Part shown: positions 1 through 64,000 of the stretch, in pieces
Layout of the letters: the number at the start of each line of letters is the position of its first letter
Position numbering within the stretch: position 1 is the stretch's first letter
Source of the DNA: a virus
Lineage: Duplodnaviria; Caudoviricetes
Direction: 5' to 3' (one strand)
DNA: 64,000 nucleotides
Virus record (IMG/VR): IMGVR_UViG_3300011832_000001
Span: 59,867 to 123,866 of that record
The notes under the pieces: model-generated
Seen by the model: only the letters and a program-made list of their open reading frames with translations
Told to the model about the DNA's origin: nothing
Databases searched by the model: none
Program-made: the position numbers and the translations under genes

Positions 1-3000
1 CTTCTTTTGTTGCTTTTTTACTAGATATTTTTTGTTGCAGTTCTTGTCTTCTCATTATAGCTTGTTTCTTAGCTAAGTCTAGATTTTCTTTCATTGCATT
101 TCTTTCTGCATTTGAAGAAGATAGGAATTTCTCTGCTGAGAAATCTTCATTGCTAAGAGATGAAATTTGATTGATTATATTCTCAATTAAAGCAGAGTTA
201 TCAGCCAAAGCGTTTGTTTTTTCTTTCTCTAAATCAAGAGAAGCAAAAGCATTTGCAACGACACTTTGCATATTAGAATCCATTTCTTGATACGCCTGTG
301 AAGTCTGAACTGTATTTACCAATCTTGTTCTAGCTAGGTTTAATTGTTGGTCTTCAAGATTTTTTCTTCTGTTTTCCAACATAGTAATTTCTGCAATTTG
401 TTGTTTTGTTTCTTTATAAGCTCCCGTAGCCTGTTTTACATTATCTGAGCTTACTCCCGTAATTCCTGTAGATACCTTTTTATCTCCACTACTACCGTTT
501 TCTTTTCTTGTTTCGTTTCTAAGTTCAATTTCTTCTTTTTTGTTTCTTTCGATTTCTTTAGTTAAGGCTTTATAAGAATCAGCTAATTCTTCATTTTCTT
601 CCATTTTTTTGTAAAGAGCCATATCTCTAGCTAATTCTAATGATGCTTTCATAGCTTCATTATTAGCTAAGATTGCACGACCTTCTGAGTCATGTCCAAT
701 TACTAATGAAGGGAATAATTGAGCCAATCTTTCTTTAGCTTCTGCAAGCTTTTTAGTTTGTTCTGTGCTTAGGTTTTCTTGTTCGCTAAGTTCATAATAA
801 ACATCAGTTGCGACTTTTACCTCACCTGCGTTTTGATTCAATGTTTGAGCCATTGCACCCATAGTGTTGTTGAACTCTTCTACTTTTTGTTTTGCTTCTG
901 AGCTTTTTCTCATTAACCATTCAAATCCGAAGCTAATAGCACCAAGAGCTATCCCAACACCCAATGCAGATGCTAGACCTGTGAATGCACTTCTAAGACC
1001 TGCTAGAGCTAGCGTTGCTCCTTGTGAAGCTTTTGTCAATTTACCCATAGTTGTTGTTGTTTGTCCTAAGTTATTAGTTGTTTCACGAGAAACGACTAAA
1101 CCTCCACCCGAAACATTTCCGAATCTAGAAGGAAGTTCTCTTTGAACATTTGCTTTTTGACCTGTAGCTACAGTTTTAGTTCCACCAACAAGTGTACCTT
1201 GAGCTGTGGCTTCCATAGCTTTCATAGTGTTTAGATTCTGAACTAAGACACCTTGTGCTCCTTTTAGTTTTGCAATCCACTGACTCGTAAGACCGACAAG
1301 ACCTGAGAAACTTAAAACTGTCTTATTAGAAATCTGCCACCAAACAGCTAATAATGCACCAATTGGAGCGATAATTGTAGGAAGTAGCCCAACAGTATCA
1401 ACTATTTTAGAGAACCCTTTAATTAAGTCTCCTACGATTTCAACCGCATTAATAAAAGCAGGTGTCAAGAAAGCATCTCCTAAAACAAGAGACATTTCAG
1501 TAAATAGGTTTTTCAATCTATTTTGACGAGCTTCTAGAGATTTTTGATAGTTGATATTCTCGTTAATTGCAGAACCGTATGAATTCATAGATGCTTCTAC
1601 AGCACTTACTGCTTCATCTTGTTGTTGCATTAGAATATTGAAACGTGCAATATGGTCACGACCTGCAAGAGCCATAGCCGTATTGTTTTGTTGTTCAGTT
1701 GTAAGTGTTCCCCACTTACCTGCGACCTCATCTAGAATATCTCCAACTTTTAAGAACTCGCCATTCATATCACGAGTTGCTACACCAATAGCTTCAAGAG
1801 CGCTTTCGCCACCTGAACTTAAAGTACGAGTGTAGATTGTTTTCAATGAACGACCGATTGTAGAACCTGCTTCACGAGTAATTTGACCGATAGCTGTAAT
1901 GTCACCGATTACTTCATTCATCGAAACACCAACAGATACAGCAGAACCTGCCACTCTTGAAAGACCTTCTGCAAGTTGCTTAGAGCTTATAGAGAATTGG
2001 TTATCGACTTCGTTAATCGAGTCAACTACACGAATAGCTTGCTCTTCTACAATACCAAAGGCTTTAGTAATAGATGTGATATACTCTGATGATTCAGTTG
2101 CATCTAAATCAGAAATGTTATTGAAAATCTGAGATGCTTCTGTCATAGCCATCAATCCATCTCCACTGAAACCTTGTTTAGCAAAGTTTGTCATGATGTC
2201 AGTAACCTCTTGAATAGTATTACCTAATTCTTGAGCTTTGTCAATAGCACCCTCTAACATTCCTTCAAAGTTAGTGTCTGCATCAAGTACACGTTTCCAT
2301 TCTGTCAATGCCTTATCGACATTTAGAATTTCTGTATACATATTTCTGAATGCATTAATTGTACCATAGATTGCAGTAGTTGCGATACCCCAAGTTGCAG
2401 TACGACCAATAGCGATAAGCATTTGTTGCATTTGACTTAAATCACGGTTTGATAGACGTTGCATGGCTTCTCCAAGTTTGTTAACATCACCTGTAGCACC
2501 ATTCATTTGGTATCTTGTAATCTTCCAAGATTTATTATGTTTATCCATAGTTTTCGTTGAAAACTCATATACAGTTTGATTTAAATCATTAACCGATTTC
2601 TTGAATGAATACAATTGACCTTGTGGAAGAGATTGAGCGTATTTTTGAGTTGCATTTTGAATAGATGCATCATTACCCAATTGATAACCAACTCTTTGAA
2701 GACCCAATGTAGCACTAGCATCTTTTTCACCTGATGCAATAGTTGCTCTAGCTTTATCTCTTTCCTGTCTCATCAGACGAAGTTCAGCAGTAACACGCTC
2801 TACATCAACAGCAGAAACTTTAGCACCTCTAGAAAGTCTATCGAAAACATCAACAGAATTTCTCATGCTTACGTTTCCTTCTCGACCAAAAGCTCTAAGT
2901 TGCTCTCTTAGAGTTTCGAAGTCTAATTTCATAGCTCTAAGTTTATTTCCTGCTTTTTCGAAACCATTGTTAAGACCTAATTTTGTGATTTCTTCACTAA

Positions 3001-4027
3001 CGTCTTGGATACTTTCACGAGCTTCATTTCTCTGTCCTCTACCCATAGCAAATAGGCTTGCATTGTATTTATTGATGTTTTCATCTGTAAGATTACCTAC
3101 ACCTGCAACGGATGCTTGAGACCCATACATTGCTTGAGCCTTTTTCAAATCATTATATATTTTTATTTTTTGATGAGCGATTTTTTTAAAGTCAGCATAC
3201 TCTTGTTGTTGAATAGATATTTTCTTTTTGATTTGATTTATCTCATCAATTGTTCTAGTTTTAGATATTCCTTGATTGAATGAATTCATATCATCTTTGT
3301 TAAGTTTACCACTTGTGTAGCTTTGCTCGATAACTGCTCTAAGTTGTCTTCTAGCAATTACCAATTCTTTTAATTTTGCTTTTTGATTGTCAAGCTCACG
3401 GATAGACCTTGCTGTTGCAACTCTACTATCATCAGCGCCTTTTTCAACTACAAAATTAAGAGCCTTAGCTTCACCTTTTGCATTCTTTAAGTTTACAGTA
3501 AATCTTTGAAGCTCTTTGTTCCCATCAATGAATAGAGATTGCATATCTAAAGATGCGTTAAATCCTTTGAATTCTTTTTTTACTTTATTCAAAGTATTGT
3601 AAGCAACTTCCATATCATCTTTACCCATACCGATAAGGTTTTGTAATCCACCTTTATTGCCATTTTTAGATGTGATTGTATTTTGCATACCTGTTTGAAG
3701 TTTTGCAACCTCAGCTTTTGCTTTCTTAATATCAGAAGCAGATACTTTAATCCCAACATCTGCTAAGTTTAATCCTAAGTTTTTAGTCGCTACAGCCCAA
3801 GCACTTCTGATTTGGGTTTGATTAAATTTAGCTCCAACCTTTACCTCAATATTTGGGATAGCTAAAAATCTATCTCTAATTTTTTTAATTAGACCTTTGT
3901 CAAGTCTAAAGTTATCGATTGTAACAGTTGCTTTGATACCATCTTTTAAGAACTGTTTAGGCTTTGCACCCATTTTAATGCTCTCAACGGTAAGCATTAC
4001 AAAAGTTTGTTCATTTCTTCCGTCCAT
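1..4027 (-). CDS. Tape measure protein, 5' part (continues beyond window start)
   Basis: Not in ORF track (no stop in window). ATG at 4027 (MDGRNEQTFV) with purine-rich RBS. TP901-type core (DKALTEWKRVLD...TNFAKQGF...DSINEVDNQFSISSKQLAEGLSR...IGRSLKTIYTR). Lies downstream of tail genes. Confidence 0.93.
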   Translation of the reverse strand, partial: MDGRNEQTFVMLTVESIKMGAKPKQFLKDGIKATVTIDNFRLDKGLIKKIRDRFLAIPNIEVKVGAKFNQTQIRSAWAVATKNLGLNLADVGIKVSASDIKKAKAEVAKLQTGMQNTITSKNGNKGGLQNLIGMGKDDMEVAYNTLNKVKKEFKGFNASLDMQSLFIDGNKELQRFTVNLKNAKGEAKALNFVVEKGADDSRVATARSIRELDNQKAKLKELVIARRQLRAVIEQSYTSGKLNKDDMNSFNQGISKTRTIDEINQIKKKISIQQQEYADFKKIAHQKIKIYNDLKKAQAMYGSQASVAGVGNLTDENINKYNASLFAMGRGQRNEARESIQDVSEEITKLGLNNGFEKAGNKLRAMKLDFETLREQLRAFGREGNVSMRNSVDVFDRLSRGAKVSAVDVERVTAELRLMRQERDKARATIASGEKDASATLGLQRVGYQLGNDASIQNATQKYAQSLPQGQLYSFKKSVNDLNQTVYEFSTKTMDKHNKSWKITRYQMNGATGDVNKLGEAMQRLSNRDLSQMQQMLIAIGRTATWGIATTAIYGTINAFRNMYTEILNVDKALTEWKRVLDADTNFEGMLEGAIDKAQELGNTIQEVTDIMTNFAKQGFSGDGLMAMTEASQIFNNISDLDATESSEYITSITKAFGIVEEQAIRVVDSINEVDNQFSISSKQLAEGLSRVAGSAVSVGVSMNEVIGDITAIGQITREAGSTIGRSLKTIYTRTLSSGGESALEAIGVATRDMNGEFLKVGDILDEVAGKWGTLTTEQQNNTAMALAGRDHIARFNILMQQQDEAVSAVEASMNSYGSAINENINYQKSLEARQNRLKNLFTEMSLVLGDAFLTPAFINAVEIVGDLIKGFSKIVDTVGLLPTIIAPIGALLAVWWQISNKTVLSFSGLVGLTSQWIAKLKGAQGVLVQNLNTMKAMEATAQGTLVGGTKTVATGQKANVQRELPSRFGNVSGGGLVVSRETTNNLGQTTTTMGKLTKASQGATLALAGLRSAFTGLASALGVGIALGAISFGFEWLMRKSSEAKQKVEEFNNTMGAMAQTLNQNAGEVKVATDVYYELSEQENLSTEQTKKLAEAKERLAQLFPSLVIGHDSEGRAILANNEAMKASLELARDMALYKKMEENEELADSYKALTKEIERNKKEEIELRNETRKENGSSGDKKVSTGITGVSSDNVKQATGAYKETKQQIAEITMLENRRKNLEDQQLNLARTRLVNTVQTSQAYQEMDSNMQSVVANAFASLDLEKEKTNALADNSALIENIINQISSLSNEDFSAEKFLSSSNAERNAMKENLDLAKKQAIMRRQELQQKISSKKATKE

Positions 4028-4055
4028 TTATTTCCCTTCCTTTCCTTTTTTATAC

Positions 4056-4093
4056 AAAAAAAATGGGGTATAACTAGTTTTAGTTATACCCCG
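4056..4093 (-). terminator. Rho-independent terminator
   Basis: ggggtataacta/tagttatacccc stem followed by a T-run on the minus strand. Confidence 0.75.
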
Positions 4094-4107
4094 TATGTGT
4101 TTATAAA

Positions 4108-4665
4108 TTACCAATATGGAACTCCCATAGAATAATTATCATTTCCTGAATACCCTTTAGATGTTGAATATCTAATTATCTTCACGGGCAAACTTTTTGG
4201 CATCTTAACGTATTCATCAATTGCCCTTCCTATAAAATCATACCCACGAAAATACCCAAATCTAGGAACATCCCTAAATGAAGGTTTTCGAGTTTTCCAA
4301 CCTTGAGAGATTAGAATTGCGCTATGACCTTTGTTTGTATTAGAGCTAAATAAACTATCTCTTATAACCTTTGAATCATCAAATTCTATATAGACATAGT
4401 AATAAGCTCTGCCATTAAAAATTGTTTTCCTCACACCTGTTTGAACCAAACTGTGTAATAACCTATATTGTCTTTCATAGACTGTAGGTTGATAAGAAGC
4501 ATAATAAGCTTCAATGTGCTTTTGAATTAAACTTCTTAAAATTGTAGCTTCTCTATCTAACATACTGACTAGAACTGTTTCCTGTAAAGAACTTCCCTGT
4601 CTAGCCATTTCGGGAATTCGCATTATTAAATCATTCGGACTTGGATTCATCTTCAACAACTTCAT
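4108..4665 (-). CDS. Tail-region virion protein (HK97 gp10-like neck/tail completion type)
   Basis: YYASYQPTVYERQY motif; lies between chaperone and tape measure genes; start uncertain. Confidence 0.55.
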   Translation of the reverse strand: MKLLKMNPSPNDLIMRIPEMARQGSSLQETVLVSMLDREATILRSLIQKHIEAYYASYQPTVYERQYRLLHSLVQTGVRKTIFNGRAYYYVYIEFDDSKVIRDSLFSSNTNKGHSAILISQGWKTRKPSFRDVPRFGYFRGYDFIGRAIDEYVKMPKSLPVKIIRYSTSKGYSGNDNYSMGVPYW

Positions 4666-5188
4666 TTCTTAAGAAATCAAATTGAGCCAATACCTCATCA
4701 TTTTGAATACTTTGTTCAGCTTGTTCTAAAGCAATAGAAATATTTTCATTATTCTTTTCAATGAAATCAGAAATATATTTAAACACTGATGCAACTTGGT
4801 CTTCATCCATTGTTTTAACAACATCAGTCCAAAGTCCTGCATCTACAAAATCAAATACAGAAGACATTACTTCCGAATAAGTCTCTCCAATATCATCCAA
4901 GCTAGTGAAATGCTTCAAGCATAGAGCAATGATATAAGCTCCAAAATTAGTTTCTTTTTCTTCTACTGTAAATTTGTATTCTTCATTTTCATCTTCATAA
5001 ATTAAATTAGCAACCATCTCAGAAGCTAAATCAGCTTTCTTCGATTCAACAAATCTAGAGTCAACTTCAATCCAATAAGTGATTTCAGCACCCTCTTCAT
5101 TTGTGACTGTAATGGTTTTCTTTTCACGCTTTGGTGTAAAGTCCTTATTAACTTTTGCTAATGTAAGTTTTTTACCTTTATTTGCCAT
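4631..5188 (-). CDS. Putative tail assembly chaperone
   Basis: Acidic 185-aa protein between major tail and tape measure genes; start reassigned to MANKGKK (AGGAGAG RBS). Confidence 0.6.
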   Translation of the reverse strand: MANKGKKLTLAKVNKDFTPKREKKTITVTNEEGAEITYWIEVDSRFVESKKADLASEMVANLIYEDENEEYKFTVEEKETNFGAYIIALCLKHFTSLDDIGETYSEVMSSVFDFVDAGLWTDVVKTMDEDQVASVFKYISDFIEKNNENISIALEQAEQSIQNDEVLAQFDFLRNEVVEDESKSE

Positions 5189-5280
5189 TTCTTTTCTCTC
5201 CCTTTTAATCATAAAATCTTGTCGCATTGGCGACTTTATTATAGGGAGAAATAAATTCTCCCTACTAAAAATCGTCAATC

Positions 5281-7560
5281 TTAGTAACGAATCAATTCAA
5301 CCATTTTCTTACCATTCGCATCTTGAAGTACATCAAGGTTGAATGTGAAAGTAGATGGGTTCTCAGGGTCTAACGTGATAGTCATACCCGGTAATAGCTT
5401 CGCTTTTGGAATGTTGATTTGGAATGCATGGTCTTTACCATCTTTTTCATTACGAACCAATGTGTTAGCAACAACACGGTAAGTTGATGGATAGTCGTTA
5501 GAGTTAAATGTAACTGTAACTGCTTCCGTAACTTCTTTTTCGTAGTAGATGATATACTGAGCACCAACTACAAGAGCTGTTCCTGCAAGAGTAACAGAAC
5601 CTGTAACAAACTGATAACCATCAGTAGCACTATCAGCGATTTCCTCACCACTACCACCATCAGCCAACATTTGAACCTGAACAACTGTTTCTGCATCTGC
5701 AACAGGAATTACACCATCAGCAGGAGCTACAGCTTTCTTAGTAAGCATAACTGTTTTAGTTCCTGTCTCAGCTTGTGTACCTGCCATCATAGCCAATGAT
5801 TGGTCAGAAAGTAAAGCATCCTCTACTTGTAATTGTCCTTCCTATTGTATTCGCTATAAGTCGCAACACTTATAACCGTTCTTGCCAAGTAGTATCAAGA
5901 ACTGCTTATGGTTTCCCATAAGTATAGACTATATCAAAAACTCAATCGAGTTCCTTCCCATTTCCAACACCATTAGCTTGTGTTGTACTCGCATTTCAGC
6001 GATAGTCGTTGAGGATTGAATCTATATTATTTTTTAAAATTTGTAAATTGTAATTTCTATATCTAGCATAGTTTCTTTGTCTTACTCTTATCAAAGGAAT
6101 ATTCATATTTTCACAATATTCATTTTTGGTATTATCATTTGATTTTTGATTTTCAAAGCTACTTTCTCCGCCAAAGAATTCAATTGGCTTATAGTGTTGC
6201 TCTCCGTCAAATTCAATCAGACATATCAACTTATTTTTATGATATACTCCAAAATCAAATCTAAGACTATAATTTTGATTTATGCCACTCTTTAAATCTT
6301 CGAATGTTACTTCTCTTTCTACTTCCAATTTAAATTCATTGATAAGATTAAAGTATAGGTCATCTGCCCAAATGTTATTTGATTTTCTACAGAAATCACA
6401 TTTTGAACCACCCATAACTTTATGATGATATTTTTCATTTAATTTATGACAATCAGAACATTTATATAGAGACTTCTCTCTGCTACCTCTGTACTCAATC
6501 ATTATTAAATTCATATATCCTTGAAATTTATTAATTATCTCAGCATTGCAAATTTCTAAATTTTTTAATTTGGAATTTGAGCAAGATGGACAATTATCAT
6601 TTCCTGAAATTCGAAGTCTGACAAAAGAACAATCAAAATCATTTGAACATGAATTACATTTCAGAAAAACTCTCTCATCATCAAAATCAATTAAGCTATA
6701 ATTTTTTTCCTTACAGCTCTCATCTATTAAAGATTTTCTACTACATCTCTTACATGAATATCCACGATGAGAAAAGTTAGATGGAATAACATTAACTTCC
6801 TCTAAACATTTATTGCAGGATATAGTAACTGATGTTTTAGCGTTTTTATAATCCGAAATCAATTTAAAATCAAATTCTTTTAATTTATTATAGAATTTAC
6901 TCATAATATAGACTCCTTTCCTGCGTATTATCCATTTTAATTATATCATATATAATTAAATCTGTCAACTTTTTATAGCATTTACGTTTGTGTTTCCACT
7001 CCGCTTTAGCATGACAGCTTTAGGATTTTCACGCATTTAAAGAAGTTTCGACATGGCATCACTACCATGAAGCGCAAATTATTTACGGTTGTAGTCCCCA
7101 CTACAAATATATTCAATACAGTTCGTTAAGCTGTATTCGTCATAAGACTGCTCATAGTTTCCCATGAGATTAGACTATATCTTCAATCAATTAAGATTGC
7201 CCTCCGTTTCCATTCACTTGAATGTACGTTAAAAACTAGTCGTTGAAGTTTACCCATTTTAAAGGGTCTTACCTGCTTATTGTCCAATCCTAAATATTTT
7301 CAAGCATTCACACTTACCTTTTCAGATTATGTTGTAGCTATTTAGGCTCTAAGGATTTTCAAGCAATTAGAAGGGTTTTAATTGAGCAGGACTTTCGTTT
7401 ACCCAATGATACGTGGATTACCTTGTCCACCTCGCGCATAAACAGTCTCTCCCGTTAACTCTAGGTTAGACATTTTAGCTGTGTCCATGAAAAGGACAGG
7501 TTTATTTGTTTCTAAGTCGATGAAAATTAAATCAGCAACCTCTTTAATACCATAACGCAT
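5281..7560 (-). CDS. Major tail protein, spliced: exons 7560-7401, 7098-7085, 5841-5281 (244 aa)
   Basis: Exons 160+14+561 = 735 nt join in frame to give MRYGIKEVADL...ARGGQGNPRIIG-WDYNR-EGQLQVEDALL...FQINIPKAKL...DPENPSTFTFNLDVL, a typical SPbeta-like tail tube sequence. Confidence 0.9.
5842..7084 (-). ncRNA. Group I intron 2 of the major tail gene (1243 nt, carries endonuclease ORF)
   Basis: P1 CGT|AAAT with ATTTGCG gives U.G; core TCAACGACTAT and TGATATAGTCTA; terminal G at 5842. Confidence 0.9.
5996..6904 (-). CDS. Intron-encoded homing endonuclease (CxxC zinc-ribbon repeats + Vsr-like/PD-(D/E)xK domain)
   Basis: Repeated CxxC pairs; C-terminal LRFDF...IEFDGEQHY...KNEYC...IPLIRV; ORF ends inside the intron core. 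Confidence 0.85.
   Translation of the reverse strand: MSKFYNKLKEFDFKLISDYKNAKTSVTISCNKCLEEVNVIPSNFSHRGYSCKRCSRKSLIDESCKEKNYSLIDFDDERVFLKCNSCSNDFDCSFVRLRISGNDNCPSCSNSKLKNLEICNAEIINKFQGYMNLIMIEYRGSREKSLYKCSDCHKLNEKYHHKVMGGSKCDFCRKSNNIWADDLYFNLINEFKLEVEREVTFEDLKSGINQNYSLRFDFGVYHKNKLICLIEFDGEQHYKPIEFFGGESSFENQKSNDNTKNEYCENMNIPLIRVRQRNYARYRNYNLQILKNNIDSILNDYR
7099..7400 (-). ncRNA. Group I intron 1 of the major tail gene (302 nt, no ORF)
   Basis: Exon ends in U and intron ends in G. P1: ATTGGGT pairs with GCTCAAT, with U.G at the splice site. P10: AGTCCT with exon GGGACT. Core TCAACGACTAG and GAAGATATAGTCTAA (P7 GACUA/UAGUC). Confidence 0.9.
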
Positions 7561-7631
7561 TAAATTTTTCCTCCTTATTAATAAAAAAACTTTCAGTAAA
7601 TTTGCTTCTCGATATAGGACTCTCACCTATA

Positions 7632-8351
7632 TCAAGATTCAGGATTACTACTCCAATGTTTCATCTCAACGTCTTTTGCTCCTTGCAATAGAGCGCCAAA
7701 ATTCATTTCAAACTCATCAATCATCTGTAGGCGCTTGTACTCATCATAAAGCTGATAAACTGTCAAGTCCCAAATTTTGAGCTTGTCTAAACTATTGCTC
7801 CTTGTGCTTACTGATGATATAATGTCAGAGAATCTAATAGGTGATTCACTACTCTTTGCTTTTCCGATTTTTTCTTTAGCTTGCTTAATTTTTGAAGCTA
7901 TCTCTTCGGCTTTTGGGTCAGCAGGAACATATTTCTCTGATTCGGAATCGGCTAGACCATAAAGTATTTTAACAATATTGATGACTTCGTAGTATTTATC
8001 ACGACTTAATATTTTTCCTTTATTGTCACCCGACTCAAAAATAATCTCTAGATTATTATTTAGGTTCACTTTTGACTTAAAGACTAATTCGAAAGCTCTA
8101 AGCATATTCAAGAATTGTTCATTTTGCCCCACAAGTTTAAAATATTGATGTGGCATTAGATAACGAGCTTCCTTAGGTAATCCTTTGAAAAACTCCTCAT
8201 CTAAATCGAAAGTTACATATGATAAAACCTTAGCATAATCTTCATAGCCCATATCTTTAATCTCTCTCAAAGTAAGCGAGGGGATGCTTATTCCTTGATA
8301 GTCTATAGGTTCACCTGACAATAACTTAATTGCTAATGTTTCATTAATCAT
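7632..8351 (-). CDS. Conserved virion morphogenesis protein (tail region)
   Basis: Position in structural operon; IWDLTVYQLYDEYKRL...LLQGA...KHW motif of SPbeta-like phages. Confidence 0.55.
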   Translation of the reverse strand: MINETLAIKLLSGEPIDYQGISIPSLTLREIKDMGYEDYAKVLSYVTFDLDEEFFKGLPKEARYLMPHQYFKLVGQNEQFLNMLRAFELVFKSKVNLNNNLEIIFESGDNKGKILSRDKYYEVINIVKILYGLADSESEKYVPADPKAEEIASKIKQAKEKIGKAKSSESPIRFSDIISSVSTRSNSLDKLKIWDLTVYQLYDEYKRLQMIDEFEMNFGALLQGAKDVEMKHWSSNPES

Positions 8352-8354
8352 TAT

Positions 8355-8903
8355 TTATCGCTCGTTTTTCTCATGAATACCAAAGGCTTCGGCTACTAAC
8401 CTAACCCCATGATAGTTTTCATTAACAGGTAATTGTACAAAGTCTGTGAATCTTAAAATTCCCAATGTACTTTTACTTTGTTCAGGTGTTTTCGATTCTG
8501 CTTCGAATGTATTCATAATCTCTCTAGCAATTGAAAAAGCTCTGACTTGTTTTGACATGACCCCATCAGTAGGTCTTGGAGCATTTATAGTCCACATAGA
8601 TACAGGTACGATAATATCAAAAAGAATCGGAATATCCGTCATAGTCATAGAGCCATCGAATTTCCCACTTTCAATGTACACACGGAGAATAATCTCATCA
8701 TGTTCAGGTACACTTTCAGGGCTGAATGGATATGGCTGTAATTCTCTGTATATCATCTTCTCTGTTTTCAAAGGACGACCCAACGGGTCATCTTCTTTAT
8801 TTTGTACTAACTTTTTTAAAATTTCATTTCTTTCCATCTCATAAAGTAAAATGGCAGTATCATTATTTAGAATGTCGAAAATATGCATTAGAAAGGACTC
8901 CAT
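8355..8903 (-). CDS. Putative tail terminator/neck protein
   Basis: Synteny and size; translationally coupled. Confidence 0.45.
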   Translation of the reverse strand: MESFLMHIFDILNNDTAILLYEMERNEILKKLVQNKEDDPLGRPLKTEKMIYRELQPYPFSPESVPEHDEIILRVYIESGKFDGSMTMTDIPILFDIIVPVSMWTINAPRPTDGVMSKQVRAFSIAREIMNTFEAESKTPEQSKSTLGILRFTDFVQLPVNENYHGVRLVAEAFGIHEKNER

Positions 8904-9583
8904 TCTGTATCATCACCACTATGACTTCCTGAATTAGCAACATCGTTATTAGCAATGTCATTAACCAAATCGTCTTTCGGGCTGATGTTGTCTGTTTTTG
9001 CTACAATTCTTAAAATATTTTCAATACTTACATTATCGATACTTTCAATAACGTAAGCTTGTCCTTTGATTAAGAATCTCATGTTGACTCTTATTTTCCT
9101 AGAGTTTTCATTCTCTTGTACATAAAAGTCTGCTTTTGTACTAGGCGCATTAACGTCTAGCGAATCTTCACGAATGTTCGCTGTGCGATGCATACCGTGA
9201 GATAAAAATTCCAACACTTCGTTTCCAAAATCTATCTTAACTAGTGAATTAATTTTTCTAGTTTTTGCTTTAGGGAAAATTTCATTATAGTAATCAATGA
9301 ATGTCATCCACTTAGATGAATCTTCATCCATAACAATAATATCTCCTTCTCGGATTTCTGAGCCTGATTCAAATAGAAACGTTCTAGCACTTAGTTCATT
9401 TTCATTGACATATCTAGCGCCATATGTTAATACTTGACCATCAGGTTTAATTACCTGAGCTTCTATATAGTTTGGATTGTTTGCAAATACATTTGAAACG
9501 TTGTTGGCTGTATTGAGCTTTTTACTTTCTCTTATACTTCCACCTTCAACTTCCATTCTTTTTCTAAAGTTATCGAAAGCCAT
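8888..9583 (-). CDS. Putative head closure/head-tail joining protein
   Basis: Synteny; beta-rich, ends DDLVNDIANN as in SPbeta-like neck proteins. Confidence 0.5.
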   Translation of the reverse strand: MAFDNFRKRMEVEGGSIRESKKLNTANNVSNVFANNPNYIEAQVIKPDGQVLTYGARYVNENELSARTFLFESGSEIREGDIIVMDEDSSKWMTFIDYYNEIFPKAKTRKINSLVKIDFGNEVLEFLSHGMHRTANIREDSLDVNAPSTKADFYVQENENSRKIRVNMRFLIKGQAYVIESIDNVSIENILRIVAKTDNISPKDDLVNDIANNDVANSGSHSGDDTEWSPF

Positions 9584-9584
9584 A

Positions 9585-9896
9585 TTAACTCAACTCTTCT
9601 CTAACTTTTTTAATTAGACTTATGCATTTGAAAACTTCACTCTTAATTGAAGAGTGTTTAATATCATTGTTTTTTATTAAAACTTGAATCGATGCTAATG
9701 TCATTACGATTGAGATGTATTTACTATTCTGAGAAATATCCTCAGAGATTGCATACATTCCTCCCAATTCAATTAGCAATGAATCCATATATTTGTTGAT
9801 TCCCTCATTTGAATCTTCATACAAAACTAGAATTTTATAAACTCTATTAATTAATTCATCTAGGTATTTAGAAACAACTTTATCTGTCTCAGTCAT
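9585..9896 (-). CDS. Conserved neck-region protein
   Basis: LINRVYKILVLYE...KSEVFKCISLIKK; start reassigned to MTETDK. Confidence 0.5.
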   Translation of the reverse strand: MTETDKVVSKYLDELINRVYKILVLYEDSNEGINKYMDSLLIELGGMYAISEDISQNSKYISIVMTLASIQVLIKNNDIKHSSIKSEVFKCISLIKKVREELS

Positions 9897-10305
9897 TTTT
9901 AGACCCCCAATTTTTGAAGGCATATCTACTTTTCTTAGCTTCAACATCAGAGACCATAGTTTTATATAATGAAATCATTTCCTTAATATGATTAGCCTGT
10001 GAGTAGGCACGAAACTCTCTATCTGTTAATTCTCTTTCAAGCAAATTAACGTTTATAATTTTCGGTTTCAAATAAGAAACAATCATATAGTCAGAAAGAA
10101 TGTCAAGTTCTGTATTTGTTAAATCAGCATTAAAAGCAGTATCTGTAACGTCTTCTAAATCTTTTTTACAGCTACTAAATTCACCAACCGCCAAAATTAA
10201 ATAGTCATTAAGAGAATCTTTCAATTCTTCATCGGTGTATAAAACAAAAGTAAAATCTTTAACCTTAGAGAGAAACAGACGATAAACTTTATCAAATTCT
10301 GTCAT
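9889..10305 (-). CDS. Head-tail adaptor
   Basis: MTEFDKVYRLFLSKVKD...FNADLT...YSQANHI; position after capsid genes. Confidence 0.6.
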   Translation of the reverse strand: MTEFDKVYRLFLSKVKDFTFVLYTDEELKDSLNDYLILAVGEFSSCKKDLEDVTDTAFNADLTNTELDILSDYMIVSYLKPKIINVNLLERELTDREFRAYSQANHIKEMISLYKTMVSDVEAKKSRYAFKNWGSKND

Positions 10306-10319
10306 TTAAAACCTCTCCT

Positions 10320-10943
10320 TTATTCAGTTAAATCTAGACCTGTAATTTTTTCAAGAACATTAACTTTTCTTAAATCGATAGATTCATTATTTTTGATTTT
10401 CTTAGAAACATGACTAACCAAAAGCTTCTTAGAACTCTTAGATAATTTATCAAAAGTCTTTTCAATTCTTTCAGGAGATAAATCTAGATATGCATCTAAC
10501 TCTTCTTCATCTTGGAATACATTTGTATAATCCAATTTAAAGTGGTCTGCGATTTCCTCATCCAAAAGAATGATAAAAGGATATTTTAAATATCTTGGAT
10601 GACGGTTGTTCATTTGAACTAACTCACCAAAAGGAATTTCATCATAATCTCCCATGTGTTGCAAGTCAAAACTGTATCCTGATTTCAATGAACTGTAAAA
10701 CACATTGCTGTTTGTTGCTGAAATAATAGGAACTAATCTGTCATTGTCAAATTGTGTTCTACTCTTACGAGTATTTGCAGAACGTGTAGGAATAACTGAT
10801 TCCTCTTCTTCTTCATCTTTAACTTCTTCTTCATCTAGCTCTTTGGCCATAGCTTTTAATTTTGCATGATGCAAATCTTCAATGTCCTCAAGTTTATATT
10901 TTCCTGAGTCAACTAATTTTTTAATGTCGTCCTTTTTAGCCAT
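10320..10943 (-). CDS. Conserved head-region protein
   Basis: Strong RBS; position downstream of capsid gene. Confidence 0.5.
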   Translation of the reverse strand: MAKKDDIKKLVDSGKYKLEDIEDLHHAKLKAMAKELDEEEVKDEEEEESVIPTRSANTRKSRTQFDNDRLVPIISATNSNVFYSSLKSGYSFDLQHMGDYDEIPFGELVQMNNRHPRYLKYPFIILLDEEIADHFKLDYTNVFQDEEELDAYLDLSPERIEKTFDKLSKSSKKLLVSHVSKKIKNNESIDLRKVNVLEKITGLDLTE

Positions 10944-10981
10944 AAAATAGCTCTCCCTTCAAATCTTAATAAAAAACAATG

Positions 10982-11362
10982 TTACGCATCATAAGATACG
11001 ATTAAAAACCATACGTTGTGATATTCTCCACAAATCTCTGCATAATCAGAAGCTTTGCTCAACCACTTTTGTTTTCCATCTTTATAAAAATAAATATGTG
11101 ATGTTTTACCTCCACCTGATAAACCGACTGTTACACCGATTCTAGCAAGTGACTCATCAACATCTGTAGAAACACTTACAACAGGATTTGATGCTTCTCT
11201 GCGAATAACCAAAGTTCCTCTTGTATTATCTACATAAATTTCTTCAATACCAACAGCAACGTGACTTGAATTCTCATGAAGGTATACACCATCAGGAGCT
11301 AATCTAATTACGCATCCATTGATTTGAACTTTATCTTTTGCTTGTTCCCAAGTTTTACCCAT
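10982..11362 (-). CDS. Hypothetical beta-rich protein (possible virion decoration)
   Basis: AGGAG RBS; sits after the capsid terminator. Confidence 0.45.
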   Translation of the reverse strand: MGKTWEQAKDKVQINGCVIRLAPDGVYLHENSSHVAVGIEEIYVDNTRGTLVIRREASNPVVSVSTDVDESLARIGVTVGLSGGGKTSHIYFYKDGKQKWLSKASDYAEICGEYHNVWFLIVSYDA

Positions 11363-11425
11363 TATAAAACTCCTTTATAAATATACAAAAAAATAAGAGA
11401 GGAATTACCCTCTCTTATAGTTTTC

Positions 11426-12403
11426 TTACGCTAATTCGTAGACTCCCCAAACACCATTGTGAAGAATTGCGATTCCATCTTCGAATTCAACTAGGAAGTC
11501 GATAGATTGGTCTCCTTCAATGTTGTTTGCTTCATGAACAACGATTGTTCCTTTGTCAATCATTTTAACGAATCTTTCTTGACCACGAGGGATAACAAGT
11601 AAGAAGTCGTTAGAGATTGCGAACTCATCAGTTCCCGGAACTACAGTCTGAGGAATTTCACGAAGTTCCATTCCTGCAACCATACCGAAGTATCCGTTAC
11701 GAACATACTCATCTTTCATTTGGTCTGAAACCAATGTAGGAGTGATTTTGCTAAGAGCCATCTTAGTACCCATGACCATAACGCCATCGACACCTGCTTT
11801 AGCAGAAACAAGAGTTCCTAATTCAATAAGTTTAACTTCATCGAAAGCACCTGCTTTTTTGTACTCAGCAGTTACATCATCGAATGACTTAACGATTGCA
11901 TCGTAGATACGAACTTTCTTGTCAGCCATGATTGAATCGTAAAGACGTTGTACCATAGATGCCCAATTGATACGACCTGTCAAGAAGTGGATAAGCTCAG
12001 TGTAGATTTTAACCCCACGAGTATGAGTATCAACAGTAAGTTGACCTTTATCCAATTTTTGTCTACGAAGGTCAGAATTACCATCGGCAATTCTTGCTAC
12101 CTTGAATAGTTCACGGTCTTCAATGTGGAAAAGTTGTTGGTCTCCAAGAGCCAAGTTGCGTGATTCAACGAATCCGTCAAACTGAGTTGTGATTCCGTCT
12201 CCTACAACTACCTCAAGCACTTCTTCAATGATTTCGAAGATAGCCACTTTATTTCTACGATAAGTCTTGTAGTTAAAGTTTTCTCCAATTCCTAATTGTT
12301 CAAACAATTCTGCTCTCATAATTTCATCAGCAGATTTTTCTAATTTACTTTCGTCTAGAGTTTTATTATAAGCATCTAGACCAAATTTTACTAAATGGTT
12401 CAT
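11426..12403 (-). CDS. Major capsid protein
   Basis: 325 aa after protease and decoration genes; YRRNKVAIFEIIEE...FVESRNLALGDQ motif; high-expression codon usage; followed by terminator. Confidence 0.88.
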   Translation of the reverse strand: MNHLVKFGLDAYNKTLDESKLEKSADEIMRAELFEQLGIGENFNYKTYRRNKVAIFEIIEEVLEVVVGDGITTQFDGFVESRNLALGDQQLFHIEDRELFKVARIADGNSDLRRQKLDKGQLTVDTHTRGVKIYTELIHFLTGRINWASMVQRLYDSIMADKKVRIYDAIVKSFDDVTAEYKKAGAFDEVKLIELGTLVSAKAGVDGVMVMGTKMALSKITPTLVSDQMKDEYVRNGYFGMVAGMELREIPQTVVPGTDEFAISNDFLLVIPRGQERFVKMIDKGTIVVHEANNIEGDQSIDFLVEFEDGIAILHNGVWGVYELA

Positions 12404-12433
12404 TTATTTATTTTCTCCTTTCCTACCTAAAAA

Positions 12434-12928
12434 TTAAGCTTCTTTAACAGTTACCACGATTGCATCTTTGCGTGTACCATCAGCCATCAAGAATTTTTCA
12501 ATTTCGATGATTTCAAGAACGATTACGCCATCAACAGCAGGAGCATCGGCAACAGCCAATTGAGCTGAACCTGCTTGTGGAACTAGAAACTTACCAACGG
12601 CAGGAGCAACTGTAGTTTCGACTAACTCTTTAGCTAATGTGAAAATATCACCTTTAACTAAGTGATGAGCACGTCCTGCACGTCCTGCTTTCAATACGAA
12701 GTTATCTTCGTGGTCTTTACCTTCGTACACACGCTCAACAGTAGTGTGTAGTAAGAAACGGTCAGAAGTCAAGATATCTGCATCAGCTTTAACTGCGTAG
12801 ATTTCACGTTCTCCTTCTGCCAAACCGTCAAGAACAACAATGTTCCCAACTTTTTTATCAACAGCGAATACTACTGATTCGATGTGACCATGCTTTGTTG
12901 CATTCATTTTATCTAAACGTAAAAGCAT
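12434..12928 (-). CDS. Capsid decoration/minor head protein
   Basis: Between protease and capsid genes; GNIVVLDGL.EGEREIY...GDIFT motif. Confidence 0.65.
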   Translation of the reverse strand: MLLRLDKMNATKHGHIESVVFAVDKKVGNIVVLDGLAEGEREIYAVKADADILTSDRFLLHTTVERVYEGKDHEDNFVLKAGRAGRAHHLVKGDIFTLAKELVETTVAPAVGKFLVPQAGSAQLAVADAPAVDGVIVLEIIEIEKFLMADGTRKDAIVVTVKEA

Positions 12929-14322
12929 TATTTATTTCCTCCCTCAGATTTACTATACTTATTCATAATTTCATTATCAGTCTTAGATTGCTTGTTGTGT
13001 TTGTTGATGATATGTGCGAACCCTTTTTTCCCCTCAGGTTTGCTATCTTGATTAGACTTGACGTATGAGCGACCAATACGAACAAGCAACTCTTTTTCAA
13101 CTTTTTCAACAGCATCTTCAACAGAAGAATCGCTAGTGAAGTCAACATCAGCAGAAAATTCTTCTACCATATTACTAGCGTCCTCATCTTTAATACCCAA
13201 AACGGCAGAATATTCCAAAATTTTGTCAAAAATCTTTTTCTCACCTTGTTCTTTCTTAACTGCTTCAAATTGTTCTTTGAATTCAGAATATTCAGAAACA
13301 GTATTTTGAGCTTCCTCAAGTTCTGCTTTAACATCTGCATGAGCTGTTGTTAATTCGGTGAAGTCGTTTCTAATTGATTCCAATTCATCTTTAACTTCAA
13401 CTAATTGATTTTTAACATTTTCATATTCAGCTAAATCAGCATTAGCTGTCTCCAACTTGCTAAGAGTCTCATTATAAAGAGCTTCATAATCAACAGGGTC
13501 ATTATCCGTAACTTTAATTTCCTCAAGTTCTAATTCAGATACAAGAGCATCTAAGTCGTAATCCTCTGCAACTTCTTCTCCTACTTTTTCAGTAAGCATT
13601 TCAACAGTAAGCGATTCCAAATTATATTTTTCAGAATACTTCTCTTTTAGCATAGCTAATAGTTGTTCTACATTCATTTTATTATCTTCCTTTCTTGCAT
13701 ATTTCTCATATATGCTAATCATTTCATTGAATTCTTTTTCTTGCGACTCTAATTCAAAAATCTTGGCATGAGAACCTTCAAATGCAGGTTCTACACCCAA
13801 TAAACACAACGCATGGAATGTGAAGTCTGTAATTTCAAAGAAACCATCTTCACGTTCATAACCATCATTTACAAAAATCTCCATTGATTGACCAACGGGA
13901 GATTCATTTAAAACATTAAGCTCAGAATATCTTTCATTCCAAAGAACAACAGGAGACACAACTAAATAGTCACGAGTCTTACCTGACGGCTCTTGAATTT
14001 CACGCCACTCTAATTTCGCATCATGAGGAACGAACCCATATGCTTTTGTAGTATCGATATACTCAATACCATCATCTGTGATTCTTGTTTCTCCACCATG
14101 ACCCTTAAATGATTTATTTTCTTTATCAAATTCACCAATGACAGGGATATTGTGAATAGATGACAAAGCTTTCTCAATTGCACTCATTTGCATTGATGTA
14201 TAATTTCTATTATCACCTGCATACATAATTGCAATTTCTGCTTCCATAAATCTATGAGTACCTCTTGTAACTTGACTATAATTCAAAACTTTGGTATCAT
14301 AAGAGAATAGTTTATTTTTCAT
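12928..14322 (-). CDS. Prohead protease fused to coiled-coil scaffold
   Basis: GDNRN...GHGG...GQSMEI...FHALCLLG.EPAFEGS protease motifs, then acidic coiled coil. Confidence 0.85.
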   Translation of the reverse strand: MKNKLFSYDTKVLNYSQVTRGTHRFMEAEIAIMYAGDNRNYTSMQMSAIEKALSSIHNIPVIGEFDKENKSFKGHGGETRITDDGIEYIDTTKAYGFVPHDAKLEWREIQEPSGKTRDYLVVSPVVLWNERYSELNVLNESPVGQSMEIFVNDGYEREDGFFEITDFTFHALCLLGVEPAFEGSHAKIFELESQEKEFNEMISIYEKYARKEDNKMNVEQLLAMLKEKYSEKYNLESLTVEMLTEKVGEEVAEDYDLDALVSELELEEIKVTDNDPVDYEALYNETLSKLETANADLAEYENVKNQLVEVKDELESIRNDFTELTTAHADVKAELEEAQNTVSEYSEFKEQFEAVKKEQGEKKIFDKILEYSAVLGIKDEDASNMVEEFSADVDFTSDSSVEDAVEKVEKELLVRIGRSYVKSNQDSKPEGKKGFAHIINKHNKQSKTDNEIMNKYSKSEGGNK

Positions 14323-14336
14323 TTTATCACCTTCCT

Positions 14337-15779
14337 TTACTCAGTATTTCCTTGTGCTCTATCAGCACCCTCTGTCGTTTCACCTGATTTATCTTCGGGT
14401 CTTCCTTGACCTTCTGCACCAACGTGAGATGACATAAGTGGAATCATATTTTCATGCAGTTTCAAAGTATTATTTTCAAAGTTCATCATATCAATAGCTT
14501 CTCTAGGGTTGTATCCTAGTGCTGATGCCAATTCTAATTTGACAGGCAATCCAAATTGAGCTGTTTTTAAAAGCAACTCAATGTACTCATCTCTATTATA
14601 ATAGGTAACATCTAGAATTTTAAATCTGACTTTGCTTTTCTTTCCTGCCATGTCTTTGATTCGGATATTCACCCAACGTTCCAATTGTCTTAGAATTGCA
14701 AAGACCATTGTCTCGTCTACTTTTAGAGAATACTTAATACCAACGTTGTTGTTAGCTTTACCGAATAGAACTTCTGATACACCATTTGAATTCCAAAAGT
14801 TCGCTTCTGCATTAGCCACATTATCTGTTTCTGAATTTTGATTCTGTCTAACAGTAATATCTTCAACTTCCATCGGTGTTGTCACTAATTGAATTTCCTC
14901 AGGAAGAGAATCAGCAAACATTTCATGGAATGCTGTAGCGGTATCTGCTTCAATAGCAAAGTTATCTGCTCTATTAGAATTTTTATCATTATGCAAAGGA
15001 ATCTTCTGAACCAAAATCTTATAAGTGTTTAGTTTATCACGAACTTTTCTTAACTTCTTATATTTCTCAAGTTCTAAGATTGCTCTGAAAGAACCTGCCA
15101 TTGGAGGAACTGTAACCTCTGAATCTTCATCTGCTTTAATTGCGATTGAGTCTTTATAAGGAACGATTACATATGGCTCATTATTTTGTCTAGCATTGAC
15201 AATAGCTATTCTAAGCTCCGATGAATACATTGATATATCTTCTAATTCAAAGAAGTGAGTAGAGACACCAATTGTAAATATTCCATCAACAACGCCATAT
15301 AGGATAACATCTTTCGCATCAACCTTATGAAAATGAATCGATTCTTTATTTTCAATTATGAGACCATAATATGCACCCTCTTTGAAAACAGATTTCATAA
15401 TCTTAACAAACTCATGTTTGATATTAATTCTTTCCAAATCCGAAATTACTGCTCGATAGGTTTTTAGGTCAGTGTCATCAGATGGTACTGCTAACCAATC
15501 TAAAGTGGAAGCTTCTGCAAAGTAATTAACCATACGTCTATATTGAGATGATTTAATATATAGAGCTTTCGAGACTTCTCTCAAATAAGAATCATTTACA
15601 ACAGAACTATCTAATTCAGCATCTAATTTCTCTTCTGATAATATATTGATAGTAGCGCTTCTCCAACCTAATGAAGATAGCCTATTTCTTCTTCTAGTGA
15701 TATTAACAGTTGTCAATTTTGCGAACTCTTCTCTCATGAGTTTTTTCTCTTGCTCACTTTTCTCAACTTTCTTATCCAT
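14337..15779 (-). CDS. Portal protein
   Basis: 480 aa between terminase and protease; SPbeta-like C-terminus PLMSSH...GRP; start at MDKKVE (GGAGG RBS). Confidence 0.85.
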   Translation of the reverse strand: MDKKVEKSEQEKKLMREEFAKLTTVNITRRRNRLSSLGWRSATINILSEEKLDAELDSSVVNDSYLREVSKALYIKSSQYRRMVNYFAEASTLDWLAVPSDDTDLKTYRAVISDLERINIKHEFVKIMKSVFKEGAYYGLIIENKESIHFHKVDAKDVILYGVVDGIFTIGVSTHFFELEDISMYSSELRIAIVNARQNNEPYVIVPYKDSIAIKADEDSEVTVPPMAGSFRAILELEKYKKLRKVRDKLNTYKILVQKIPLHNDKNSNRADNFAIEADTATAFHEMFADSLPEEIQLVTTPMEVEDITVRQNQNSETDNVANAEANFWNSNGVSEVLFGKANNNVGIKYSLKVDETMVFAILRQLERWVNIRIKDMAGKKSKVRFKILDVTYYNRDEYIELLLKTAQFGLPVKLELASALGYNPREAIDMMNFENNTLKLHENMIPLMSSHVGAEGQGRPEDKSGETTEGADRAQGNTE

Positions 15780-15923
15780 ATAAAAACCTCCTTTCATTTT
15801 GTAATTCTTCTCTAAATGCTATAAATTCAACTTGTAAAAAATTAATAGTAGAGATTGCTCTCTACTATTAATAACTAAACTCGCTAAAAATTCCAATTTT
15901 TTTACAAAAAACGTAATTTTTCA

Positions 15924-17714
15924 TCAAAAACCTTTAGCTTTTCTGATTTTCATCATCATTTTTGCATTTGCGTTACTTCTGCCTTTATTTACTAAGTTAT
16001 CAGATTCCTTTTGTTTTATATACCACATGCCGTATGAAACGGCTGAATATTTATCTTTGTTGATTCTATTTGAGATTTGTTTTACTGTCATGTTCATACT
16101 TCCTGTATAATGATACTTCAAGTTCATAACCTCATCTACAAAAAGGTCTGTAGCAATATGTGATGTGAAGTTATAATTCTCAACAGCTTTTTCTTTCTTG
16201 CTTTGTAAGAGAATCATTTTCTTATCTTGTTCACCAATCAGGAATTCTACATCTCTGTTCTTAACTGAAATCATAAAGTGATTATGAATATCAGAAGCTT
16301 TGTTGTCTTTTGTTGTTGATTTTAAGACATATAATATCTCTGCTGAATCGGCTTTTCTATATTTATCATAATCACTGTTATTCATAACTGAGTAAGAAGG
16401 GTATTCATCAATTTCATCTAAGAGATAATCAATGATACCTGCTCCTAAACCGTTAGCATCGACAACTAGAGCTGATGCCTTATACATTTCTACATACATC
16501 TTCAATTCTCTAGCTTGAAGTTTGAAATGCATACTTCCATCCATACCAATGAGTTTTACGACTTTTCTTTTATAAGTTCCATCTCCTCTATCTATAGCTT
16601 TAATTACAGCCATAGCGGAATCGGCAGTTTCTTTACCTTCGCTTCGAGCAACGTCATATGCAATAGTATAGAAGAAGTCAACGCCTTTTTTCTCTTCTGT
16701 ATAGCTGTCCTCAAAGTCCAATAGTTTTCTACAAGCGAAAATATCCTCAGATGATACCAAAGCATCTTGAGATGTTCCTGTCCAAACAGATTCATACTCA
16801 CGTTGGAAACCACCAACAGTAAGTTTTGCTCTTTTATCTAGAATGTCTTCTAAATCTAGCTGAGTATCATACATAGTACCTAGTTGATAACCTGCTCCGA
16901 AGTAGAATGATTTCTTACCTGACAACATTTCATCAATCGTAGTTTGAGCTAGAGCAAAGGCATACGATTGTTTTCGACCTGCTGTTGTAATAAATATTTT
17001 TTGTTTATGAATTTCGTTCTCTCTATCAATCTTACCTGTTACAGTCTGTCTATTTAAAGCCATCATAGGAAGTACAGACTCATTAAGAATATCAGGGTCA
17101 ATTGACTCATCTGCAATTTCCTCTACAAGACCTGCCGTTCGTCTACCTCCCCTTGCAGAGTTTGCAATAGGAACGATGTCTAAGTAACTATTATTTTTAA
17201 ATTCAAGTCTAAAGTAATCTTTGTTGTCAATTGGTCTTCTTGCCAACTCACCTTTTAGAGCAGGATACCATGTCATGATTTCTCCGATTTTCTCTTTGGC
17301 AATAGTTGCACCCTGAGCTTTACCCGGAGCTGAGATGAATATCTTGCTATTTGGATACATGATACATTTCAAGAACATCGCTAAGATAGCAATATAAGAT
17401 TTAGCTGTACCACGAGTAGCTACGAAGTATACTTCTTTATTTCTAAAAATCAATCTAAGGAACATTCTCTGATAGGCATAAAGCTTGACAGGCGTTCTCT
17501 CATCTGATATAAAGTCAATAAATAGGTCAGGCTTACTTCTCCAAAGAGATAGATATTTTCTCCAATGAACTTTGGATTTCTCTAAAGCATTGAGAGTATC
17601 ATCTATTTGAGCACTTTTCCCTAAGTTATTTTCATATCTTCCATTTTCAGGAGCAGAAGAATATTGACCACTCAATACTCTTTCTCTTTCCTGCTTCTTA
17701 CTATAATTACTCAT
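15924..17714 (-). CDS. terL: Terminase large subunit
   Basis: ATRGTAKS Walker A, ARGGRR...VEE Walker B, ITTAG, nuclease YDVAR...VDANGLG...KDKYSA. Confidence 0.93.
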   Translation of the reverse strand: MSNYSKKQERERVLSGQYSSAPENGRYENNLGKSAQIDDTLNALEKSKVHWRKYLSLWRSKPDLFIDFISDERTPVKLYAYQRMFLRLIFRNKEVYFVATRGTAKSYIAILAMFLKCIMYPNSKIFISAPGKAQGATIAKEKIGEIMTWYPALKGELARRPIDNKDYFRLEFKNNSYLDIVPIANSARGGRRTAGLVEEIADESIDPDILNESVLPMMALNRQTVTGKIDRENEIHKQKIFITTAGRKQSYAFALAQTTIDEMLSGKKSFYFGAGYQLGTMYDTQLDLEDILDKRAKLTVGGFQREYESVWTGTSQDALVSSEDIFACRKLLDFEDSYTEEKKGVDFFYTIAYDVARSEGKETADSAMAVIKAIDRGDGTYKRKVVKLIGMDGSMHFKLQARELKMYVEMYKASALVVDANGLGAGIIDYLLDEIDEYPSYSVMNNSDYDKYRKADSAEILYVLKSTTKDNKASDIHNHFMISVKNRDVEFLIGEQDKKMILLQSKKEKAVENYNFTSHIATDLFVDEVMNLKYHYTGSMNMTVKQISNRINKDKYSAVSYGMWYIKQKESDNLVNKGRSNANAKMMMKIRKAKGF

Positions 17715-18669
17715 CGTTATCATCCCACTCATCAGGCATATCTTCCGATGAATCATAGCTCTTCAACTCTGTAAAGTCATTTAGTTTTCTATAATGATTT
17801 AGAATAGTCTCAATTGTTTTGTCGATGATGTCTTTATTTTCTTCAAGCGGATATGGCTCTACGAAACCATCTCTTTCAACCTCAGCGAAAATCTCACTAA
17901 ATGAACGAATACCTGCCTGTTCAGAAATTGAAATTTTATCAATAGGTCTGAATCCACCATCCGCATTCAACTTATTAAAAGTATCCTGTAAATGTTTTAC
18001 AGCCTGTGTGTCTCCATCTTGCATAGCTCTATCAATCATGATGTCTAATTTCGCTAATTTTTCTAACATCTTGAAGTGAGTCGGTGTTTCAATAACAAAG
18101 CTCGTACACATGTTATCATAGAACTCATTCATTTTATCCATTTCTTCTATAGAGAATCCTGTACCCCATCTTTGATATTTCTTTCTTTCGTCTTGGTCTA
18201 TCTTCGCAATAGCCTTATCATTAAACGTGTCTGTTCCGATTCTATAGTAGTAACTATGGTCATTATCTGATATGTCAATATCTCCACCATTATAAGCTTC
18301 CTTTATAGCATCTAGGGCTTGCATATCTCTTAGTGCAAATTCACGTCCTGACGTTCCCTGACGTGCCGTAGCCTTCTTGTTAACTGCTTTCATATACATA
18401 CCTAGTACGGGAGATTTGCGACCCACATTTGAGTCAACTAGAGCTTTGATAAAGTTTTCAGGGAAGAACGGAAGTTCCATCTGATTGACAATATTTTTAA
18501 AAGTCTCATGGTCAAAAGGGTCTGACGTTTTCTCATGTAAGCATTTCTTACAAATAGGATAACGACCATCTTTCGCAATAGAGCATTTAGATGTATAATA
18601 GCTAGATGGTGAATATGGCTTAGAGCAATTCAAACATAGAATCTTATCATCTTTTTGTACTTTTCTCAT
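17707..18669 (-). CDS. Terminase small subunit-like protein with N-terminal zinc finger
   Basis: CLNC...PICKKC; WGTGFS.EE motif; overlaps terL start. Confidence 0.6.
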   Translation of the reverse strand: MRKVQKDDKILCLNCSKPYSPSSYYTSKCSIAKDGRYPICKKCLHEKTSDPFDHETFKNIVNQMELPFFPENFIKALVDSNVGRKSPVLGMYMKAVNKKATARQGTSGREFALRDMQALDAIKEAYNGGDIDISDNDHSYYYRIGTDTFNDKAIAKIDQDERKKYQRWGTGFSIEEMDKMNEFYDNMCTSFVIETPTHFKMLEKLAKLDIMIDRAMQDGDTQAVKHLQDTFNKLNADGGFRPIDKISISEQAGIRSFSEIFAEVERDGFVEPYPLEENKDIIDKTIETILNHYRKLNDFTELKSYDSSEDMPDEWDDNDE

Positions 18670-18716
18670 ATTTTACTTCTCCTTTCATAACGCAAAAAAG
18701 AGCCTAGAAAACAGGC

Positions 18717-19868
18717 TCAAAAAACAATGTTGTGAGTAGAATATCTACCTTTTTTATCAAACACTAATAATTTCTGTCCTGCTTTCCCGACCTTACCGAT
18801 TGAGATAGCATATTCATCTACGCCTTTCATTGACGCATTTTGAATTACTTCTATTCCACTGTCTTCTCTTTCTGATAAGTGGTGTCTATGACCCATCAAA
18901 ATATAGTCAGGATTGTAACCTAACATAGTAGCCATAACTTTATCTACAGTTTGAGGATTATGTTTATGACCATGAACACCTACAATCTTATGACCCAAAA
19001 CATCCATAAGGATAATTTCATCATGAATTGTATTATCATGATAGAAGACATTAGCCATTCCTTTAATATTTGTTTCTGCGAACCAAGCAATGATGTCCTC
19101 AAATGACTCTTTATCAACACTATCTTTTTTATTAGGTGAGACTCGTGAGTGATTACCTCTAGTCATGTGAACATGAACCTCTTCAAAATGTTCAGATAGA
19201 ATTTCAATTGCCTTAGTAAATGCTTCCGCATAAATCTTCGTTTGAGTTACGACATCGACTACATTATCAATTCGAGTAGTCACATGAATAAGACCCTCAA
19301 TAGCATCTCCCAAATCAACAACGTGAAGCTTTTTGACACCATATAATTTTGCTCTTTCAATTGTTTCAGAAATCAAAGTATTCAATCTCATATGGAAAGT
19401 TGCAAGGTCATAATGATTCCAAGTATTATCACATTGTGCTCCAACATGGGCATCAGAAATCATAAGTAAAGCTTCTTTATCATATTCTTTAACGGCTACT
19501 TTTTCAACCGTATGGATATTCGTTGCTTCCATCAAAGCTTCTTTGAATTTTTCCTCATAAACCTCTGCTCTAGATAGCTCACGAATTAATAAATTTAAAC
19601 CTCGTCTCTCATCTGAAATCTTAACTCTTTCCTTTTTCAATTCTAGAGTCTGTTTCTTGATTGCTTCTGCTTCATCTGATGAAAGTGAATTCTTAAATTC
19701 TTCACGAGCAATTTCATAACCCTTCATCATCTCTGTGAATTTCTTACGATAGGTATCAGGTGATAAATTTAAATCTAGAGTCTTATTTAACTCTTCTGAA
19801 ATTTCATCCCAAGATAATCCCATAGAACGAAGTCTCTTAGATTCGTTAAAAATAGAACTCTCAATCAT
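18717..19868 (-). CDS. Calcineurin-like metallophosphoesterase with N-terminal HTH/coiled coil
   Basis: SDAHVG, LGDAIEG, GNHSR, VHGH, MGHRHH. Confidence 0.85.
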   Translation of the reverse strand: MIESSIFNESKRLRSMGLSWDEISEELNKTLDLNLSPDTYRKKFTEMMKGYEIAREEFKNSLSSDEAEAIKKQTLELKKERVKISDERRGLNLLIRELSRAEVYEEKFKEALMEATNIHTVEKVAVKEYDKEALLMISDAHVGAQCDNTWNHYDLATFHMRLNTLISETIERAKLYGVKKLHVVDLGDAIEGLIHVTTRIDNVVDVVTQTKIYAEAFTKAIEILSEHFEEVHVHMTRGNHSRVSPNKKDSVDKESFEDIIAWFAETNIKGMANVFYHDNTIHDEIILMDVLGHKIVGVHGHKHNPQTVDKVMATMLGYNPDYILMGHRHHLSEREDSGIEVIQNASMKGVDEYAISIGKVGKAGQKLLVFDKKGRYSTHNIVF

Positions 19869-20263
19869 TCATTATCTTCCTTTTCTTTTTTCTTAGCTTC
19901 CATTGCTTCTTTTCTCTTTTGTTTATCACGCTCAATAGCTTCTTTAGTTGCCTTTTCAGCTTGCTCACGTTCTTCTTTTTTCTTCTCACGTAAAGACTTG
20001 GCATCATAGCTATCTTGTTTTTTCCATTTCTCATCCATAACAACACGTTCAAGTTCCATATGTTTTTCACTTAATCGTGAGTTCGCATTAGCTCCTAATT
20101 TTTGAGTTAATACAATAGTCTGTGGAACGTCTGCTTCGAATTTATGAGTAAGACCTTCAATTTCTACTTCTGTATCGAAATTATAAACAACTTCAACAGG
20201 CAGTTCAATTTTATCATTTTTCATAATTCGCTTACCTGTTTTAATTTTAACATTAGCTTTCAT
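19865..20263 (-). CDS. Hypothetical protein
   Basis: RBS; coupled to next gene; charged C-terminus. Confidence 0.6.
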   Translation of the reverse strand: MKANVKIKTGKRIMKNDKIELPVEVVYNFDTEVEIEGLTHKFEADVPQTIVLTQKLGANANSRLSEKHMELERVVMDEKWKKQDSYDAKSLREKKKEEREQAEKATKEAIERDKQKRKEAMEAKKKEKEDNE

Positions 20264-20304
20264 AAAAACTTCCTTTCTTAAAATAAGAGGGGATAACCCC
20301 TCTT

Positions 20305-21540
20305 TTAAATCATTGCACCTAGAGTTGAAATCTCTCCACGTTGGTTTCCTTCTAGCATTACATGGGAGAAGAATTCATAACCTTTAAAGACTTCCAAAAC
20401 TCTTGAGATACCATTGTTGTAACCTTTTGCTGACTCCAAATCAATTTGACGAAGGTCATAATCTAGAATCAATTGCGAGTTATCACTGATACGCTCTACG
20501 ATTGTTCTCATAAGGTCACGGTTCAAGTTTTGAGCTTCTGTAAAGAATGCAGTAGCATTTTCAATACTTACTCCACGAATATATTCTACAGGGAGAACTT
20601 CAATTTTATTGCTCTCTAATAGAAGTCGAACCGCAAGCTCTCCACCTAGTTTAGTAGATAGGATTGCACCGATATTTGATTGCAATAGTTTTTCTTTCAA
20701 GTCACCTTTTACAAGACCAAATGTTTGTGAGCCTTTAACAGTTTGGTTATTTACAAAGATATAAACCTTTTTATCATTTTCAATATCTTGCATAATCTTA
20801 GACATTGCCAAGTAAGTTTTACCCGAACCTGCTTTACCACCCATAACAACCAACTTGTCCTCTAAGAGACCATCGATAGCACAAGCTTGACGTAGGTTTA
20901 ATGCTTGTGTTCTACCCATATGACCTGAGTCAATAAGGCGAGTGCACATAATCTCTTTATGCTTAAACCATCCACCTGTATCAGTATATTTGAATGCTCG
21001 TACTTCTTTTCCTTTTACTCGGAAAATCAAGTATTGGTTCATAAGAAGGTCATAAACATTATCATCATCTTCTGTTTTGTTTGTCATCTTAACAAATTCA
21101 TCAATCTGTTCCTGTGTAACATCTACTACTTTAACTCCACAATAATCTGTATTATCAATTGCATTTGCTTCTAGTACATCGATTCCATGAGCACTAGCAA
21201 TATTTTGTAATGAAATATCTTCTGAAATAAGACCCAAGCCATGCTTCAAAGCAAGCTCTACTAGTTTATTATCTGTATAGTCTACTTCATCTACATCTTT
21301 CATAAAGACAAACTCTGTTACAGTGTCATTTAAAAATTGTCCATTTTCTTGAAGCTCATCACGATTCTCTTTAATCCAACGAAGAGCTTCACGAGCCATT
21401 GCCTGAGTTGCAGGACGGTCTGAATTCGACTTATGTTTTTCAAGTTCTCGAAGAACGTAGATTGATAGCACAATCTCATCCTTCTTGATTGCTGATAGGT
21501 TGTGCATTAAAGTTGAAGTATCTACCAAAAACTTAGTCAT
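20305..21540 (-). CDS. phoH: PIN-PhoH family ATPase
   Basis: N-terminal PIN (VDTSTLM...ELEKHK...DNKLV), GKAGSGKT, YIRGVSI...EAQNL. Confidence 0.9.
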   Translation of the reverse strand: MTKFLVDTSTLMHNLSAIKKDEIVLSIYVLRELEKHKSNSDRPATQAMAREALRWIKENRDELQENGQFLNDTVTEFVFMKDVDEVDYTDNKLVELALKHGLGLISEDISLQNIASAHGIDVLEANAIDNTDYCGVKVVDVTQEQIDEFVKMTNKTEDDDNVYDLLMNQYLIFRVKGKEVRAFKYTDTGGWFKHKEIMCTRLIDSGHMGRTQALNLRQACAIDGLLEDKLVVMGGKAGSGKTYLAMSKIMQDIENDKKVYIFVNNQTVKGSQTFGLVKGDLKEKLLQSNIGAILSTKLGGELAVRLLLESNKIEVLPVEYIRGVSIENATAFFTEAQNLNRDLMRTIVERISDNSQLILDYDLRQIDLESAKGYNNGISRVLEVFKGYEFFSHVMLEGNQRGEISTLGAMI

Positions 21541-21573
21541 TAAAAATTTCTCCTTTAGCTATCTCGTAGCTTT

Positions 21574-21933
21574 TTATTGTAATTTCTTTAGCTTTTCATT
21601 ATGCTCTTTTACACGTTTTTCCATCTGATTATGATTTCTCAAAACCAAATTAATACGGTAAGGTAATTCTTTTAATTCACCATTGGGCATTCTTTTCACC
21701 TTAGGTGGAAGTAATCGCATTAAGAAAGTTCCTACAGGAGTGTGTATCTTGCTGTTAGGTTCTGCAATTTCTACAGCTTCTGCGAAAGTAAGTTTCATTG
21801 CTTTCATAATATCTCTACAAGTTTCTAAACTAAGATTGTAACCTAGTTTTCGCATTTCTTGTTGAAAGATTGCTGTAATATCATCTAAATAGACGGGCTT
21901 ACCTTTTTCATTAAAATCTTTCTCTTCCATCAA
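21574..21933 (-). CDS. HU/IHF-like DNA-binding protein (divergent)
   Basis: Two helices, then PVGTFLMRLLPPKVKRMPNGE arm pattern. Confidence 0.5.
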   Translation of the reverse strand: MMEEKDFNEKGKPVYLDDITAIFQQEMRKLGYNLSLETCRDIMKAMKLTFAEAVEIAEPNSKIHTPVGTFLMRLLPPKVKRMPNGELKELPYRINLVLRNHNQMEKRVKEHNEKLKKLQ

Positions 21934-21946
21934 ATTTCCCTCTCTA

Positions 21947-22999
21947 TCATTTTTTATCCTTAGCTAAACATTTAATACATTTGCTGTTGTATACATATCC
22001 CGAATCTTTTCTGTATCTAGAATAAAAGAAGATTTCATTTTCGGGTAACTCCTGCAAGCAAGACTTACAGGTTTTTTTATTTCTTCCCTCTAGGACATTA
22101 TCATGATACCAAATGCTATGCTTCTCATTTGCCATTCTAGCGATTCTGCTAGGAATATATTTATTGATTCGATAGTGAGCAATGTGCTGACTAGACAATC
22201 CTAGTTCTTCTTTGATATTATCATATGTGTATTCATAAAAGAATAAGTTGAGAGCTTCTTTATCTTCTTCCGACAACTCTGAAACTAAATCCTCAAACTC
22301 CCAAATTAAAAATTTCAATTGAGAATCTGTGTCATTTTCGCTTTGTTTTTTTAGTGCTCTGTAATTCTTTATAAAGTTAACCACATGAATAGGGTCTCTA
22401 AAATTGATTACATCATATAAGATGTCAGCCTGACTTTCACTAATCGCTTTAAATTGAATCGGCTTATCAAAAATTGTTTTAGCCAATTTCATTTCATACT
22501 TAATATCTTTTTTAATTCTTTTAACTTGAGCCAAATATATAAGCTCATCTTTACTTAAATCTCCATCTTCTTCTTGTTCTGTATATTCTTTGATGATGGT
22601 ATCTAAGTTTAAAATAGATAATTGATAAGAACCTAGAAATTCGTTTTCTAAAATTTCTTTTTGGGTGATTTCTGATTTCTTTCTAAAATTAACCTGCTTA
22701 ACATCTCTGAATCTCATAACGTATGTGTAAGCATCAATTGCATTACTTTCACCGCTACCATCTTCATCATATGCATGAGGAATATTTGTAATCTCACGCT
22801 TATTATTATTTATTGAAGCCTTTGATTTTAACTTAACTTCATCCTTAAACATTTCTTTCATGTCTTTGCTTGAAAGTAAATAATCAGAAATATATTCTAA
22901 ATACCTTTTATTAATATCATCCAAATTGAAATTTTCTTCGACATAACTAAGTCTATCATGATAATTTCTTATCGAATAGTCAAGATAAAACTTATCCAA
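21947..22999 (-). CDS. Putative phage transcription factor (sigma region 4-like HTH + C-terminal zinc ribbon)
   Basis: LSEEDKEALNLFFYEYTYDNIKEELGLS helix pattern; CKSC...CIKC. Confidence 0.5.
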   Translation of the reverse strand: MDKFYLDYSIRNYHDRLSYVEENFNLDDINKRYLEYISDYLLSSKDMKEMFKDEVKLKSKASINNNKREITNIPHAYDEDGSGESNAIDAYTYVMRFRDVKQVNFRKKSEITQKEILENEFLGSYQLSILNLDTIIKEYTEQEEDGDLSKDELIYLAQVKRIKKDIKYEMKLAKTIFDKPIQFKAISESQADILYDVINFRDPIHVVNFIKNYRALKKQSENDTDSQLKFLIWEFEDLVSELSEEDKEALNLFFYEYTYDNIKEELGLSSQHIAHYRINKYIPSRIARMANEKHSIWYHDNVLEGRNKKTCKSCLQELPENEIFFYSRYRKDSGYVYNSKCIKCLAKDKK

Positions 23000-23057
23000 A
23001 AATTCTTTCTCCTTCCCTAACCTGCTAATTATATTATACCATATACACAGCTATTTG

Positions 23058-23354
23058 TCAAGGGTTCGGGAAAAGTTTTTTCAATTCTTCGAAGTCTTTT
23101 ATGTCCAAGAGAAAGTCGATATAATCTGACTTTGCTTGTGCATGAATATCAGCTTTCTTTATCACATTCTGATATGTCGTAGCTAGTGTCTGCCACGAAC
23201 CACTACTAGTTCGAACTTTGAATGTAGCCATAGCCAATTCCTTCTTTGATGAATAGCCACAAAAGATTTTATCTCCGAATTTGAAGATATACCACTCTCC
23301 CAAAATAATATTCCTAGATTCCAATATAAGCTCTCCTCTCTTATTTATTCCCAA
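23058..23354 (-). CDS. Hypothetical protein (IDEAL-like C-terminus)
   Basis: YIDFLLDIKDFEELKKL tail; start probably internal. Confidence 0.45.
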   Translation of the reverse strand: MGINKRGELILESRNIILGEWYIFKFGDKIFCGYSSKKELAMATFKVRTSSGSWQTLATTYQNVIKKADIHAQAKSDYIDFLLDIKDFEELKKLFPNP

Positions 23355-23386
23355 AAGGGTACAATATTCTAAAATTTTTTCAAATA

Positions 23387-24361
23387 TCAGCTATTTTGTT
23401 TAAGGAGAGCTAGAATTTTATGTTTTTCACTTTCGTTAAGACTCATAATTGTATTCACAATGTCATCTTTTTCAAACTGATTGAAGTCAGAAGCTTCGAC
23501 CTTGCCACTAGAGATTAATGTCATCCCTACTGTTTTTGAGTCATCTTTCCCTTTGAGATAATGATTCAAAGTAGTGGATGCAGAAGCATGGTTTGCGAAC
23601 ATTTGAGCAGTTTTTAAATCTGATTTATTCATGACCTCATTGATTGCCAACTTTCGAATTGAGTGTAAGCTATACTTAACCCCAACTTTCTTTTCGAATT
23701 TCTTAAACAAATCGGTAATATCATTTGGTCTAACTGCTAAAGGCTTATCTCGCTTAGATGACTTGATAAACTTGTATGAGTTTTCTGTAATTTGACGAAT
23801 GACTTTAACAGAACCTTTTTCTGTAGACTCAGCAAAGTAGTTACCATCCTCTTCATAAACATCTTCTGATGTTAAGCTATATAAAGCACTCTTACGAAAA
23901 CCTGTGAACAATGCTGTTTCAAACAACATTTTAATCTCAATCTTATTTGCAAAATCAAAAGCTTGATGATAATGCTCTAAGCTCATAACTTCATGCTGTT
24001 CTTCATCAGAGTTCTTTTGAGTTCTGACACCACCAACAATATCATTAATAGCATAACCGTTGGCTCGTAAGAAGCTAAAGTAAGAGTTTAAAGATTGCAT
24101 TTTACGATTAACTGTGTTAGACTTTAGACCACTCTTAATCATGTCGCTTTGAAGTCGAACAATATCAGAAAGCTTTAAGCTCTGTAATTCTTTTACTTCT
24201 ACAAAGAGCATATCTTTTCCGAACAAGTGATTTGCGATTTGATTACAATCTGTCTTATAAGCCTTTTGTGTAGATGGTGAGTTTACGCCTGAGTTCATGC
24301 AGAATTCAGTAAAAAAGTTATTGTCCTTCTTTTTCATTGTGAAGATTTTTTGTTCAGCCAT
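23387..24361 (-). CDS. Tyrosine recombinase/integrase
   Basis: TGFRKSAL (R), LHSIRK (HxxR), NHAS (H), TTLNHYL (Y). Confidence 0.92.
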   Translation of the reverse strand: MAEQKIFTMKKKDNNFFTEFCMNSGVNSPSTQKAYKTDCNQIANHLFGKDMLFVEVKELQSLKLSDIVRLQSDMIKSGLKSNTVNRKMQSLNSYFSFLRANGYAINDIVGGVRTQKNSDEEQHEVMSLEHYHQAFDFANKIEIKMLFETALFTGFRKSALYSLTSEDVYEEDGNYFAESTEKGSVKVIRQITENSYKFIKSSKRDKPLAVRPNDITDLFKKFEKKVGVKYSLHSIRKLAINEVMNKSDLKTAQMFANHASASTTLNHYLKGKDDSKTVGMTLISSGKVEASDFNQFEKDDIVNTIMSLNESEKHKILALLKQNS

Positions 24362-24482
24362 TGAGAAACATCTCCTTAGTAATTATTTTATATGTTACTT
24401 ATATTATAGCATATGGTTAGTAAAATGTCAATAGATATACTGAAAATTTATTCTTGACATATTGTTATTATCATGTTATAAT

Positions 24483-24652
24483 TAAAGCGAGGAACGAGCT
24501 TTATATATATAAATACTTATTAAATAATAATTATTATTTTATAACTAAGTAATAATAAATTATGAGTTTACGAATAATTTATTATTACGTTAAGTATTAA
24601 TTACGAATGTAATGAGTAATTAATACTTAGTAAATTAACGAAGTTAATTTAC
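24483..24652. repeat. Four adjacent AT-rich inverted repeats with GA..GA or CGAAG loops
   Basis: 24483-24503, 24549-24588, 24591-24629 and 24630-24652, in the divergent promoter region. Confidence 0.8.
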
Positions 24653-24760
24653 CTTACTACTATATACAATATTATATAATGGAGATTGAATTTTAACTGT
24701 TGACTTTAGATATAATCCATGATATACTTATTATAGAAATTGAGAAATGGAGATGATTAA

Positions 24761-26764
24761 ATGTTAAACAAAGAACAGAAAGCTTTTGTAGAACACAAAG
24801 AAGAACACTTGATGGTTATTGGTTCAGCAGGTTCAGGAAAGACACATTCAACTATTCAACGTGTACGTTATTTGGTTGAAGAAAAGGGAGTTGACCCTGA
24901 AAAGATTTTGCTTTCTAGCTTTACGAATACAGGCGTTAATGAAATGAAGGAGCGAATCGTTGATGCAATCGGTCTTGATGGTGAGTTGGTAGAAATGTCT
25001 ACTTTACACTCATGGGGCTATCGAATGATTAAGAAATACTATTCAACTAACTCAGTTGGTGGAGAAAAGTACATTAACGGACGAATCCTATTCGACTTTG
25101 CATTGTTTATGCATTATAACACAATCTTTAAGCAACTACCAAAAGAAAAGCAGGAAGATTATAATGTTCAGTTGTTTATGAATCGAATCGCTAGCTTAAA
25201 GAAATTGGGAGTAACCCCTGAGATGTACGAGAATCAATTACGTGTTCGTAATAATGATGACTCTGAAACATCTGTGTTGGCTTCTGCTTTCTTAGATGAA
25301 GATGAATTAGCTGAAATTGAATACTATAATGAATTGGCTAACGACTTTGAACAAGATGTTCTTTGGTTTTATCAGCAATCAGAAGAAAAACATAAAGAAG
25401 ATGCCACTTGTGATGCTAATGATTTGATTATGGAAGCTTACTATATCATCAATAAATCTAAGAACTTCCGTGATTGGGTCTGCAATCGATATGACCATAT
25501 CATGATTGATGAAGCTCAAGATACAAGTAAACTAGTTCACGATATTCTAGCTCTTTTAAAAGACCGTGTAACTATCACTTTGATTGGTGATGCAAAGCAA
25601 TCTATCTATGGATTCTCGATGGCTGTAGCTAAACTATTCTTATCATTCGAGAAAGAGTTTAACGCTAGTGTTGTTGCATTGAAGCGCAACTATCGCTCTA
25701 ATCCTGAGATTGTAGAAAACGCAAACAAAATCTCAGATATGATGACATTTACATCATTAGACCGAGATTCGATGATTCCTGAGAAAAAAGGAGATTCTAA
25801 GATTACTGTCAATGTATTTAATGACCTGTTCCAAGAATCAAATAGTATTGCAGAAGAGCTACTACAACGGCATCTAGCAGGAGAAGACTTGTCTGATACA
25901 TTTATTCTTCATCGAACAAATGCTCAAGTTCTTATGATTGAACAAGCTTTATTTAATCGCAATGTTCCTTATGTTAACCTTTCTAAAATGACTGTACTAG
26001 ATAATAAAATCATTGCAGGAATTGTCGGTTGGTTGCGAGTTCTTGAAGATAAGACTGATAATAAAGCTATGGAGATGTGCTACAACTTCCCTAACCGTTT
26101 CTTAGGTAAGGATTTCCTAAAACGTGCTAAAGAAGCTAAGAAAACAACATTGTTGGAATCTCTCTTCGAGCATAAATTCTACACTAAACCATATGAGTAT
26201 CGTGCTTGTCAGGACATCAAAGTTGTCTATTCTAAACTTCGTGATATGTATCAAGAAGGTAAGATTATGGACATCATCGACTACCTTTATGATGAAGGTT
26301 TGAAAAAGGAAAAAGCAGTTGTCAAAATTGATGGAAATGAAACTTTAGTTAACGACTCTCCTGAATCTTTCGGAGAAGAGAACGTAGCAATGTTGAAACA
26401 GACAATTGAAAAGAATGGTTTGAAGAACTTTATTGAGTTCACAAAAAATGTTCGTAAGAAAGATGGAGAAGGTGTTGTTCTTCGTACCGTTCACTCTTCT
26501 AAGGGATTGGAAGCGGATAATGTATACATCGTAGGACTTAACGATAACAAATTCCCTCATCGTGGCATGATGGATGCTCGTGAGACTCCTATGGAATATG
26601 CTCACTTGTTCGGTGCTCCGATTGAAGAAGAGTTAAACTTATTCTATGTTGCTGTAACACGAGCCAAAAAGAACCTCTATATGAGTGTTCCTATTATTGA
26701 CGAAAAGGGACATGAACATCCGCCATCTGTGTTCATCCGTAAATTATTTGGAGAGGATAAATAA
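24761..26764 (+). CDS. UvrD/PcrA-family SF1 helicase
   Basis: GSAGSGKT, IDEAQD, GDAKQSIYGF, NYRS, TVHSSKGLE, YVAVTRAK. Confidence 0.95.
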   Translation: MLNKEQKAFVEHKEEHLMVIGSAGSGKTHSTIQRVRYLVEEKGVDPEKILLSSFTNTGVNEMKERIVDAIGLDGELVEMSTLHSWGYRMIKKYYSTNSVGGEKYINGRILFDFALFMHYNTIFKQLPKEKQEDYNVQLFMNRIASLKKLGVTPEMYENQLRVRNNDDSETSVLASAFLDEDELAEIEYYNELANDFEQDVLWFYQQSEEKHKEDATCDANDLIMEAYYIINKSKNFRDWVCNRYDHIMIDEAQDTSKLVHDILALLKDRVTITLIGDAKQSIYGFSMAVAKLFLSFEKEFNASVVALKRNYRSNPEIVENANKISDMMTFTSLDRDSMIPEKKGDSKITVNVFNDLFQESNSIAEELLQRHLAGEDLSDTFILHRTNAQVLMIEQALFNRNVPYVNLSKMTVLDNKIIAGIVGWLRVLEDKTDNKAMEMCYNFPNRFLGKDFLKRAKEAKKTTLLESLFEHKFYTKPYEYRACQDIKVVYSKLRDMYQEGKIMDIIDYLYDEGLKKEKAVVKIDGNETLVNDSPESFGEENVAMLKQTIEKNGLKNFIEFTKNVRKKDGEGVVLRTVHSSKGLEADNVYIVGLNDNKFPHRGMMDARETPMEYAHLFGAPIEEELNLFYVAVTRAKKNLYMSVPIIDEKGHEHPPSVFIRKLFGEDK

Positions 26765-26765
26765 T

Positions 26766-27215
26766 ATGAATTTAAAGAATGTTGAGGAAGAGTCTATTCT
26801 CTTCCTTTTTACCAATAGTAGAAAAGATATGAATTTTGATAGTTACTCTAGTCTTATTATGAAGTATAATTATCGTGATGTTTATAATTCTATAAATTTT
26901 AAGATTGAAATTGATAATGCATATATTGTCAATGAACCATTAGAAGGTAAGAAAATTATACTAGGTGTCGATTCGGGTTATGCTATGTTTGCATTTGATT
27001 TATATGACCAATTAAAATCACATGGAATACAAAGTATTTTAATTCCTGTTTTAAGTGAAGATTATTTTGAAGATGATGAATCTAAAAAGGGCATCAAGGA
27101 AATTAGATTGGTTCTAGAACATATAAAAAAAATCTTGACAATCCTATCAGAGCATGATAAAATTAACTTAGAAATAAAAATAAAAGAAGTTGAAAAGGAG
27201 AATGAAAATGAATGA
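26766..27215 (+). CDS. Hypothetical protein
   Basis: Start reassigned to MNLKNV after GAGG. Confidence 0.55.
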   Translation: MNLKNVEEESILFLFTNSRKDMNFDSYSSLIMKYNYRDVYNSINFKIEIDNAYIVNEPLEGKKIILGVDSGYAMFAFDLYDQLKSHGIQSILIPVLSEDYFEDDESKKGIKEIRLVLEHIKKILTILSEHDKINLEIKIKEVEKENENE

Positions 27216-27522
27216 TTTTGCTAAAAAGATTTTAATTCGACAGATTAATCGCTATCACAAAAAACAAGCTATCCTAGAAAGACAGACAGAACGTAGCTAC
27301 AAGGCATTAGGAACTGTTGAAAAATTTGATAAGTCACAAATGCTAGGCTACATTATTTCAATAATTCTCACATCTTTGTTTATGTTCGGATTTATGGCTC
27401 TAGGATTATATGTTCTAATTGCCGTATACAATGCTCTAGGAATTTGGTTTGTTTTAGGAGCTATGTTCGCATTTGGATGGATTAAAGAAGCAGTATACTT
27501 CTTTGGGCATATGATGAATTGA
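27208..27522 (+). CDS. Membrane protein
   Basis: Two hydrophobic segments; AGGAG RBS. Confidence 0.65.
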   Translation: MNDFAKKILIRQINRYHKKQAILERQTERSYKALGTVEKFDKSQMLGYIISIILTSLFMFGFMALGLYVLIAVYNALGIWFVLGAMFAFGWIKEAVYFFGHMMN

Positions 27523-27577
27523 TAAAATTTTAATATTTTTACCTATTTTGGGAATAAAATAAGAGGAGATAATAATT

Positions 27578-27778
27578 ATGAAAAAGAAAATGATTTTAGG
27601 TTCTGTAATGGGATTGGCAATTTTTGCACTTGCAGGTTGTGGTCAAGATTTAGATTTGAATTTCGAAGGTGAAAACATGGATGTAGAACGTGTTAATGAA
27701 ATCATTGAAGACCGTCTTGAACTTGAGAATGAAGGTATTGATTTGGAAGTTCACATTGTAGAGGAATTTGAAGAATGA
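27578..27778 (+). CDS. Small lipoprotein
   Basis: Signal peptide with LAGC lipobox; acidic mature part. Confidence 0.75.
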   Translation: MKKKMILGSVMGLAIFALAGCGQDLDLNFEGENMDVERVNEIIEDRLELENEGIDLEVHIVEEFEE

Positions 27779-27984
27779 TTCAACCTCTATTTGATAAAAA
27801 TCAGATTTTCATGAATATTTATAAAAGAGAAAAATTGCTATATGGTTTAGAGGGTGAGAAGAATTTTGAACAAAATAAAAACCATATAAGCATTGAATTC
27901 TCATATCTATGTAGTGCTCTTGGAGTTAATTATCAAGAATTTATGGATGAATACAATAATTTTAAAAAAAGTGTTGACATTTGA
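27775..27984 (+). CDS. Hypothetical protein
   Basis: ATGA overlap. Confidence 0.55.
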   Translation: MIQPLFDKNQIFMNIYKREKLLYGLEGEKNFEQNKNHISIEFSYLCSALGVNYQEFMDEYNNFKKSVDI

Positions 27985-28002
27985 TTGATTATATGATATA
28001 AT
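27974..28002 (+). promoter_or_regulatory. SigA-type promoter for Y-like RNA 1 and the vWA gene
   Basis: TTGACA-N17-TATAAT with extended TG. Confidence 0.85.
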
Positions 28003-28020
28003 ATTATTATAAGGTCGAAA

Positions 28021-28081
28021 AAGGCACAAACAGCAAATTTATAGACTCAACTTTTAATTGAATATCTAGAAATGTGCCTTG
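28021..28081 (+). ncRNA. Y-like (ACAGCAA-bulge) RNA copy 1, in leader of the Ro60-like gene
   Basis: AAGGCACA/TGTGCCTT stem, AACAGCAA bulge, inner hairpin TCAA-CTTTTAA-TTGA. Confidence 0.75.
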
Positions 28082-28134
28082 TTTCTATCTTTTGATTCTG
28101 AGGAAAATAAGGATTTAAAAGGAGAAGATTAATT

Positions 28135-29628
28135 ATGTTAAATGAAATGAAAAATGAATTCAACAAAGCTCGTACTACAAACGGAGACCATCAATTCACA
28201 TCGTCACTAGATGGTGTACTTGACCTATTCGCTAAAGGTGGAGCTATGCGTAAACGTCCTGAGAATGAACTTACTCAATTGTTCTCAAAAGCACTTTCAG
28301 AAGATGCTGAATTAACATTGAAAGTTCTATTTTATTTGAGGGATTGTCGTGGAGGAATGGGAGAGAAGCGTATCTTCCGTGAGTCAATGAAACACTTGGC
28401 TGTCCATGATACCGATGCATTTGTTAAAGTTTTAAAACACGTTCCTGAATTTGGTTCATGGAAAGATGTTGTCGAGCTTTTGGATGTCAATTCTAAGAAA
28501 GCAAAAACAGCAATCCTTGATTTGATTCACGAACAGATTTCTAAAGATGTTGTTGCATTTAAAGATGGTAAGAAAGATATTTCTCTAATTGCGAAATGGC
28601 TACCTTCTGAAAATGCATCTTCAAAAAACACTAAGTTCAAAGCTGTTGCAATTCGTAAACACTTAGGCGTAACTTCTAAACGCTACCGTAAGATTCTTTC
28701 TGCTTTACGCAAAGAGATTGGTATCGTTGAGTCTAAGATGTCTGCGAAACAGTTTGGAGGAATCGATTACTCAAAAGTACCTACTCAGGCTAACTTGAAG
28801 TATCGTGAAGCTTTCAAACGTAATGACGGAGAACGTTACTCTGATTTCTTAGATTCTGTTGTAAAAGGCGATTCTAAGATTAATGCAGGTACTCTTGCTC
28901 CTCATCAGATTGTAGAAAAAGTAATGGGTAATGGATATTACTTCCGCAGTAACCTTTCAGATGTTGATGTTAAGTTCCTTGATGAGATGTGGAAAGCTCA
29001 AACAGACCACATTGGAGACAATGTTTCTAATGCTTTGGTAATGGCTGATGTTTCAGGTTCTATGTCAGGAACACCAATGCACGTTTCTATTGGTTTAGGA
29101 ATGTACATTGCTGAACGCAACAAAGGTAAATTCCATAATCACTTCATGACTTTCTCATCTGACCCTTCACTAGTTGAAGTTAAAGGTAAGAATGTTGTTG
29201 ATAAGATTAAGAATATGTCTCAAGCTGATTGGGGAATGTCAACCAACCTTGATAAAGCAATGAAGAAAATTCTTTCAATTGCAGTTAAGGGGAATCTTCC
29301 ACAAGAAGAACTTCCAACTCAATTGATTGTAATCTCTGATATGCAATTCGATGAAGCTGTCTCTAGCGGTTGGCACTCAGAAGGTAAGTCTGTAACTCAA
29401 GAAACAATTGATAGCTTCCGTGAAGCAGGATATAAAGCTCCTGACATCGTATTTTGGAATGTAAATGCAACTACGTTGCCTGTTACAAAGAACGATAAAG
29501 GTGTAGCTCTAGTATCAGGTTTCCAACCTGCCGTAATGAAACAGATTATGAATGCAGGTGAGTTAGACCCAATCGGTCTGATGATGGATGTTATCGGTCA
29601 AGAACGTTACTCAGTGATTAAACTTTAA
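28135..29628 (+). CDS. Ro60/TROVE-like helical domain + vWA protein (DUF2828 type)
   Basis: FYLRDCRGGMGEK, FGSWKD, AKWLPSE helical region; MIDAS ADVSGSM, WGMSTNL, ISDMQFD, FWNVN, VSGF. Confidence 0.85.
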   Translation: MLNEMKNEFNKARTTNGDHQFTSSLDGVLDLFAKGGAMRKRPENELTQLFSKALSEDAELTLKVLFYLRDCRGGMGEKRIFRESMKHLAVHDTDAFVKVLKHVPEFGSWKDVVELLDVNSKKAKTAILDLIHEQISKDVVAFKDGKKDISLIAKWLPSENASSKNTKFKAVAIRKHLGVTSKRYRKILSALRKEIGIVESKMSAKQFGGIDYSKVPTQANLKYREAFKRNDGERYSDFLDSVVKGDSKINAGTLAPHQIVEKVMGNGYYFRSNLSDVDVKFLDEMWKAQTDHIGDNVSNALVMADVSGSMSGTPMHVSIGLGMYIAERNKGKFHNHFMTFSSDPSLVEVKGKNVVDKIKNMSQADWGMSTNLDKAMKKILSIAVKGNLPQEELPTQLIVISDMQFDEAVSSGWHSEGKSVTQETIDSFREAGYKAPDIVFWNVNATTLPVTKNDKGVALVSGFQPAVMKQIMNAGELDPIGLMMDVIGQERYSVIKL

Positions 29629-29676
29629 TGGTTGGAGGGGATTGCCCCTCTACCATTTTTAAAGGAGATGTTGACT

Positions 29677-30090
29677 ATGAAAGACGAAGTATTAATTGAA
29701 ATTCTAGAAGAAAAAAGAGAAGAAATTTTTCAAGTTTTAAGTTCTTTGAAAGATGACATGAAAGAAATAGAAAACAACATTGAATTAAACAAACTTAATT
29801 TAAGTCAAAAAGAAACTTCAATGAAAGAAGCATATAAAAAAATTTTTGAATTGGATGAAGAAATCAAAAATTTAAAAATTAAAACAGGAGATAAGCGATA
29901 TACAAAGATTTTCTCAGAAAGTGGAACGTATAAAGCCACTTTGAATAAAGGTGAAGTGGTTAGTCCACTAGAGGATGTATCGACTATTAATGTCAATAGT
30001 ATTAAAAAGAAAGATAAAATTGAAGACAATCTTGAGGAATTTTTAAATTTGTTATCAGAAGAGATAAAAAAATTCTTGACAAATAAATAA
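29677..30090 (+). CDS. Hypothetical coiled-coil protein
   Basis: Start reassigned after AGGAG. Confidence 0.55.
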   Translation: MKDEVLIEILEEKREEIFQVLSSLKDDMKEIENNIELNKLNLSQKETSMKEAYKKIFELDEEIKNLKIKTGDKRYTKIFSESGTYKATLNKGEVVSPLEDVSTINVNSIKKKDKIEDNLEEFLNLLSEEIKKFLTNK

Positions 30091-30104
30091 ATATATGGTA
30101 TAAT
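30076..30104 (+). promoter_or_regulatory. SigA-type promoter of the tRNA cluster
   Basis: TTGACA-N17-TATAAT; equivalents at 31638, 32150, 33226 and 34430. Confidence 0.85.
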
Positions 30105-30162
30105 ATATATACAGTACCCAATCCGCCTCTTAACAATGTGCTCTAGATTGGGTCTTAATTAA

Positions 30163-30237
30163 CTGAACGTAGGCTAATGGTAAGTCGCTTGATTTGGGTT
30201 CAAGAGAGTGAGAGTTCGATTCTCTCCGTTCAGACCA
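30163..30237 (+). tRNA. tRNA-Pro(UGG)
   Basis: Cloverleaf, loop TTTGGGT, encoded CCA. Confidence 0.9.
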
Positions 30238-30238
30238 T

Positions 30239-30315
30239 AGGGATGTGGGCAAATTGGTATAGCCGTCTGCCTTTGAAGCAGAAGTTTTTTGAAGGTTCGA
30301 ACCCTTCCATCCCTG
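30239..30315 (+). tRNA. tRNA-Gln(UUG)
   Basis: Cloverleaf, loop CTTTGAA, no encoded CCA. Confidence 0.85.
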
Positions 30316-30323
30316 CTTATCGT

Positions 30324-30398
30324 GGTGGCTATGACGTAATGGTAACGTGACGTTCTGTGAAAGCGTATATTCGGGGTCAGTACCCGATAGCCACACCA
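30324..30398 (+). tRNA. tRNA-His(GUG)
   Basis: Loop CTGTGAA; G-1 opposite A73; atypical T loop. Confidence 0.8.
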
Positions 30399-30399
30399 A

Positions 30400-30471
30400 G
30401 CCTTATTAGTTTAATTGGTAAAACAGGAAACTTGTAATTTTCAGAAGGCGGTTCGAAACCGTCATAAGGCA
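30400..30471 (+). tRNA. tRNA-Thr(UGU)
   Basis: Cloverleaf, loop CTTGTAA. Confidence 0.88.
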
Positions 30472-30517
30472 TTTTATAGAAAAAATAAGAAAGGTTAGGT
30501 GATGACTTATTTCTAAA

Positions 30518-31093
30518 ATGACTAGAAGTGAAGCAGGCAAATTAGGTTCTTTGAAATCGACTCAAAACTTCCTTAATAGGTATAATCAAAATCCTTCTTA
30601 TTGTGAAGAATGTAATGAGAAGCTTGATTATAAAAAAAGAAATAATCAATTTTGTAGCAGAAAATGTTTTCATAAAAATCGTTCAAACAAAGAAAATTTA
30701 AAACATTTAGAATGCCTAAATTGTAAATCAAATATTCTAGGGAAAAATAGACATAGAAGACTTTATTGTTCTCAATCATGTTTTTTTGAACATGACTTAA
30801 AAAAAGATGTTGAAAAATTTCTTAATGATGAAGTTGATTTTGGGATAAAAAGAATAAAAAGTGTTTTAATTAGCATACATGGTAACACCTGTTCTTCTTG
30901 TGGTAATACTGAGTGGATGGATAATCCAATACCTTTGGAATTACATCATATAGATGGAGATGCGAATAATAACAGCAGAGATAATGTTGTTCATTTATGC
31001 CCTAACTGTCATGCATTGACAGATAACTACAAAAATAAAAACAAAGAATCAACTAGGAAGTATAGAAAAAAATATTATCAACCCGCAACATGA
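30518..31093 (+). CDS. HNH endonuclease (free-standing)
   Basis: FCSRKC/YCSQSC repeats; LELHHIDGDANNN...LCPNCHA. Confidence 0.9.
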   Translation: MTRSEAGKLGSLKSTQNFLNRYNQNPSYCEECNEKLDYKKRNNQFCSRKCFHKNRSNKENLKHLECLNCKSNILGKNRHRRLYCSQSCFFEHDLKKDVEKFLNDEVDFGIKRIKSVLISIHGNTCSSCGNTEWMDNPIPLELHHIDGDANNNSRDNVVHLCPNCHALTDNYKNKNKESTRKYRKKYYQPAT

Positions 31094-31101
31094 TTTATTA
31101 T

Positions 31102-31175
31102 GGCTATGTAGTTCAGTGGTAAGACGAGTGGTTGCAACCCACTAGACCTCAGTTCGATTCTGAGCATAGCTTCCA
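31102..31175 (+). tRNA. tRNA-Cys(GCA)
   Basis: Cloverleaf, loop TTGCAAC, U73-CCA. Confidence 0.9.
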
Positions 31176-31199
31176 TTTTATTTTAAGGAGGATATTCAC

Positions 31200-31445
31200 A
31201 TGAAAGACCCTTTAGTATTTGATAAAAGATTCAAAGGATTTTATATTAAGTTTCAAAACTTTAATAGAACTAGAATGTTCCATGATTGGAGCTTTGCTTT
31301 CGGTGGATGTAAAGAATCCTCTAGCAGATTTAAAAATGGATATGATAAACCAAAAACGCATGATGGTAGAGATATTTACTTTTTCGCTACTTTCTTTAAT
31401 TATCAAATTTCATTTGGTCATGAAAAATTGGAGACTGTTCAATGA
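31200..31445 (+). CDS. Hypothetical protein
   Basis: AGGAGG RBS. Confidence 0.6.
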   Translation: MKDPLVFDKRFKGFYIKFQNFNRTRMFHDWSFAFGGCKESSSRFKNGYDKPKTHDGRDIYFFATFFNYQISFGHEKLETVQ

Positions 31446-31651
31446 AAACAGAAAAAGAGATTCAAGAAAGAATTGATGAACATTATAAGAAAATTAAAAT
31501 TTTTGAAAGAATCATCAAAAAGAATGGAGAAAGTTTAGGACTTACTCTAGCGATAGAAATTCAAGAGACATATATTCTAGGTTTGGAATGGGTCTTAAAT
31601 GAATCAAAGCTAGAAGACAAACTTATAAAAAAAGCTATTGACAAGAAGTAA
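31442..31651 (+). CDS. Hypothetical protein
   Basis: ATGA overlap; LEWVL motif. Confidence 0.6.
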   Translation: MKTEKEIQERIDEHYKKIKIFERIIKKNGESLGLTLAIEIQETYILGLEWVLNESKLEDKLIKKAIDKK

Positions 31652-31672
31652 GTAATATGATATAATAAGATA

Positions 31673-31797
31673 AAGACACAAACAGCAAATTTTCCAAATT
31701 ATATTTCTGCAAAAATAAGGTGGGAGTTCGAATCTTCCCTTTCCGATACTAGGTCTTGGAATGTGGTGTAATGGTAGCACAAAAATGGTGTGTCTAG
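31673..31797 (+). ncRNA. Y-like RNA copy 2 with circularly permuted tRNA-like domain (YrlA-like)
   Basis: Own promoter. AGACACA/TGTGTCT stem with AACAGCAA bulge. Inside, in order: Cys-type anticodon hairpin, T arm GGGAG-TTCGAAT-CTTCC, looped acceptor TTCC/GGAA, D arm GTG-TAATGGTAG-CAC. Confidence 0.8.
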
Positions 31798-31838
31798 TAA
31801 ATGACCTTCCTAGTGGGTCTAAATTATTTTAAATTTAA

Positions 31839-31984
31839 ATTTATTCTAGTACGGTCGCCCGTATCCCAATTGGTTAAGACGACTCAAAAAGCTGATGGCT
31901 ACCTGCCTAGTAATAGGAAATATCTACCTCAGATTAGTAGAGGGCAAACTCAGCATAAAAGGTTGGAATACCTCTAGAATAAAT
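31839..31984 (+). ncRNA. Orphan structured RNA (~145 nt)
   Basis: 11-bp closing stem ATTTATTCTAG/CTAGAATAAAT; nested GTATCCCAATT/GGTTGGAATAC and GCTGA/TCAGC; abuts a tRNA 5' end. Confidence 0.6.
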
Positions 31985-31989
31985 ATTTT

Positions 31990-32064
31990 GGACTCTTAGC
32001 TCAGAGGAAGAGCCGTCAGCTCATAACTGACAGGTCGAGATTTCGAAATTCTCAGAGTCCACCA
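31990..32064 (+). tRNA. tRNA(CAU), probably Ile2 (lysidine)
   Basis: Loop CTCATAA; GGAC acceptor resembling Bacillus tRNA-Ile2. Confidence 0.8.
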
Positions 32065-32068
32065 ATAT

Positions 32069-32139
32069 TGCTCATCTAAGGGTTTAGACTTACGTCTCAT
32101 AAGCGTGATGAAGTGGTTCAACTCCACTATGAGCAACCA
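32069..32139 (+). tRNA. tRNA-Met(CAU) with shortened D arm
   Basis: Acceptor TGCTCAT/ATGAGCA, loop CTCATAA, CCA; D arm reduced. Confidence 0.7.
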
Positions 32140-32191
32140 AATTTAATACTTGACAAATGGTTTCAAGTATGGTATAATAAGTATATAACAT

Positions 32192-32266
32192 GGGGGATTA
32201 GCTCAATTTGGTTAGAGCGTTGCACTGTCTATGCAAAGGTTGCGAGTTCAAGTCTCGTATCTCTCG
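32192..32266 (+). tRNA. tRNA-Asp(GUC)
   Basis: Cloverleaf, loop CTGTCTA, G73. Confidence 0.88.
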
Positions 32267-32335
32267 TTAGAATCTCAAGCGAAACACAAGCGAAGTTCCG
32301 TTTCTTCTATTAACGCCACTGAGGTTCTTCTAATA

Positions 32336-32413
32336 TGGCTGTCGGGAGGTTGGCATCTCAAGTAGTCTCATAAGCTACAGTAATTTGGTTCGATTCCAAA
32401 GGTTCAGCAACCA
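32336..32413 (+). tRNA. tRNA-Met(CAU) with irregular acceptor stem
   Basis: Loop CTCATAA, T arm TTTGG-TTCGATT-CCAAA, CCA; acceptor bulged. Confidence 0.6.
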
Positions 32414-32420
32414 ATTTAAG

Positions 32421-33032
32421 TTTCAATGCTTAAATAAATAAATCTACTAAACCTAGTGCAAGAATGGCGTAAGACACCATGCTAGGACGGTATCGTGTAA
32501 AATCCAATGTGGTCAAAGAGTGGGATACTGCTCATTGATGAATACACAGCACATCTTATGGCGACATAAGAATAGCCAATAGTAAAAGCTATTGTTGGTG
32601 AGGTAACGTGTGGAGCTTAATGATTCATAAAGTACAGTGAACTAGTGGCGATGACAATAGACAGTCAAAGTTTGACGTTGAAGCCTATAGCGCTTCCAAA
32701 GGGATTTGGAAGTATAGATGCGTAGGTAATCCAAAAACAAATCGCTATCCGTTGAAGCAACAGAAATGTTTTGTATAACACTAGAAACTGATGCAAGTAG
32801 CCTTATCGGATTAGTTTAATATAGAGTATATTTGAAGACTTTATGTAAAATAACTATCTGAATGTCTTCGGTGAAAGCTGTAACCCGTTGCGGTTGACAA
32901 CGCCTTGAAATGCAATAAGATGTTTCGAAGTAGCTAGCGAAGCACAGACTTATTGAGCGTTTGACTGAATAATGAAGCAGTTAAGTGAAGCAGGAGTAAA
33001 AGCCTAGTGATTTATTTATTTAAGTATTGAAA
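32421..33032 (+). ncRNA. Large structured ncRNA, ROOL-like (~610 nt)
   Basis: ORF-free, flanked by tRNAs; ~28-bp terminal stem 32421-32449 with 33005-33032; many internal hairpins. Family assigned only from size and context. Confidence 0.7.
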
Positions 33033-33039
33033 ATACTTT

Positions 33040-33114
33040 GGGGAGATAGCTGAGATAGATTAGCGAAGGTTTGAAACGCCTTAGAGGTTGGAGCGTTACC
33101 AACTCTTCCCACCA
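33040..33114 (+). tRNA. tRNA-Phe(GAA)
   Basis: Loop TTGAAAC, CCA; non-canonical D and T loops. Confidence 0.8.
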
Positions 33115-33119
33115 AATAT

Positions 33120-33210
33120 GGAGCGTTACCCAAGTCAGGTTGAAGGGGACAGGTTGCTACCTTGTTAGGCGTTAATTCGTGCGTGGGTTCAAATCCCACA
33201 CGCTCCTCCA
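33120..33210 (+). tRNA. tRNA-Ser(GCU)
   Basis: Loop TTGCTAC, long variable arm, CCA. Confidence 0.9.
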
Positions 33211-33272
33211 TTTTAAAAATAACTGTTGACAAACAGTTGATTAAATGCTATAATATAAATATAGCAAAACAT

Positions 33273-33346
33273 AGTGGTATAGCTTAATGGTAAAGCCTTT
33301 CGCTGATAACGGAAAGATGGTAGTTCAATTCTACCTACCACTACCA
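33273..33346 (+). tRNA. tRNA-Ile(GAU)
   Basis: Loop CTGATAA, CCA. Confidence 0.9.
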
Positions 33347-33351
33347 AATAC

Positions 33352-33427
33352 GTGTCCTTAGCTCAGTGGTTAGAGCGCTCGCCTGTTAAGCGAGATGTCC
33401 TCGGTTCAAATCCTGTAGGATACGCCA
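33352..33427 (+). tRNA. tRNA-Asn(GUU)
   Basis: Loop CTGTTAA, G73-CCA; T stem poorly paired. Confidence 0.8.
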
Positions 33428-33431
33428 ATAT

Positions 33432-33518
33432 GGGGATTCGCTAGAGTTGGAGAGCTAGGACGGGCTGTAACCCCGTTGCGTTTACGCTGATAGTGTTCGA
33501 ATCACTAAGTCCTCACCA
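33432..33518 (+). tRNA. tRNA-Tyr(GUA)
   Basis: Loop CTGTAAC, long variable arm, CCA. Confidence 0.9.
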
Positions 33519-33519
33519 T

Positions 33520-33593
33520 GCTTGATTAGTTTAATGGGAAAACATCTGTTTTACATGCAGAAGTCAGTGGTTCGATTCCACTATCGAGTACCA
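33520..33593 (+). tRNA. tRNA-Val(UAC)
   Basis: Loop TTTACAT, CCA. Confidence 0.9.
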
Positions 33594-33597
33594 ATAT

Positions 33598-33673
33598 GGG
33601 GAATTAGTTTACATGGATAAAACACTTGGTTTGCAACCAAGAAAAATCAGTTCAATTCTGATATTCTCCACCA
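33598..33673 (+). tRNA. tRNA-Ala(UGC)
   Basis: Loop TTTGCAA, G3.U70, CCA. Confidence 0.9.
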
Positions 33674-33679
33674 AATTAT

Positions 33680-33757
33680 GGGACGGTAGCTCAGGGGAAT
33701 TAGAGCAGTTGGCTTTTAACCAACGGGTCGAAGGTTCGAATCCTTCTCGTCTCACCA
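33680..33757 (+). tRNA. tRNA-Lys(UUU)
   Basis: Loop CTTTTAA, CCA. Confidence 0.92.
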
Positions 33758-33763
33758 TTATTA

Positions 33764-33873
33764 TTGGGAAGACAACATGGTTGGCTCTATGACGGTAGAG
33801 AGAAATATAGGTGCAACTCCTATACACTTCGGTGAGTAGTAAAATGTGAGTTCAAGTCTCACCTTCCCAACCC
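33764..33873 (+). ncRNA. tRNA-like RNA with acceptor and T arm but no anticodon arm
   Basis: TTGGGAAG/CTTCCCAA stem, T arm GTGAG-TTCAAGT-CTCAC, three internal hairpins. Confidence 0.65.
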
Positions 33874-33883
33874 TTTTAAATAT

Positions 33884-33957
33884 GGCTTCGTATTCCAATT
33901 GGCAGAGAAAACGGTCTTAGAAACCGTACAGTGTGAGTTCGAGTCTCACCGAAGCTA
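33884..33957 (+). tRNA. tRNA-Leu(UAG), short variable loop
   Basis: Loop CTTAGAA; lacks the long variable arm. Confidence 0.85.
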
Positions 33958-34036
33958 CTTAAAGACCCCTTCGAAACTGCGGTTGACGATTAAATGGTGT
34001 TATCTCTACGGAGAGCATCATCGAGGGAAATATTAT

Positions 34037-34113
34037 GTGCAATTAGCTTAATTGGAAAAAGCCCCTGACTACGAATCAGGTAGCTGTAAGTTCGAGTCTT
34101 ACATTGCACACCA
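34037..34113 (+). tRNA. tRNA-Arg(ACG)
   Basis: Loop CTACGAA, CCA. Confidence 0.9.
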
Positions 34114-34117
34114 TCAT

Positions 34118-34189
34118 GTCCCGTTAGTCAAGTGGTTAAGACGTTAGATTTTCAATCTAAAGGCAGGAGTTCGATTCTCCTACGGGGTA
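34118..34189 (+). tRNA. tRNA-Glu(UUC)
   Basis: Loop TTTTCAA. Confidence 0.88.
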
Positions 34190-34197
34190 TTTATTAT

Positions 34198-34285
34198 GGA
34201 GACGTAGACATAATTGGTATTGTGGTGCTCTTGAAAAGCATTGAGCCTAACGGCTTTGTCGGTTCGAGTCCGACCGTCTCCTCCA
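34198..34285 (+). tRNA. tRNA-Ser(UGA)
   Basis: Loop CTTGAAA, long variable arm, CCA. Confidence 0.9.
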
Positions 34286-34422
34286 TTTTGATTTTTGTGA
34301 CACGTATTAGAATTTGGGAAACAGGTTAGTTAGAGACCATCCTAATGATAAGCAAGAAAGTGTTGTAGCTTATTGCTTGATTCTAACATCATTTTTCTAG
34401 TACGTGGTCAGAGAAATCAAAA
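34286..34422 (+). ncRNA. Rod-shaped RNA with central bubble (~137 nt)
   Basis: TTTTGATTT..TGAC-ACGTATTAGAA pairs with TTCTAGTACGT-GGTCA..AAATCAAAA; inner GTTAG/CTAAC and ATAAGC/GCTTAT. Confidence 0.55.
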
Positions 34423-34476
34423 TTAATAGTTGACATTTTGGTTAATCTATGTTATAATTATATTATAAGGTTAAGA

Positions 34477-34533
34477 AAGACTCGTAAACAGCAATTTATA
34501 AAAATTAGGATGAATTTTATTAATTGAGTCTTG
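34477..34533 (+). ncRNA. Y-like RNA copy 3
   Basis: AAGACTC/GAGTCTT stem, AAACAGCAA bulge; just downstream of promoter 34430-34458. Confidence 0.72.
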
Positions 34534-34558
34534 TTACATACCTACAATGGGTAGGTCA

Positions 34559-34676
34559 AAAGCACATACAGCAATAAATTCTTACGAATTTACAAATCTG
34601 AACAAATATCAGGTATATCATCGAAAGGTGACGTGTTTGGAATCTGCTTGACGAGACGACAGATTCTTGTGCTTTG
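34559..34676 (+). ncRNA. Y-like RNA copy 4 (four-hairpin insert)
   Basis: AAAGCACA/TGTGCTTT stem, TACAGCAA bulge. Confidence 0.72.
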
Positions 34677-34684
34677 TTTATTAT

Positions 34685-34766
34685 CCTTGAGTGGCGGAAT
34701 GGCAGACGCTGAGGACTTAAAATCCTTTGTCTTTATGACGTGAGAGTTCGAGTCTCTCCTTGAGGA
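34685..34766 (+). tRNA. tRNA-Leu(UAA)
   Basis: Loop CTTAAAA, long variable arm. Confidence 0.88.
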
Positions 34767-34776
34767 CTTATATTAT

Positions 34777-34848
34777 GCGCCTATAGTTAAACGGATATAA
34801 CACATCCCTTCTAAGGATATATTCGAGGTTCGATTCCTCGTGGGCGTA
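34777..34848 (+). tRNA. tRNA-Arg(UCU)
   Basis: Loop CTTCTAA. Confidence 0.88.
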
Positions 34849-34883
34849 TTAGCAAGACATAGCTTACCATTGTAAGCAAGTTT

Positions 34884-34952
34884 TAGGCACTAACAGCAAA
34901 CTTTACACTATTAAAATTATTCGGAAAATTTAATTGAAGTAAAAGTGCCTAG
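34884..34952 (+). ncRNA. Y-like RNA copy 5
   Basis: TAGGCACT/AGTGCCTA stem, AACAGCAA bulge. Confidence 0.72.
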
Positions 34953-35066
34953 TTACATACCACTATGTCGGAATAGTGGATATGTCGGTATTGACGGATA
35001 CCGTCTAGAATGGCTTCTAATTGTCATAATGAAAGACTTGCAGACTTTAAATAGTCTGCCCTCTAT

Positions 35067-35140
35067 AGGTCTTTGGTGTAGTGGTAACACGCTGAGTTCC
35101 AACCTCAGAATCGTGGGTTCGATTCCTACAAGATTTGCCA
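35067..35140 (+). tRNA. tRNA-Trp(CCA)
   Basis: Loop TTCCAAC, G73-CCA. Confidence 0.88.
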
Positions 35141-35145
35141 ATTAT

Positions 35146-35218
35146 GTGGGATTAGTTTAACGGTAGAATATCGGTCTTCCAAACCGAAGGTGCTAGGGTT
35201 CGACCCCCTCATCCCATA
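35146..35218 (+). tRNA. tRNA-Gly(UCC)
   Basis: Loop CTTCCAA; irregular T stem. Confidence 0.75.
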
Positions 35219-35301
35219 TCAAAAAAAGAGCGAAGAAACGCATTGTTGGATAAGTCCCAACACTTCGCTCTCCATTTTTTTATAGAAAGGAGAGCTTAAG
35301 A

Positions 35302-35874
35302 GTGTGGAAAGATGTTATTGGATTTGAAGATTTATATCAAATCAATGAACATGGAGAAATCAAAAACAAAGAAGACGGTTCATTGCTAAAGTATTACATT
35401 AGTGGTTCAGGGTATAAATTCTATAAGTTTTTAGGAGATAGAACTAAGAGTCACTATGCTCATGTTTTAGTCGCTACTCATTTTATTCCAAATATTCATT
35501 CTAAGCCTGAGGTAAATCATATTGACCATGATAAATTAAATTGTCATGTAGATAACCTAGAGTGGGTTACGAGAAAAGAGAATATGGAAAAAAGTGCAGT
35601 ATTTTATGGTGGTAGAATTGAAGGTACTTGTGAGTATTGTAATAATAAGTTTATGTTTAAAAAATCAGAAGAACTTAGATTTTGTTCCATGAAGTGCTAT
35701 AACCTGAGCACAAGATTGATTGAAAGACCAAGTAAAGAAGAACTTTTAGAATTGGTAAAATCGAAACCATTTACAAAAATAGGTGAAATGTTTGGCGTAT
35801 CGGATAATGCTATTCGTAAATGGTGCGAAGATTATGGATTACCAAGAACAAAGAAAGAATTAAGAAAATTATAA
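35302..35874 (+). CDS. NUMOD4-HNH endonuclease
   Basis: WKDVIGFEDLYQINEHG; VNHIDHDKLNCHVDNLEWVT; C-terminal HTH. Confidence 0.9.
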   Translation: MWKDVIGFEDLYQINEHGEIKNKEDGSLLKYYISGSGYKFYKFLGDRTKSHYAHVLVATHFIPNIHSKPEVNHIDHDKLNCHVDNLEWVTRKENMEKSAVFYGGRIEGTCEYCNNKFMFKKSEELRFCSMKCYNLSTRLIERPSKEELLELVKSKPFTKIGEMFGVSDNAIRKWCEDYGLPRTKKELRKL

Positions 35875-35979
35875 ATAGGGAGTGGTTTTTATGCCAACTC
35901 AAAATGATTATATTCAGTGGCTAGTGAGCAATCTCCGTAAGTGAGTTTGCTCTTTTTTTATGCAGAAAGGAGTTTTTAA

Positions 35980-36369
35980 ATGTCAATTAATATTGAATAT
36001 CTTCAAGTTGGAGATTTATTAAAAGTAAAAAGAACAGAAGAGATAAAAGAAATTTCAGAAATGGAAGACGGATATATTGTAATGTCCGATAATACAACTT
36101 ATACCGTAGAAGAACTTGAAGATGTAACCTTAGAAGAGATGAACAAATATAACGAAAAAAAATATTGGGATAAGTACGATAGAGGTTATGGTGATTTCAG
36201 AGAAGGTGATATTATAAACTATAATGGGGATATTTTGGTTATCGCATCTATTGAAGAAATAGCAGGAGCAGTTTTTGTTGTATGTACAAATGGTAGGACA
36301 ATCTTTGATGTTTTAAATATGAAGATTGATACCTTTGTTGAATTAAGAAGAAAGGATGAAGAATTTTGA
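35980..36369 (+). CDS. Hypothetical protein
   Basis: AGGAG RBS. Confidence 0.6.
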   Translation: MSINIEYLQVGDLLKVKRTEEIKEISEMEDGYIVMSDNTTYTVEELEDVTLEEMNKYNEKKYWDKYDRGYGDFREGDIINYNGDILVIASIEEIAGAVFVVCTNGRTIFDVLNMKIDTFVELRRKDEEF

Positions 36370-39242
36370 AAAGTTATGTATTCACGGCTGTCAATGAGAG
36401 TCTTACAGCCCCTTTATATTCAACTCAAAACGCACTTGAGTTTGCTAGATATATGGAATCAAAAAGAGACTATTTAAATCAAATTGATACAAGGCATCCT
36501 AACCTTGTAGATTTTGAATCATTCGGAAGAGGAATGACTAGGACTTTGCTAGTGGTAAGAGAGGTAGCTAATCCATATTACCTTCAAGCGGGTTTCTATA
36601 CACCTTATCCAAGAAAAGGTAGTGTTTTCTCTAAAATGACACCATCAACGAAATTGCCACAGAACTATATCTCATTCTCAGAAGTAGCAGATTATCTTAT
36701 GGCTCTATGTAAGATTTACAAGAGACATAACGATATTGACACTCTTATGATTATAAATGAGGTTTCAGACTTCTTAGAGAGCTATGCAATTGATACGGTT
36801 GAGACAGCCAATGGGAATGTCTATTTAGCCTATAACAATATGACATTTAATCCAAACGCATCTCTTTGGGAGCAAAACTTATTAGCATCAGGCTATAGCA
36901 CAAGAGATTCCATGAAAGTAGCTTCTGCTCTCCTAGAGTCGTATAGCTTAACAGCAAAGTTCAACTACATTGAAAGAGCTAGAGAACTTATGGATACTCA
37001 AGTGGGTATGATTTTAAATCAATCGTCATTGGTTGAATTTGAAATGCTACCAATTCAAAGTTATTCTGTAGGCGGTTTTCCATCAAATAATAAGTCACTT
37101 GTAGCTGTTAATGGTCTGTACGATACTTTGAATAAATATTTAGGTTATTGGGGGAATGAGGATAGAGTTGGATATAACTCAAACAACTATAATGTTCAAG
37201 AATTCTTCAACCTATTTAATCAATTTGTCTCTGAAAATCACGAACAGTTCGTTCATGCTTCAAGACTTCCTGCAATATCAATAGACTATACAAATGGAAC
37301 TAAGACGATGTTAGGAGCTAGAAGTTTGACTTATGTTTATTCAGAAGATATTTTAGAGACTTTGATTGGTATATCTAAGTGTGATATTGAGCTTAATCTA
37401 GGCTCAGAGGTTCATTCTTCTGTAGGTGAAATCTATTTCTTAGAGTTAGAGAAAATCAGAAAAACAAATAATAATCAGAGTGAAGAAGGAGTTAAGTTTT
37501 ATGATAGAATGTCATACAATCAAGCTTCCGAAACATTCATTAGAGAAAATGACTCGCTAGAAATGGTCGAGCTTTCAGCTCTTTTCTTAGATTACCAAAG
37601 ACTTATTGGTAATATGCAATACTACGATGACTATGTTGTTGATTATATTAGAAGTCATATGATTTTTGATATTGATTTAAATATTGACGGATTACTAAAA
37701 ACAGAGTATAATAATAATGGTGGTCATATCTACTCAATTACAGCGACTGCAAAAGTCCTAAACTCAGGATTGGAATATGTAGTTTTTGAAGAGGGAAGCA
37801 GACTTAACACTATGAAGGTCACAATCTCTGATTTAACTTCGGGTTCATATGACTATGAAACATACTCAGCCTATATTTCAAATCAATATATGACTTCTAA
37901 CTTCTACAATAAAATTGAGACATCATATGAGTCTAATCCTCACTTTGCAGGAAGTAGAACTTCACAAGCAGATTCAACAAGTATTGATAGCTATCAAGAA
38001 TTCTCTCAGGTTTCATACGGTAGAGTATCTACGGAAGACGGATTAGGAGTCGGAGCTAGTACGGCTAATAATTCCGAGAGAGTTCAGTTCATATTCGATA
38101 TGGATTTAAAGTCGCAGATTAATATGGATTACGAAGATTTCTTCATCAATAAAAACTCATATAATCTCCAAATGGCTCATATGAGAGAAGCATTTGATAA
38201 GTTAGAAATCAGAGTCAAAGGAGCTACAAATTCAGATTCATTTAGATTAGGTTTAGTCAATCAACTAGACGGAACAGTAACATGGTTTGATAAAACTTTA
38301 AGTTCTACATTTGATATTGTCCACACTATAACAGAAGAAGGAACAAAGATTACTACTTCTGATTTAAATGGTCAGACAACTTCAAATGATGCAACTAGAA
38401 TGAGAGCTTATTCTGCAACTTCTAGTAATCTTGTTGACCCATCCCAAACAAACGGTAGTTGGATAAATCTTCTAGATACAGACGGTGACATTAATTCATA
38501 CCCTAGATTGTACGCTTTAGACTCTAGCACAATGTATATAGCTACAAGTGACCCAAATGAAGTTATAGCTCAGGTTCAGATTGATTTTGATATTATTGCT
38601 CACTTAGAAGAAAAGTACGGAAATATAGGTACGACTATGAGTGAGAAAATAAATTGGGCTATAAAAAATGTAAAATATGCAAAACTAGAAAGCTACCAAT
38701 GGGGTTCAGGTCAAAAAGGAAGAGGTTCTAGTTTGACATATTGGAATCATAAAACAGGAACATATGTGTCAAATATTTCAAAGAATGTATCTTCTAGCCC
38801 ATCTAAACTTGAAATGTATGTTGACTTACTCAATGCAATAGATGAATCAAATGGAGTAATTAGTTTCTTAGCTTATGCTCCTGTTAGCGGTTCAGATTAT
38901 CAATCTGTCTTGCATATCGACTATGTTAAAACCACTGTAGAGTTAAATTCACTTTTGGAGTCAACTCTATTTCCTTATATCGGAGGAAATGGAAAGCTTA
39001 AAGTTATAGTTCAAAGCTCTGAGCAAACAAGCACACCTATCAACCTATCGATTGACTATTTTGAAACAAGAACACACTTTGAAAAACTACTCATTAAAAA
39101 TACAACTGCATATAAACCAAGAAGTGCATATATCTCAGAAGTGTTTGTCGATAGTAGAAACTTAGACCAATTCATTCAAACTGTTGAAGAATTCAGTCAA
39201 ACAAAAGATTTGACATCATTTGAAAAGTTCGCATTGGATTAA
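36366..39242 (+). CDS. Large 958-aa protein, possibly virion-associated/carbohydrate-binding
   Basis: S/T/N/Y-rich; helical N-half, beta-rich C-half ending in IDY repeats reminiscent of Bacillus phage baseplate/tail fibre C-domains. Confidence 0.45.
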   Translation: MKSYVFTAVNESLTAPLYSTQNALEFARYMESKRDYLNQIDTRHPNLVDFESFGRGMTRTLLVVREVANPYYLQAGFYTPYPRKGSVFSKMTPSTKLPQNYISFSEVADYLMALCKIYKRHNDIDTLMIINEVSDFLESYAIDTVETANGNVYLAYNNMTFNPNASLWEQNLLASGYSTRDSMKVASALLESYSLTAKFNYIERARELMDTQVGMILNQSSLVEFEMLPIQSYSVGGFPSNNKSLVAVNGLYDTLNKYLGYWGNEDRVGYNSNNYNVQEFFNLFNQFVSENHEQFVHASRLPAISIDYTNGTKTMLGARSLTYVYSEDILETLIGISKCDIELNLGSEVHSSVGEIYFLELEKIRKTNNNQSEEGVKFYDRMSYNQASETFIRENDSLEMVELSALFLDYQRLIGNMQYYDDYVVDYIRSHMIFDIDLNIDGLLKTEYNNNGGHIYSITATAKVLNSGLEYVVFEEGSRLNTMKVTISDLTSGSYDYETYSAYISNQYMTSNFYNKIETSYESNPHFAGSRTSQADSTSIDSYQEFSQVSYGRVSTEDGLGVGASTANNSERVQFIFDMDLKSQINMDYEDFFINKNSYNLQMAHMREAFDKLEIRVKGATNSDSFRLGLVNQLDGTVTWFDKTLSSTFDIVHTITEEGTKITTSDLNGQTTSNDATRMRAYSATSSNLVDPSQTNGSWINLLDTDGDINSYPRLYALDSSTMYIATSDPNEVIAQVQIDFDIIAHLEEKYGNIGTTMSEKINWAIKNVKYAKLESYQWGSGQKGRGSSLTYWNHKTGTYVSNISKNVSSSPSKLEMYVDLLNAIDESNGVISFLAYAPVSGSDYQSVLHIDYVKTTVELNSLLESTLFPYIGGNGKLKVIVQSSEQTSTPINLSIDYFETRTHFEKLLIKNTTAYKPRSAYISEVFVDSRNLDQFIQTVEEFSQTKDLTSFEKFALD

Positions 39243-39250
39243 TTAAATTA

Positions 39251-39281
39251 CCCCTCTAGAAATAGAGGGGTTTATTTTTTT
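39251..39281 (+). terminator. Rho-independent terminator
   Basis: CCCCTCTA-GAAA-TAGAGGGG + T-rich tail. Confidence 0.85.
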
Positions 39282-39284
39282 GCC

Positions 39285-40189
39285 TTGACATTCAGCTATA
39301 TATATGTTATAATAAAGGTACATAAGAAAGTAGGTGATTTTTTGGAAAAAATTATTGAAACATTGGCTTATGACATTGCTTTCATTCATACAATTACAGG
39401 TATGGAATTAGAAGATGTCAAAGGTCAAATTGTAACAAGCTTGAAAGAAGAAGATGAAATTGAATTGTCTGAATTGGAGCTTAAGAAATTGGATAAAGAA
39501 ATCGAAAGTGCTTTAGAAGAATTAAAATAAAAAAGGGGCTGAGAAGTTATGTTTTTAAATTGGGTCTTATTGCTTGCCGTTATTACTATGATTAATTTAA
39601 TTTTGGAATACAAATGGTTGAAGCCTTATGGTTCGAAATATGGCTTCTCAGGTAAAACAGTTGAAGAACTAGAAAAAATAAATCAATATTATAATCTAGG
39701 TGGCAAAGTTCAACTAGATGAAGAGAACAGAATGAAGTTAAGAAGATATAATTTAATGAAGGGAAAGGAAGAAGAAAATGTCAGTCGTAAATAATTTTAA
39801 TGATGCAAAAGAGCGAGGTTTGATTGAATTAATTCAGACACTTGAAGATGAGAAGAAAAGTGCTCTAACAGAATCTGAGAAGAAGTTAATCTCGTCAATT
39901 TATGAATTTGCTTTTACTCATGGAGTCCACTCAGGAGTAACTCTTTTAACAGAGGGTGTTTCAGAAACTATTGGGAAAGATGACCATGAAAGTTAAACCC
40001 GATAAAGATATAATGGAAATTGTCAATCTGTATATTCTTGATAATTTTATTGAATATGATGACTTAGATTCCGTTTATGGTATTATGGAAAAGGCTTATA
40101 TTGATGGAATTGTGGCGGTGTTAGAAAATGGTCAACCATTTAGTAGAGATAACAGTCAACAACAAAAAGATAAAGACACTGTGCTATGA
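39285..40189 (+). other. Four small hypothetical CDS (39285-39530, 39549-39794, 39778-39996, 39956-40189)
   Basis: Closely packed or overlapping ORFs behind a SigA promoter; some starts are probably internal. Confidence 0.55.
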
Positions 40190-40276
40190 GCATGAAGGTG
40201 TTATATATTATGGAAACATAAAAAAAGATGACTATCACGGAGAGGTGAAAGTTATAAAAAAGGTGGAGATTGAGAA

Positions 40277-41017
40277 TTGAACTATGAAAAAATGAAGAAA
40301 ATTTTAGAGTCCAACGGAATTAATAATGAAATCGCATTCTATGCTTTATATGGTTCTCAGAATTATGAATTAGATACAGATGACTCTGACAGAGATTATG
40401 TTGTGTATTTATTCCCTACGGGAGATGAATTCATTAATGGTAAGGTTAAGAGTTCAAGTTTAGACTATGATGATGGACAAATCAAGGTTAGAGATGTCAG
40501 AAAACTACCTCAACTAGTTATGAAGCCTTCTATCTCAAATTTAGAGTTGTTAGTATCCAAAGATTCTTACAATGTACCTGCTTTAAATAAACTTTTGAAT
40601 CGAATGAGAAAAGAATTGAAAAATCAAATCTTTTTAAATAGCAAGAGATTTTTAAATAGTTCTGTTGGTGTGTGTAATTCATACATGAAGGTATATCATG
40701 AAGCAAACAGTGAAAAACATTTGTTCAGAGCTTTGTCATTCTACGCTATCGCAAACGTGTCTGTTGCTTTAGCCAATGATAAAAAGGTTAAGTTTGAAGA
40801 TTGCCTAACAGTTATGAATAAAAAGGCGCTAAAGCCAAAAGTGGAATATTATCAAACTTTATCTCTAGATGAAAAAATCAAATTCGCAAATTCGGTAACT
40901 AGTAAGATTGATTTTTTAAAGAGATTGGCTGATGGCTCAAGCGAAGATAAAGAGAATAAAGATTTAGAAGAAGCTCTAAATAAAAGATTACTAAAAGTCT
41001 TGAAGGGTAGACTTTAA
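40277..41017 (+). CDS. Pol-beta superfamily nucleotidyltransferase (RlaP/YcgL-like)
   Basis: YGSQNYELDTDDSDRDY (GS..DxD) motif. Confidence 0.8.
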   Translation: MNYEKMKKILESNGINNEIAFYALYGSQNYELDTDDSDRDYVVYLFPTGDEFINGKVKSSSLDYDDGQIKVRDVRKLPQLVMKPSISNLELLVSKDSYNVPALNKLLNRMRKELKNQIFLNSKRFLNSSVGVCNSYMKVYHEANSEKHLFRALSFYAIANVSVALANDKKVKFEDCLTVMNKKALKPKVEYYQTLSLDEKIKFANSVTSKIDFLKRLADGSSEDKENKDLEEALNKRLLKVLKGRL

Positions 41018-41052
41018 ACAACCCTTCTTAAATTATGAAAGGATTTTTTTAA

Positions 41053-41511
41053 TTGAAAGTTTTAGCAATAGACCAATCAACAACTGTGGTTGGTATATCT
41101 GTGTTGACAGGAGAGGGTTCTGATGATTTAATCTATCATAAAGAATTTAAATTAAATACAAGCGATTCAATCATAGATAGGATAGAAGCCGTATTAAAAG
41201 AATTATCAAAACAAATCAAGGAACATAAACCTGATGTTGTACTCATAGAAGATATACAACTTCAAAGAAACCCACAAACATTCAAGACTTTGGCTTGGTT
41301 ACAGGGTGTACTTATCTATTATTTGAATAGGAAGAGTATAAAACATGAAATAATTGCCCCCTCTAGTTGGAGAAGAAAGAATCAAATTAAAGGGAGAGCT
41401 AGAAAAGAGCAAAAGGTAAATGCAATTATTTTTGTTCAGAATCATTATGGTATTAAATTGACAGAAGATGTAGCAGAATCTATTTTATTGGGAAGGAGTT
41501 TTTATTTATGA
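41053..41511 (+). CDS. RuvC-like Holliday junction resolvase
   Basis: LAIDQST, VLIEDI, PSSWR, EDVAESIL. Confidence 0.85.
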   Translation: MKVLAIDQSTTVVGISVLTGEGSDDLIYHKEFKLNTSDSIIDRIEAVLKELSKQIKEHKPDVVLIEDIQLQRNPQTFKTLAWLQGVLIYYLNRKSIKHEIIAPSSWRRKNQIKGRARKEQKVNAIIFVQNHYGIKLTEDVAESILLGRSFYL

Positions 41512-42174
41512 AGTATTCAAGATGTTCAAACTATGATTGTCCATTACGTGATGGATGTCAGTTATTTTTGAATTACTTGGAGGATGCTCAAGAGAAGGAA
41601 AAGGATGAGGTTGTTTTAGCTCCTAATTTAAAATATGAATGTGAGCATAACAATTTTGCGATGTATGAAAAAGAAGAGGAGAATGATTAATTTGAATTTA
41701 AAAGAACACTTAGAAGCTCAGAATAAAAGCTATGCAGAGATGATTCGATTAATGAGTGAGATGATTTTACAAAATACACAAATCATTGAACACGCTAAGA
41801 ATCAGGAGAAAGCACAAGCAGAAGAGCCATCTGAATAAGGAGAATTTAAAATGGATTCAAAATTAGCTAGGAAAATTGCTGTTGAGAATTACAAGCAAAA
41901 ATATGACAAAACGGTTGATTGGCATGAATCCACTTTCCGTAAAAGTTTTGAGTCAGCTCTCTCAAAATCAATTACAAATGGGGATTTATTCTTTACTGTG
42001 AGTCATACGATATTGGAGGAATCTTATAAATTAGACTTGCCTAAATATAAAGGCATTTCTATGGCTTTGTCTCATTTTAAGAATTTGGGATATACAATAA
42101 CAAGCTTTGAATTTAAATATGACGAATCAGATGGAAATGAAAGAAAGATTTTAATATATGGTTTTGAGATATGA
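41508..42174 (+). other. Three small hypothetical CDS (41508-41690 Cys-rich, 41635-41838, 41851-42174)
   Basis: RBS-preceded, coupled ORFs. Confidence 0.55.
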
Positions 42175-42201
42175 TGGCTGTAATTTTAAATATATCTCTC
42201 A

Positions 42202-42564
42202 TTGTTATTATTTTTTATTTGGAGTTTAGAATTGGAGCACTTTCTAAATTGGACAAAAGAAAAATCAAATGAAGTCGGTTTTGTATATTTTGTGAAAGTC
42301 GGAAGATACACCAAAATAGGGAGAACTAAGAACCCTAAAAGAAGAATGAGAGAGCTGAAAGTAAAAGAAGAAGATGTTATTATGATTTTTATGATTCCAA
42401 AGTACAAAAGCTTTGAGAGATATTGTCATGCTATGTTTAGGGATTGCAGGTTTAAGAATGATATATCAACTGAATATTTCCTCATAGATGAGAATAGAAT
42501 CTATCGATTTTACAAGATGTACAAGAACTATACGATAAGCATTAGTGCTATTATGGGGAGCTGA
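42202..42564 (+). CDS. GIY-YIG (T5orf172/MUG113-like) nuclease domain protein
   Basis: GFVYFV...KIGRTKNPKRRMREL...ERYCH...TEYF. Confidence 0.8.
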   Translation: MLLFFIWSLELEHFLNWTKEKSNEVGFVYFVKVGRYTKIGRTKNPKRRMRELKVKEEDVIMIFMIPKYKSFERYCHAMFRDCRFKNDISTEYFLIDENRIYRFYKMYKNYTISISAIMGS

Positions 42565-42634
42565 AAAGTTCCCCAATTTTTTTGTTGACTTTTTTAGATA
42601 AATAGTATATAATTTAATTAAGGAGGAGATAATT

Positions 42635-44377
42635 ATGCGTGACCCGAAAAGAATTAATGAAATAATAGATTTAATAGCTGACATTTGGTATGAGTTTCCT
42701 GATTTGAGATTCAATCAATTGATGCATCATTTGCAAGTGGAATACTCCCGTGAAAATATGTCAAAAATTGAGGTTTATGAAAAAATTGAACTTGTAAATG
42801 GTTCTATTATTGAGATGCCAAGTTATAAGTATGATTTATTCAATGTTGAGGATGATGAATGGATTAAATTTCTTATTGACTTTGAAAAAAATCTATGATA
42901 TAATTAAAACATAGGGAGATGATAATATGTTGATTGAAAAACGATATTTAAATTCTTATTCTGAACAGGATGATGGCATTCACATTTCTTACACATCTGA
43001 GTATGGCGGAGAGAAATATGAATATAATCTTGTGTTAAAAAGTTTCGATGATTTAGACTCATTGATTCATGCTATGGGTATTAAACTATGATTTACATTA
43101 TATTGTATTTCATAGTTTATACTTTACTAATGTCTGCTTTTTTGATTGTGTATATTAGTGATAGAATCGGTATTTTTCTTCGAAGAGGTAAGATGAAGAA
43201 AGATGTAGAAATTGGTTTGGCGATAGAAAGGATTCTCAATAATGAAATTGAAACAATTAATGGGAAAGTTATTGAAAAGAAAAGTTAAGTATATCAAGCT
43301 ACCACCTAGAAAGTGAGGTAAGACATGAAAGAGTTTATTGTTGTTATGCAAAATCTTAAAAATCAGTTCATCAATATTCAAGTTGTTGCTGAATCAAAAG
43401 AATTAGCAGTAGAAGATAGAAAAGTAAAAGTAGAACTAAAAATGGGTTCTAGGCTCATTTCCGTATCAGAGATTAAGGAGTGATTAATATGCTTAACACT
43501 CTCTTTATTATGATTTTTGCGCTTGGAGCATATATCATAAGTCAAATGATAAAGTTTCACAAGTCAAATAATCAAAAGTAAAGGAGATGTTAGATATGAA
43601 ATTATCTAGGATTAAAAGAAAAATTGAAAAATATCATTTTTGGTATAAAGTTTTAAAGAATGATGAAGATTGGGATTATGGCTATCTATTGATGATGATT
43701 GACAAAAAACTTGAAAGAATGGTTAAATCTCAATTGTCTCATTCATTTGGCTCTAAAGTTTACGCATATCAAATGTGCAAGGTTAGAGTATTAATTCAAG
43801 AAGCTCTAAAACATGAGAACGAAGATGTAGAGCAAGAATATATGGATAAAATATTTGATGCAATCAAAAAAGATATTCTACATTGGTGGGATTAATAGGA
43901 GGAATAAAATGATTATTCTAGCAAGCAAAATTGGAGACTCTTATTTTAAACAAGAGCATAAAGTTGTTGTCAATACATTAAGTAGTATCAACACCTATCT
44001 AATCAAACGTGAAGAAAAAGGATTTAAAAATATGTTCATTTCATATTATCTAACAGAGAGTCAAGTTAACATTATTGAGAATGCTTTGTTAAATGCAGGT
44101 TATCAAGTAAAGACAACAAAAGGGAAAATTGTAAAAGATGATAAGATGAGTGTTCAATTTCATTTAGATTGGAGCAAAGCTAATGTTAAGACACGTTTTC
44201 CTGATTCTAAGCTCTAAGATGTACAGACACCTAAGACGTGTCTTAGTGCATTTAAAAGCTCGTGAAAGATATATTGAAGTTCATGGTAGTGATGAAGACT
44301 ACTTGACAGCTCGTGAACACAGAATTGAAATTGAAGAACGCATGAGGGAAATGCGTGAAGGGAGAAGATTTTTCTAA
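42635..44377 (+). other. Run of small hypothetical CDS (42635-42898, 43088-43288, 43587-43895, 43855-44217, 44183-44377 and <60-aa ORFs)
   Basis: RBS and SigA promoters; MRDPKRI-type phage protein at 42635; DEDWDYGYLL-type phage protein at 43587. Confidence 0.55.
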
Positions 44378-44937
44378 TGGAGTGGCTTATCAGCGATTTG
44401 CACTTTTGCCATAAAAATATCTTACAATTCGAACCACCACGTAATCACTTTAATTCAGTAGAAGAAATGAATGAAGAGATTATTAAAAATTGGAACGATA
44501 CAGTCCTTCCACAAGACACCGTTTGGTTCTTAGGTGATATTGGGATTGGAAATGAAGCACAAATTATAGAACTAGCAAGTCGATTGAATGGTAAGATTAA
44601 TTTCATTCATGGAAATCACGATAATAGTAAATTGGTGAAGGGTCTTAAAAAAATTGGTTGGAAAGATAATGGATATATGATTCGTTGGAAAGCAAATAGA
44701 TGTATTTTGTACCTCTCGCATTTTCCTATGGACATTGGAGAGCGACCAAACCAATTCAGCATTCACGGTCATATTCACTCAAATGAATCACGACTTTTGA
44801 ATCAAATTAATGTATGTACTGACAGTGACTTGTTTAGTACAAAATTGGGAGAACCTGTTTTGTTAAAGGATGTTCTCGATTTAGTCGAAGTTCGCAGACA
44901 GATGATTATAGACAAGAAAAATTCAGAGAGTGCTTGA
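44377..44937 (+). CDS. Calcineurin-like metallophosphoesterase (small phage type)
   Basis: SDLHFCH, LGD, GNHD, SHFP, HGHIH. Confidence 0.88.
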   Translation: MEWLISDLHFCHKNILQFEPPRNHFNSVEEMNEEIIKNWNDTVLPQDTVWFLGDIGIGNEAQIIELASRLNGKINFIHGNHDNSKLVKGLKKIGWKDNGYMIRWKANRCILYLSHFPMDIGERPNQFSIHGHIHSNESRLLNQINVCTDSDLFSTKLGEPVLLKDVLDLVEVRRQMIIDKKNSESA

Positions 44938-44991
44938 CAGGTGCTCTCTTTTATTGTATAATTAAAGTATAAAATATAAGGAGGAGATTTT

Positions 44992-45348
44992 ATGTCTCGT
45001 AATTTTTACCAAACAAACCTAGATGCAAATATGAAAATTCTTTCTAAAGAAGAATTAAAAGAAAAAGATTTGATTTTCATCGACAGTGATTTATTTAATG
45101 ATTATACTGATTCGGTTTATCAAGTTAAAAAAATTGATGGTTTCAACATCCTATTAAAACCAAAGAAAAATAAAAATGAGTCAGATATTAATCACTTCGT
45201 AAACCATATTCGAAAAGTTAAAGATGACGATAGTGGTGTTTTCTATGTCTCTACTTGGTTGGATTATCTGCGTGGCAAACGAAAAGCTTTTCATCTTTGT
45301 GAGACTTTACAATACGCACATAAAACAGAATGGAAGTTTCCTAAATAA
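44992..45348 (+). CDS. Hypothetical protein
   Basis: SigA promoter and AGGAGG RBS. Confidence 0.6.
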   Translation: MSRNFYQTNLDANMKILSKEELKEKDLIFIDSDLFNDYTDSVYQVKKIDGFNILLKPKKNKNESDINHFVNHIRKVKDDDSGVFYVSTWLDYLRGKRKAFHLCETLQYAHKTEWKFPK

Positions 45349-45788
45349 TGAAAGTATTAGTAGCAGGAAGTAGAAGCTTCAAAGACTACGATTTGCTGAC
45401 GAAAGTTTTAGATGAGTGTTATATTGAAGAAATAGTCAGTGGAGAAGCTAACGGAGCAGACAAATTAGGCTCAAAATACGGCTTAGAAAATGGAATTAAG
45501 GTAACACCATTCATTCCTGATTGGGAGGGCTTAGGAAGGCGAGCAGGATACGAGAGAAACGTTTTAATGGCTAACTATCTAGACAAAGAAAGAGATATTG
45601 CAATTGTATTTTGGGATGGTAAATCAAATGGTTCTAAGCACATGATTGATATTTGCAATAAAAAAGGAATTAAAGTAAAAGTCTATTTATTTCAGCTAGA
45701 AACTTGTAAGCACATCAATAAAGATGTAGATGATTTTGACATTGCTTTCTGCATTGATTGCGGTCAGGAAATTGAGGAGGAATATTAA
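45348..45788 (+). CDS. SLOG family (YspA/DUF2493-like) protein
   Basis: VAGSRSF, VSGEANGAD, AGYERN, FWDGKSNGS. Confidence 0.85.
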   Translation: MKVLVAGSRSFKDYDLLTKVLDECYIEEIVSGEANGADKLGSKYGLENGIKVTPFIPDWEGLGRRAGYERNVLMANYLDKERDIAIVFWDGKSNGSKHMIDICNKKGIKVKVYLFQLETCKHINKDVDDFDIAFCIDCGQEIEEEY

Positions 45789-45923
45789 TGGATAAAAATA
45801 AATTAAAAGAAGAATTAGAAATGAAATTAATTCTTCTAAAGTCTGAAAGAGATTTTGCTAAATTGGCATATGAGACAGTTGAAGAAAAGATTATTTTGTT
45901 AGAGGAGTTTATGCGATTGGAGT

Positions 45924-46944
45924 ATGGTGCTGATGAATGAATTTAAAAAGCGATTACGTGATGTGAAAGAAATTTTATTTAGTAACGAACTTGGTTCATT
46001 CCTAATTGTTGCTTCTTTTGTATTACTCTTAGTGTGGTTGTCAGAAACATTTAAATTGATTTCATTGTTTTTCTCCGCTTTATTTATTTTATTTGTATTA
46101 TTTGTCTTCTTCTATGTAATCTATAATGTGTTGAAATTCATCTATTGGCTATTCATTGAACCATTCATTAAAAAATAAATACCTATTGACAGGTATTTAT
46201 TTTTTTGTTATACTTAAGATAACATAAAACAAGGAGGATTTAAAATGAACACAGAATTTGTAAAGGAAGCATTAGTGCGAAAGATTGCAGTAACAATTGA
46301 GGATATTTTAGAAGAAGGTGCTAGCTCTAAAACCCTATTCACATCAGAACTAGAGGAGTTTGATGGATTAGGTCTAGTGGAATCTGTTCGATTGATTGAG
46401 GAAGCTACTCGTGACTATCGTGAATATCACAAATTAAATATGCAACACGTCAATTACTCTATTGAGATTAAAAATACAAACAATGGGTCACTCAAACTAG
46501 ATTTCTACGCAGGAGTGTATTAATATGTATATAGCGATAATCGTCTTACTGATTTTTATTATTATTGAGTTATGTTTTGAGCTTGCCGTTAAGAATAGTG
46601 AAACTAAAACTTTAGATTATAAAGCAGATGGAGCTAAGAAAGAATTGGTTGAATTAAAGTCAAAATACAAAGAGATTCTAAAAAACTCAAAAGGAAATCA
46701 AAACTTTGTAAAATTGGTAAATGATGATGTGGAAACTATAGTTAAAGCTCTTTATCGTGAATACTCAATTCGTCTTGAATTCTGTTTTTTAAAAATTGGA
46801 AAATGTGAAACAGAGGAAGAGGAAGAAAGAAACTCACTAGAAATTTCAAATCTAAATGAATCATTGAATGAGCTTATTGATTTCCGTGATAACATTAGAC
46901 TACAAGTTAAAAAAATTAAACAATTAGAGGATGATAATTCTTGA
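45924..46944 (+). other. Three hypothetical CDS (45924-46178 membrane, 46245-46523, 46525-46944 membrane-anchored coiled coil)
   Basis: ORF packing, hydrophobic segments. Confidence 0.55.
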
Positions 46945-47366
46945 TATATAAAGAAATAAGAGCTGATATTTTTGAGCAAGATAGGAATGATACTTATTTT
47001 GCTCATTGTATCGGAGCTGATGCTCTAATGGGTAGAGGAATAGCTATTGATATGAGGGCTGAGTTCGGATTGGTTGATTTGACATTTGAAGCAGATAGAA
47101 AGCCGTTTGAAGTAGGCAGTTGTGTCGAATACAACAACGTATTGAATTTAGTTACAAAGAAAAGTTCATATGGGAAACCAACATATATAACTATGCACGA
47201 TGCTTTAACTTCTATGAAGCATAATGTAATCAGAAAGAATATTAAAAAGGTATATATGCCTAGAATTGGTTCAGGTCTAGATAGATTGGATTGGTCAGAG
47301 GTTTCTAGAATGATTAAAGAGATATTCAATGATGTTGACATTGAGATTATAGTGTGTTATATTTAA
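46941..47366 (+). CDS. Macrodomain ADP-ribosylhydrolase (TARG1/DarG-like)
   Basis: AHCIGADALMGRGIA, NLVTK, MPRIGSGLDRLDW. Confidence 0.88.
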   Translation: MIYKEIRADIFEQDRNDTYFAHCIGADALMGRGIAIDMRAEFGLVDLTFEADRKPFEVGSCVEYNNVLNLVTKKSSYGKPTYITMHDALTSMKHNVIRKNIKKVYMPRIGSGLDRLDWSEVSRMIKEIFNDVDIEIIVCYI

Positions 47367-47380
47367 AAGGAGGATTTTAA

Positions 47381-47641
47381 ATGAAAAGATATTTAATTTT
47401 TGGATTTGGGTCATATGACGCAGGTGGCGGAATGAATGATTTAATGTTTGAATTTGATGATGTCAATGAAATGAAAAAGACCATTAAAGAAATAGATGAT
47501 AGTTTTGAAATTAGCGGTTTTCGTGAATTCAATCATTACAATGTATTAGATACGAAAACAGGTGAGGTATTTGGCAATGATAACCACTCACTAGAAGAAA
47601 TTGTTGAAATTATTCAGATACACGAGGAGAAATCTAAATGA
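47381..47641 (+). CDS. Hypothetical protein
   Basis: MKRYLIFG..YDAGGGMND phage motif. Confidence 0.6.
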   Translation: MKRYLIFGFGSYDAGGGMNDLMFEFDDVNEMKKTIKEIDDSFEISGFREFNHYNVLDTKTGEVFGNDNHSLEEIVEIIQIHEEKSK

Positions 47642-48117
47642 AAATTACAGATGAGTATGTTTTCTTTTTCACATATAAAGACTTTTTATCAAATTTTTAT
47701 CCATGTAATTTCACTTATCGTGGATTTATGTTTGATAACTCAGAGAAAGCTATCATGTGGTCTAAGGCAATGCACTTTGGAGCTGTTGAAGTTGCTAATC
47801 AAATCCTTCAAGCTCCAAACCCTAAGGAAGCAAAGCGCTTAGGTCGCAGTCGTCAGATTCCATTTGTAGAATCTGAGTGGGAGCAAGTTCGTGAGAAGAT
47901 TTTCTTAGATGTTCTACGAGCCAAGTTTAGCACACCACATATGAAACAAAAGCTATTAGATACAGGATACCGCAAACTAGTAGAAGCAAGTCCATATGAC
48001 GAGATTTGGGGAGTAGGTCTTTCTGAAAATGACCCTCGAATTTTTGATGAGCAAGAATGGAAGGGCTTAAACCTACTAGGAAAGCTGTTAATGCAAGTAA
48101 GAGATGAAATTAAGTGA
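47638..48117 (+). CDS. NADAR (YbiA-like) family protein
   Basis: LSNFYP, AKRLGR, LVEASPYDEIWGVGL, GLNLLGKLLMQVR. Confidence 0.92.
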   Translation: MKITDEYVFFFTYKDFLSNFYPCNFTYRGFMFDNSEKAIMWSKAMHFGAVEVANQILQAPNPKEAKRLGRSRQIPFVESEWEQVREKIFLDVLRAKFSTPHMKQKLLDTGYRKLVEASPYDEIWGVGLSENDPRIFDEQEWKGLNLLGKLLMQVRDEIK

Positions 48118-48207
48118 TTTTTCTAAGTATATAGGTATTAGAAATAAATTACAAGAGCTTAAAACGCAAATATGAAGCCGTTTTTTGTAGTAAAAAGGAT
48201 GATTTAA

Positions 48208-48465
48208 GTGAAAGTTCCAAAATATCTGAGTTTATTAGAGGTTTCTGAGATTTTAGAGATTCCTATACTGTCTGTCGTTAAGCTATGTGAAAACAAAAAG
48301 CTTATTAGTCATAGGACATTAGAAGGGATTGGGAAATGGAGAATAGACAGTTATCAGTTCAAAGATGCTGAGAACTATTATAAAATTGTTGATAAATACA
48401 AGAAGCTAAGAGAAGCAACAGAGATTGTAATCGAGATGGTTGAAGGGGAGTATAAATTAAAATAG
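48208..48465 (+). CDS. MerR/excisionase-like HTH protein
   Basis: YLSLLEVSEILEI...GKWRI. Confidence 0.7.
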   Translation: MKVPKYLSLLEVSEILEIPILSVVKLCENKKLISHRTLEGIGKWRIDSYQFKDAENYYKIVDKYKKLREATEIVIEMVEGEYKLK

Positions 48466-48532
48466 GCGATTATAAGTGTTGACTTATGGTCGCTTTTATG
48501 CTATACTTAAATTAAAGAAAGGATGAATTATT

Positions 48533-50145
48533 TTGGAAAATGTAGATTATAAAAACAAAGCTGAGGAACTAAGAGCTATTGCAGAGAAAAAAGTTCGTGA
48601 AAAGGTCGAAGCGAAAAAAGAAAAAGAAAGAGAAAAAATTCTTGCAATATACAACGATATTCTAAAATTATCAGAGTTATCAGCTAGTAATGGTGAATTC
48701 AAACTAACTGTTGATAAGGTTTTATTCTCAAAAGATAGTGATGATAAATTTATATCAGATAATGAATTTGACGAATATCTTTTTTCGGAAGTGACAGAAA
48801 AACTAGAAGCAGATGGTTTCACTGTTGAAAAGTTCTTCACAGGAAACATTGCAATTCATTGGTGATATTATGAGAGAATCTAGAATTGTAGAAAGTGTAA
48901 AAAGAGATTTAATTAAAGAGATAGAACTATTTAAATCATCTTCAAGATATAGGTATCACGATTTTATAATATCTCTTAATGTTCCTAGTATGGATGTTGG
49001 TTTAATGACAGATATGATAAAAGAGGTATCTTCTAATGAGGGTGTCGATATTGTTGGTATTACCTATACGAGAGCATATCCTAAAATTAATATAATTCTC
49101 ATTGAGGTTGAATTTGAAAGAAAGAAGACACCACCAAGAAACCCAAATAAAAGAACAACAAAGATTAGTGCTGAAAAAAGCATAGAAAGAATGAAGGAAG
49201 AAAATAAAAGATTCTTGAGAGGATGGTTAGATTGAAGTTTATTAAAAAAATTATTAAATTGCCATTTAAGCTAAGTAAACATTTCATTGACGGAGTTTTA
49301 GATGGGTTGTCAGACCTATGAGTGAAATCAAAGAGCTGAAAATGGAATTTGAATTTTTATGTAAAGAGTATGTTAACGGCAATCGAAAAGACGATGGAAC
49401 TCTAGAGAGAATCAAAGGATTGCGAGATTGGTTTAAGATGGAGTTACATTATCATGATAGTTATTTAGACACAGTTGATATGATGATGTATGTCGTGGAG
49501 GGATGATAATGAAAGTTAGAGAACTTATTGATAAGTTATTGGATTTAGCTGTCGAACATGAAGATGCAGATATATATGTATTAGCTGATGAAGATGATGG
49601 AACTACATGGTACAAATTAGCAAATAGCGTGAGCTTTGATGTAGATGGAATCTATATATCTTATGATTTTATGATAGATAGACAATTAAAGATTAAAAAC
49701 CTTGAAGAACTACGAAAAAAGCTAGAAGAGAATAACAATCAATGTTTAAGCTTATGTATATTAACAGATATGGATGAGATGTCAGAGTTGGTTGAAGAAT
49801 CTAAAAAAATAAGAGACAAGATTAATTATCTTGAATCTGAATTAGGAGAGAAATGATATGAAAAGAGCACATGAAATGATGCCTATTAAGAAAATTGATT
49901 TTGATAAAGTAAAAAAGATTAAAAAGAATAACTCACAAGCAATTAATTTCATTGAGGAAGTTATCAAAGCTAGGGTAGCAGAAGGTCGTAAGAATGCATT
50001 TATTGAAACAGAATTAATTGACAAACGTATCGAATCAGATAATGGCGGTAGTGATATTATTTGGTACTTTGAAGAGTTGGGGTATGTTCTTAGAGTTTAT
50101 ATGATTACAAGTGAGCAACAAATTTTTGAGGTATGTTGGGGATGA
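48533..50145 (+). other. Small hypothetical CDS (48533-48865, 48813-49235, 49318-49506, 49503-49856, 49858-50145)
   Basis: Coupled ORFs. Confidence 0.55.
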
Positions 50146-50354
50146 ATAATCCAACAGGAAATTGTAGATGGTGTAATGGAAAAGGTGAGTGTATGGGTTA
50201 TCCATGCGCTGACTGCGAAGGAACAGGTTTTGTTGGTGGATTGAAAGCGAAAGCTGAGTTCGATAAACTGTGGGCTGAAACGATGTATAGATTGGGAAAT
50301 AAATTAAAAATCGAAGATGAAGAAATGATTCGACAGATTATGGAGGATGATTGA
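50133..50354 (+). CDS. DnaJ-type zinc finger protein
   Basis: CRWCNGKG...CADCEGTG. Confidence 0.7.
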   Translation: MLGMNNPTGNCRWCNGKGECMGYPCADCEGTGFVGGLKAKAEFDKLWAETMYRLGNKLKIEDEEMIRQIMEDD

Positions 50355-50773
50355 ATGTGAATTTGTTAAATAGAGAAATCAAACATCTTCTAATAAAGGG
50401 TATAATGAACTTCTTTACAGGAGAAGAAGAGAGAAATGGCAAGTACGGAATTTCTATTGCGATGGATATCAAAGGTCATAACAAATCAGATGTTGAAAAT
50501 GAATTTAAAGACGTAGTTGAAGAGATTAATGAAGCTTTGGAGGATTTCTTTTTAATAAAGCCTGTAAGTAACTACCTAAATGAACATTATAACATTATTA
50601 CTTTTATTATGGAAGTTGAAGGACGAAGTATATCTTTAAAAGATTGCAAGTGGTGCAATGGTAGCGGTATTGATTATCAACACTACCCATGTCCTGATTG
50701 TCAAGGTTCGGGTTACGAAAGTGGATTGTATGCTGTTGAATTGAATGATATAATTGCAAGTCTTTATGGATGA
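50351..50773 (+). CDS. Protein with C-terminal DnaJ-type zinc finger
   Basis: CKWCNGSG...CPDCQGSG. Confidence 0.7.
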   Translation: MNVNLLNREIKHLLIKGIMNFFTGEEERNGKYGISIAMDIKGHNKSDVENEFKDVVEEINEALEDFFLIKPVSNYLNEHYNIITFIMEVEGRSISLKDCKWCNGSGIDYQHYPCPDCQGSGYESGLYAVELNDIIASLYG

Positions 50774-52096
50774 GGTATGCTATGAAAAATAAACGAATGA
50801 AAAAGAATAGAAAAAAGTTTAAGAGCATGATGAATCAAATGGTTGTTGAAAACATGGCTAACAACTATTCATTTAGATGTATGAGTTCTATTATGAAGAA
50901 CTTAGAAATGCTAAATAAGAATGCCGTATATAGACGTAGATGGAGAGCTAGCCATAAACAATGTGTAAAACACGCTAAGAGTACATTGTATAAAGAAGTT
51001 AAAAAATTTTAAGGAGGTTCTGAATGGATAAAAACACTTTAAAAGAAAAAATCAAACATATTGAAAATCAAATAGAAGCGATGAAAAAGGATTTAGATAT
51101 TGTTTCTAAATATTCTAAATTTCCTTTGGAAAGGTCTATAAAAAGTTTAGAAGATGAGTTGCAAGAGATAAAAGAATTAGAATTGATGATGTCAGAAAAC
51201 GAGGAGAAAGGCATCGCTGAATTAAGTAGAGGTTTTCAAAGCTATGTTCTTAGAAATATAAATAAAGTAAAAGACTATCCTCTGTTTGAAACTCTAGACC
51301 TATCTATGAATGGATACGAGCTTGATTTTTTTCTCAAGAGATTGGAAGTTGATTTTGGAGTTTATTGTACAAAGACAATTGGCGCTAATCACATATTAAT
51401 TACAATTTCAAAAATATAAAATATAAGGAGAGATAATATGGAACTTAAAGGACTTAGAAATGCAAAACAAATGAATGAGCTTGTCGAGGAGCGAAAAAAG
51501 TATAAAGAAGAAATGGAAATATCGCAACTTTTGATTAAACATAATCGAGATTTATCCATTATCAATGAACTTGTTTATAGTAAGGCTATGGATGCAGAAA
51601 CATCGGTTAAGGTTTATTTCAAAGACTTAGAAGATGCAAAGACTGTTGAACAATTAAAGGAACTTGCTTTGTGCTTGAGTTTTAGAGGGTACAATTACGG
51701 TTACTTGAACGGACAAGGAACAAGACTTAGAGAAAGCGATACTATTTGGGGTCTTGTGGTTTTATGGGGAGATAAGAGTAGATGAAAGATGTAATTCAAG
51801 AAAGACTTCATGGTGGTTGATTAAAGGGAGGTTATAGAGATATGGATGGAATTAGAGAAAAAATTTATGAGTCATATGAAGACATCCAATTGAACTCAAA
51901 CCTAATTAAACATATTAGAGTTTGCGGAATAAGTGACATTAAAGAATTTGAAGAATTTATAAATAGAATGGAAAAAGAATTAAATATAAAAATAGAAATA
52001 ATCGAAGGTGAAGTTGATTTGTTTTTAAAAATCAGAAATTATAGAAAAGCATTTGTTTCTAAATCTAATTTTGGGAAATCGGATTTAGGACTTTAA
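50770..52096 (+). other. Small hypothetical CDS (50770-51012, 51024-51419, 51438-51785, 51842-52096)
   Basis: RBS-preceded ORFs ending at the terminator near 52101. Confidence 0.55.
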
Positions 52097-52100
52097 TTCA

Positions 52101-52122
52101 AAGAGCTGAAAAGCTCTTTTTT
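52101..52122 (+). terminator. Rho-independent terminator
   Basis: AAGAGCT-GAAA-AGCTCTT + T-run. Confidence 0.8.
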
Positions 52123-52375
52123 ATTTGCATTAAAAACCCATCTTTAATAAGATGGATTCAGAAATTATACTTTAAACTTACGCAATCGTTACTTTGTACT
52201 TACGGTTTTTCAATTTTTTTGAAGGTGAGTCACAATAAATTTGAGGGCGAGCACAATAATCCTTCGAGCATTTGCGTGACAATATGCCCTCCCTGCGGAG
52301 TAAATTTATCATAGTAAGACACTATTAAGACATTTATAAGTATTGTTGTTTGTTGATAAAATAAAAAACTACTAA

Positions 52376-53011
52376 TTAAAGTGGTTGTTTATGAGATTTA
52401 TTAACTTTTATGATATTTAGAATGGTGTCGCACTCGTATTCCTTTAATGTCTTTTTGGATAGTTGCATCGTATTTTCAAAGACAATCAAATCAAAGCTTT
52501 GTAAAGCTAATAGTTGGTTTCTTACAATTGAACGTGAATAAGCGTTCGGTTTCAAACCTGTATTTTCACAAATAGAATCTAAGCTTATATGGAGAGGTAT
52601 GCCTTTTTCAATGTGTTTGTATTTATCATTAAATAATCTAAACATTGTTCCTAGATAAATATAAATACGAATAACTTTATCATTGGATGCATTAGATAAA
52701 AACTTTATAGTCTCTGTTTCTGATTTAAAGAAAAGTTCGGGGTCAAGTAAATAGATATTGCCATCTTTTTCTTCAATTAAATTAACGCTAGATAGATAGT
52801 TTATTTTATTTCTAAATGTATTATAACTCATCGGTTGTTGTTTTCTCAATCTAACTAAATCCAACTCTGTAACATATCGCTTTTGATTAGATGTGTCGAA
52901 ATTAGAAACACTCAGCAAGAAAGCATATGTTTTATAGCAAATCTTACTGTCAGTTAAATGTTCTTTTTTGGACGAGATATGTCTTTCTGATTTTTTACTC
53001 AATATAATCAC
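52376..53011 (-). CDS. Putative tandem winged-helix DNA-binding protein (replication initiator-like)
   Basis: MSYNTFRNKINYLSSVNLIEE and SLDSICENTGL...LLALQSFDLI wHTH patterns; AGGAG RBS. Confidence 0.45.
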   Translation of the reverse strand: MIILSKKSERHISSKKEHLTDSKICYKTYAFLLSVSNFDTSNQKRYVTELDLVRLRKQQPMSYNTFRNKINYLSSVNLIEEKDGNIYLLDPELFFKSETETIKFLSNASNDKVIRIYIYLGTMFRLFNDKYKHIEKGIPLHISLDSICENTGLKPNAYSRSIVRNQLLALQSFDLIVFENTMQLSKKTLKEYECDTILNIIKVNKSHKQPL

Positions 53012-53089
53012 TCCTTAAATATTAGGGCACACCCTATATACATATTATAACATATTATAAAGTAAAAATCAATACGCAATAAACTACCC

Positions 53090-53198
53090 CCCCTTACTTC
53101 GTAGGGGTTAGGCTTAACTTTCGCTACGCTCAGTTAAGGTCGCTACGCTGAGTATTACACTAAACTTTATTCACTCCGTTCATAAAGTAAGTGTAATA
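53090..53198. repeat. Hairpin cluster with TCRCT.CGYTC and CTTCG loops
   Basis: 53090-53107, 53113-53138, 53153-53198. Confidence 0.75.
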
Positions 53199-54023
53199 TG
53201 TCTTGTTTAAAAAGTAGGAGAAAATAAGCAAAAAGAAGTAGTTTTAAGCTAAAAAAATATAATAAATAACGAAAAGATAACAAATTTATCGGGGTATCTA
53301 GGCATAAAAATATAGGGAGTTAGAGGGGTTTTGAGAAACAATAAGGATTTATCGATAAACGATATATCGAAAAACAATAAATATAGTGGGAAGTCTAAGG
53401 CTCAATATAAGGCGATTTAAGGCTCTGTAAGGAAAAATAGGGGTAAACGGTTAGGAAAGGGCAAGAAGTGTCTGAGAGGAGCTGTGAGAGACTGAGATAG
53501 GCAAAAATCAGGGTAGGGGAAGCTGTAAAAAATCTAGTGCCGTAGGCGGTTAGTGCTTAACAGCTCTGTGAAAAATAAGGTCGCCTGACCGTAAAAAAGA
53601 CCCCCCGTTATATAACTATAATTATCTAACATTAGTTATACTGATATAACTTGTGCGGTATGTGAAATAAGATATATTGGAATTTAGTTATGACTATATA
53701 ATTATGAGCACATAACTATTTTTTCGATCTTGAAAATCCTTTAGTGCGGTAAAGCGTCGCAACGTTACATTAACAGCGAGCGATTTCGTTAACACAATTA
53801 CATTGAGAAGTCAATAGTTTTTTAAAATTTTTTTTGAGTTCATCCGACCATAATTTTAAGAATCACGAATCACACTTTTTTCGTTCTGTCAATACTTTTT
53901 TTATTCCTTTAATTCCGACCTGTTTAGTCGGCATCATCCAGAAGAAAAAAGCACGTTTTTTCTACTGGCTGAAAAATCTAACGATCTTGATTTTCGCATT
54001 TCAAAATTTTGAAAATGACGGAA

Positions 54024-54052
54024 CAAAAAAAGGACTCTTTCGAGTCCCTTTC
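54024..54052 (-). terminator. Terminator of the GC-rich cassette
   Basis: GGACTC-GAAA-GAGTCC + T-run on the minus strand. Confidence 0.8.
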
Positions 54053-54055
54053 ATT

Positions 54056-55447
54056 TTAGATATATTCGCATTCGAGAGTGTCTACTGATTCTTCAAGATA
54101 CGGGCGAGCCGTTTCCCACATTTCCATCGTTTCGTTGATATCAATATCAACGTACTGGCTAACTGTCATGTAACCCGACTGGAGATACTCGATAACGTCG
54201 TCAACGTCCATTTGGTTTAACTCCTCTTCAACGGCTTCCTGTACGTCGCTCAAGTCGAGATATTCGCTAACCGTGTCCGATTCCATCCAGTAGGTATAGC
54301 CATAATCGTCCGTGTCGTCAAGCTCAACGCCCTCACTGGCTTGCATCTCGTTAACGTTAACCAATCCCATGAGTTCTGTATGCAACTCATCTGTTAGACC
54401 CATTTCCGTTACAAGTTCCATTGCCTCGTCTAAGTCGTCCTGTTCGTCAATCTCGTGAGCCTCTAGCACCTCGTTAACCGTTTCCAGTAGTTCGCTTTCC
54501 ATGTAGCTCGTAAACGACGCTTCAACATCAACGTGTCCCCGATAGTAATAGTCAACCCGTTTTTCTAGCTCGACCTCGTTTTCTTGAATTTGGATTGTGT
54601 CCATCTCGTGAGCCTCGACAGTCTTCCCTGTCCGTACCATTTCATCAACGAACAAACGAATGAACGTGTACGCCTCGCTATCACGGTAATAGGTTTTGCT
54701 ACCAATGTGGACAGAACCGTTAATGTCTTGTGCAATTGTGATTCGTGCAATGTGGCTGTCTTGCTCATACACCTCATCATAACGGTCACGAGATAAAGCG
54801 CCGTCAAGCGTTTCGAACAGGCTCACTGTACCAATGGCAGGAGATAGGAGAGAGCCTAAAACGCCCACGCTGTTGCAATCCCATCCGTTCGCCACAATAT
54901 CTTGACAAGACCCGAACCGACCTAATGCGGTCATCCCTGCCACGTCCTGAGTACGGAACGACAGACGGACAAACATTTCATTCTTGACTTTTTCAAAATA
55001 ACCGCCTTTTTGGTCTTGCTCCTCTAAGCGCTTAAGCGCCCGTCTTGCATCGTTTACCCATGCGCTAATACGTCCTGACTCCTCGTGTGATTCTGCCATG
55101 CGCTCGACCCGTCTCATATAGGCGTTGACCGCCTTATAAAATTTCTTGCCGTCAAGCGTTTTGCGCTTAGAAACGCTGTCAATGTCGAATTGAGGCATAT
55201 CAGTGTCGAATTTCACGAGATAAGCAAGCTAGTTTTTGAAGGTAATGACGGCACTCTCGAACGCTTCACGGTATCCGATTTTGGAAATCGAGTAAATTCC
55301 CTCTAAATCATGTTCCGACTTGACAAACTGGAAATCAGCAGGGTTGATATAAGATTTTTGGTTAGCTCGTGCGAATAGCGATTCAGTAAGACCAAAATTT
55401 TCGACAAGTGCAGAAGCTGATACGATTTTCGTTAATTGGGTTGACAT
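54056..55447 (-). CDS. Acidic protein, one reading frame (463 codons) interrupted by an in-frame TAG at 55229-55231
   Basis: Track ORFs 55229-55447 and 54056-55216 share a frame (FKN*LAYLVKFDTD); only the upstream ATG has an RBS (AGGAGG). Confidence 0.7.
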
Positions 55448-55478
55448 TTGGTTTTCCTCCTTTTTTCAGCGAGCGTTT

Positions 55479-55532
55479 GGACTCGTCAGCGTTGGCTTTA
55501 CCAACGGACGGGCTAGAAAGCCCGTTTCGTCC
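55479..55532 (-). ncRNA. Hammerhead ribozyme, type II
   Basis: GGAC-GAAA-CGGGC-TTTCTA-GCCCG-TC^-CGTTGG-TAAAG-CCAACG-CTGACGA-GTCC: full core and three perfect stems. Confidence 0.93.
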
Positions 55533-55566
55533 TTTGCAGGGTTTGGGGACTTTCGTCCCCGTCCCT

Positions 55567-55869
55567 TCATTCGTTCTCGACGTATAAGTTTTTAGGAGTG
55601 CCTACACGCTTCTCAAACTCCTCAATAGCATCCCATGCATCCATTGTGTAGAATCCGTTCGTGAGGCAGTCGCCGTGATGGTCTGTCCATACAATGTGCA
55701 TACCGTCCGAGATACGGATAGCGTGATAGATAGCAGAACGGCTTTCCCATGCCCATGCGACATTAGAAAGAGTTATATTCATGCCTGAGAGTGAGCAGAC
55801 GTGCGATTCGTGCGAGCGTACCATTTCTTGGTGTTTTTGGATGGCATTTGGCAATTTTGGTTCGAACAT
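55567..55869 (-). CDS. Hypothetical protein, first gene of GC-rich cassette
   Basis: AAGGGG RBS; downstream of promoter. Confidence 0.7.
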   Translation of the reverse strand: MFEPKLPNAIQKHQEMVRSHESHVCSLSGMNITLSNVAWAWESRSAIYHAIRISDGMHIVWTDHHGDCLTNGFYTMDAWDAIEEFEKRVGTPKNLYVENE

Positions 55870-55932
55870 GGTAATTATCCCCTTTTCGTTGGAAGTATTT
55901 GGTAGAGGTTGTTGTGTCCCTCTCCTTGACTT

Positions 55933-55998
55933 AAATATACCACACTGGCAGGATAGTAGGTTACAGAACGGTTACAGTTATATTACAGAATTATTACA
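55933..55998 (-). promoter_or_regulatory. Promoter with four tandem WalR-type half-sites and extended -10
   Basis: TGTAAT-N5-TGTAAT-N5-TGTAAC-N5-TGTAAC (55998-55960), then TG-G-TATATT; no TTGACA at -35. Confidence 0.7.
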
Positions 55999-56870
55999 TT
56001 GTGACATACTAATTAGTTTGGGCATTTTTTGAACGCCTTTATATAGTAGAAACTCGGTACGGGATGCCCGAACCCGTTGGCGCTCTAAGCGATCTCGATT
56101 TTCGCTTTTACGCTTTAGCGAACTAAAGTATCGTGCGATGATCGACCCAAAAAGTGATCGAACCCAAAACGCTTTAGTCTGATAAAGAACTAAAGGATTC
56201 GATTCGTTCGATCTTGATTTTTGCTATATAAAAAAAGTGTTGACAAACGTATTTTTTTGTGATTTTTTTCAGGGATTTTTTTGGTAAAAATAGGGAAATC
56301 GTCGAGATTGAACGCTAGGCGGTCGGTCAATACCTAGATACCCGAAAAGGCTAGGAACGCTTAAAACGGCTCTCAGAGCGTCTAACGATTATATCGTTAA
56401 ATGATATAGTCGAAAATTTGGGGTTGACAAGGCAGAATTTTTGTGATTCGATCTCGTTTTTTTGAAAATATATTTTCACTTTTTTCATTCCATTTTTTCC
56501 AGTTGCTACCAAAAATCGAGTATGCAAACGGCTTTCTAATTGAGAATGAGTGAGAATGGCTCTGTTGAGCCGTTTTTTTGAAAATAATTCGTGAAAAGGA
56601 TTTAGATGGTAGGATACCTGAGAACGCTGGAAGCTCTTAAAACGCCTCCTGTGGCGTCTGAGAGCATATCATTTTCCGACGGTTGAATGTAAGCGCTTTC
56701 ATTGCCTTTTTAAGCGTTTGCATAGATATGCAAGGCTATGCATAAAAATTCTACTTGACTTTTTCATTTTCATAATGTTTTCATTTTGCATTCGGGCAAC
56801 AAAAAAATCATAGCGATCTCGAATTGTCAAGAACTTTTTTTTAAGTTCATTTGAACTTAAAAAAATGGGA

Positions 56871-57496
56871 CTTTAGCGCAGTAAAGTTCTACACTTTACC
56901 GCACTAAAGCGTTCATGTATTAATGCTTTACCGTACTAAAGTTTTTTCAATTTTCAGAATATTCAGATTACTTTAGCGCAGTAAAGTTTTAAAGTGCATT
57001 ACTTTAGCGCATTAAAGCGTAACGCTTTAGCGTACTAAAGTTTTTTAAATTGTCGGTTTTTTCAGAAAACTTTAGTGAAGTAAAGCGTCAACGTATTAAT
57101 ACTGTACCGCACTAAAGCGTTAATGCTTTACCGCTTTAGCAGACTAAAGTATTTTGAATTTTCTGAAAATTGAGAAAACTTTAGCACTTTAGTTTGGTAA
57201 AGCGTTCATGCTTTAATGTACTAAAGGATTCATAATTTTCACGTTTTTCAGAAAACTTTAATGCTTTAGCGTGATGAAGTGTTTAGTGCTTTACTGTAAT
57301 AAAGGATTCTGAATTGTCTGAAAATTGAGAATACTTTAATGCTTTATCAGACTAAAGGAATTCTAATTTTTCGAAAAACGAGAATATTCAGAATTGTGTC
57401 TGATTTTCACACAATTTAAATTGTTTGTATTTTGTACACAATTAAAACAATTCTGACTATTCTGAATTTTTCCTTTAATGCTTTAGCACACTAAAG
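56871..57496. repeat. Array of CTTTA-N6-TAAAG dyads
   Basis: 15 copies counted (13 exact, 2 with one mismatch); 3 more at 53739, 56113 and 56172. Confidence 0.9.
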
Positions 57497-57740
57497 TTTT
57501 CTCGTTTTCATGAAAATTAGAAAATTCTAATTGTTTGAATTGTTCGAACAATTGACACAATTTAAATTGTTTGTGATTTTGACACAATTCAGAATTGTTT
57601 CAATTTTTGCTACAATTAGAATATTCTGAATATTTTGAATTTTCAGTTTTCGATCTCGAATTGTCAGAATATTCAGAATTGTTTGTATTTTTGACACAAT
57701 TCAGAAAATTCAGAATTCGATCTCGTTTTCGCACAATTCA
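57380..57740. repeat. ACACAATT/AATTGT and TTCAGAA repeat field
   Basis: About 7 CACAATT-type copies; near-duplicate segments at ~57410 and ~57556. Confidence 0.8.
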
Positions 57741-58006
57741 AATTTTTTTCTTTCATTTTTGTTTTCATAAAAAGGCATTTCAAATTCTCACTTAGATTTG
57801 AATTTTAGTATATGCATTAACAGAAGCCTCTCGAAACTTCATGGACTTTTTTGAAAATAAAATTTGAAAATTTTTTTGAATTTTACTATATGCATTAACA
57901 GCGAGGTCTAAAAACCTCATGGGTTTTTTCTAGTGAACTTGACTTTTTCTTCTATATATGGTACAATTAAAGTAATGTTTAACAATCATGAAAGGATGAA
58001 AATATT

Positions 58007-58495
58007 TTGAAACAAATTAATAACTATGTGGTCATACTGTCAGATGAACCCGATATGGACTTAAAATACTTTATGAGATTGATGCAGGACGTGGGAAGAG
58101 ACCTTACAGCACATAAGCATCAGATGCTTGCAAGAGACATTGAGCTTATCTATTACCTTGCTATATGGGACAGTCAAAGCTTCATGTTGCCTCTATTAGA
58201 AAAGTATCAGAAGCACTTCGAATCAAAAGGCATTCAAATTGGCTTTCACAAGCTTGATGACCATGTTAAATCAATCAGAGATGGGTCAGCATTGCTCTCT
58301 ATCTATCATGCATCCAACGGCATACCTAATGATGTAACGATGAACATACGGGCAATAGAGCCTCTATACAGACATATCACATTGGATGTTAATAAGTATT
58401 CCGATGGCGCTAAATATCATAAAGTCGCTATTAAGAATAATAAGGGCAAAGTAAGAGTATTGAAAGACAAAGGAATAAAGGAGATTGCCGAATGA
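58007..58495 (+). CDS. Hypothetical protein
   Basis: SigA-like promoter; AAGGA RBS. Confidence 0.6.
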   Translation: MKQINNYVVILSDEPDMDLKYFMRLMQDVGRDLTAHKHQMLARDIELIYYLAIWDSQSFMLPLLEKYQKHFESKGIQIGFHKLDDHVKSIRDGSALLSIYHASNGIPNDVTMNIRAIEPLYRHITLDVNKYSDGAKYHKVAIKNNKGKVRVLKDKGIKEIAE

Positions 58496-59091
58496 GTGAC
58501 AAGTTAATTAAAGAGACAGAGCTTATATTTGAGAACTTAGGCTTTTTGAATGATGAAGAATCCACACAGCGCATAGAGGAGACGCTACGGAATAACCTGA
58601 AACTCATGGCACTTAAAAATGATGATTTTCTTAAATATACGCTTAGTTGCATTGAGATAATTACTATACAGTATCGAAAGCTAACCATTGAACAGGCATA
58701 TGATTATGAAGAATTATCAGAAGAACAGCTCATTGCGAATATGAATAAAATTAATTTCCTTTTAGTATGGATTAAGAATTATAAATATGAATTTGATATC
58801 TTCTTTCTTAGTATGGCAAATGAATCATTTGAGAACGTATCATATCCTGTTGTATGGGCAAAGTATTATGACTTTATGAAGAATGTAATCATTAAGGTCA
58901 TTCACATTGATATAGAAGTTAATGTTATGGGCAAAACATATCCTTTATATGACTTCGATGATAGCATGAGCGACCTGAAAAATTTTATAACAGATGATGT
59001 TGAGAATGACACAAACCTAGAAATACTATCGAATGTAGATATGCATGATAAAATTGTCAATCATAAATATATCCGAGATGAGGAAAAATAA
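58492..59091 (+). CDS. Hypothetical protein
   Basis: ATGA overlap; AGGAG RBS. Confidence 0.6.
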   Translation: MSDKLIKETELIFENLGFLNDEESTQRIEETLRNNLKLMALKNDDFLKYTLSCIEIITIQYRKLTIEQAYDYEELSEEQLIANMNKINFLLVWIKNYKYEFDIFFLSMANESFENVSYPVVWAKYYDFMKNVIIKVIHIDIEVNVMGKTYPLYDFDDSMSDLKNFITDDVENDTNLEILSNVDMHDKIVNHKYIRDEEK

Positions 59092-59240
59092 GTTGTCTTA
59101 ACACCATGCAAAAATAAGTTCTCTTGACACTACTAAAATAATGGAACAGAAAAATAAGTTAAAAAAACATAGAAAAATATGTTGACGGCTTATAGAAAAA
59201 AATGCTATACTAAGACTATCAAATAATAAGTTGATAGGAG

Positions 59241-60130
59241 ATGGCAACAATGAAATTTATTTTAACTAATCGCGAAGATGGAGAAACATTCTCTGCAACA
59301 ACTGAATGTGTCATTCGAGTAATCGGAGCTTATAAACTGGAAAGATTGATGCGTGAGGTTCGTGAGACAGGTAAGCCAAACACTTCTCAATTCGAAGGAA
59401 ATTATGAATTGACTGTTAAAACAGATGAGCAATTCTTAATCGAAGATTTAGAGGAGCAAGCAAAGGGTCTTAGAAATCAATTGATTCGACTCGAAACTAA
59501 AATTAAAGAAGAAAAAATAAAATTGAACTTCAAAAAAGCAATGGGAGGAAATTTTAAATGAAAAGTTATGAAGTTGGCTATACATGGGAGCGTAAAGATT
59601 TTGAACACGAAGTAGTCGCTAGTGTCAAACATGAGAATGATGATGAAATCATGGTTCTTTTAATTAAACTTCGTCAATTCGGCTCAGAAAAGGTTGAATA
59701 TAATACTATGGAAGTTTTCGTTGGGAAGCGATATAATGTCTTCATTGTTGAAGAGGAGACCAAAAAACAAGTTTGGAAATTAAATGAGAAAGAGCTTAAA
59801 TACGGCGAAGCCTTCCAAGTGTTTAGTAAGAATATCCACCACTTAGGAGAAGGTTATGCAATCAATGTGGAGGAAATTGAAAATGATTAATTTAATTGGG
59901 AGAAAGGAGATTAAATAATGGAACTATTATTCGCAGTAGGTTTTATGATTCTATCGCTAGGTCTCCTCAAAGGTGGCTTACAATTATCTGAATTAATTGA
60001 TGATAACTGTACAGAGGAGCAATATAAATCGAAGAAGTTTGTAGAGATAGTCATTTCATATCTCGCTATGTCAGTAGCATTCTTCTTCTTATTAGCCTTA
60101 GCTTTGGTATATATTTTCTTTGCAGGATAA
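59241..60130 (+). other. Three small CDS (59241-59561, 59558-59890, 59918-60130 membrane)
   Basis: Promoter TTGACG-N17-TATACT; RBS. Confidence 0.6.
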
Positions 60131-60554
60131 GGAGGTTCAAATGATTTATCCATATAAAGAACGATGTACAATCTACTCAATATATGATTGGGAGCATGAT
60201 GTTGAGGTTTATCGAAACCTTCACAATAATAAATATAGCATTAGATGCTCGAAATCTAAACTGGTAATCGCACACGCAGATGAAGTTGGAATATTGGATG
60301 TTAAGTTTGTGGTTCATCAAGCAGGGCGAGAGAAAGTATTGAGTGAGAAAAGAAAAAATGTCCACGCTTATGTCAAAGGAAAAATATCAATGATTCATTA
60401 CCCTTCATGGGAGTTTGTTCAAAAAGTGAAATACAATCCTTATAGATTTGGATTCTTTTTCAACGCTAAAACAAAAGCTATTGTAAAAGAAGCTGATATG
60501 TGTTATATTAGTTTAGAAGGTATCTTAACTTATAAATCAAAGGAGAAATGCTAA
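60120..60554 (+). CDS. Widespread conserved phage protein of unknown function
   Basis: VYRNLH...AGREKVLSEKRKNVHAYVKG...YNPY motif; true start probably 60141. Confidence 0.65.
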   Translation: MQDKEVQMIYPYKERCTIYSIYDWEHDVEVYRNLHNNKYSIRCSKSKLVIAHADEVGILDVKFVVHQAGREKVLSEKRKNVHAYVKGKISMIHYPSWEFVQKVKYNPYRFGFFFNAKTKAIVKEADMCYISLEGILTYKSKEKC

Positions 60555-61748
60555 ATGATGGAATTAAACGGGAAACACAATACAGCTAAAGTATTCACCG
60601 ACAACGTGGATGAATTGACAATCTCACAAGTTATCGGTATGCTTAATGAACCATTCACGAAGGGAAGCAAGATTCGCATTATGCCCGATACACACGCAGG
60701 TAAGGGGTCTGTAATCGGTACTACAATGACAATTACAGATAAGGTAGTTCCGAATTTAGTTGGCGTTGACATTGGGTGTGGGATGCTATGCACTGAATTA
60801 GATATCAAGAAAGAAGATATTGATTTTGAGCTTCTTGATAAAGTGATTCGTAAACACGTACCAAGCGGTATGTCTATTCGCTCAAAGAAACACGTCTTAG
60901 CAGACGGTATTCGTTTTGATGATGTACGAGCACCATTCAACTTAGAACGTGCAGAAAAGTCTGTTGGTACACTAGGTGGAGGTAATCACTTCATTGAATT
61001 GAATGAAGGTTCAGATGGAAAGATTTATCTTGTTATTCATTCAGGAAGCCGTCATTTAGGAAAGCAAATTGCAGAATACTATCAAGACCTAGCATTCAAA
61101 TCATTATCTAATCAATTAGATGATATCACCAAAGCAATTGAAGAATTAAAGAAACAAGGTCGTCAAAATGAAATCTCATCTGTCATTGCTCAAATGAAAA
61201 AAGAACGTCCTGTAATCAATAAGGCTTTGGCTTATGTGACTGGAAAGAATATGGATGACTATTTAAATGATATTTCAATTGCTCAAGACTATGCATTTGC
61301 AAACCGAATCACTATGGCAACTGTAATTATGAATGAAATGACATGGTATGAAAATGACTGGTTCGATACTATTCATAACTATATTGATTTAGAGAACATG
61401 ATTCTTCGTAAAGGTGCTATCTCAGCTCAAAAAGATGAAGTTGTTATCATTCCAATGAATATGCGAGATGGTTCAATTATCGCAGTTGGTAAGGGAAACC
61501 CTGACTGGAACTATTCAGCACCACATGGCGCAGGTCGCATCATGTCACGCTCAAAAGCTAAAGAACAGGTAAAATTAAAAGACTTTGTTGACACAATGAA
61601 GGGCGTTTGGTCAACATCTGTTGTAGAATCTACGTTAGATGAATCACCATTCGCTTATAAGCCGATGCAAGAAATCATTGACAACATCGAAGATACAGTG
61701 TATATTAAAGATATCATTAAACCACTTTATAATTTTAAAGCTAAATAA
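60555..61748 (+). CDS. rtcB: RtcB RNA ligase
   Basis: MPDTHAG, VGVDIGCGM, GTLGGGNHF, IHSGSR, HNY, RKGA, SAPHGAGR, DESPFAYK. Confidence 0.96.
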   Translation: MMELNGKHNTAKVFTDNVDELTISQVIGMLNEPFTKGSKIRIMPDTHAGKGSVIGTTMTITDKVVPNLVGVDIGCGMLCTELDIKKEDIDFELLDKVIRKHVPSGMSIRSKKHVLADGIRFDDVRAPFNLERAEKSVGTLGGGNHFIELNEGSDGKIYLVIHSGSRHLGKQIAEYYQDLAFKSLSNQLDDITKAIEELKKQGRQNEISSVIAQMKKERPVINKALAYVTGKNMDDYLNDISIAQDYAFANRITMATVIMNEMTWYENDWFDTIHNYIDLENMILRKGAISAQKDEVVIIPMNMRDGSIIAVGKGNPDWNYSAPHGAGRIMSRSKAKEQVKLKDFVDTMKGVWSTSVVESTLDESPFAYKPMQEIIDNIEDTVYIKDIIKPLYNFKAK

Positions 61749-61925
61749 GGAGGATTTTAAATGAATTTATCTATGCTTATGGCTTTGTTTTCTTTTCTTG
61801 TTTTAATTGTACTGTTAATGATTTCAAAAGACCTTAAGAATTCAGTGCTCGCTATAATTTGGACTTTGGTTCTTGTCCTACATCTTCTTAAATTATTTGG
61901 AGTATTATAAAAAGGAGGATTAACA

Positions 61926-62351
61926 ATGAAACTAGATTATGGTTCAGGTGCTCAACCAAAACAAGGATATCTATCATCCGACTTTTGCGGAGCACCTAAC
62001 TATGATTTCTTCATTCAGGATTATCAAGTATTAGATGCTCAAGATGAATCCTTTGAAGAAATCCATTGTCGTAATGTTATCCATCACATTCCAAAGGAAG
62101 ACCTACCAAAGCTCACAGCAGAGTTTAAACGGCTTCTAAAGAACGGCGGACGATTAGTTATCTCAGAACCTCGCAAAGAGTTTCATAAGCAGAATCTAAT
62201 CTTAGATATCATTTGGTATCGCTTCTTAAAGAACGAAACTAAAATTAAGTTGCCCACTGAATACGTTGATTACAAAGAATATCTTAAAGATTTTGAGATG
62301 GTATCATCATACGACGAATTTAACAATGAGATTGTAACTTTTAAAAAATAA
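61926..62351 (+). CDS. Small class I SAM-dependent methyltransferase-like protein
   Basis: LDYGSG, NVIHHI, RLLKNGG. Confidence 0.8.
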   Translation: MKLDYGSGAQPKQGYLSSDFCGAPNYDFFIQDYQVLDAQDESFEEIHCRNVIHHIPKEDLPKLTAEFKRLLKNGGRLVISEPRKEFHKQNLILDIIWYRFLKNETKIKLPTEYVDYKEYLKDFEMVSSYDEFNNEIVTFKK

Positions 62352-62414
62352 GTGTTGCAATCTCTTTTTATATGGTGTATACTAAGAGTATCAAATGGAA
62401 GAGGTGATTAACAA

Positions 62415-63808
62415 ATGAAAAAACTATTTTTCGCTAAAGAGCTTATGACAAAAGATTATCAAACACACGGTCTAGTTGTCACAGTTGATGAGTTTCGACT
62501 AGGAACTATCGAACTCGATAAAGCGCCACATCTTGATACAGTAACGGTTTTCCATCATCATTACACAGATGGAGAAATCTATGCAAAAGAATTCTTTGCA
62601 GAAGTTGTCAGTGTTCTTTTCAAATACGAGCATGAGGTAGGTAGCTTTGAAGAAGCCGTTGAAGAACTTTCTTATATGGAATACTTTGAAGAGGAGAGAC
62701 TAGTATGAAATCACCAATTGAAGTAATGGCGAACGACTTTATTAAAAAAGCAGAGTCACAAGGTTGGTTTGGAACAGAGGTTCACAATGATTGGGGTAGT
62801 AATTACTCAATGGTCTTCCTTGAAAAGAAGACAGAGAATGAGAAAGTAACTATTGGAATCTTAACTGATATTCAATTCACTTTTGGTCGATTTGCTCATA
62901 TCGTAATTGAAAAAGAAGAATCTAGACGTGTTTATAAGGATGAGAAATATTTTAAAAAATACGAAAAAGAAGTTGAAAAATTATTCAAAAACAGTTGACT
63001 TATAACTCAATCTATTATATAATTAACTTAACAACAAAAAGGAGGAAATTAAAATGACAAACGAAATGAAAGCACAAGCACTCGATGCTTTGATGGAGCT
63101 AGGTAAAAAATGGGAAGTAACTGTAAGTGATGAGGTTTCTAACATCATTTCTGATGTCGCATACGACTTAGGTGTAAATTTACATTTTGAAACAAATGAA
63201 GAAAATAATACAGTAAAGGTTTATATGGACTAAGGAGGAAATAACAATGAAAATCAACGTACAGAAATCAACTAAACGCAAATTCATGGCACTTGAAGCA
63301 GGTACAGTTCTTTATGTAACATCAACCTATCATGGTGCTCAAGATGTTACGCTTATGGTTGTTAATATGCATAACGGAAGTGGGTTCAGCTTACTCAATT
63401 TAGAAACAGGAATGAAATGGGATGCCATAAACAACGGAAGAATTGAAGCAAAAATTTTCGAACAAGGATTGGTGTCAACAATCAATGATTTGCAGGAAAG
63501 TGGAAAGTATAACTTCACAAAAGTTAATGCTGAAATGACTGTTAAGATTTAAGGATAAAATGAAAGAACTAAAAGCTCATCTTGAGACTTTGAACAAACG
63601 ATTGAAGAATCTTAATAAAAGCATCAAGGTTCTTCAATCAGCTAATGGAGAGCGAAACATTCATATCAGTGGTATCGGAGCAATCAAAAAGCAAGTTGGA
63701 TTTACAGTTTCTCGAATCAAGGCAACAGAAATCGATATTGAAAATCTGAAAAAGGGAATTGAGAAAGAATCAATTCAATTATATGTTGGTGAGGATTTAC
63801 CACTTTAA
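62415..63808 (+). other. Small early-type CDS (62415-62708, 62705-62998, 63054-63233, 63247-63552, 63560-63808)
   Basis: SigA promoters and strong RBS. Confidence 0.6.
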
Positions 63809-63842
63809 TGAGCTAAAATATATCTAAGGAGATGGTATAATT

Positions 63843-64000
63843 ATGTGTAAACAAAAATCAGAGTGGTATGACGAATTTGAAAATGAAATTATCATGTTCG
63901 AATGTCATGAGTGTGGTCACATTGAAGATGCAGATGAGGAATATATGGAATGTCCTGAGTGCGAAAGTGGAGACTTCCATATGGAGACTAGTACAGCAGG
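63843..64000 (+). CDS. Zinc-ribbon protein (truncated by window end)
   Basis: MCKQKSEW...CHECG...CPECES; AGGAG upstream. Confidence 0.55.
   Translation, partial: MCKQKSEWYDEFENEIIMFECHECGHIEDADEEYMECPECESGDFHMETSTA

Follow-up and report, generated by a model that had tools for sequence, protein, structure and literature searches.

Very short exons lying between group I introns have been described before, and the closest precedent for the locus reported here is orf142, the tail-tube gene of phage Twort, which holds three group I introns and a 23-nt exon (Landthaler & Shub 1999, as related in PMC10136302 and PMC11878797). To the extent that these later accounts describe it, the Twort gene resembles ours in being a phage tail-tube gene in which several group I introns, there of the phage type IA2 that ours may share, set off a very short exon and every splice is needed; it differs in belonging to a myovirus, in encoding an unrelated tube protein and in having its 23-nt exon between highly similar introns, with skipping shown by RT-PCR. 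The locus described here from its sequence has a 14-nt exon, and its introns are 56% alike, have different guides and include one with an endonuclease gene. A second analogue, cited in PMC10136302, is the 23S rRNA gene of Coxiella burnetii, where two group I introns surround a 34-nt exon; as summarised there, this short exon also serves both guide pairings of its tandem introns, although the gene is a bacterial rRNA gene, the introns belong to subgroups IB2 and IA3, the exon is longer and skipping was observed.

Bacillus cereus-group prophages (KBAB4, B4264) have a single group I intron, with no micro-exon, in their tail-tube gene, and such introns also occur in tape-measure and terminase genes (PMC2504315); like the introns described below, they occupy late structural genes of Firmicutes phages and have stop codons at or near the intron start. 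Mitochondrial mini-exons, such as the 1-bp exon of placozoan cox1 (PMC5436844) and others of under about four codons (PMC10352661), are similarly exons of a few nucleotides that separate independent group I introns, owe their origin to insertions at adjacent sites and escape gene callers, but they belong to organellar rather than phage genes and are often spliced with the assistance of proteins. Group I introns have also invaded two distant YomU-type tube genes of the same protein family as ours (66-76 bits), one with a single intron (L101) and one with two introns around a 56-nt exon (L102). Unlike the insertions in the present gene, these are found towards the C-terminus, at about residues 205 and 225, and contain no ORFs, and the middle exon of L102 is longer.

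The window analysed here is a stretch of 64,000 nt from an uncultured virus contig of 124 kb (IMGVR_UViG_3300011832_000001), which is 76% complete and whose viability is assumed. On its minus strand a tail-tube gene is laid out as exon 1, intron 1, micro-exon, intron 2 and exon 3. A ribosome-binding site read from the sequence (AAGGAGG, 7570..7576) lies 9 nt before the ATG of exon 1 (7401..7560, 160 nt), which comprises 53 codons and the T that starts a Trp codon. Intron 1 (7099..7400, 302 nt) is an ORF-less group I intron with G7099 as its last base. The micro-exon (7085..7098) consists of the 14 nt GGGACTACAACCGT and, with the preceding T, encodes W-D-Y-N-R, the Trp codon being made of the last T of exon 1 and the GG of the micro-exon. 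Intron 2 (5842..7084, 1243 nt) is a group I intron with an endonuclease ORF in P6 and G5842 as its last base, and exon 3 (5281..5841) supplies 186 codons and the stop. The frame of exon 3 opens exactly at 5841, the in-frame triplet just before it being TAG; an in-frame stop (T|AA) spans the 5' splice site of intron 1, and another lies two codons inside intron 2.

Joined in silico, the exons form an in-frame coding sequence of 735 nt for a protein of 244 aa, and uninterrupted relatives of this protein, at 97, 85, 70 and 38% identity, define the junctions precisely. The 53-aa product of exon 1 (identical to P0012) aligns with residues 1-53 of the intronless homologues, and when exons 1 and 3 are compared with uninterrupted homologues the gap is exactly five residues, W-D-Y-N-R; five such homologues (P0001, P0002, P0004, P0005 and P0006) are continuous over both sites (..IIGWDYNREGQ..). 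The intronless contig L001 matches the spliced context with no gap at 97.6% DNA identity, and sliding either junction by a single base breaks the identity with intronless DNA. The preliminary description had placed two group I introns around a 14-nt micro-exon that supplies WDYNR, and had held both splices to be required for the tail protein; coordinates and junctions proved to be exactly as it gave them, the five residues occupy that position in uninterrupted homologues, and the joined frame matches intronless DNA. By these comparisons we regard the twin-intron arrangement as real, well supported and confirmed, and both introns would then have to be excised from the transcript.

The 244-aa product is a tail-tube protein of the SPbeta YomU / SPR kind, and the gene's host is an SPbeta-like siphophage. 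The protein matches PHROG 2729 (E 1e-69), and the Pfam annotation precomputed for the collection assigns PF27173 to all homologues and to the exon-1 ORF, although our local Pfam, which probably lacks this model, gave no match. A profile search matched it to tail-tube chains in the PDB (E 0.003), and a Foldseek search with its AlphaFold model, itself mediocre (pLDDT 66, TM about 0.4), returned the tail-tube proteins 8ygm, 8xkn and 9jgh of the SPR/SPbeta type (E 2e-10 to 4e-9, probability 1.0). The gene, the only copy found in the record, sits between tail-completion genes on one side and chaperones and the tape measure on the other, flanked upstream by YomV/YomW and downstream by YomO and the tape-measure gene. 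Both introns interrupt the N-terminal part, where the gene is most conserved. An essential late gene is thereby concealed from gene callers, which list fragments of 53 aa and 171 aa and not the protein of 244 aa.

The preliminary description had recognised a group I core in each intron, and each was compared with the Rfam group I model (RF00028, gathering threshold 50 bits). Intron 1 scores 84.1 bits (E 6e-20) across the full model (positions 1-253). Its internal guide sequence (7381..7393, minus strand; intron nt 8-20) pairs through its 3' seven nucleotides with the last 7 nt of exon 1, forming a 7-bp P1 with U.G at the splice site, and through its 5' six nucleotides with nt 1-6 of the micro-exon, forming a 6-bp P10; the resulting 13 contiguous pairs between guide and ligated exons were matched in 9 of 20,000 shuffles. 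A different P1, proposed by cmscan from another upstream stretch, was rejected because it shifts the splice site 16 nt upstream and contradicts the homologue alignment. Compensatory changes between the window and contigs L189 and L186 support four helices of this intron: P3 has two double changes, P9 a single one, P9.1 two or more and P10 one; in the last, a G-to-A change in the guide of L186 and L189 accompanies a C-to-T change at a synonymous site of the micro-exon, a clean example of a coding sequence and a ribozyme evolving together. The Gly53 codon is GGG in all three alleles with intron 1, where it completes P1, and GGT or GGA in all six intronless alleles.

Intron 2 as a whole scores only 19.9 bits, below the gathering threshold, because a 909-nt ORF sits in its P6. 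Searched in truncated mode, one half reaches 25.6 bits (E 6e-5) and the other 22.3 bits (E 7e-4), while in L186 the corresponding intron at this site, which has no ORF, reaches 64.0 bits (E 4e-16). The guide (7070..7078, minus strand; intron nt 7-15), taken from the cmscan P1 alignment, base-pairs both with the start of the intron (nt 1-3) and with nt 9-14 of the micro-exon, forming U.G at the splice site and leaving one C.C mismatch; U7085 pairs with a G of the guide, the intron ends in G5842, and the joined sequence is that of intronless DNA. These pairings are weak, with 3+3 contiguous pairs in P1/P10 that by themselves do not exceed chance and 5 of 6 exon positions paired in P1 if the mismatch is allowed, so that choice of the 3' splice site must rest on the terminal G and tertiary contacts. 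The 3' catalytic part (5842..6030, minus strand) contains J6/7, P7, P7.1/7.2, P3', P8, P7', P9, P9.1, P9.2 and the terminal G, and resembles introns of phages c-st, AR9 and PBS1. In the model alignment both introns have a hairpin-forming insertion of 28-40 nt between P7 and P3'; the assignment of these hairpins as P7.1/P7.2, the marks of subgroup IA2, was judged by eye and not with a subgroup-specific model.

The ORF of intron 2 (5996..6904, minus strand) encodes 302 aa with zinc fingers and a DUF2726-type nuclease domain. It exceeds the Pfam cut-offs for DUF2726 (29.9 bits) and DUF4379 (26.6 bits), matches PHROG 559 'HNH endonuclease' (E 7e-40), and has relatives labelled homing endonuclease in Enterococcus and Staphylococcus phages. 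We therefore treat its product as a candidate homing endonuclease, which would cut intronless alleles. Its last codons overlap J6/7-P7 of the ribozyme core, and the ORF is absent from the homologous intron 2 of L186 and of run X9. A promoter, TTGACA-17-TATAAT with a TG extension (6940..6968, minus strand), lies inside the P5 extension, 36 nt upstream of the endonuclease start codon; it matches the consensus at 12 of 12 positions, is the sole such site in 5000-8000, and is kept both in L185 and in the ORF-less L186. Introns of the T4 td, nrdB and sunY type also loop an endonuclease ORF out of the core, and home with co-conversion of flanking exon sequence. They share with intron 2 an ORF in a peripheral loop with its own promoter, a ribosome-binding site next to core helices and an end inside the core, but they occupy genes of nucleotide metabolism and encode GIY-YIG or HNH endonucleases, in place of the zinc fingers and DUF2726-type domain seen here. 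This type of intron is reviewed in PMC3984707.

Related contigs carry the two introns in other combinations. L188 is identical to the window. In L189, intron 1 is 1106 nt long with an ORF of 284 aa, and the 14 nt are contiguous with exon 3, so that there is no intron 2. L186, from a tube lineage about 76% identical in DNA, has an intron 1 with a broken ORF (196 and 73 aa), followed by the 14-nt micro-exon and by an intron 2 of 363 nt that lacks an ORF, while L185, from a third tube lineage, has an intron 2 with a 73%-identical ORF; there are also near-identical tube alleles with neither intron. In assembled contigs from three additional runs the micro-exon is again joined to both introns, and in one of these intron 2 has no ORF; in this comparison, stretches with no cover in any run carry no meaning. 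In sister phages intron 1 contains an endonuclease gene of its own, a distantly related one; the form in the window has no ORF.

Both introns are polymorphic for presence and absence among alleles 97% identical, and they are only 56% alike; the comparison of alleles shows them to be, on this evidence, independent mobile elements. Adjoining the intron 1 site, a 61-nt patch differs from L001 at 13 synonymous positions (21%), flanked by 52 and 88 nt with no difference at all, and looks like a co-conversion tract. A third insertion site, 41 nt upstream, stays at probable, as the partial intron of L190 that occupies it gave no Rfam match in truncated mode. A contig in the joined form, X15, comes from an RNA library and was considered as proof of splicing, but it was set aside; it carries synonymous variants of the intronless L001 and so may derive from an intronless strain. 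A megablast search of 5000-8000 against the phage collection gave no match, and exact-pattern scans of viral contigs for the micro-exon junction and two intron 2 motifs found nothing.

In our view the tail-tube gene has very probably been invaded twice, 14 bp apart, by related but distinct mobile group I introns that must both be excised, leaving the micro-exon as a by-product of adjacent homing sites and not a purpose-built switch. Production of the 244-aa tube protein would require precise excision of both ribozymes and retention of the micro-exon. Intron 1 would bring together the end of exon 1 and nt 1-6 of the micro-exon, and intron 2 would use the last 6 nt; since each intron has its own guide and a separate end of the micro-exon, the two splices should be mechanistically independent. 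Intron 1 is probably spliced first, being transcribed first and short. The stop codon at the 5' splice site of intron 1 and the one just inside intron 2 would keep ribosomes off the folding ribozymes, and the endonuclease gene of intron 2 is intact and has a consensus promoter of its own. As independent elements found in every combination among related contigs, the introns explain the arrangement with no regulatory purpose.

The preliminary description had gone further, proposing that ordered or competitive splicing around the micro-exon might gate tail production. As an alternative reading, the twin introns would form a regulatory gate in which ordered or competing splicing, or skipping, sets the level of full-length tube protein, the skipped form being a 53-aa N-terminal peptide; we judge this unlikely. 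Its premises hold, in that the micro-exon is a P10 partner of intron 1 (nt 1-6) and a P1 partner of intron 2 (nt 9-14), with 12 of its 14 nt engaged by guide pairings, and skipping it would break the gene by creating T|GA, an immediate stop after residue 53. There is precedent in the exon skipping documented between tandem group I introns of phage SIOphi (PMC11878797) and, as reported in PMC10136302, of Twort orf142 (an exon of 23 nt) and Coxiella 23S rRNA (one of 34 nt). However, the two guide targets do not overlap and can form together, and cross-pairing is poor, so that competitive or gating splicing is not supported. In register, the intron 1 guide pairs with just 1 nt of exon 3; it can pair with exon 3 nt 3-7 (-7.2 kcal/mol), but 2 nt out of register. 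The intron 2 guide finds partners at just 4 nt in exon 1 and 1 nt in exon 3, and neither of these differing guides fits the skipped exon 1/exon 3 junction in register. Skipping of the Twort kind, in which two highly similar introns act as one ribozyme, thus finds no counterpart in introns with 56% identity and poor guide cross-pairing; a chimera of the 5' half of intron 1 and the 3' half of intron 2, considered by hand, pairs poorly in P3. Sister phages that have a single intron, or none, produce this protein too, so that no regulatory role is required. Gating of tail production by splicing is speculation.

A related conjecture, which we consider quite improbable, is that, with tube-protein output dependent on two ribozymes, the proportion of full-length to truncated products (53 or 59 residues) could respond to conditions in the phage or host (the level of GTP or Mg, or whether the intron ORF is translated), timing or throttling tail assembly. 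The SPR member of this tube family appears in complexes with the defence protein DSR2 in the PDB; were the conjecture true, throttled tube protein could also affect sensing by DSR2.

It is very improbable that the tube gene is instead dead, one or both introns having ceased to splice in a contig that represents a defective phage. The weak P1/P10 of intron 2, the large ORF in its P6 and a record only 76% complete could be read in this way, but both ribozyme cores are intact, the three exons are open and encode a protein 97% identical to that of an intronless allele, and the differences adjacent to the introns are all synonymous. The same arrangement has been assembled in several independent samples, with an identical copy in L188, and this is the sole tube gene found in the record. 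The adjacent cores and the one long gap seen by gene callers could also suggest one intron of composite or twintron type, about 1.56 kb long. This reading is almost inconceivable and was refuted by L189, where intron 1 is the only one and the 14 nt run straight into exon 3, and by the protein alignment, in which homologues require the five residues encoded by those 14 nt; P1, core and terminal G are, besides, present separately in each intron.

We return, then, to a tail-tube gene invaded twice at neighbouring sites. Its twin introns are an extreme example of something known and not a new kind of control; on the available accounts of the Twort tail-tube gene, with its three introns and 23-nt exon, the principle itself is not new. 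The alleles nonetheless form a series, from no intron, through intron 1 alone, to both introns with the endonuclease gene in either, and a probable third site. Such a series is suited to the study of interactions between homing introns at adjacent sites: whether co-conversion across 14 bp carries an ORF-less intron with it, whether the target of one intron is shielded once the other has inserted, and what minimal length of exon can still serve two guide sequences.

On the minus strand, the interrupted gene begins at an ATG (7560) behind an AAGGAGG ribosome-binding site, and this first frame is closed by a TAA spanning 7401/7400; a second frame, with an in-frame TAG immediately before it, starts exactly at 5841 and ends at 5281. 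In silico splicing of 7401 onto 7098, and of 7085 onto 5841, unites exon 1 (7560-7401), a 14-nt micro-exon (7098-7085) and exon 3 (5841-5281) in a 735-nt in-frame coding sequence of 244 codons. A protein search with exon 3 recovered uninterrupted homologues of 243-245 aa (85, 70, 68 and 38% identity) and one of 220 aa (97%), and their alignment places exactly five residues, W-D-Y-N-R, between exons 1 and 3, encoded by the last T of exon 1 and the micro-exon; the most distant homologue has W-D-F-G-R. That the micro-exon supplies W-D-Y, as the preliminary description proposed, is borne out by these homologues, which do carry WDY where its absence had been named beforehand as refuting. Intronless alleles read ..TGGGA(C/T)TA(C/T)AACCGTGAAGG.. 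through both sites, and the in silico spliced gene with its downstream neighbours matches the intronless Logan contig L001 at 97.6% identity over 1453 nt with zero gaps. Sliding either junction by one base loses the identity to intronless DNA, and the predicted junctions, 7401/7098 and 7085/5841, agree with both the protein alignment and the gapless L001 match.

The gene encodes the tail tube. Its homologues are assigned to Pfam family PF27173 (YomU_Tube) in precomputed annotation and have YomV/YomW-type genes on one side and YomO and the tape measure on the other; in the window the genes next downstream are a YomO-like ORF, one of 185 aa and a tape-measure ORF exceeding 1342 aa. An AlphaFold model of an intronless homologue (pLDDT 66) matched solved tail-tube proteins of phage SPR and relatives (Foldseek E 2e-10, probability 1.0), a PDB profile search reached the same chains (E 0.003), and the virus record holds no second tube-gene copy. 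The best structural matches include the SPR tail-tube protein both alone and complexed with the DSR2 defence protein, so the tube family includes a DSR2-complexed member. A terminator-like GC hairpin (5221-5234) lies about 45 nt past the tube-gene stop, ahead of the YomO-like gene. Elsewhere in the window, a ROOL RNA (32428-33024, 207.7 bits) sits amid 22 tRNA matches (30163-35218) on the plus strand.

Intron 1 (7400-7099, minus strand, 302 nt) contains a group I core with the U.G P1 and terminal G ascribed to it earlier. The Rfam group I model RF00028 matches in full at 7426-7151 (84.1 bits, E 6e-20), one of only two matches in the entire 123,866-bp record, and the last intron base is G7099. 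Its internal guide sequence, intron nt 8-20, has textbook form: its seven 3' nt pair with the final seven of exon 1, placing a U.G pair at the splice site, and its six 5' nt with micro-exon nt 1-6, making 13 contiguous pairs; when this stretch was shuffled 20,000 times, 9 of the shuffles did as well. Natural variants in contigs L189 and L186 differ from the window by compensatory changes: P3 has two double changes, P9 a single one and P9.1 two or more, and in P10 there is one, a guide G-to-A matching a synonymous C-to-T in the micro-exon Asp codon. The Gly53 codon, which completes P1, is GGG in all three intron-1 alleles and GGT or GGA in all six intronless ones. The P10 part of this guide can also pair with exon 3 nt 3-7 (5835-5839), and no less strongly (-7.2 kcal/mol, the true partner giving -7.0), but this match is shifted by 2 nt from the register and lacks a preceding G, and is probably coincidence.

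Intron 2 (7084-5842, minus strand, 1243 nt) scores only 19.9 bits as a whole, because a 909-nt ORF is inserted in P6. When it was split in two for truncated-mode searches, its 5' part (7094-6925) gave 25.6 bits (E 6e-5, model positions 1-93) and its 3' part (6030-5905) 22.3 bits (E 7e-4, positions 121-253). Decisive support is comparative: an ORF-less 363-nt copy at the same site in L186 matches the full model at 64.0 bits (E 4e-16). The second core that the preliminary description proposed thus stands through the L186 copy, the U.G at the splice site and the terminal G5842, and is weaker in its exon pairings: P1 (micro-exon nt 9-14) has one C.C mismatch, P10 three weak pairs only, and by themselves these pairings do not exceed chance. 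The boundaries therefore rest on the homologue alignment and G5842. The inserted 302-aa ORF (6904-5996, minus strand) combines zinc fingers of the treble-clef kind (DUF4379) with a domain of DUF2726 type, each exceeding its Pfam cut-off, matches PHROG 559 (E 7e-40), and has relatives in Enterococcus and Staphylococcus phages whose annotation is homing endonuclease. Its ribosome-binding site adjoins P4'/P6 and its final codons overlap J6/7-P7, while a perfect TTGACA-17-TATAAT promoter with TG extension (6968-6940) occupies the P5 extension and is kept in L185 and in L186, where the ORF is absent. This is the classic layout of a phage homing intron.

Searches with the 53-aa exon-1 ORF and the endonuclease recovered contigs in other allelic states, which establish the introns as independent mobile elements. 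L188 is identical to the window. In L189 (exon 3 97% identical), intron 1 has 1106 nt and its own 284-aa ORF, 28% identical to that of intron 2 (E 2e-10), and intron 2 is absent, since the 14 nt run directly into exon 3; L187 partly shows this state. In L186, a tube lineage about 76% identical, the micro-exon lies between an intron 1 whose endonuclease gene is broken (L186:5322-6165; ORFs of 196 and 73 aa) and an intron 2 that has lost its ORF and retained its promoter, and both elements appear to be decaying. L185, a third lineage, has intron 2, the ORF in it being 73% identical; in contigs from three further runs the micro-exon is spanned with an intron on each side, intron 2 being ORF-less in one of them; and L001, L002, L003, L007, L008 and L105 are intronless. 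Given this independence, the micro-exon is just the 14 bp separating neighbouring homing sites. Window and L001 differ by 13 synonymous changes in 61 nt (CDS 99-159, window 7402-7462; 21%) abutting the intron 1 site, by none in the 52 nt before and 88 nt after, and by 2.9% beyond; this sharply bounded patch looks like a co-conversion tract that came with intron 1.

Further insertions were seen nearby and in distant relatives. In L190 (1498-1856), 97.8% identical to the window upstream, exon homology stops at CDS 119/120, 41 nt ahead of the intron 1 site, and is followed by a 7-bp U.G P1, an early stop and 48 nt 81% like intron 1 P3-P5, which probably marks a third site of group I insertion within the same 55-nt stretch; Rfam gave zero matches to this partial insert because the contig ends within it. 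Group I introns were also seen towards the C-terminus of distant YomU-type tube genes from gut MAG contigs (about 33% identity): L102 has two of them (5556-6183; 69 and 66 bits), separated by a 56-nt exon, and L101 has one (5612-5858; 76 bits) at the second of these sites.

The micro-exon is doubly used, as had been predicted, nt 1-6 serving intron 1 as P10 partner and nt 9-14 serving intron 2 as P1 partner. Competitive splicing over the shared 14 nt finds no footing in this arrangement, as the pairings sit at opposite ends and do not overlap. It was further proposed that the twin introns gate tail-tube production, and skipping would indeed disrupt the gene, creating a T|GA stop immediately after residue 53; if intron 1 or intron 2 were retained, translation would end after 53 or 59 residues, respectively. 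However, besides the separate pairings, neither guide suits an exon 1/exon 3 junction in register, and the introns share 56% identity, whereas the pair that skips a 23-nt exon in Twort orf142 is highly similar. In engineered tandem introns, distinct recognition elements favour inclusion of the exon (PMC10136302), and sister phages produce this protein from a gene with a single intron or with none. These points lead us to consider gating improbable; the evidence points to two introns that would splice independently. The sole joined contig from an RNA library shares its variants with the intronless L001 allele.

A tail-tube gene with group I introns and a short internal exon is already known in kind. 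PMC10136302 and PMC11878797 describe three group I introns in Twort orf142, later identified as the tail-tube gene, with the 23-nt exon skipped or retained, and the former describes two introns around a 34-nt exon in Coxiella 23S rRNA; the internal exon here is shorter than either of these examples. An intron interrupts the tail-tube gene of Bacillus cereus-group prophages (PMC2504315), and mitochondrial mini-exons between group I introns can be as short as 1 bp (PMC5436844, PMC10352661). Compared with this literature, it is the natural allele set of the tube gene that is unusually informative.

Follow-up and report, generated by a model that had tools for sequence, protein, structure and literature searches.

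The type II hammerhead ribozymes known from bacterial and prophage DNA (Perreault et al. 2011, PMC3088659; RF02276) combine the hammerhead core with an open stem II and loop-closed stems I and III, and they occupy intergenic positions on the same strand as the flanking phage genes. A pseudoknot between loop I and the 3' tail belongs to the published consensus (PMC3088659), is found in most, not all, examples and gives the published ribozymes their speed. Cleavage leaves a 2',3'-cyclic phosphate and a 5'-OH end, a chemistry established for the hammerhead class (PMC8782182). Type II hammerheads that occur in clusters around prophage genes have been shown to cleave both in vitro and in E. coli (PMC3088659), and those near phage genes in D. 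vulgaris cleave in vivo (PMC8782182). The clustered prophage copies lie between co-oriented genes, before the ribosome-binding site (Perreault et al. 2011, Figure 3), and long phage transcripts have been suggested as the target of phage hammerheads, which would divide them into messages of one gene each (PMC3088659; PMC6765202). A 2019 review regards the role of bacterial and phage hammerheads as still unproven (PMC6765202).

The glmS ribozyme of Bacillota likewise cleaves itself in a 5' leader and leaves a 5'-OH on the coding part, in a host with RNase J-type decay. It differs from hammerheads in fold and family and relies on a metabolite cofactor; a passage of PMC3328962 that cites Collins 2007 describes the accessible 5'-OH end left by glmS cleavage in B. 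subtilis as an RNase J1 substrate, the product being degraded. The hammerhead described here, in contrast, uses no ligand, and its downstream product would start in a hairpin. A further analogy, of function only, is the RiboJ insulator, reportedly engineered by Lou et al. in 2012 as a type III construct from the sTRSV hammerhead and a hairpin. Like the present element, RiboJ is placed upstream of a ribosome-binding site, removes upstream context and provides a structured 5' end; it gives a hairpin start to the downstream product only, whereas the type II arrangement described here would cap both new ends with hairpins. In the type I layout the downstream product carries a single-stranded 5' end, and in the type III layout the upstream product carries a single-stranded 3' end. 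Given these topologies, hairpin capping of both new ends is specific to the type II layout.

Here, we describe a type II hammerhead in the genome of an uncultured phage. The stretch analysed, which we call the window, is 64,000 nt long and forms the last 64 kb of a 123,866-bp IMG/VR record (33.7% GC, estimated to be 76% complete). The element shares the core, the open stem II, the loop-closed stems I and III, the intergenic position and the orientation of the published type II ribozymes, lies at the same kind of site between co-oriented genes as the clustered prophage copies and has the same proposed role, the processing of a polycistronic phage transcript. It differs from the published consensus in having a longer stem II, a shorter loop I and no loop I/3'-tail pseudoknot. 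It also differs from the clustered copies, which come as several close together, in being a single copy in 124 kb and in its low-GC, Bacillota-type background.

Layout of the element and its Rfam score

On inspection, the minus strand from 55532 to 55479 reads as a complete type II hammerhead ribozyme of 54 nt (Table 1). Every core position on the list of membership criteria in PMC3088659 is present (C3 U4 G5 A6 N7 G8 A9, G12 A13 A14, A15.1-U16.1 and C as H17), as are the standard core-adjacent pairs 10.1-11.1 (G55482-C55529), 1.1-2.1 (C55506-G55490) and 15.1-16.1 (A55525-U55508). The three stems, of 4, 6 and 7 bp, contain no mismatch. The parts follow one another along the minus strand in the order of the type II permutation, in that loops close stems I and III and stem II is left open, and the sequence aligns over its full length to positions 1-66 of RF02276. 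The minimum free energy fold is the hammerhead three-way junction, both for the 64-nt element alone and for the whole spacer of 126 nt. Judged by its sequence, the flagged stretch is a real, well-conserved type II hammerhead with predicted cleavage 3' of C17, and the cut site given in the earlier note matches the corresponding core position. As phage hammerheads have been known since 2011, it is a clean but ordinary example of its class.

Table 1. Features of the ribozyme, its host cassette and the surrounding phage genome (window coordinates)
Feature	Position	Strand	Remarks
Upstream ORF, 100 aa	55567-55869	minus	stop TGA 55569-55567, 34 nt before the ribozyme
Hairpin GGGGAC-GAAA-GUCCCC	55560-55545	minus	just after the upstream stop codon; -11.2 kcal/mol
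A directly 5' of stem II, A(-1)	55533	minus	A in 138/138 distinct copies and in 161/165 pattern matches listed
Stem II GGAC/GUCC, 4 bp, open	55532-55529 with 55482-55479	minus	from sequence and family model
GAAA (G12 A13 A14 and first base of stem III)	55528-55525	minus	
Stem III hairpin ACGGGCU UUCU AGCCCGU, 7 bp	55525-55508	minus	
C17	55507	minus	
Predicted self-cleavage site, 3' of C17	between 55507 and 55506	minus	from position in the hammerhead core
Stem I hairpin CGUUGG UAAAG CCAACG, 6 bp	55506-55490	minus	loop UAAAG 55500-55496
U at loop I position 1, U(L1.1)	55500	minus	U in 138/138 distinct copies; invariant in alignment A1
CUGACGA core strand	55489-55483	minus	
Leader, ribozyme to start codon	55448-55478	minus	GGAGG 55460-55456
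Downstream gene	54056-55447	minus	conserved N-terminal part, very acidic C-terminal part
RtcB RNA ligase	60555-61748	plus	PF01139, 222.7 bits
DUF2828/DUF7788 (Ro60-like) protein	28135-29628		
22 tRNA genes	30163-35220		
ROOL RNA	32428-33024		
Group I intron	7151-7426	minus	RF00028, 84 bits; in structural-gene region
PIN-domain and PhoH-like ATPase fusion, 411 aa	20305-21540	minus	

A descriptor comprising the core and all three helices matches the 64-kb window once, at this site. By 300 dinucleotide-preserving shuffles, a type II match with full pairing would arise by chance 0.007 times per 64-kb window when the stems have at least 4/4/4 bp; with stems of at least 6/4/6 bp, none of the shuffles contains one. 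This chance figure alone is too weak for a scan of many windows, so that the weight of the identification rests on the comparative evidence. Across the 124-kb record (about 76% complete), the element is likewise the single strong match, and no second hammerhead is found. A second match of 15 bits (G000:C1:18534-18594) was rejected as coding sequence that happens to contain CTGATGAG.

The Rfam search proposed in the earlier note as a check gives a divided answer: Hammerhead_II (RF02276, clan CL00010) matches the element over its full length, but the score of 26.4 bits (E 5e-4) lies below the gathering cut-off of 37 bits, and a scan of the whole window at the gathering threshold reports no Hammerhead_II. 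In the alignment, the model accommodates the core and both loop-closed stems, but its stem II has 2 bp, its loop I ~10 nt, and its 3' tail forms a pseudoknot with that loop; in the window element stem II has 4 bp and loop I 5 nt, and the longest complementarity of this loop to the tail is 2 bp. The gathering threshold also picks up none of ~30 other copies in 10 loci of the same subfamily, described below. The low score is thus attributable to the make-up of the model, set against a pseudoknot-free subfamily, and not to a defect of the window copy. The Rfam threshold misses this entire subfamily, which is very common in viral metagenomes, and routine annotation consequently under-reports these ribozymes. 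In addition, a permissive Rfam scan of 301 nt (55350-55650) returned no Hammerhead_II, while an 81-nt scan and a whole-genome family search both returned it at 26.4 bits; filter loss of this kind can hide sub-threshold ribozymes in Rfam scans.

A pseudoknot-free subfamily in phages and prophages

A search pattern in which only GGACGAAAC...GTC...CTGANGAGTCC was fixed matched more than 120 viral contigs, which is a lower bound, often with 2-5 copies per contig. The same pattern matched at least 83 loci in bacterial and archaeal genomes. One of its matches lies in the chromosome of the haloarchaeon Halorarius litoreus (L155, 4260-4307), and the subfamily thus reaches archaea. A covariance model, R1, built from 14 same-length viral copies with the window left out, scores the window element at 74 bits (E 9e-20), a score that would rank about 10th of the 177 R1 family matches in 100 viral loci. 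In the gap-free alignment A1, for which no pairing filter was used, 100% of the cells in stems I and III are paired and 11 pairs show double changes. The larger alignment A4, with 138 distinct copies, has 99.3% of its cells paired, double changes in 14 of 17 pairs and covariation as high as that of none of 500 shuffles, the caveat to this last figure being that A4 is a model-based alignment and fitted to the model.

Members of the subfamily are characterized by a 4-bp GGAC/GUCC stem II preceded by an invariant A, a 6-bp stem I closed by a U-N-A-N-G pentaloop, and the absence of a pseudoknot. The window element shows every one of these traits: its stem II is 4 bp long with an A on the 5' side, its stem I has 6 bp and its pentaloop starts with U. 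Neither A(-1) nor U(L1.1), whose conservation is given in Table 1, was fixed by the search pattern. Across the subfamily, A predominates at position 3 of loop I and directly 3' of stem II, and G at the last position of the loop, and the window carries all of these conserved flanking and loop bases (A55533, U55500, the loop UAAAG and A55478).

Loop I and the tail can form at least 4 bp in 14.3% of 245 copies, compared with 13.5 +/- 2.2% when the tails are permuted, and this lack of enrichment indicates that the subfamily does not use a pseudoknot. With the pseudoknot absent, fast cleavage at cellular Mg2+ would depend on another tertiary contact, for which conservation alone puts forward A55533 and U55500 as the candidate pair. 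The sTRSV and Schistosoma hammerheads hold a loop-loop tertiary contact through a U/A Hoogsteen interaction. A 6-bp stem I and a 4-bp stem II, with U and A at their far ends, presumably match that geometry in the putative contact of the window element. Unlike in the sTRSV and Schistosoma ribozymes, stem II has no loop here, and the A flanks it in a single strand.

Neither the text of PMC8782182 nor the supplements of PMC3088659 contain a member of precisely this subfamily with experimental validation, and the species with experimentally tested type II hammerheads are absent from the pattern scan of bacterial and archaeal genomes. The 80 genome loci examined all have a GC content of at least 41.6% (median 61%) and include a single locus from Bacillota, a Paenibacillus; the viral loci have a median of 56%. 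The subfamily lives mainly in high-GC lineages and is rare in a low-GC, Bacillota-type background.

It is scarcely credible that the element arose by chance or is a decayed relic without cleavage activity. The sub-threshold Rfam score, the missing pseudoknot and a nonsense codon in the downstream gene of the window (see below) could be read in this way. Such a reading is hard to reconcile with a chance expectation of at most 0.007 per window, the R1 score, a core and stems free of any defect, and orthologues that keep the fold through compensatory changes. The complete core, the three helices, the family-model score and the covariation instead bear out the earlier identification of a type II hammerhead.

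The host cassette and its orthologues

Gene context was counted for the 152 subfamily copies whose flanks were long enough. In 140 of them, an ORF of 50 codons or more ends within 40 nt upstream of the ribozyme, compared with 43 on the opposite strand, and in 68 (45%) its stop codon abuts or overlaps the first G of the ribozyme. Downstream, a Shine-Dalgarno sequence, a start codon and an ORF follow in 129 copies (85%), at a median distance of 24 nt; the corresponding count on the opposite strand is 30. In all 27 of 27 multi-copy loci, the copies lie on one strand. The window fits this intercistronic pattern, with the upstream stop 34 nt before the ribozyme, the ATG at 55447, 31 nt downstream of the element and 59 nt after the cut, and everything on the minus strand. 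It departs from the copies with an abutting stop in that an extra hairpin lies between stop codon and ribozyme.

The 100-aa product of the upstream ORF has no Pfam or PHROG match. The GGGGAC-GAAA-GUCCCC hairpin behind it is not followed by a U-run and is therefore unlike a terminator. Interpretation of this hairpin as a stem II decoy or as the remnant of a deleted hammerhead is unsupported, and relatives without the ribozyme have an unrelated hairpin there. The downstream gene is an intact 463-aa ORF in the 94% identical relative P0001, with GAG (Glu) at codon 73. In the window, this codon is TAG (55229-55231, minus), which leaves a 72-aa ORF and an in-frame 386-aa ORF from GTG 55216. The 22 tRNAs include no amber suppressor. 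The TAG could reflect a nonsense mutation, a sequencing error or readthrough, and because it is premature, the window copy of the ribozyme may no longer be under selection.

The 72-, 386- and 463-aa products of the downstream gene have no Pfam or PHROG match, and a protein atlas places the flanking-gene products only in unnamed viral clusters below 0.9. An AlphaFold2 model of P0001, built from 4 sequences, is weak (mean pLDDT 61.8). A BFVD structure search with this model gives no match at E <= 0.001, and a wide PDB search returns only generic helical bundles, matched to residues 56-152, the best being talin (Z 9.2), so that the fold gives no hint of function. That the acidic protein might be an ArdA-like DNA mimic is an idea that was considered. 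Near-identity and protein searches found no match to the cassette in cultured phage records, nor did a peptide-pattern scan of viral contigs, and a promoter and terminator scan of 53700-56400 yielded no more sites than in shuffled sequence. Close relatives of the phage record occur in metagenomes from abattoir, dairy and food-production settings.

In composition, the cassette is a GC island of ~2 kb (53950-55900) with 47-51% GC and a GC3 of 0.51, compared with 31% GC in both flanks and a GC3 of 0.30-0.32 in other phage genes. GC is also elevated in the related cassettes, including those that have no ribozyme, and this makes a foreign origin of the cassette or its leader plausible.

Four relatives of the downstream protein were found. 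The ribozyme is kept in L126/L127 (94% identical), where stem I is CAACGG/CCGUUG as against CGUUGG/CCAACG in the window; in L126 three stem I pairs are changed on both sides, and the other differences fall in loop III and at N7. It is also kept, nearly identical, in L131, although the downstream protein is only 41% identical there. The upstream 100-aa ORF is 97% identical in L126 and unrelated in L131 (15% protein identity). Between the window and L131, identity is 84% over hairpin, ribozyme and leader and 60% over the downstream gene; given these values and the unrelated upstream genes, the ribozyme has been passed on together with the downstream gene, as a component of its leader, and it is under stronger constraint than the coding sequence. 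The GGGGAC-GAAA-GUCCCC hairpin is conserved in both L126 and L131. The ribozyme is missing from L128 and L129/L130 (40-42% protein identity), where a different G6/C6 hairpin is found at the same place, which shows that the element has been gained or lost and is dispensable.

L126 additionally contains an uncalled 51-codon ORF (2760-2915, plus strand), located between the hairpin and the ribozyme and absent from the window. It has its own GGAGG, its product is very hydrophobic with an Arg-rich tail, and its TAA abuts the GGAC of the ribozyme. The same 176-nt difference between L126 and the window was seen as a joint in run X2.

Junctions of this kind raise the question of whether the ribozyme serves mainly to mark module boundaries, its ~30 invariant bases being shared at junctions for the exchange of cassettes and cleavage being secondary. 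The 84% identical block behind unrelated upstream genes in the window and L131, the insertion of the L126 ORF exactly before the ribozyme, the upstream stops that abut or overlap it in 68 of 152 copies and the GC island (0.47 vs 0.31) would all agree with such a role. We nevertheless consider it quite improbable. Compensatory changes let the sequence of stems I and III vary freely, a sign of selection on RNA structure, and this variation leaves little continuous identity for recombination, while the core is conserved exactly as catalysis requires.

Predicted processing of the transcript and the fate of its ends

The arrangement is probably best explained by a functional type II hammerhead that cuts a two-gene transcript and thereby yields two hairpin-ended messages, each independently stable and translated. 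The ribozyme lies in the 119-nt spacer of this GC-rich, leftward two-gene cassette. As the bicistronic RNA is made, it would fold and cut after C55507, leaving C>p (2',3'-cyclic phosphate) on the upstream RNA and a 5'-OH on C55506. The upstream RNA would then end in the 7-bp stem III hairpin and one C with the cyclic phosphate. The downstream mRNA would start, with its 5'-OH, at the first base pair of stem I and continue through a 59-nt leader with a strong GGAGG. The two terminal hairpins are predicted at -11.5 kcal/mol (stem III) and -7.5 kcal/mol (stem I). With nothing but the 4 bp of stem II between them, the products would separate after the cut. Each message would in this way gain defined, hairpin-capped ends, stability and translation of the two genes would be uncoupled, and the ribozyme would act as a self-processing spacer. 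Uncoupling of the downstream mRNA had been suggested in the earlier note and is in keeping with what has been proposed for phage hammerheads in the literature (PMC3088659, PMC6765202).

The motif, its place in the family, the covariation, the conservation among orthologues and the gene context are observed, and from them we infer the cleavage in vivo, the protection of the ends and the regulatory benefit. Several observations count against it, namely the sub-gathering Rfam score, the missing pseudoknot, the orthologues without a ribozyme, the single copy and the premature TAG. More generally, a type II layout may be preferred at junctions of phage genes, since it alone caps both new ends with hairpins and leaves the products held by only 4 bp. 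The earlier note had assigned protection of the upstream fragment to the GGGGAC-GAAA-GUCCCC hairpin. That hairpin does exist upstream, but it would not be the protector of the 3' end: after the cut it is not terminal, because stem III (7 bp, with a 1-nt overhang) caps the end and the GGGGAC hairpin lies 37 nt further up.

The consequences for the downstream mRNA depend on the host. All detectable relatives of the phage proteins occur in phages of Bacillota (Bacillus, Listeria, Exiguobacterium, Lactococcus, Enterococcus and Staphylococcus), and to judge from these relationships the host is probably a member of the Bacillota. The earlier argument that a 5'-OH stabilises the message as a poor decay substrate assumed decay of the E. 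coli type; it does not carry over to a Bacillota-type host with RNase J1, and we do not retain it. Any stabilisation of the downstream mRNA would likely come from the 5'-terminal stem I hairpin, and in an RNase J host such capping may turn a normally destabilising 5'-OH into a protected end.

By analogy with glmS, the opposite effect, destabilisation of the message through its 5'-OH end, is just as conceivable where RNase J is present. The ribozyme would then lower expression of the downstream gene, either because RNase J1 attacks the exposed 5'-OH or because it dislodges the polymerase, and would work as an attenuator after the first gene. The probable Bacillota host, the decay of the glmS product in B. 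subtilis and the terminator-like G6/C6 hairpin with a U-rich tail that ribozyme-less relatives carry at the same place are in line with attenuation. Even so, we regard it as unlikely. RNase J1 needs a single-stranded 5' end, whereas the new 5' end is, in the predicted fold, paired from its first nucleotide in a 6-bp hairpin. Moreover, a strong GGAGG and a start codon close by, here and in 85% of the copies, fit genes meant for expression. With one ribozyme and two genes, the locus is a simple natural test system for such questions, and close relatives are available with (L126, L131) and without (L128, L129) the ribozyme at the locus. As the host is of a type in which a 5'-OH triggers decay, stabilisation and destabilisation of the message have opposite predicted answers here.

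The core may also take part in an alternative hairpin. In the window, CGAGU (55485-55481), a segment spanning core and stem II, is complementary to GCUCG of the leader (55473-55469), and the hairpin that they could form is predicted at -5.2 kcal/mol. In L126, the change of N7 from C to U is matched by a G-to-A change in the leader, which keeps the pair (C-G to U-A), and L131 keeps the pairing of tail and core in part only. An NUCAG tail perfectly matches CUGAN7 in 22 other copies, 21 of them with AUCAG and U7 and one with GUCAG and C7. The tail AUCAG, the exact complement of CUGAU, directly follows stem II in 31 of 166 family copies (at L094, L099, L100, L105, L107-L109, L114, L119, L120 and other loci), and all 21 distinct tails of this kind have U at N7. 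This match between AUCAG and U7 points to a putative conserved alternative hairpin that sequesters the core. As a family-wide trait, a tail/core hairpin was rejected, the gain over permuted tails being small (-4.88 vs -4.69 kcal/mol) and real only for a subset. As a lead, the hairpin would form after cleavage and favour release of the products.

The phage also encodes an RtcB RNA ligase ~5 kb away, and the ends left by hammerheads are RtcB substrates (PMC8782182). Cleavage might accordingly be reversible, with the phage RtcB rejoining the cyclic-phosphate and 5'-OH ends and switching between coupled and uncoupled messages. This possibility, raised in the earlier note, seems to us exceedingly remote. 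RtcB is found in only 1 of 41 long viral records with a subfamily ribozyme, and in 1 of the 20 with a completeness of at least 90%, which speaks against any general link between the two. The cleaved products are held together by 4 bp only, and the part of the core and stem II that can refold into the 3' hairpin would favour their release. RtcB is, in addition, encoded on the other strand, in the same part of the genome as the 22-tRNA array, the ROOL RNA and the DUF2828 protein, and this company suggests RNA repair, with tRNA/RNA repair the simpler explanation. A broader version, in which hammerhead and RtcB form a cut-and-rejoin pair that toggles the message between joined and split states, or joins its fragments to other RNAs, within an RNA-repair module, is also very unlikely.

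RtcB, the Ro60-like protein, the tRNAs and the ROOL RNA look like a phage module for RNA repair or tRNA supply (Table 1). Elsewhere in the window, the phage carries a group I intron in its structural-gene region and a gene for a fusion of a PIN domain with a PhoH-like ATPase.
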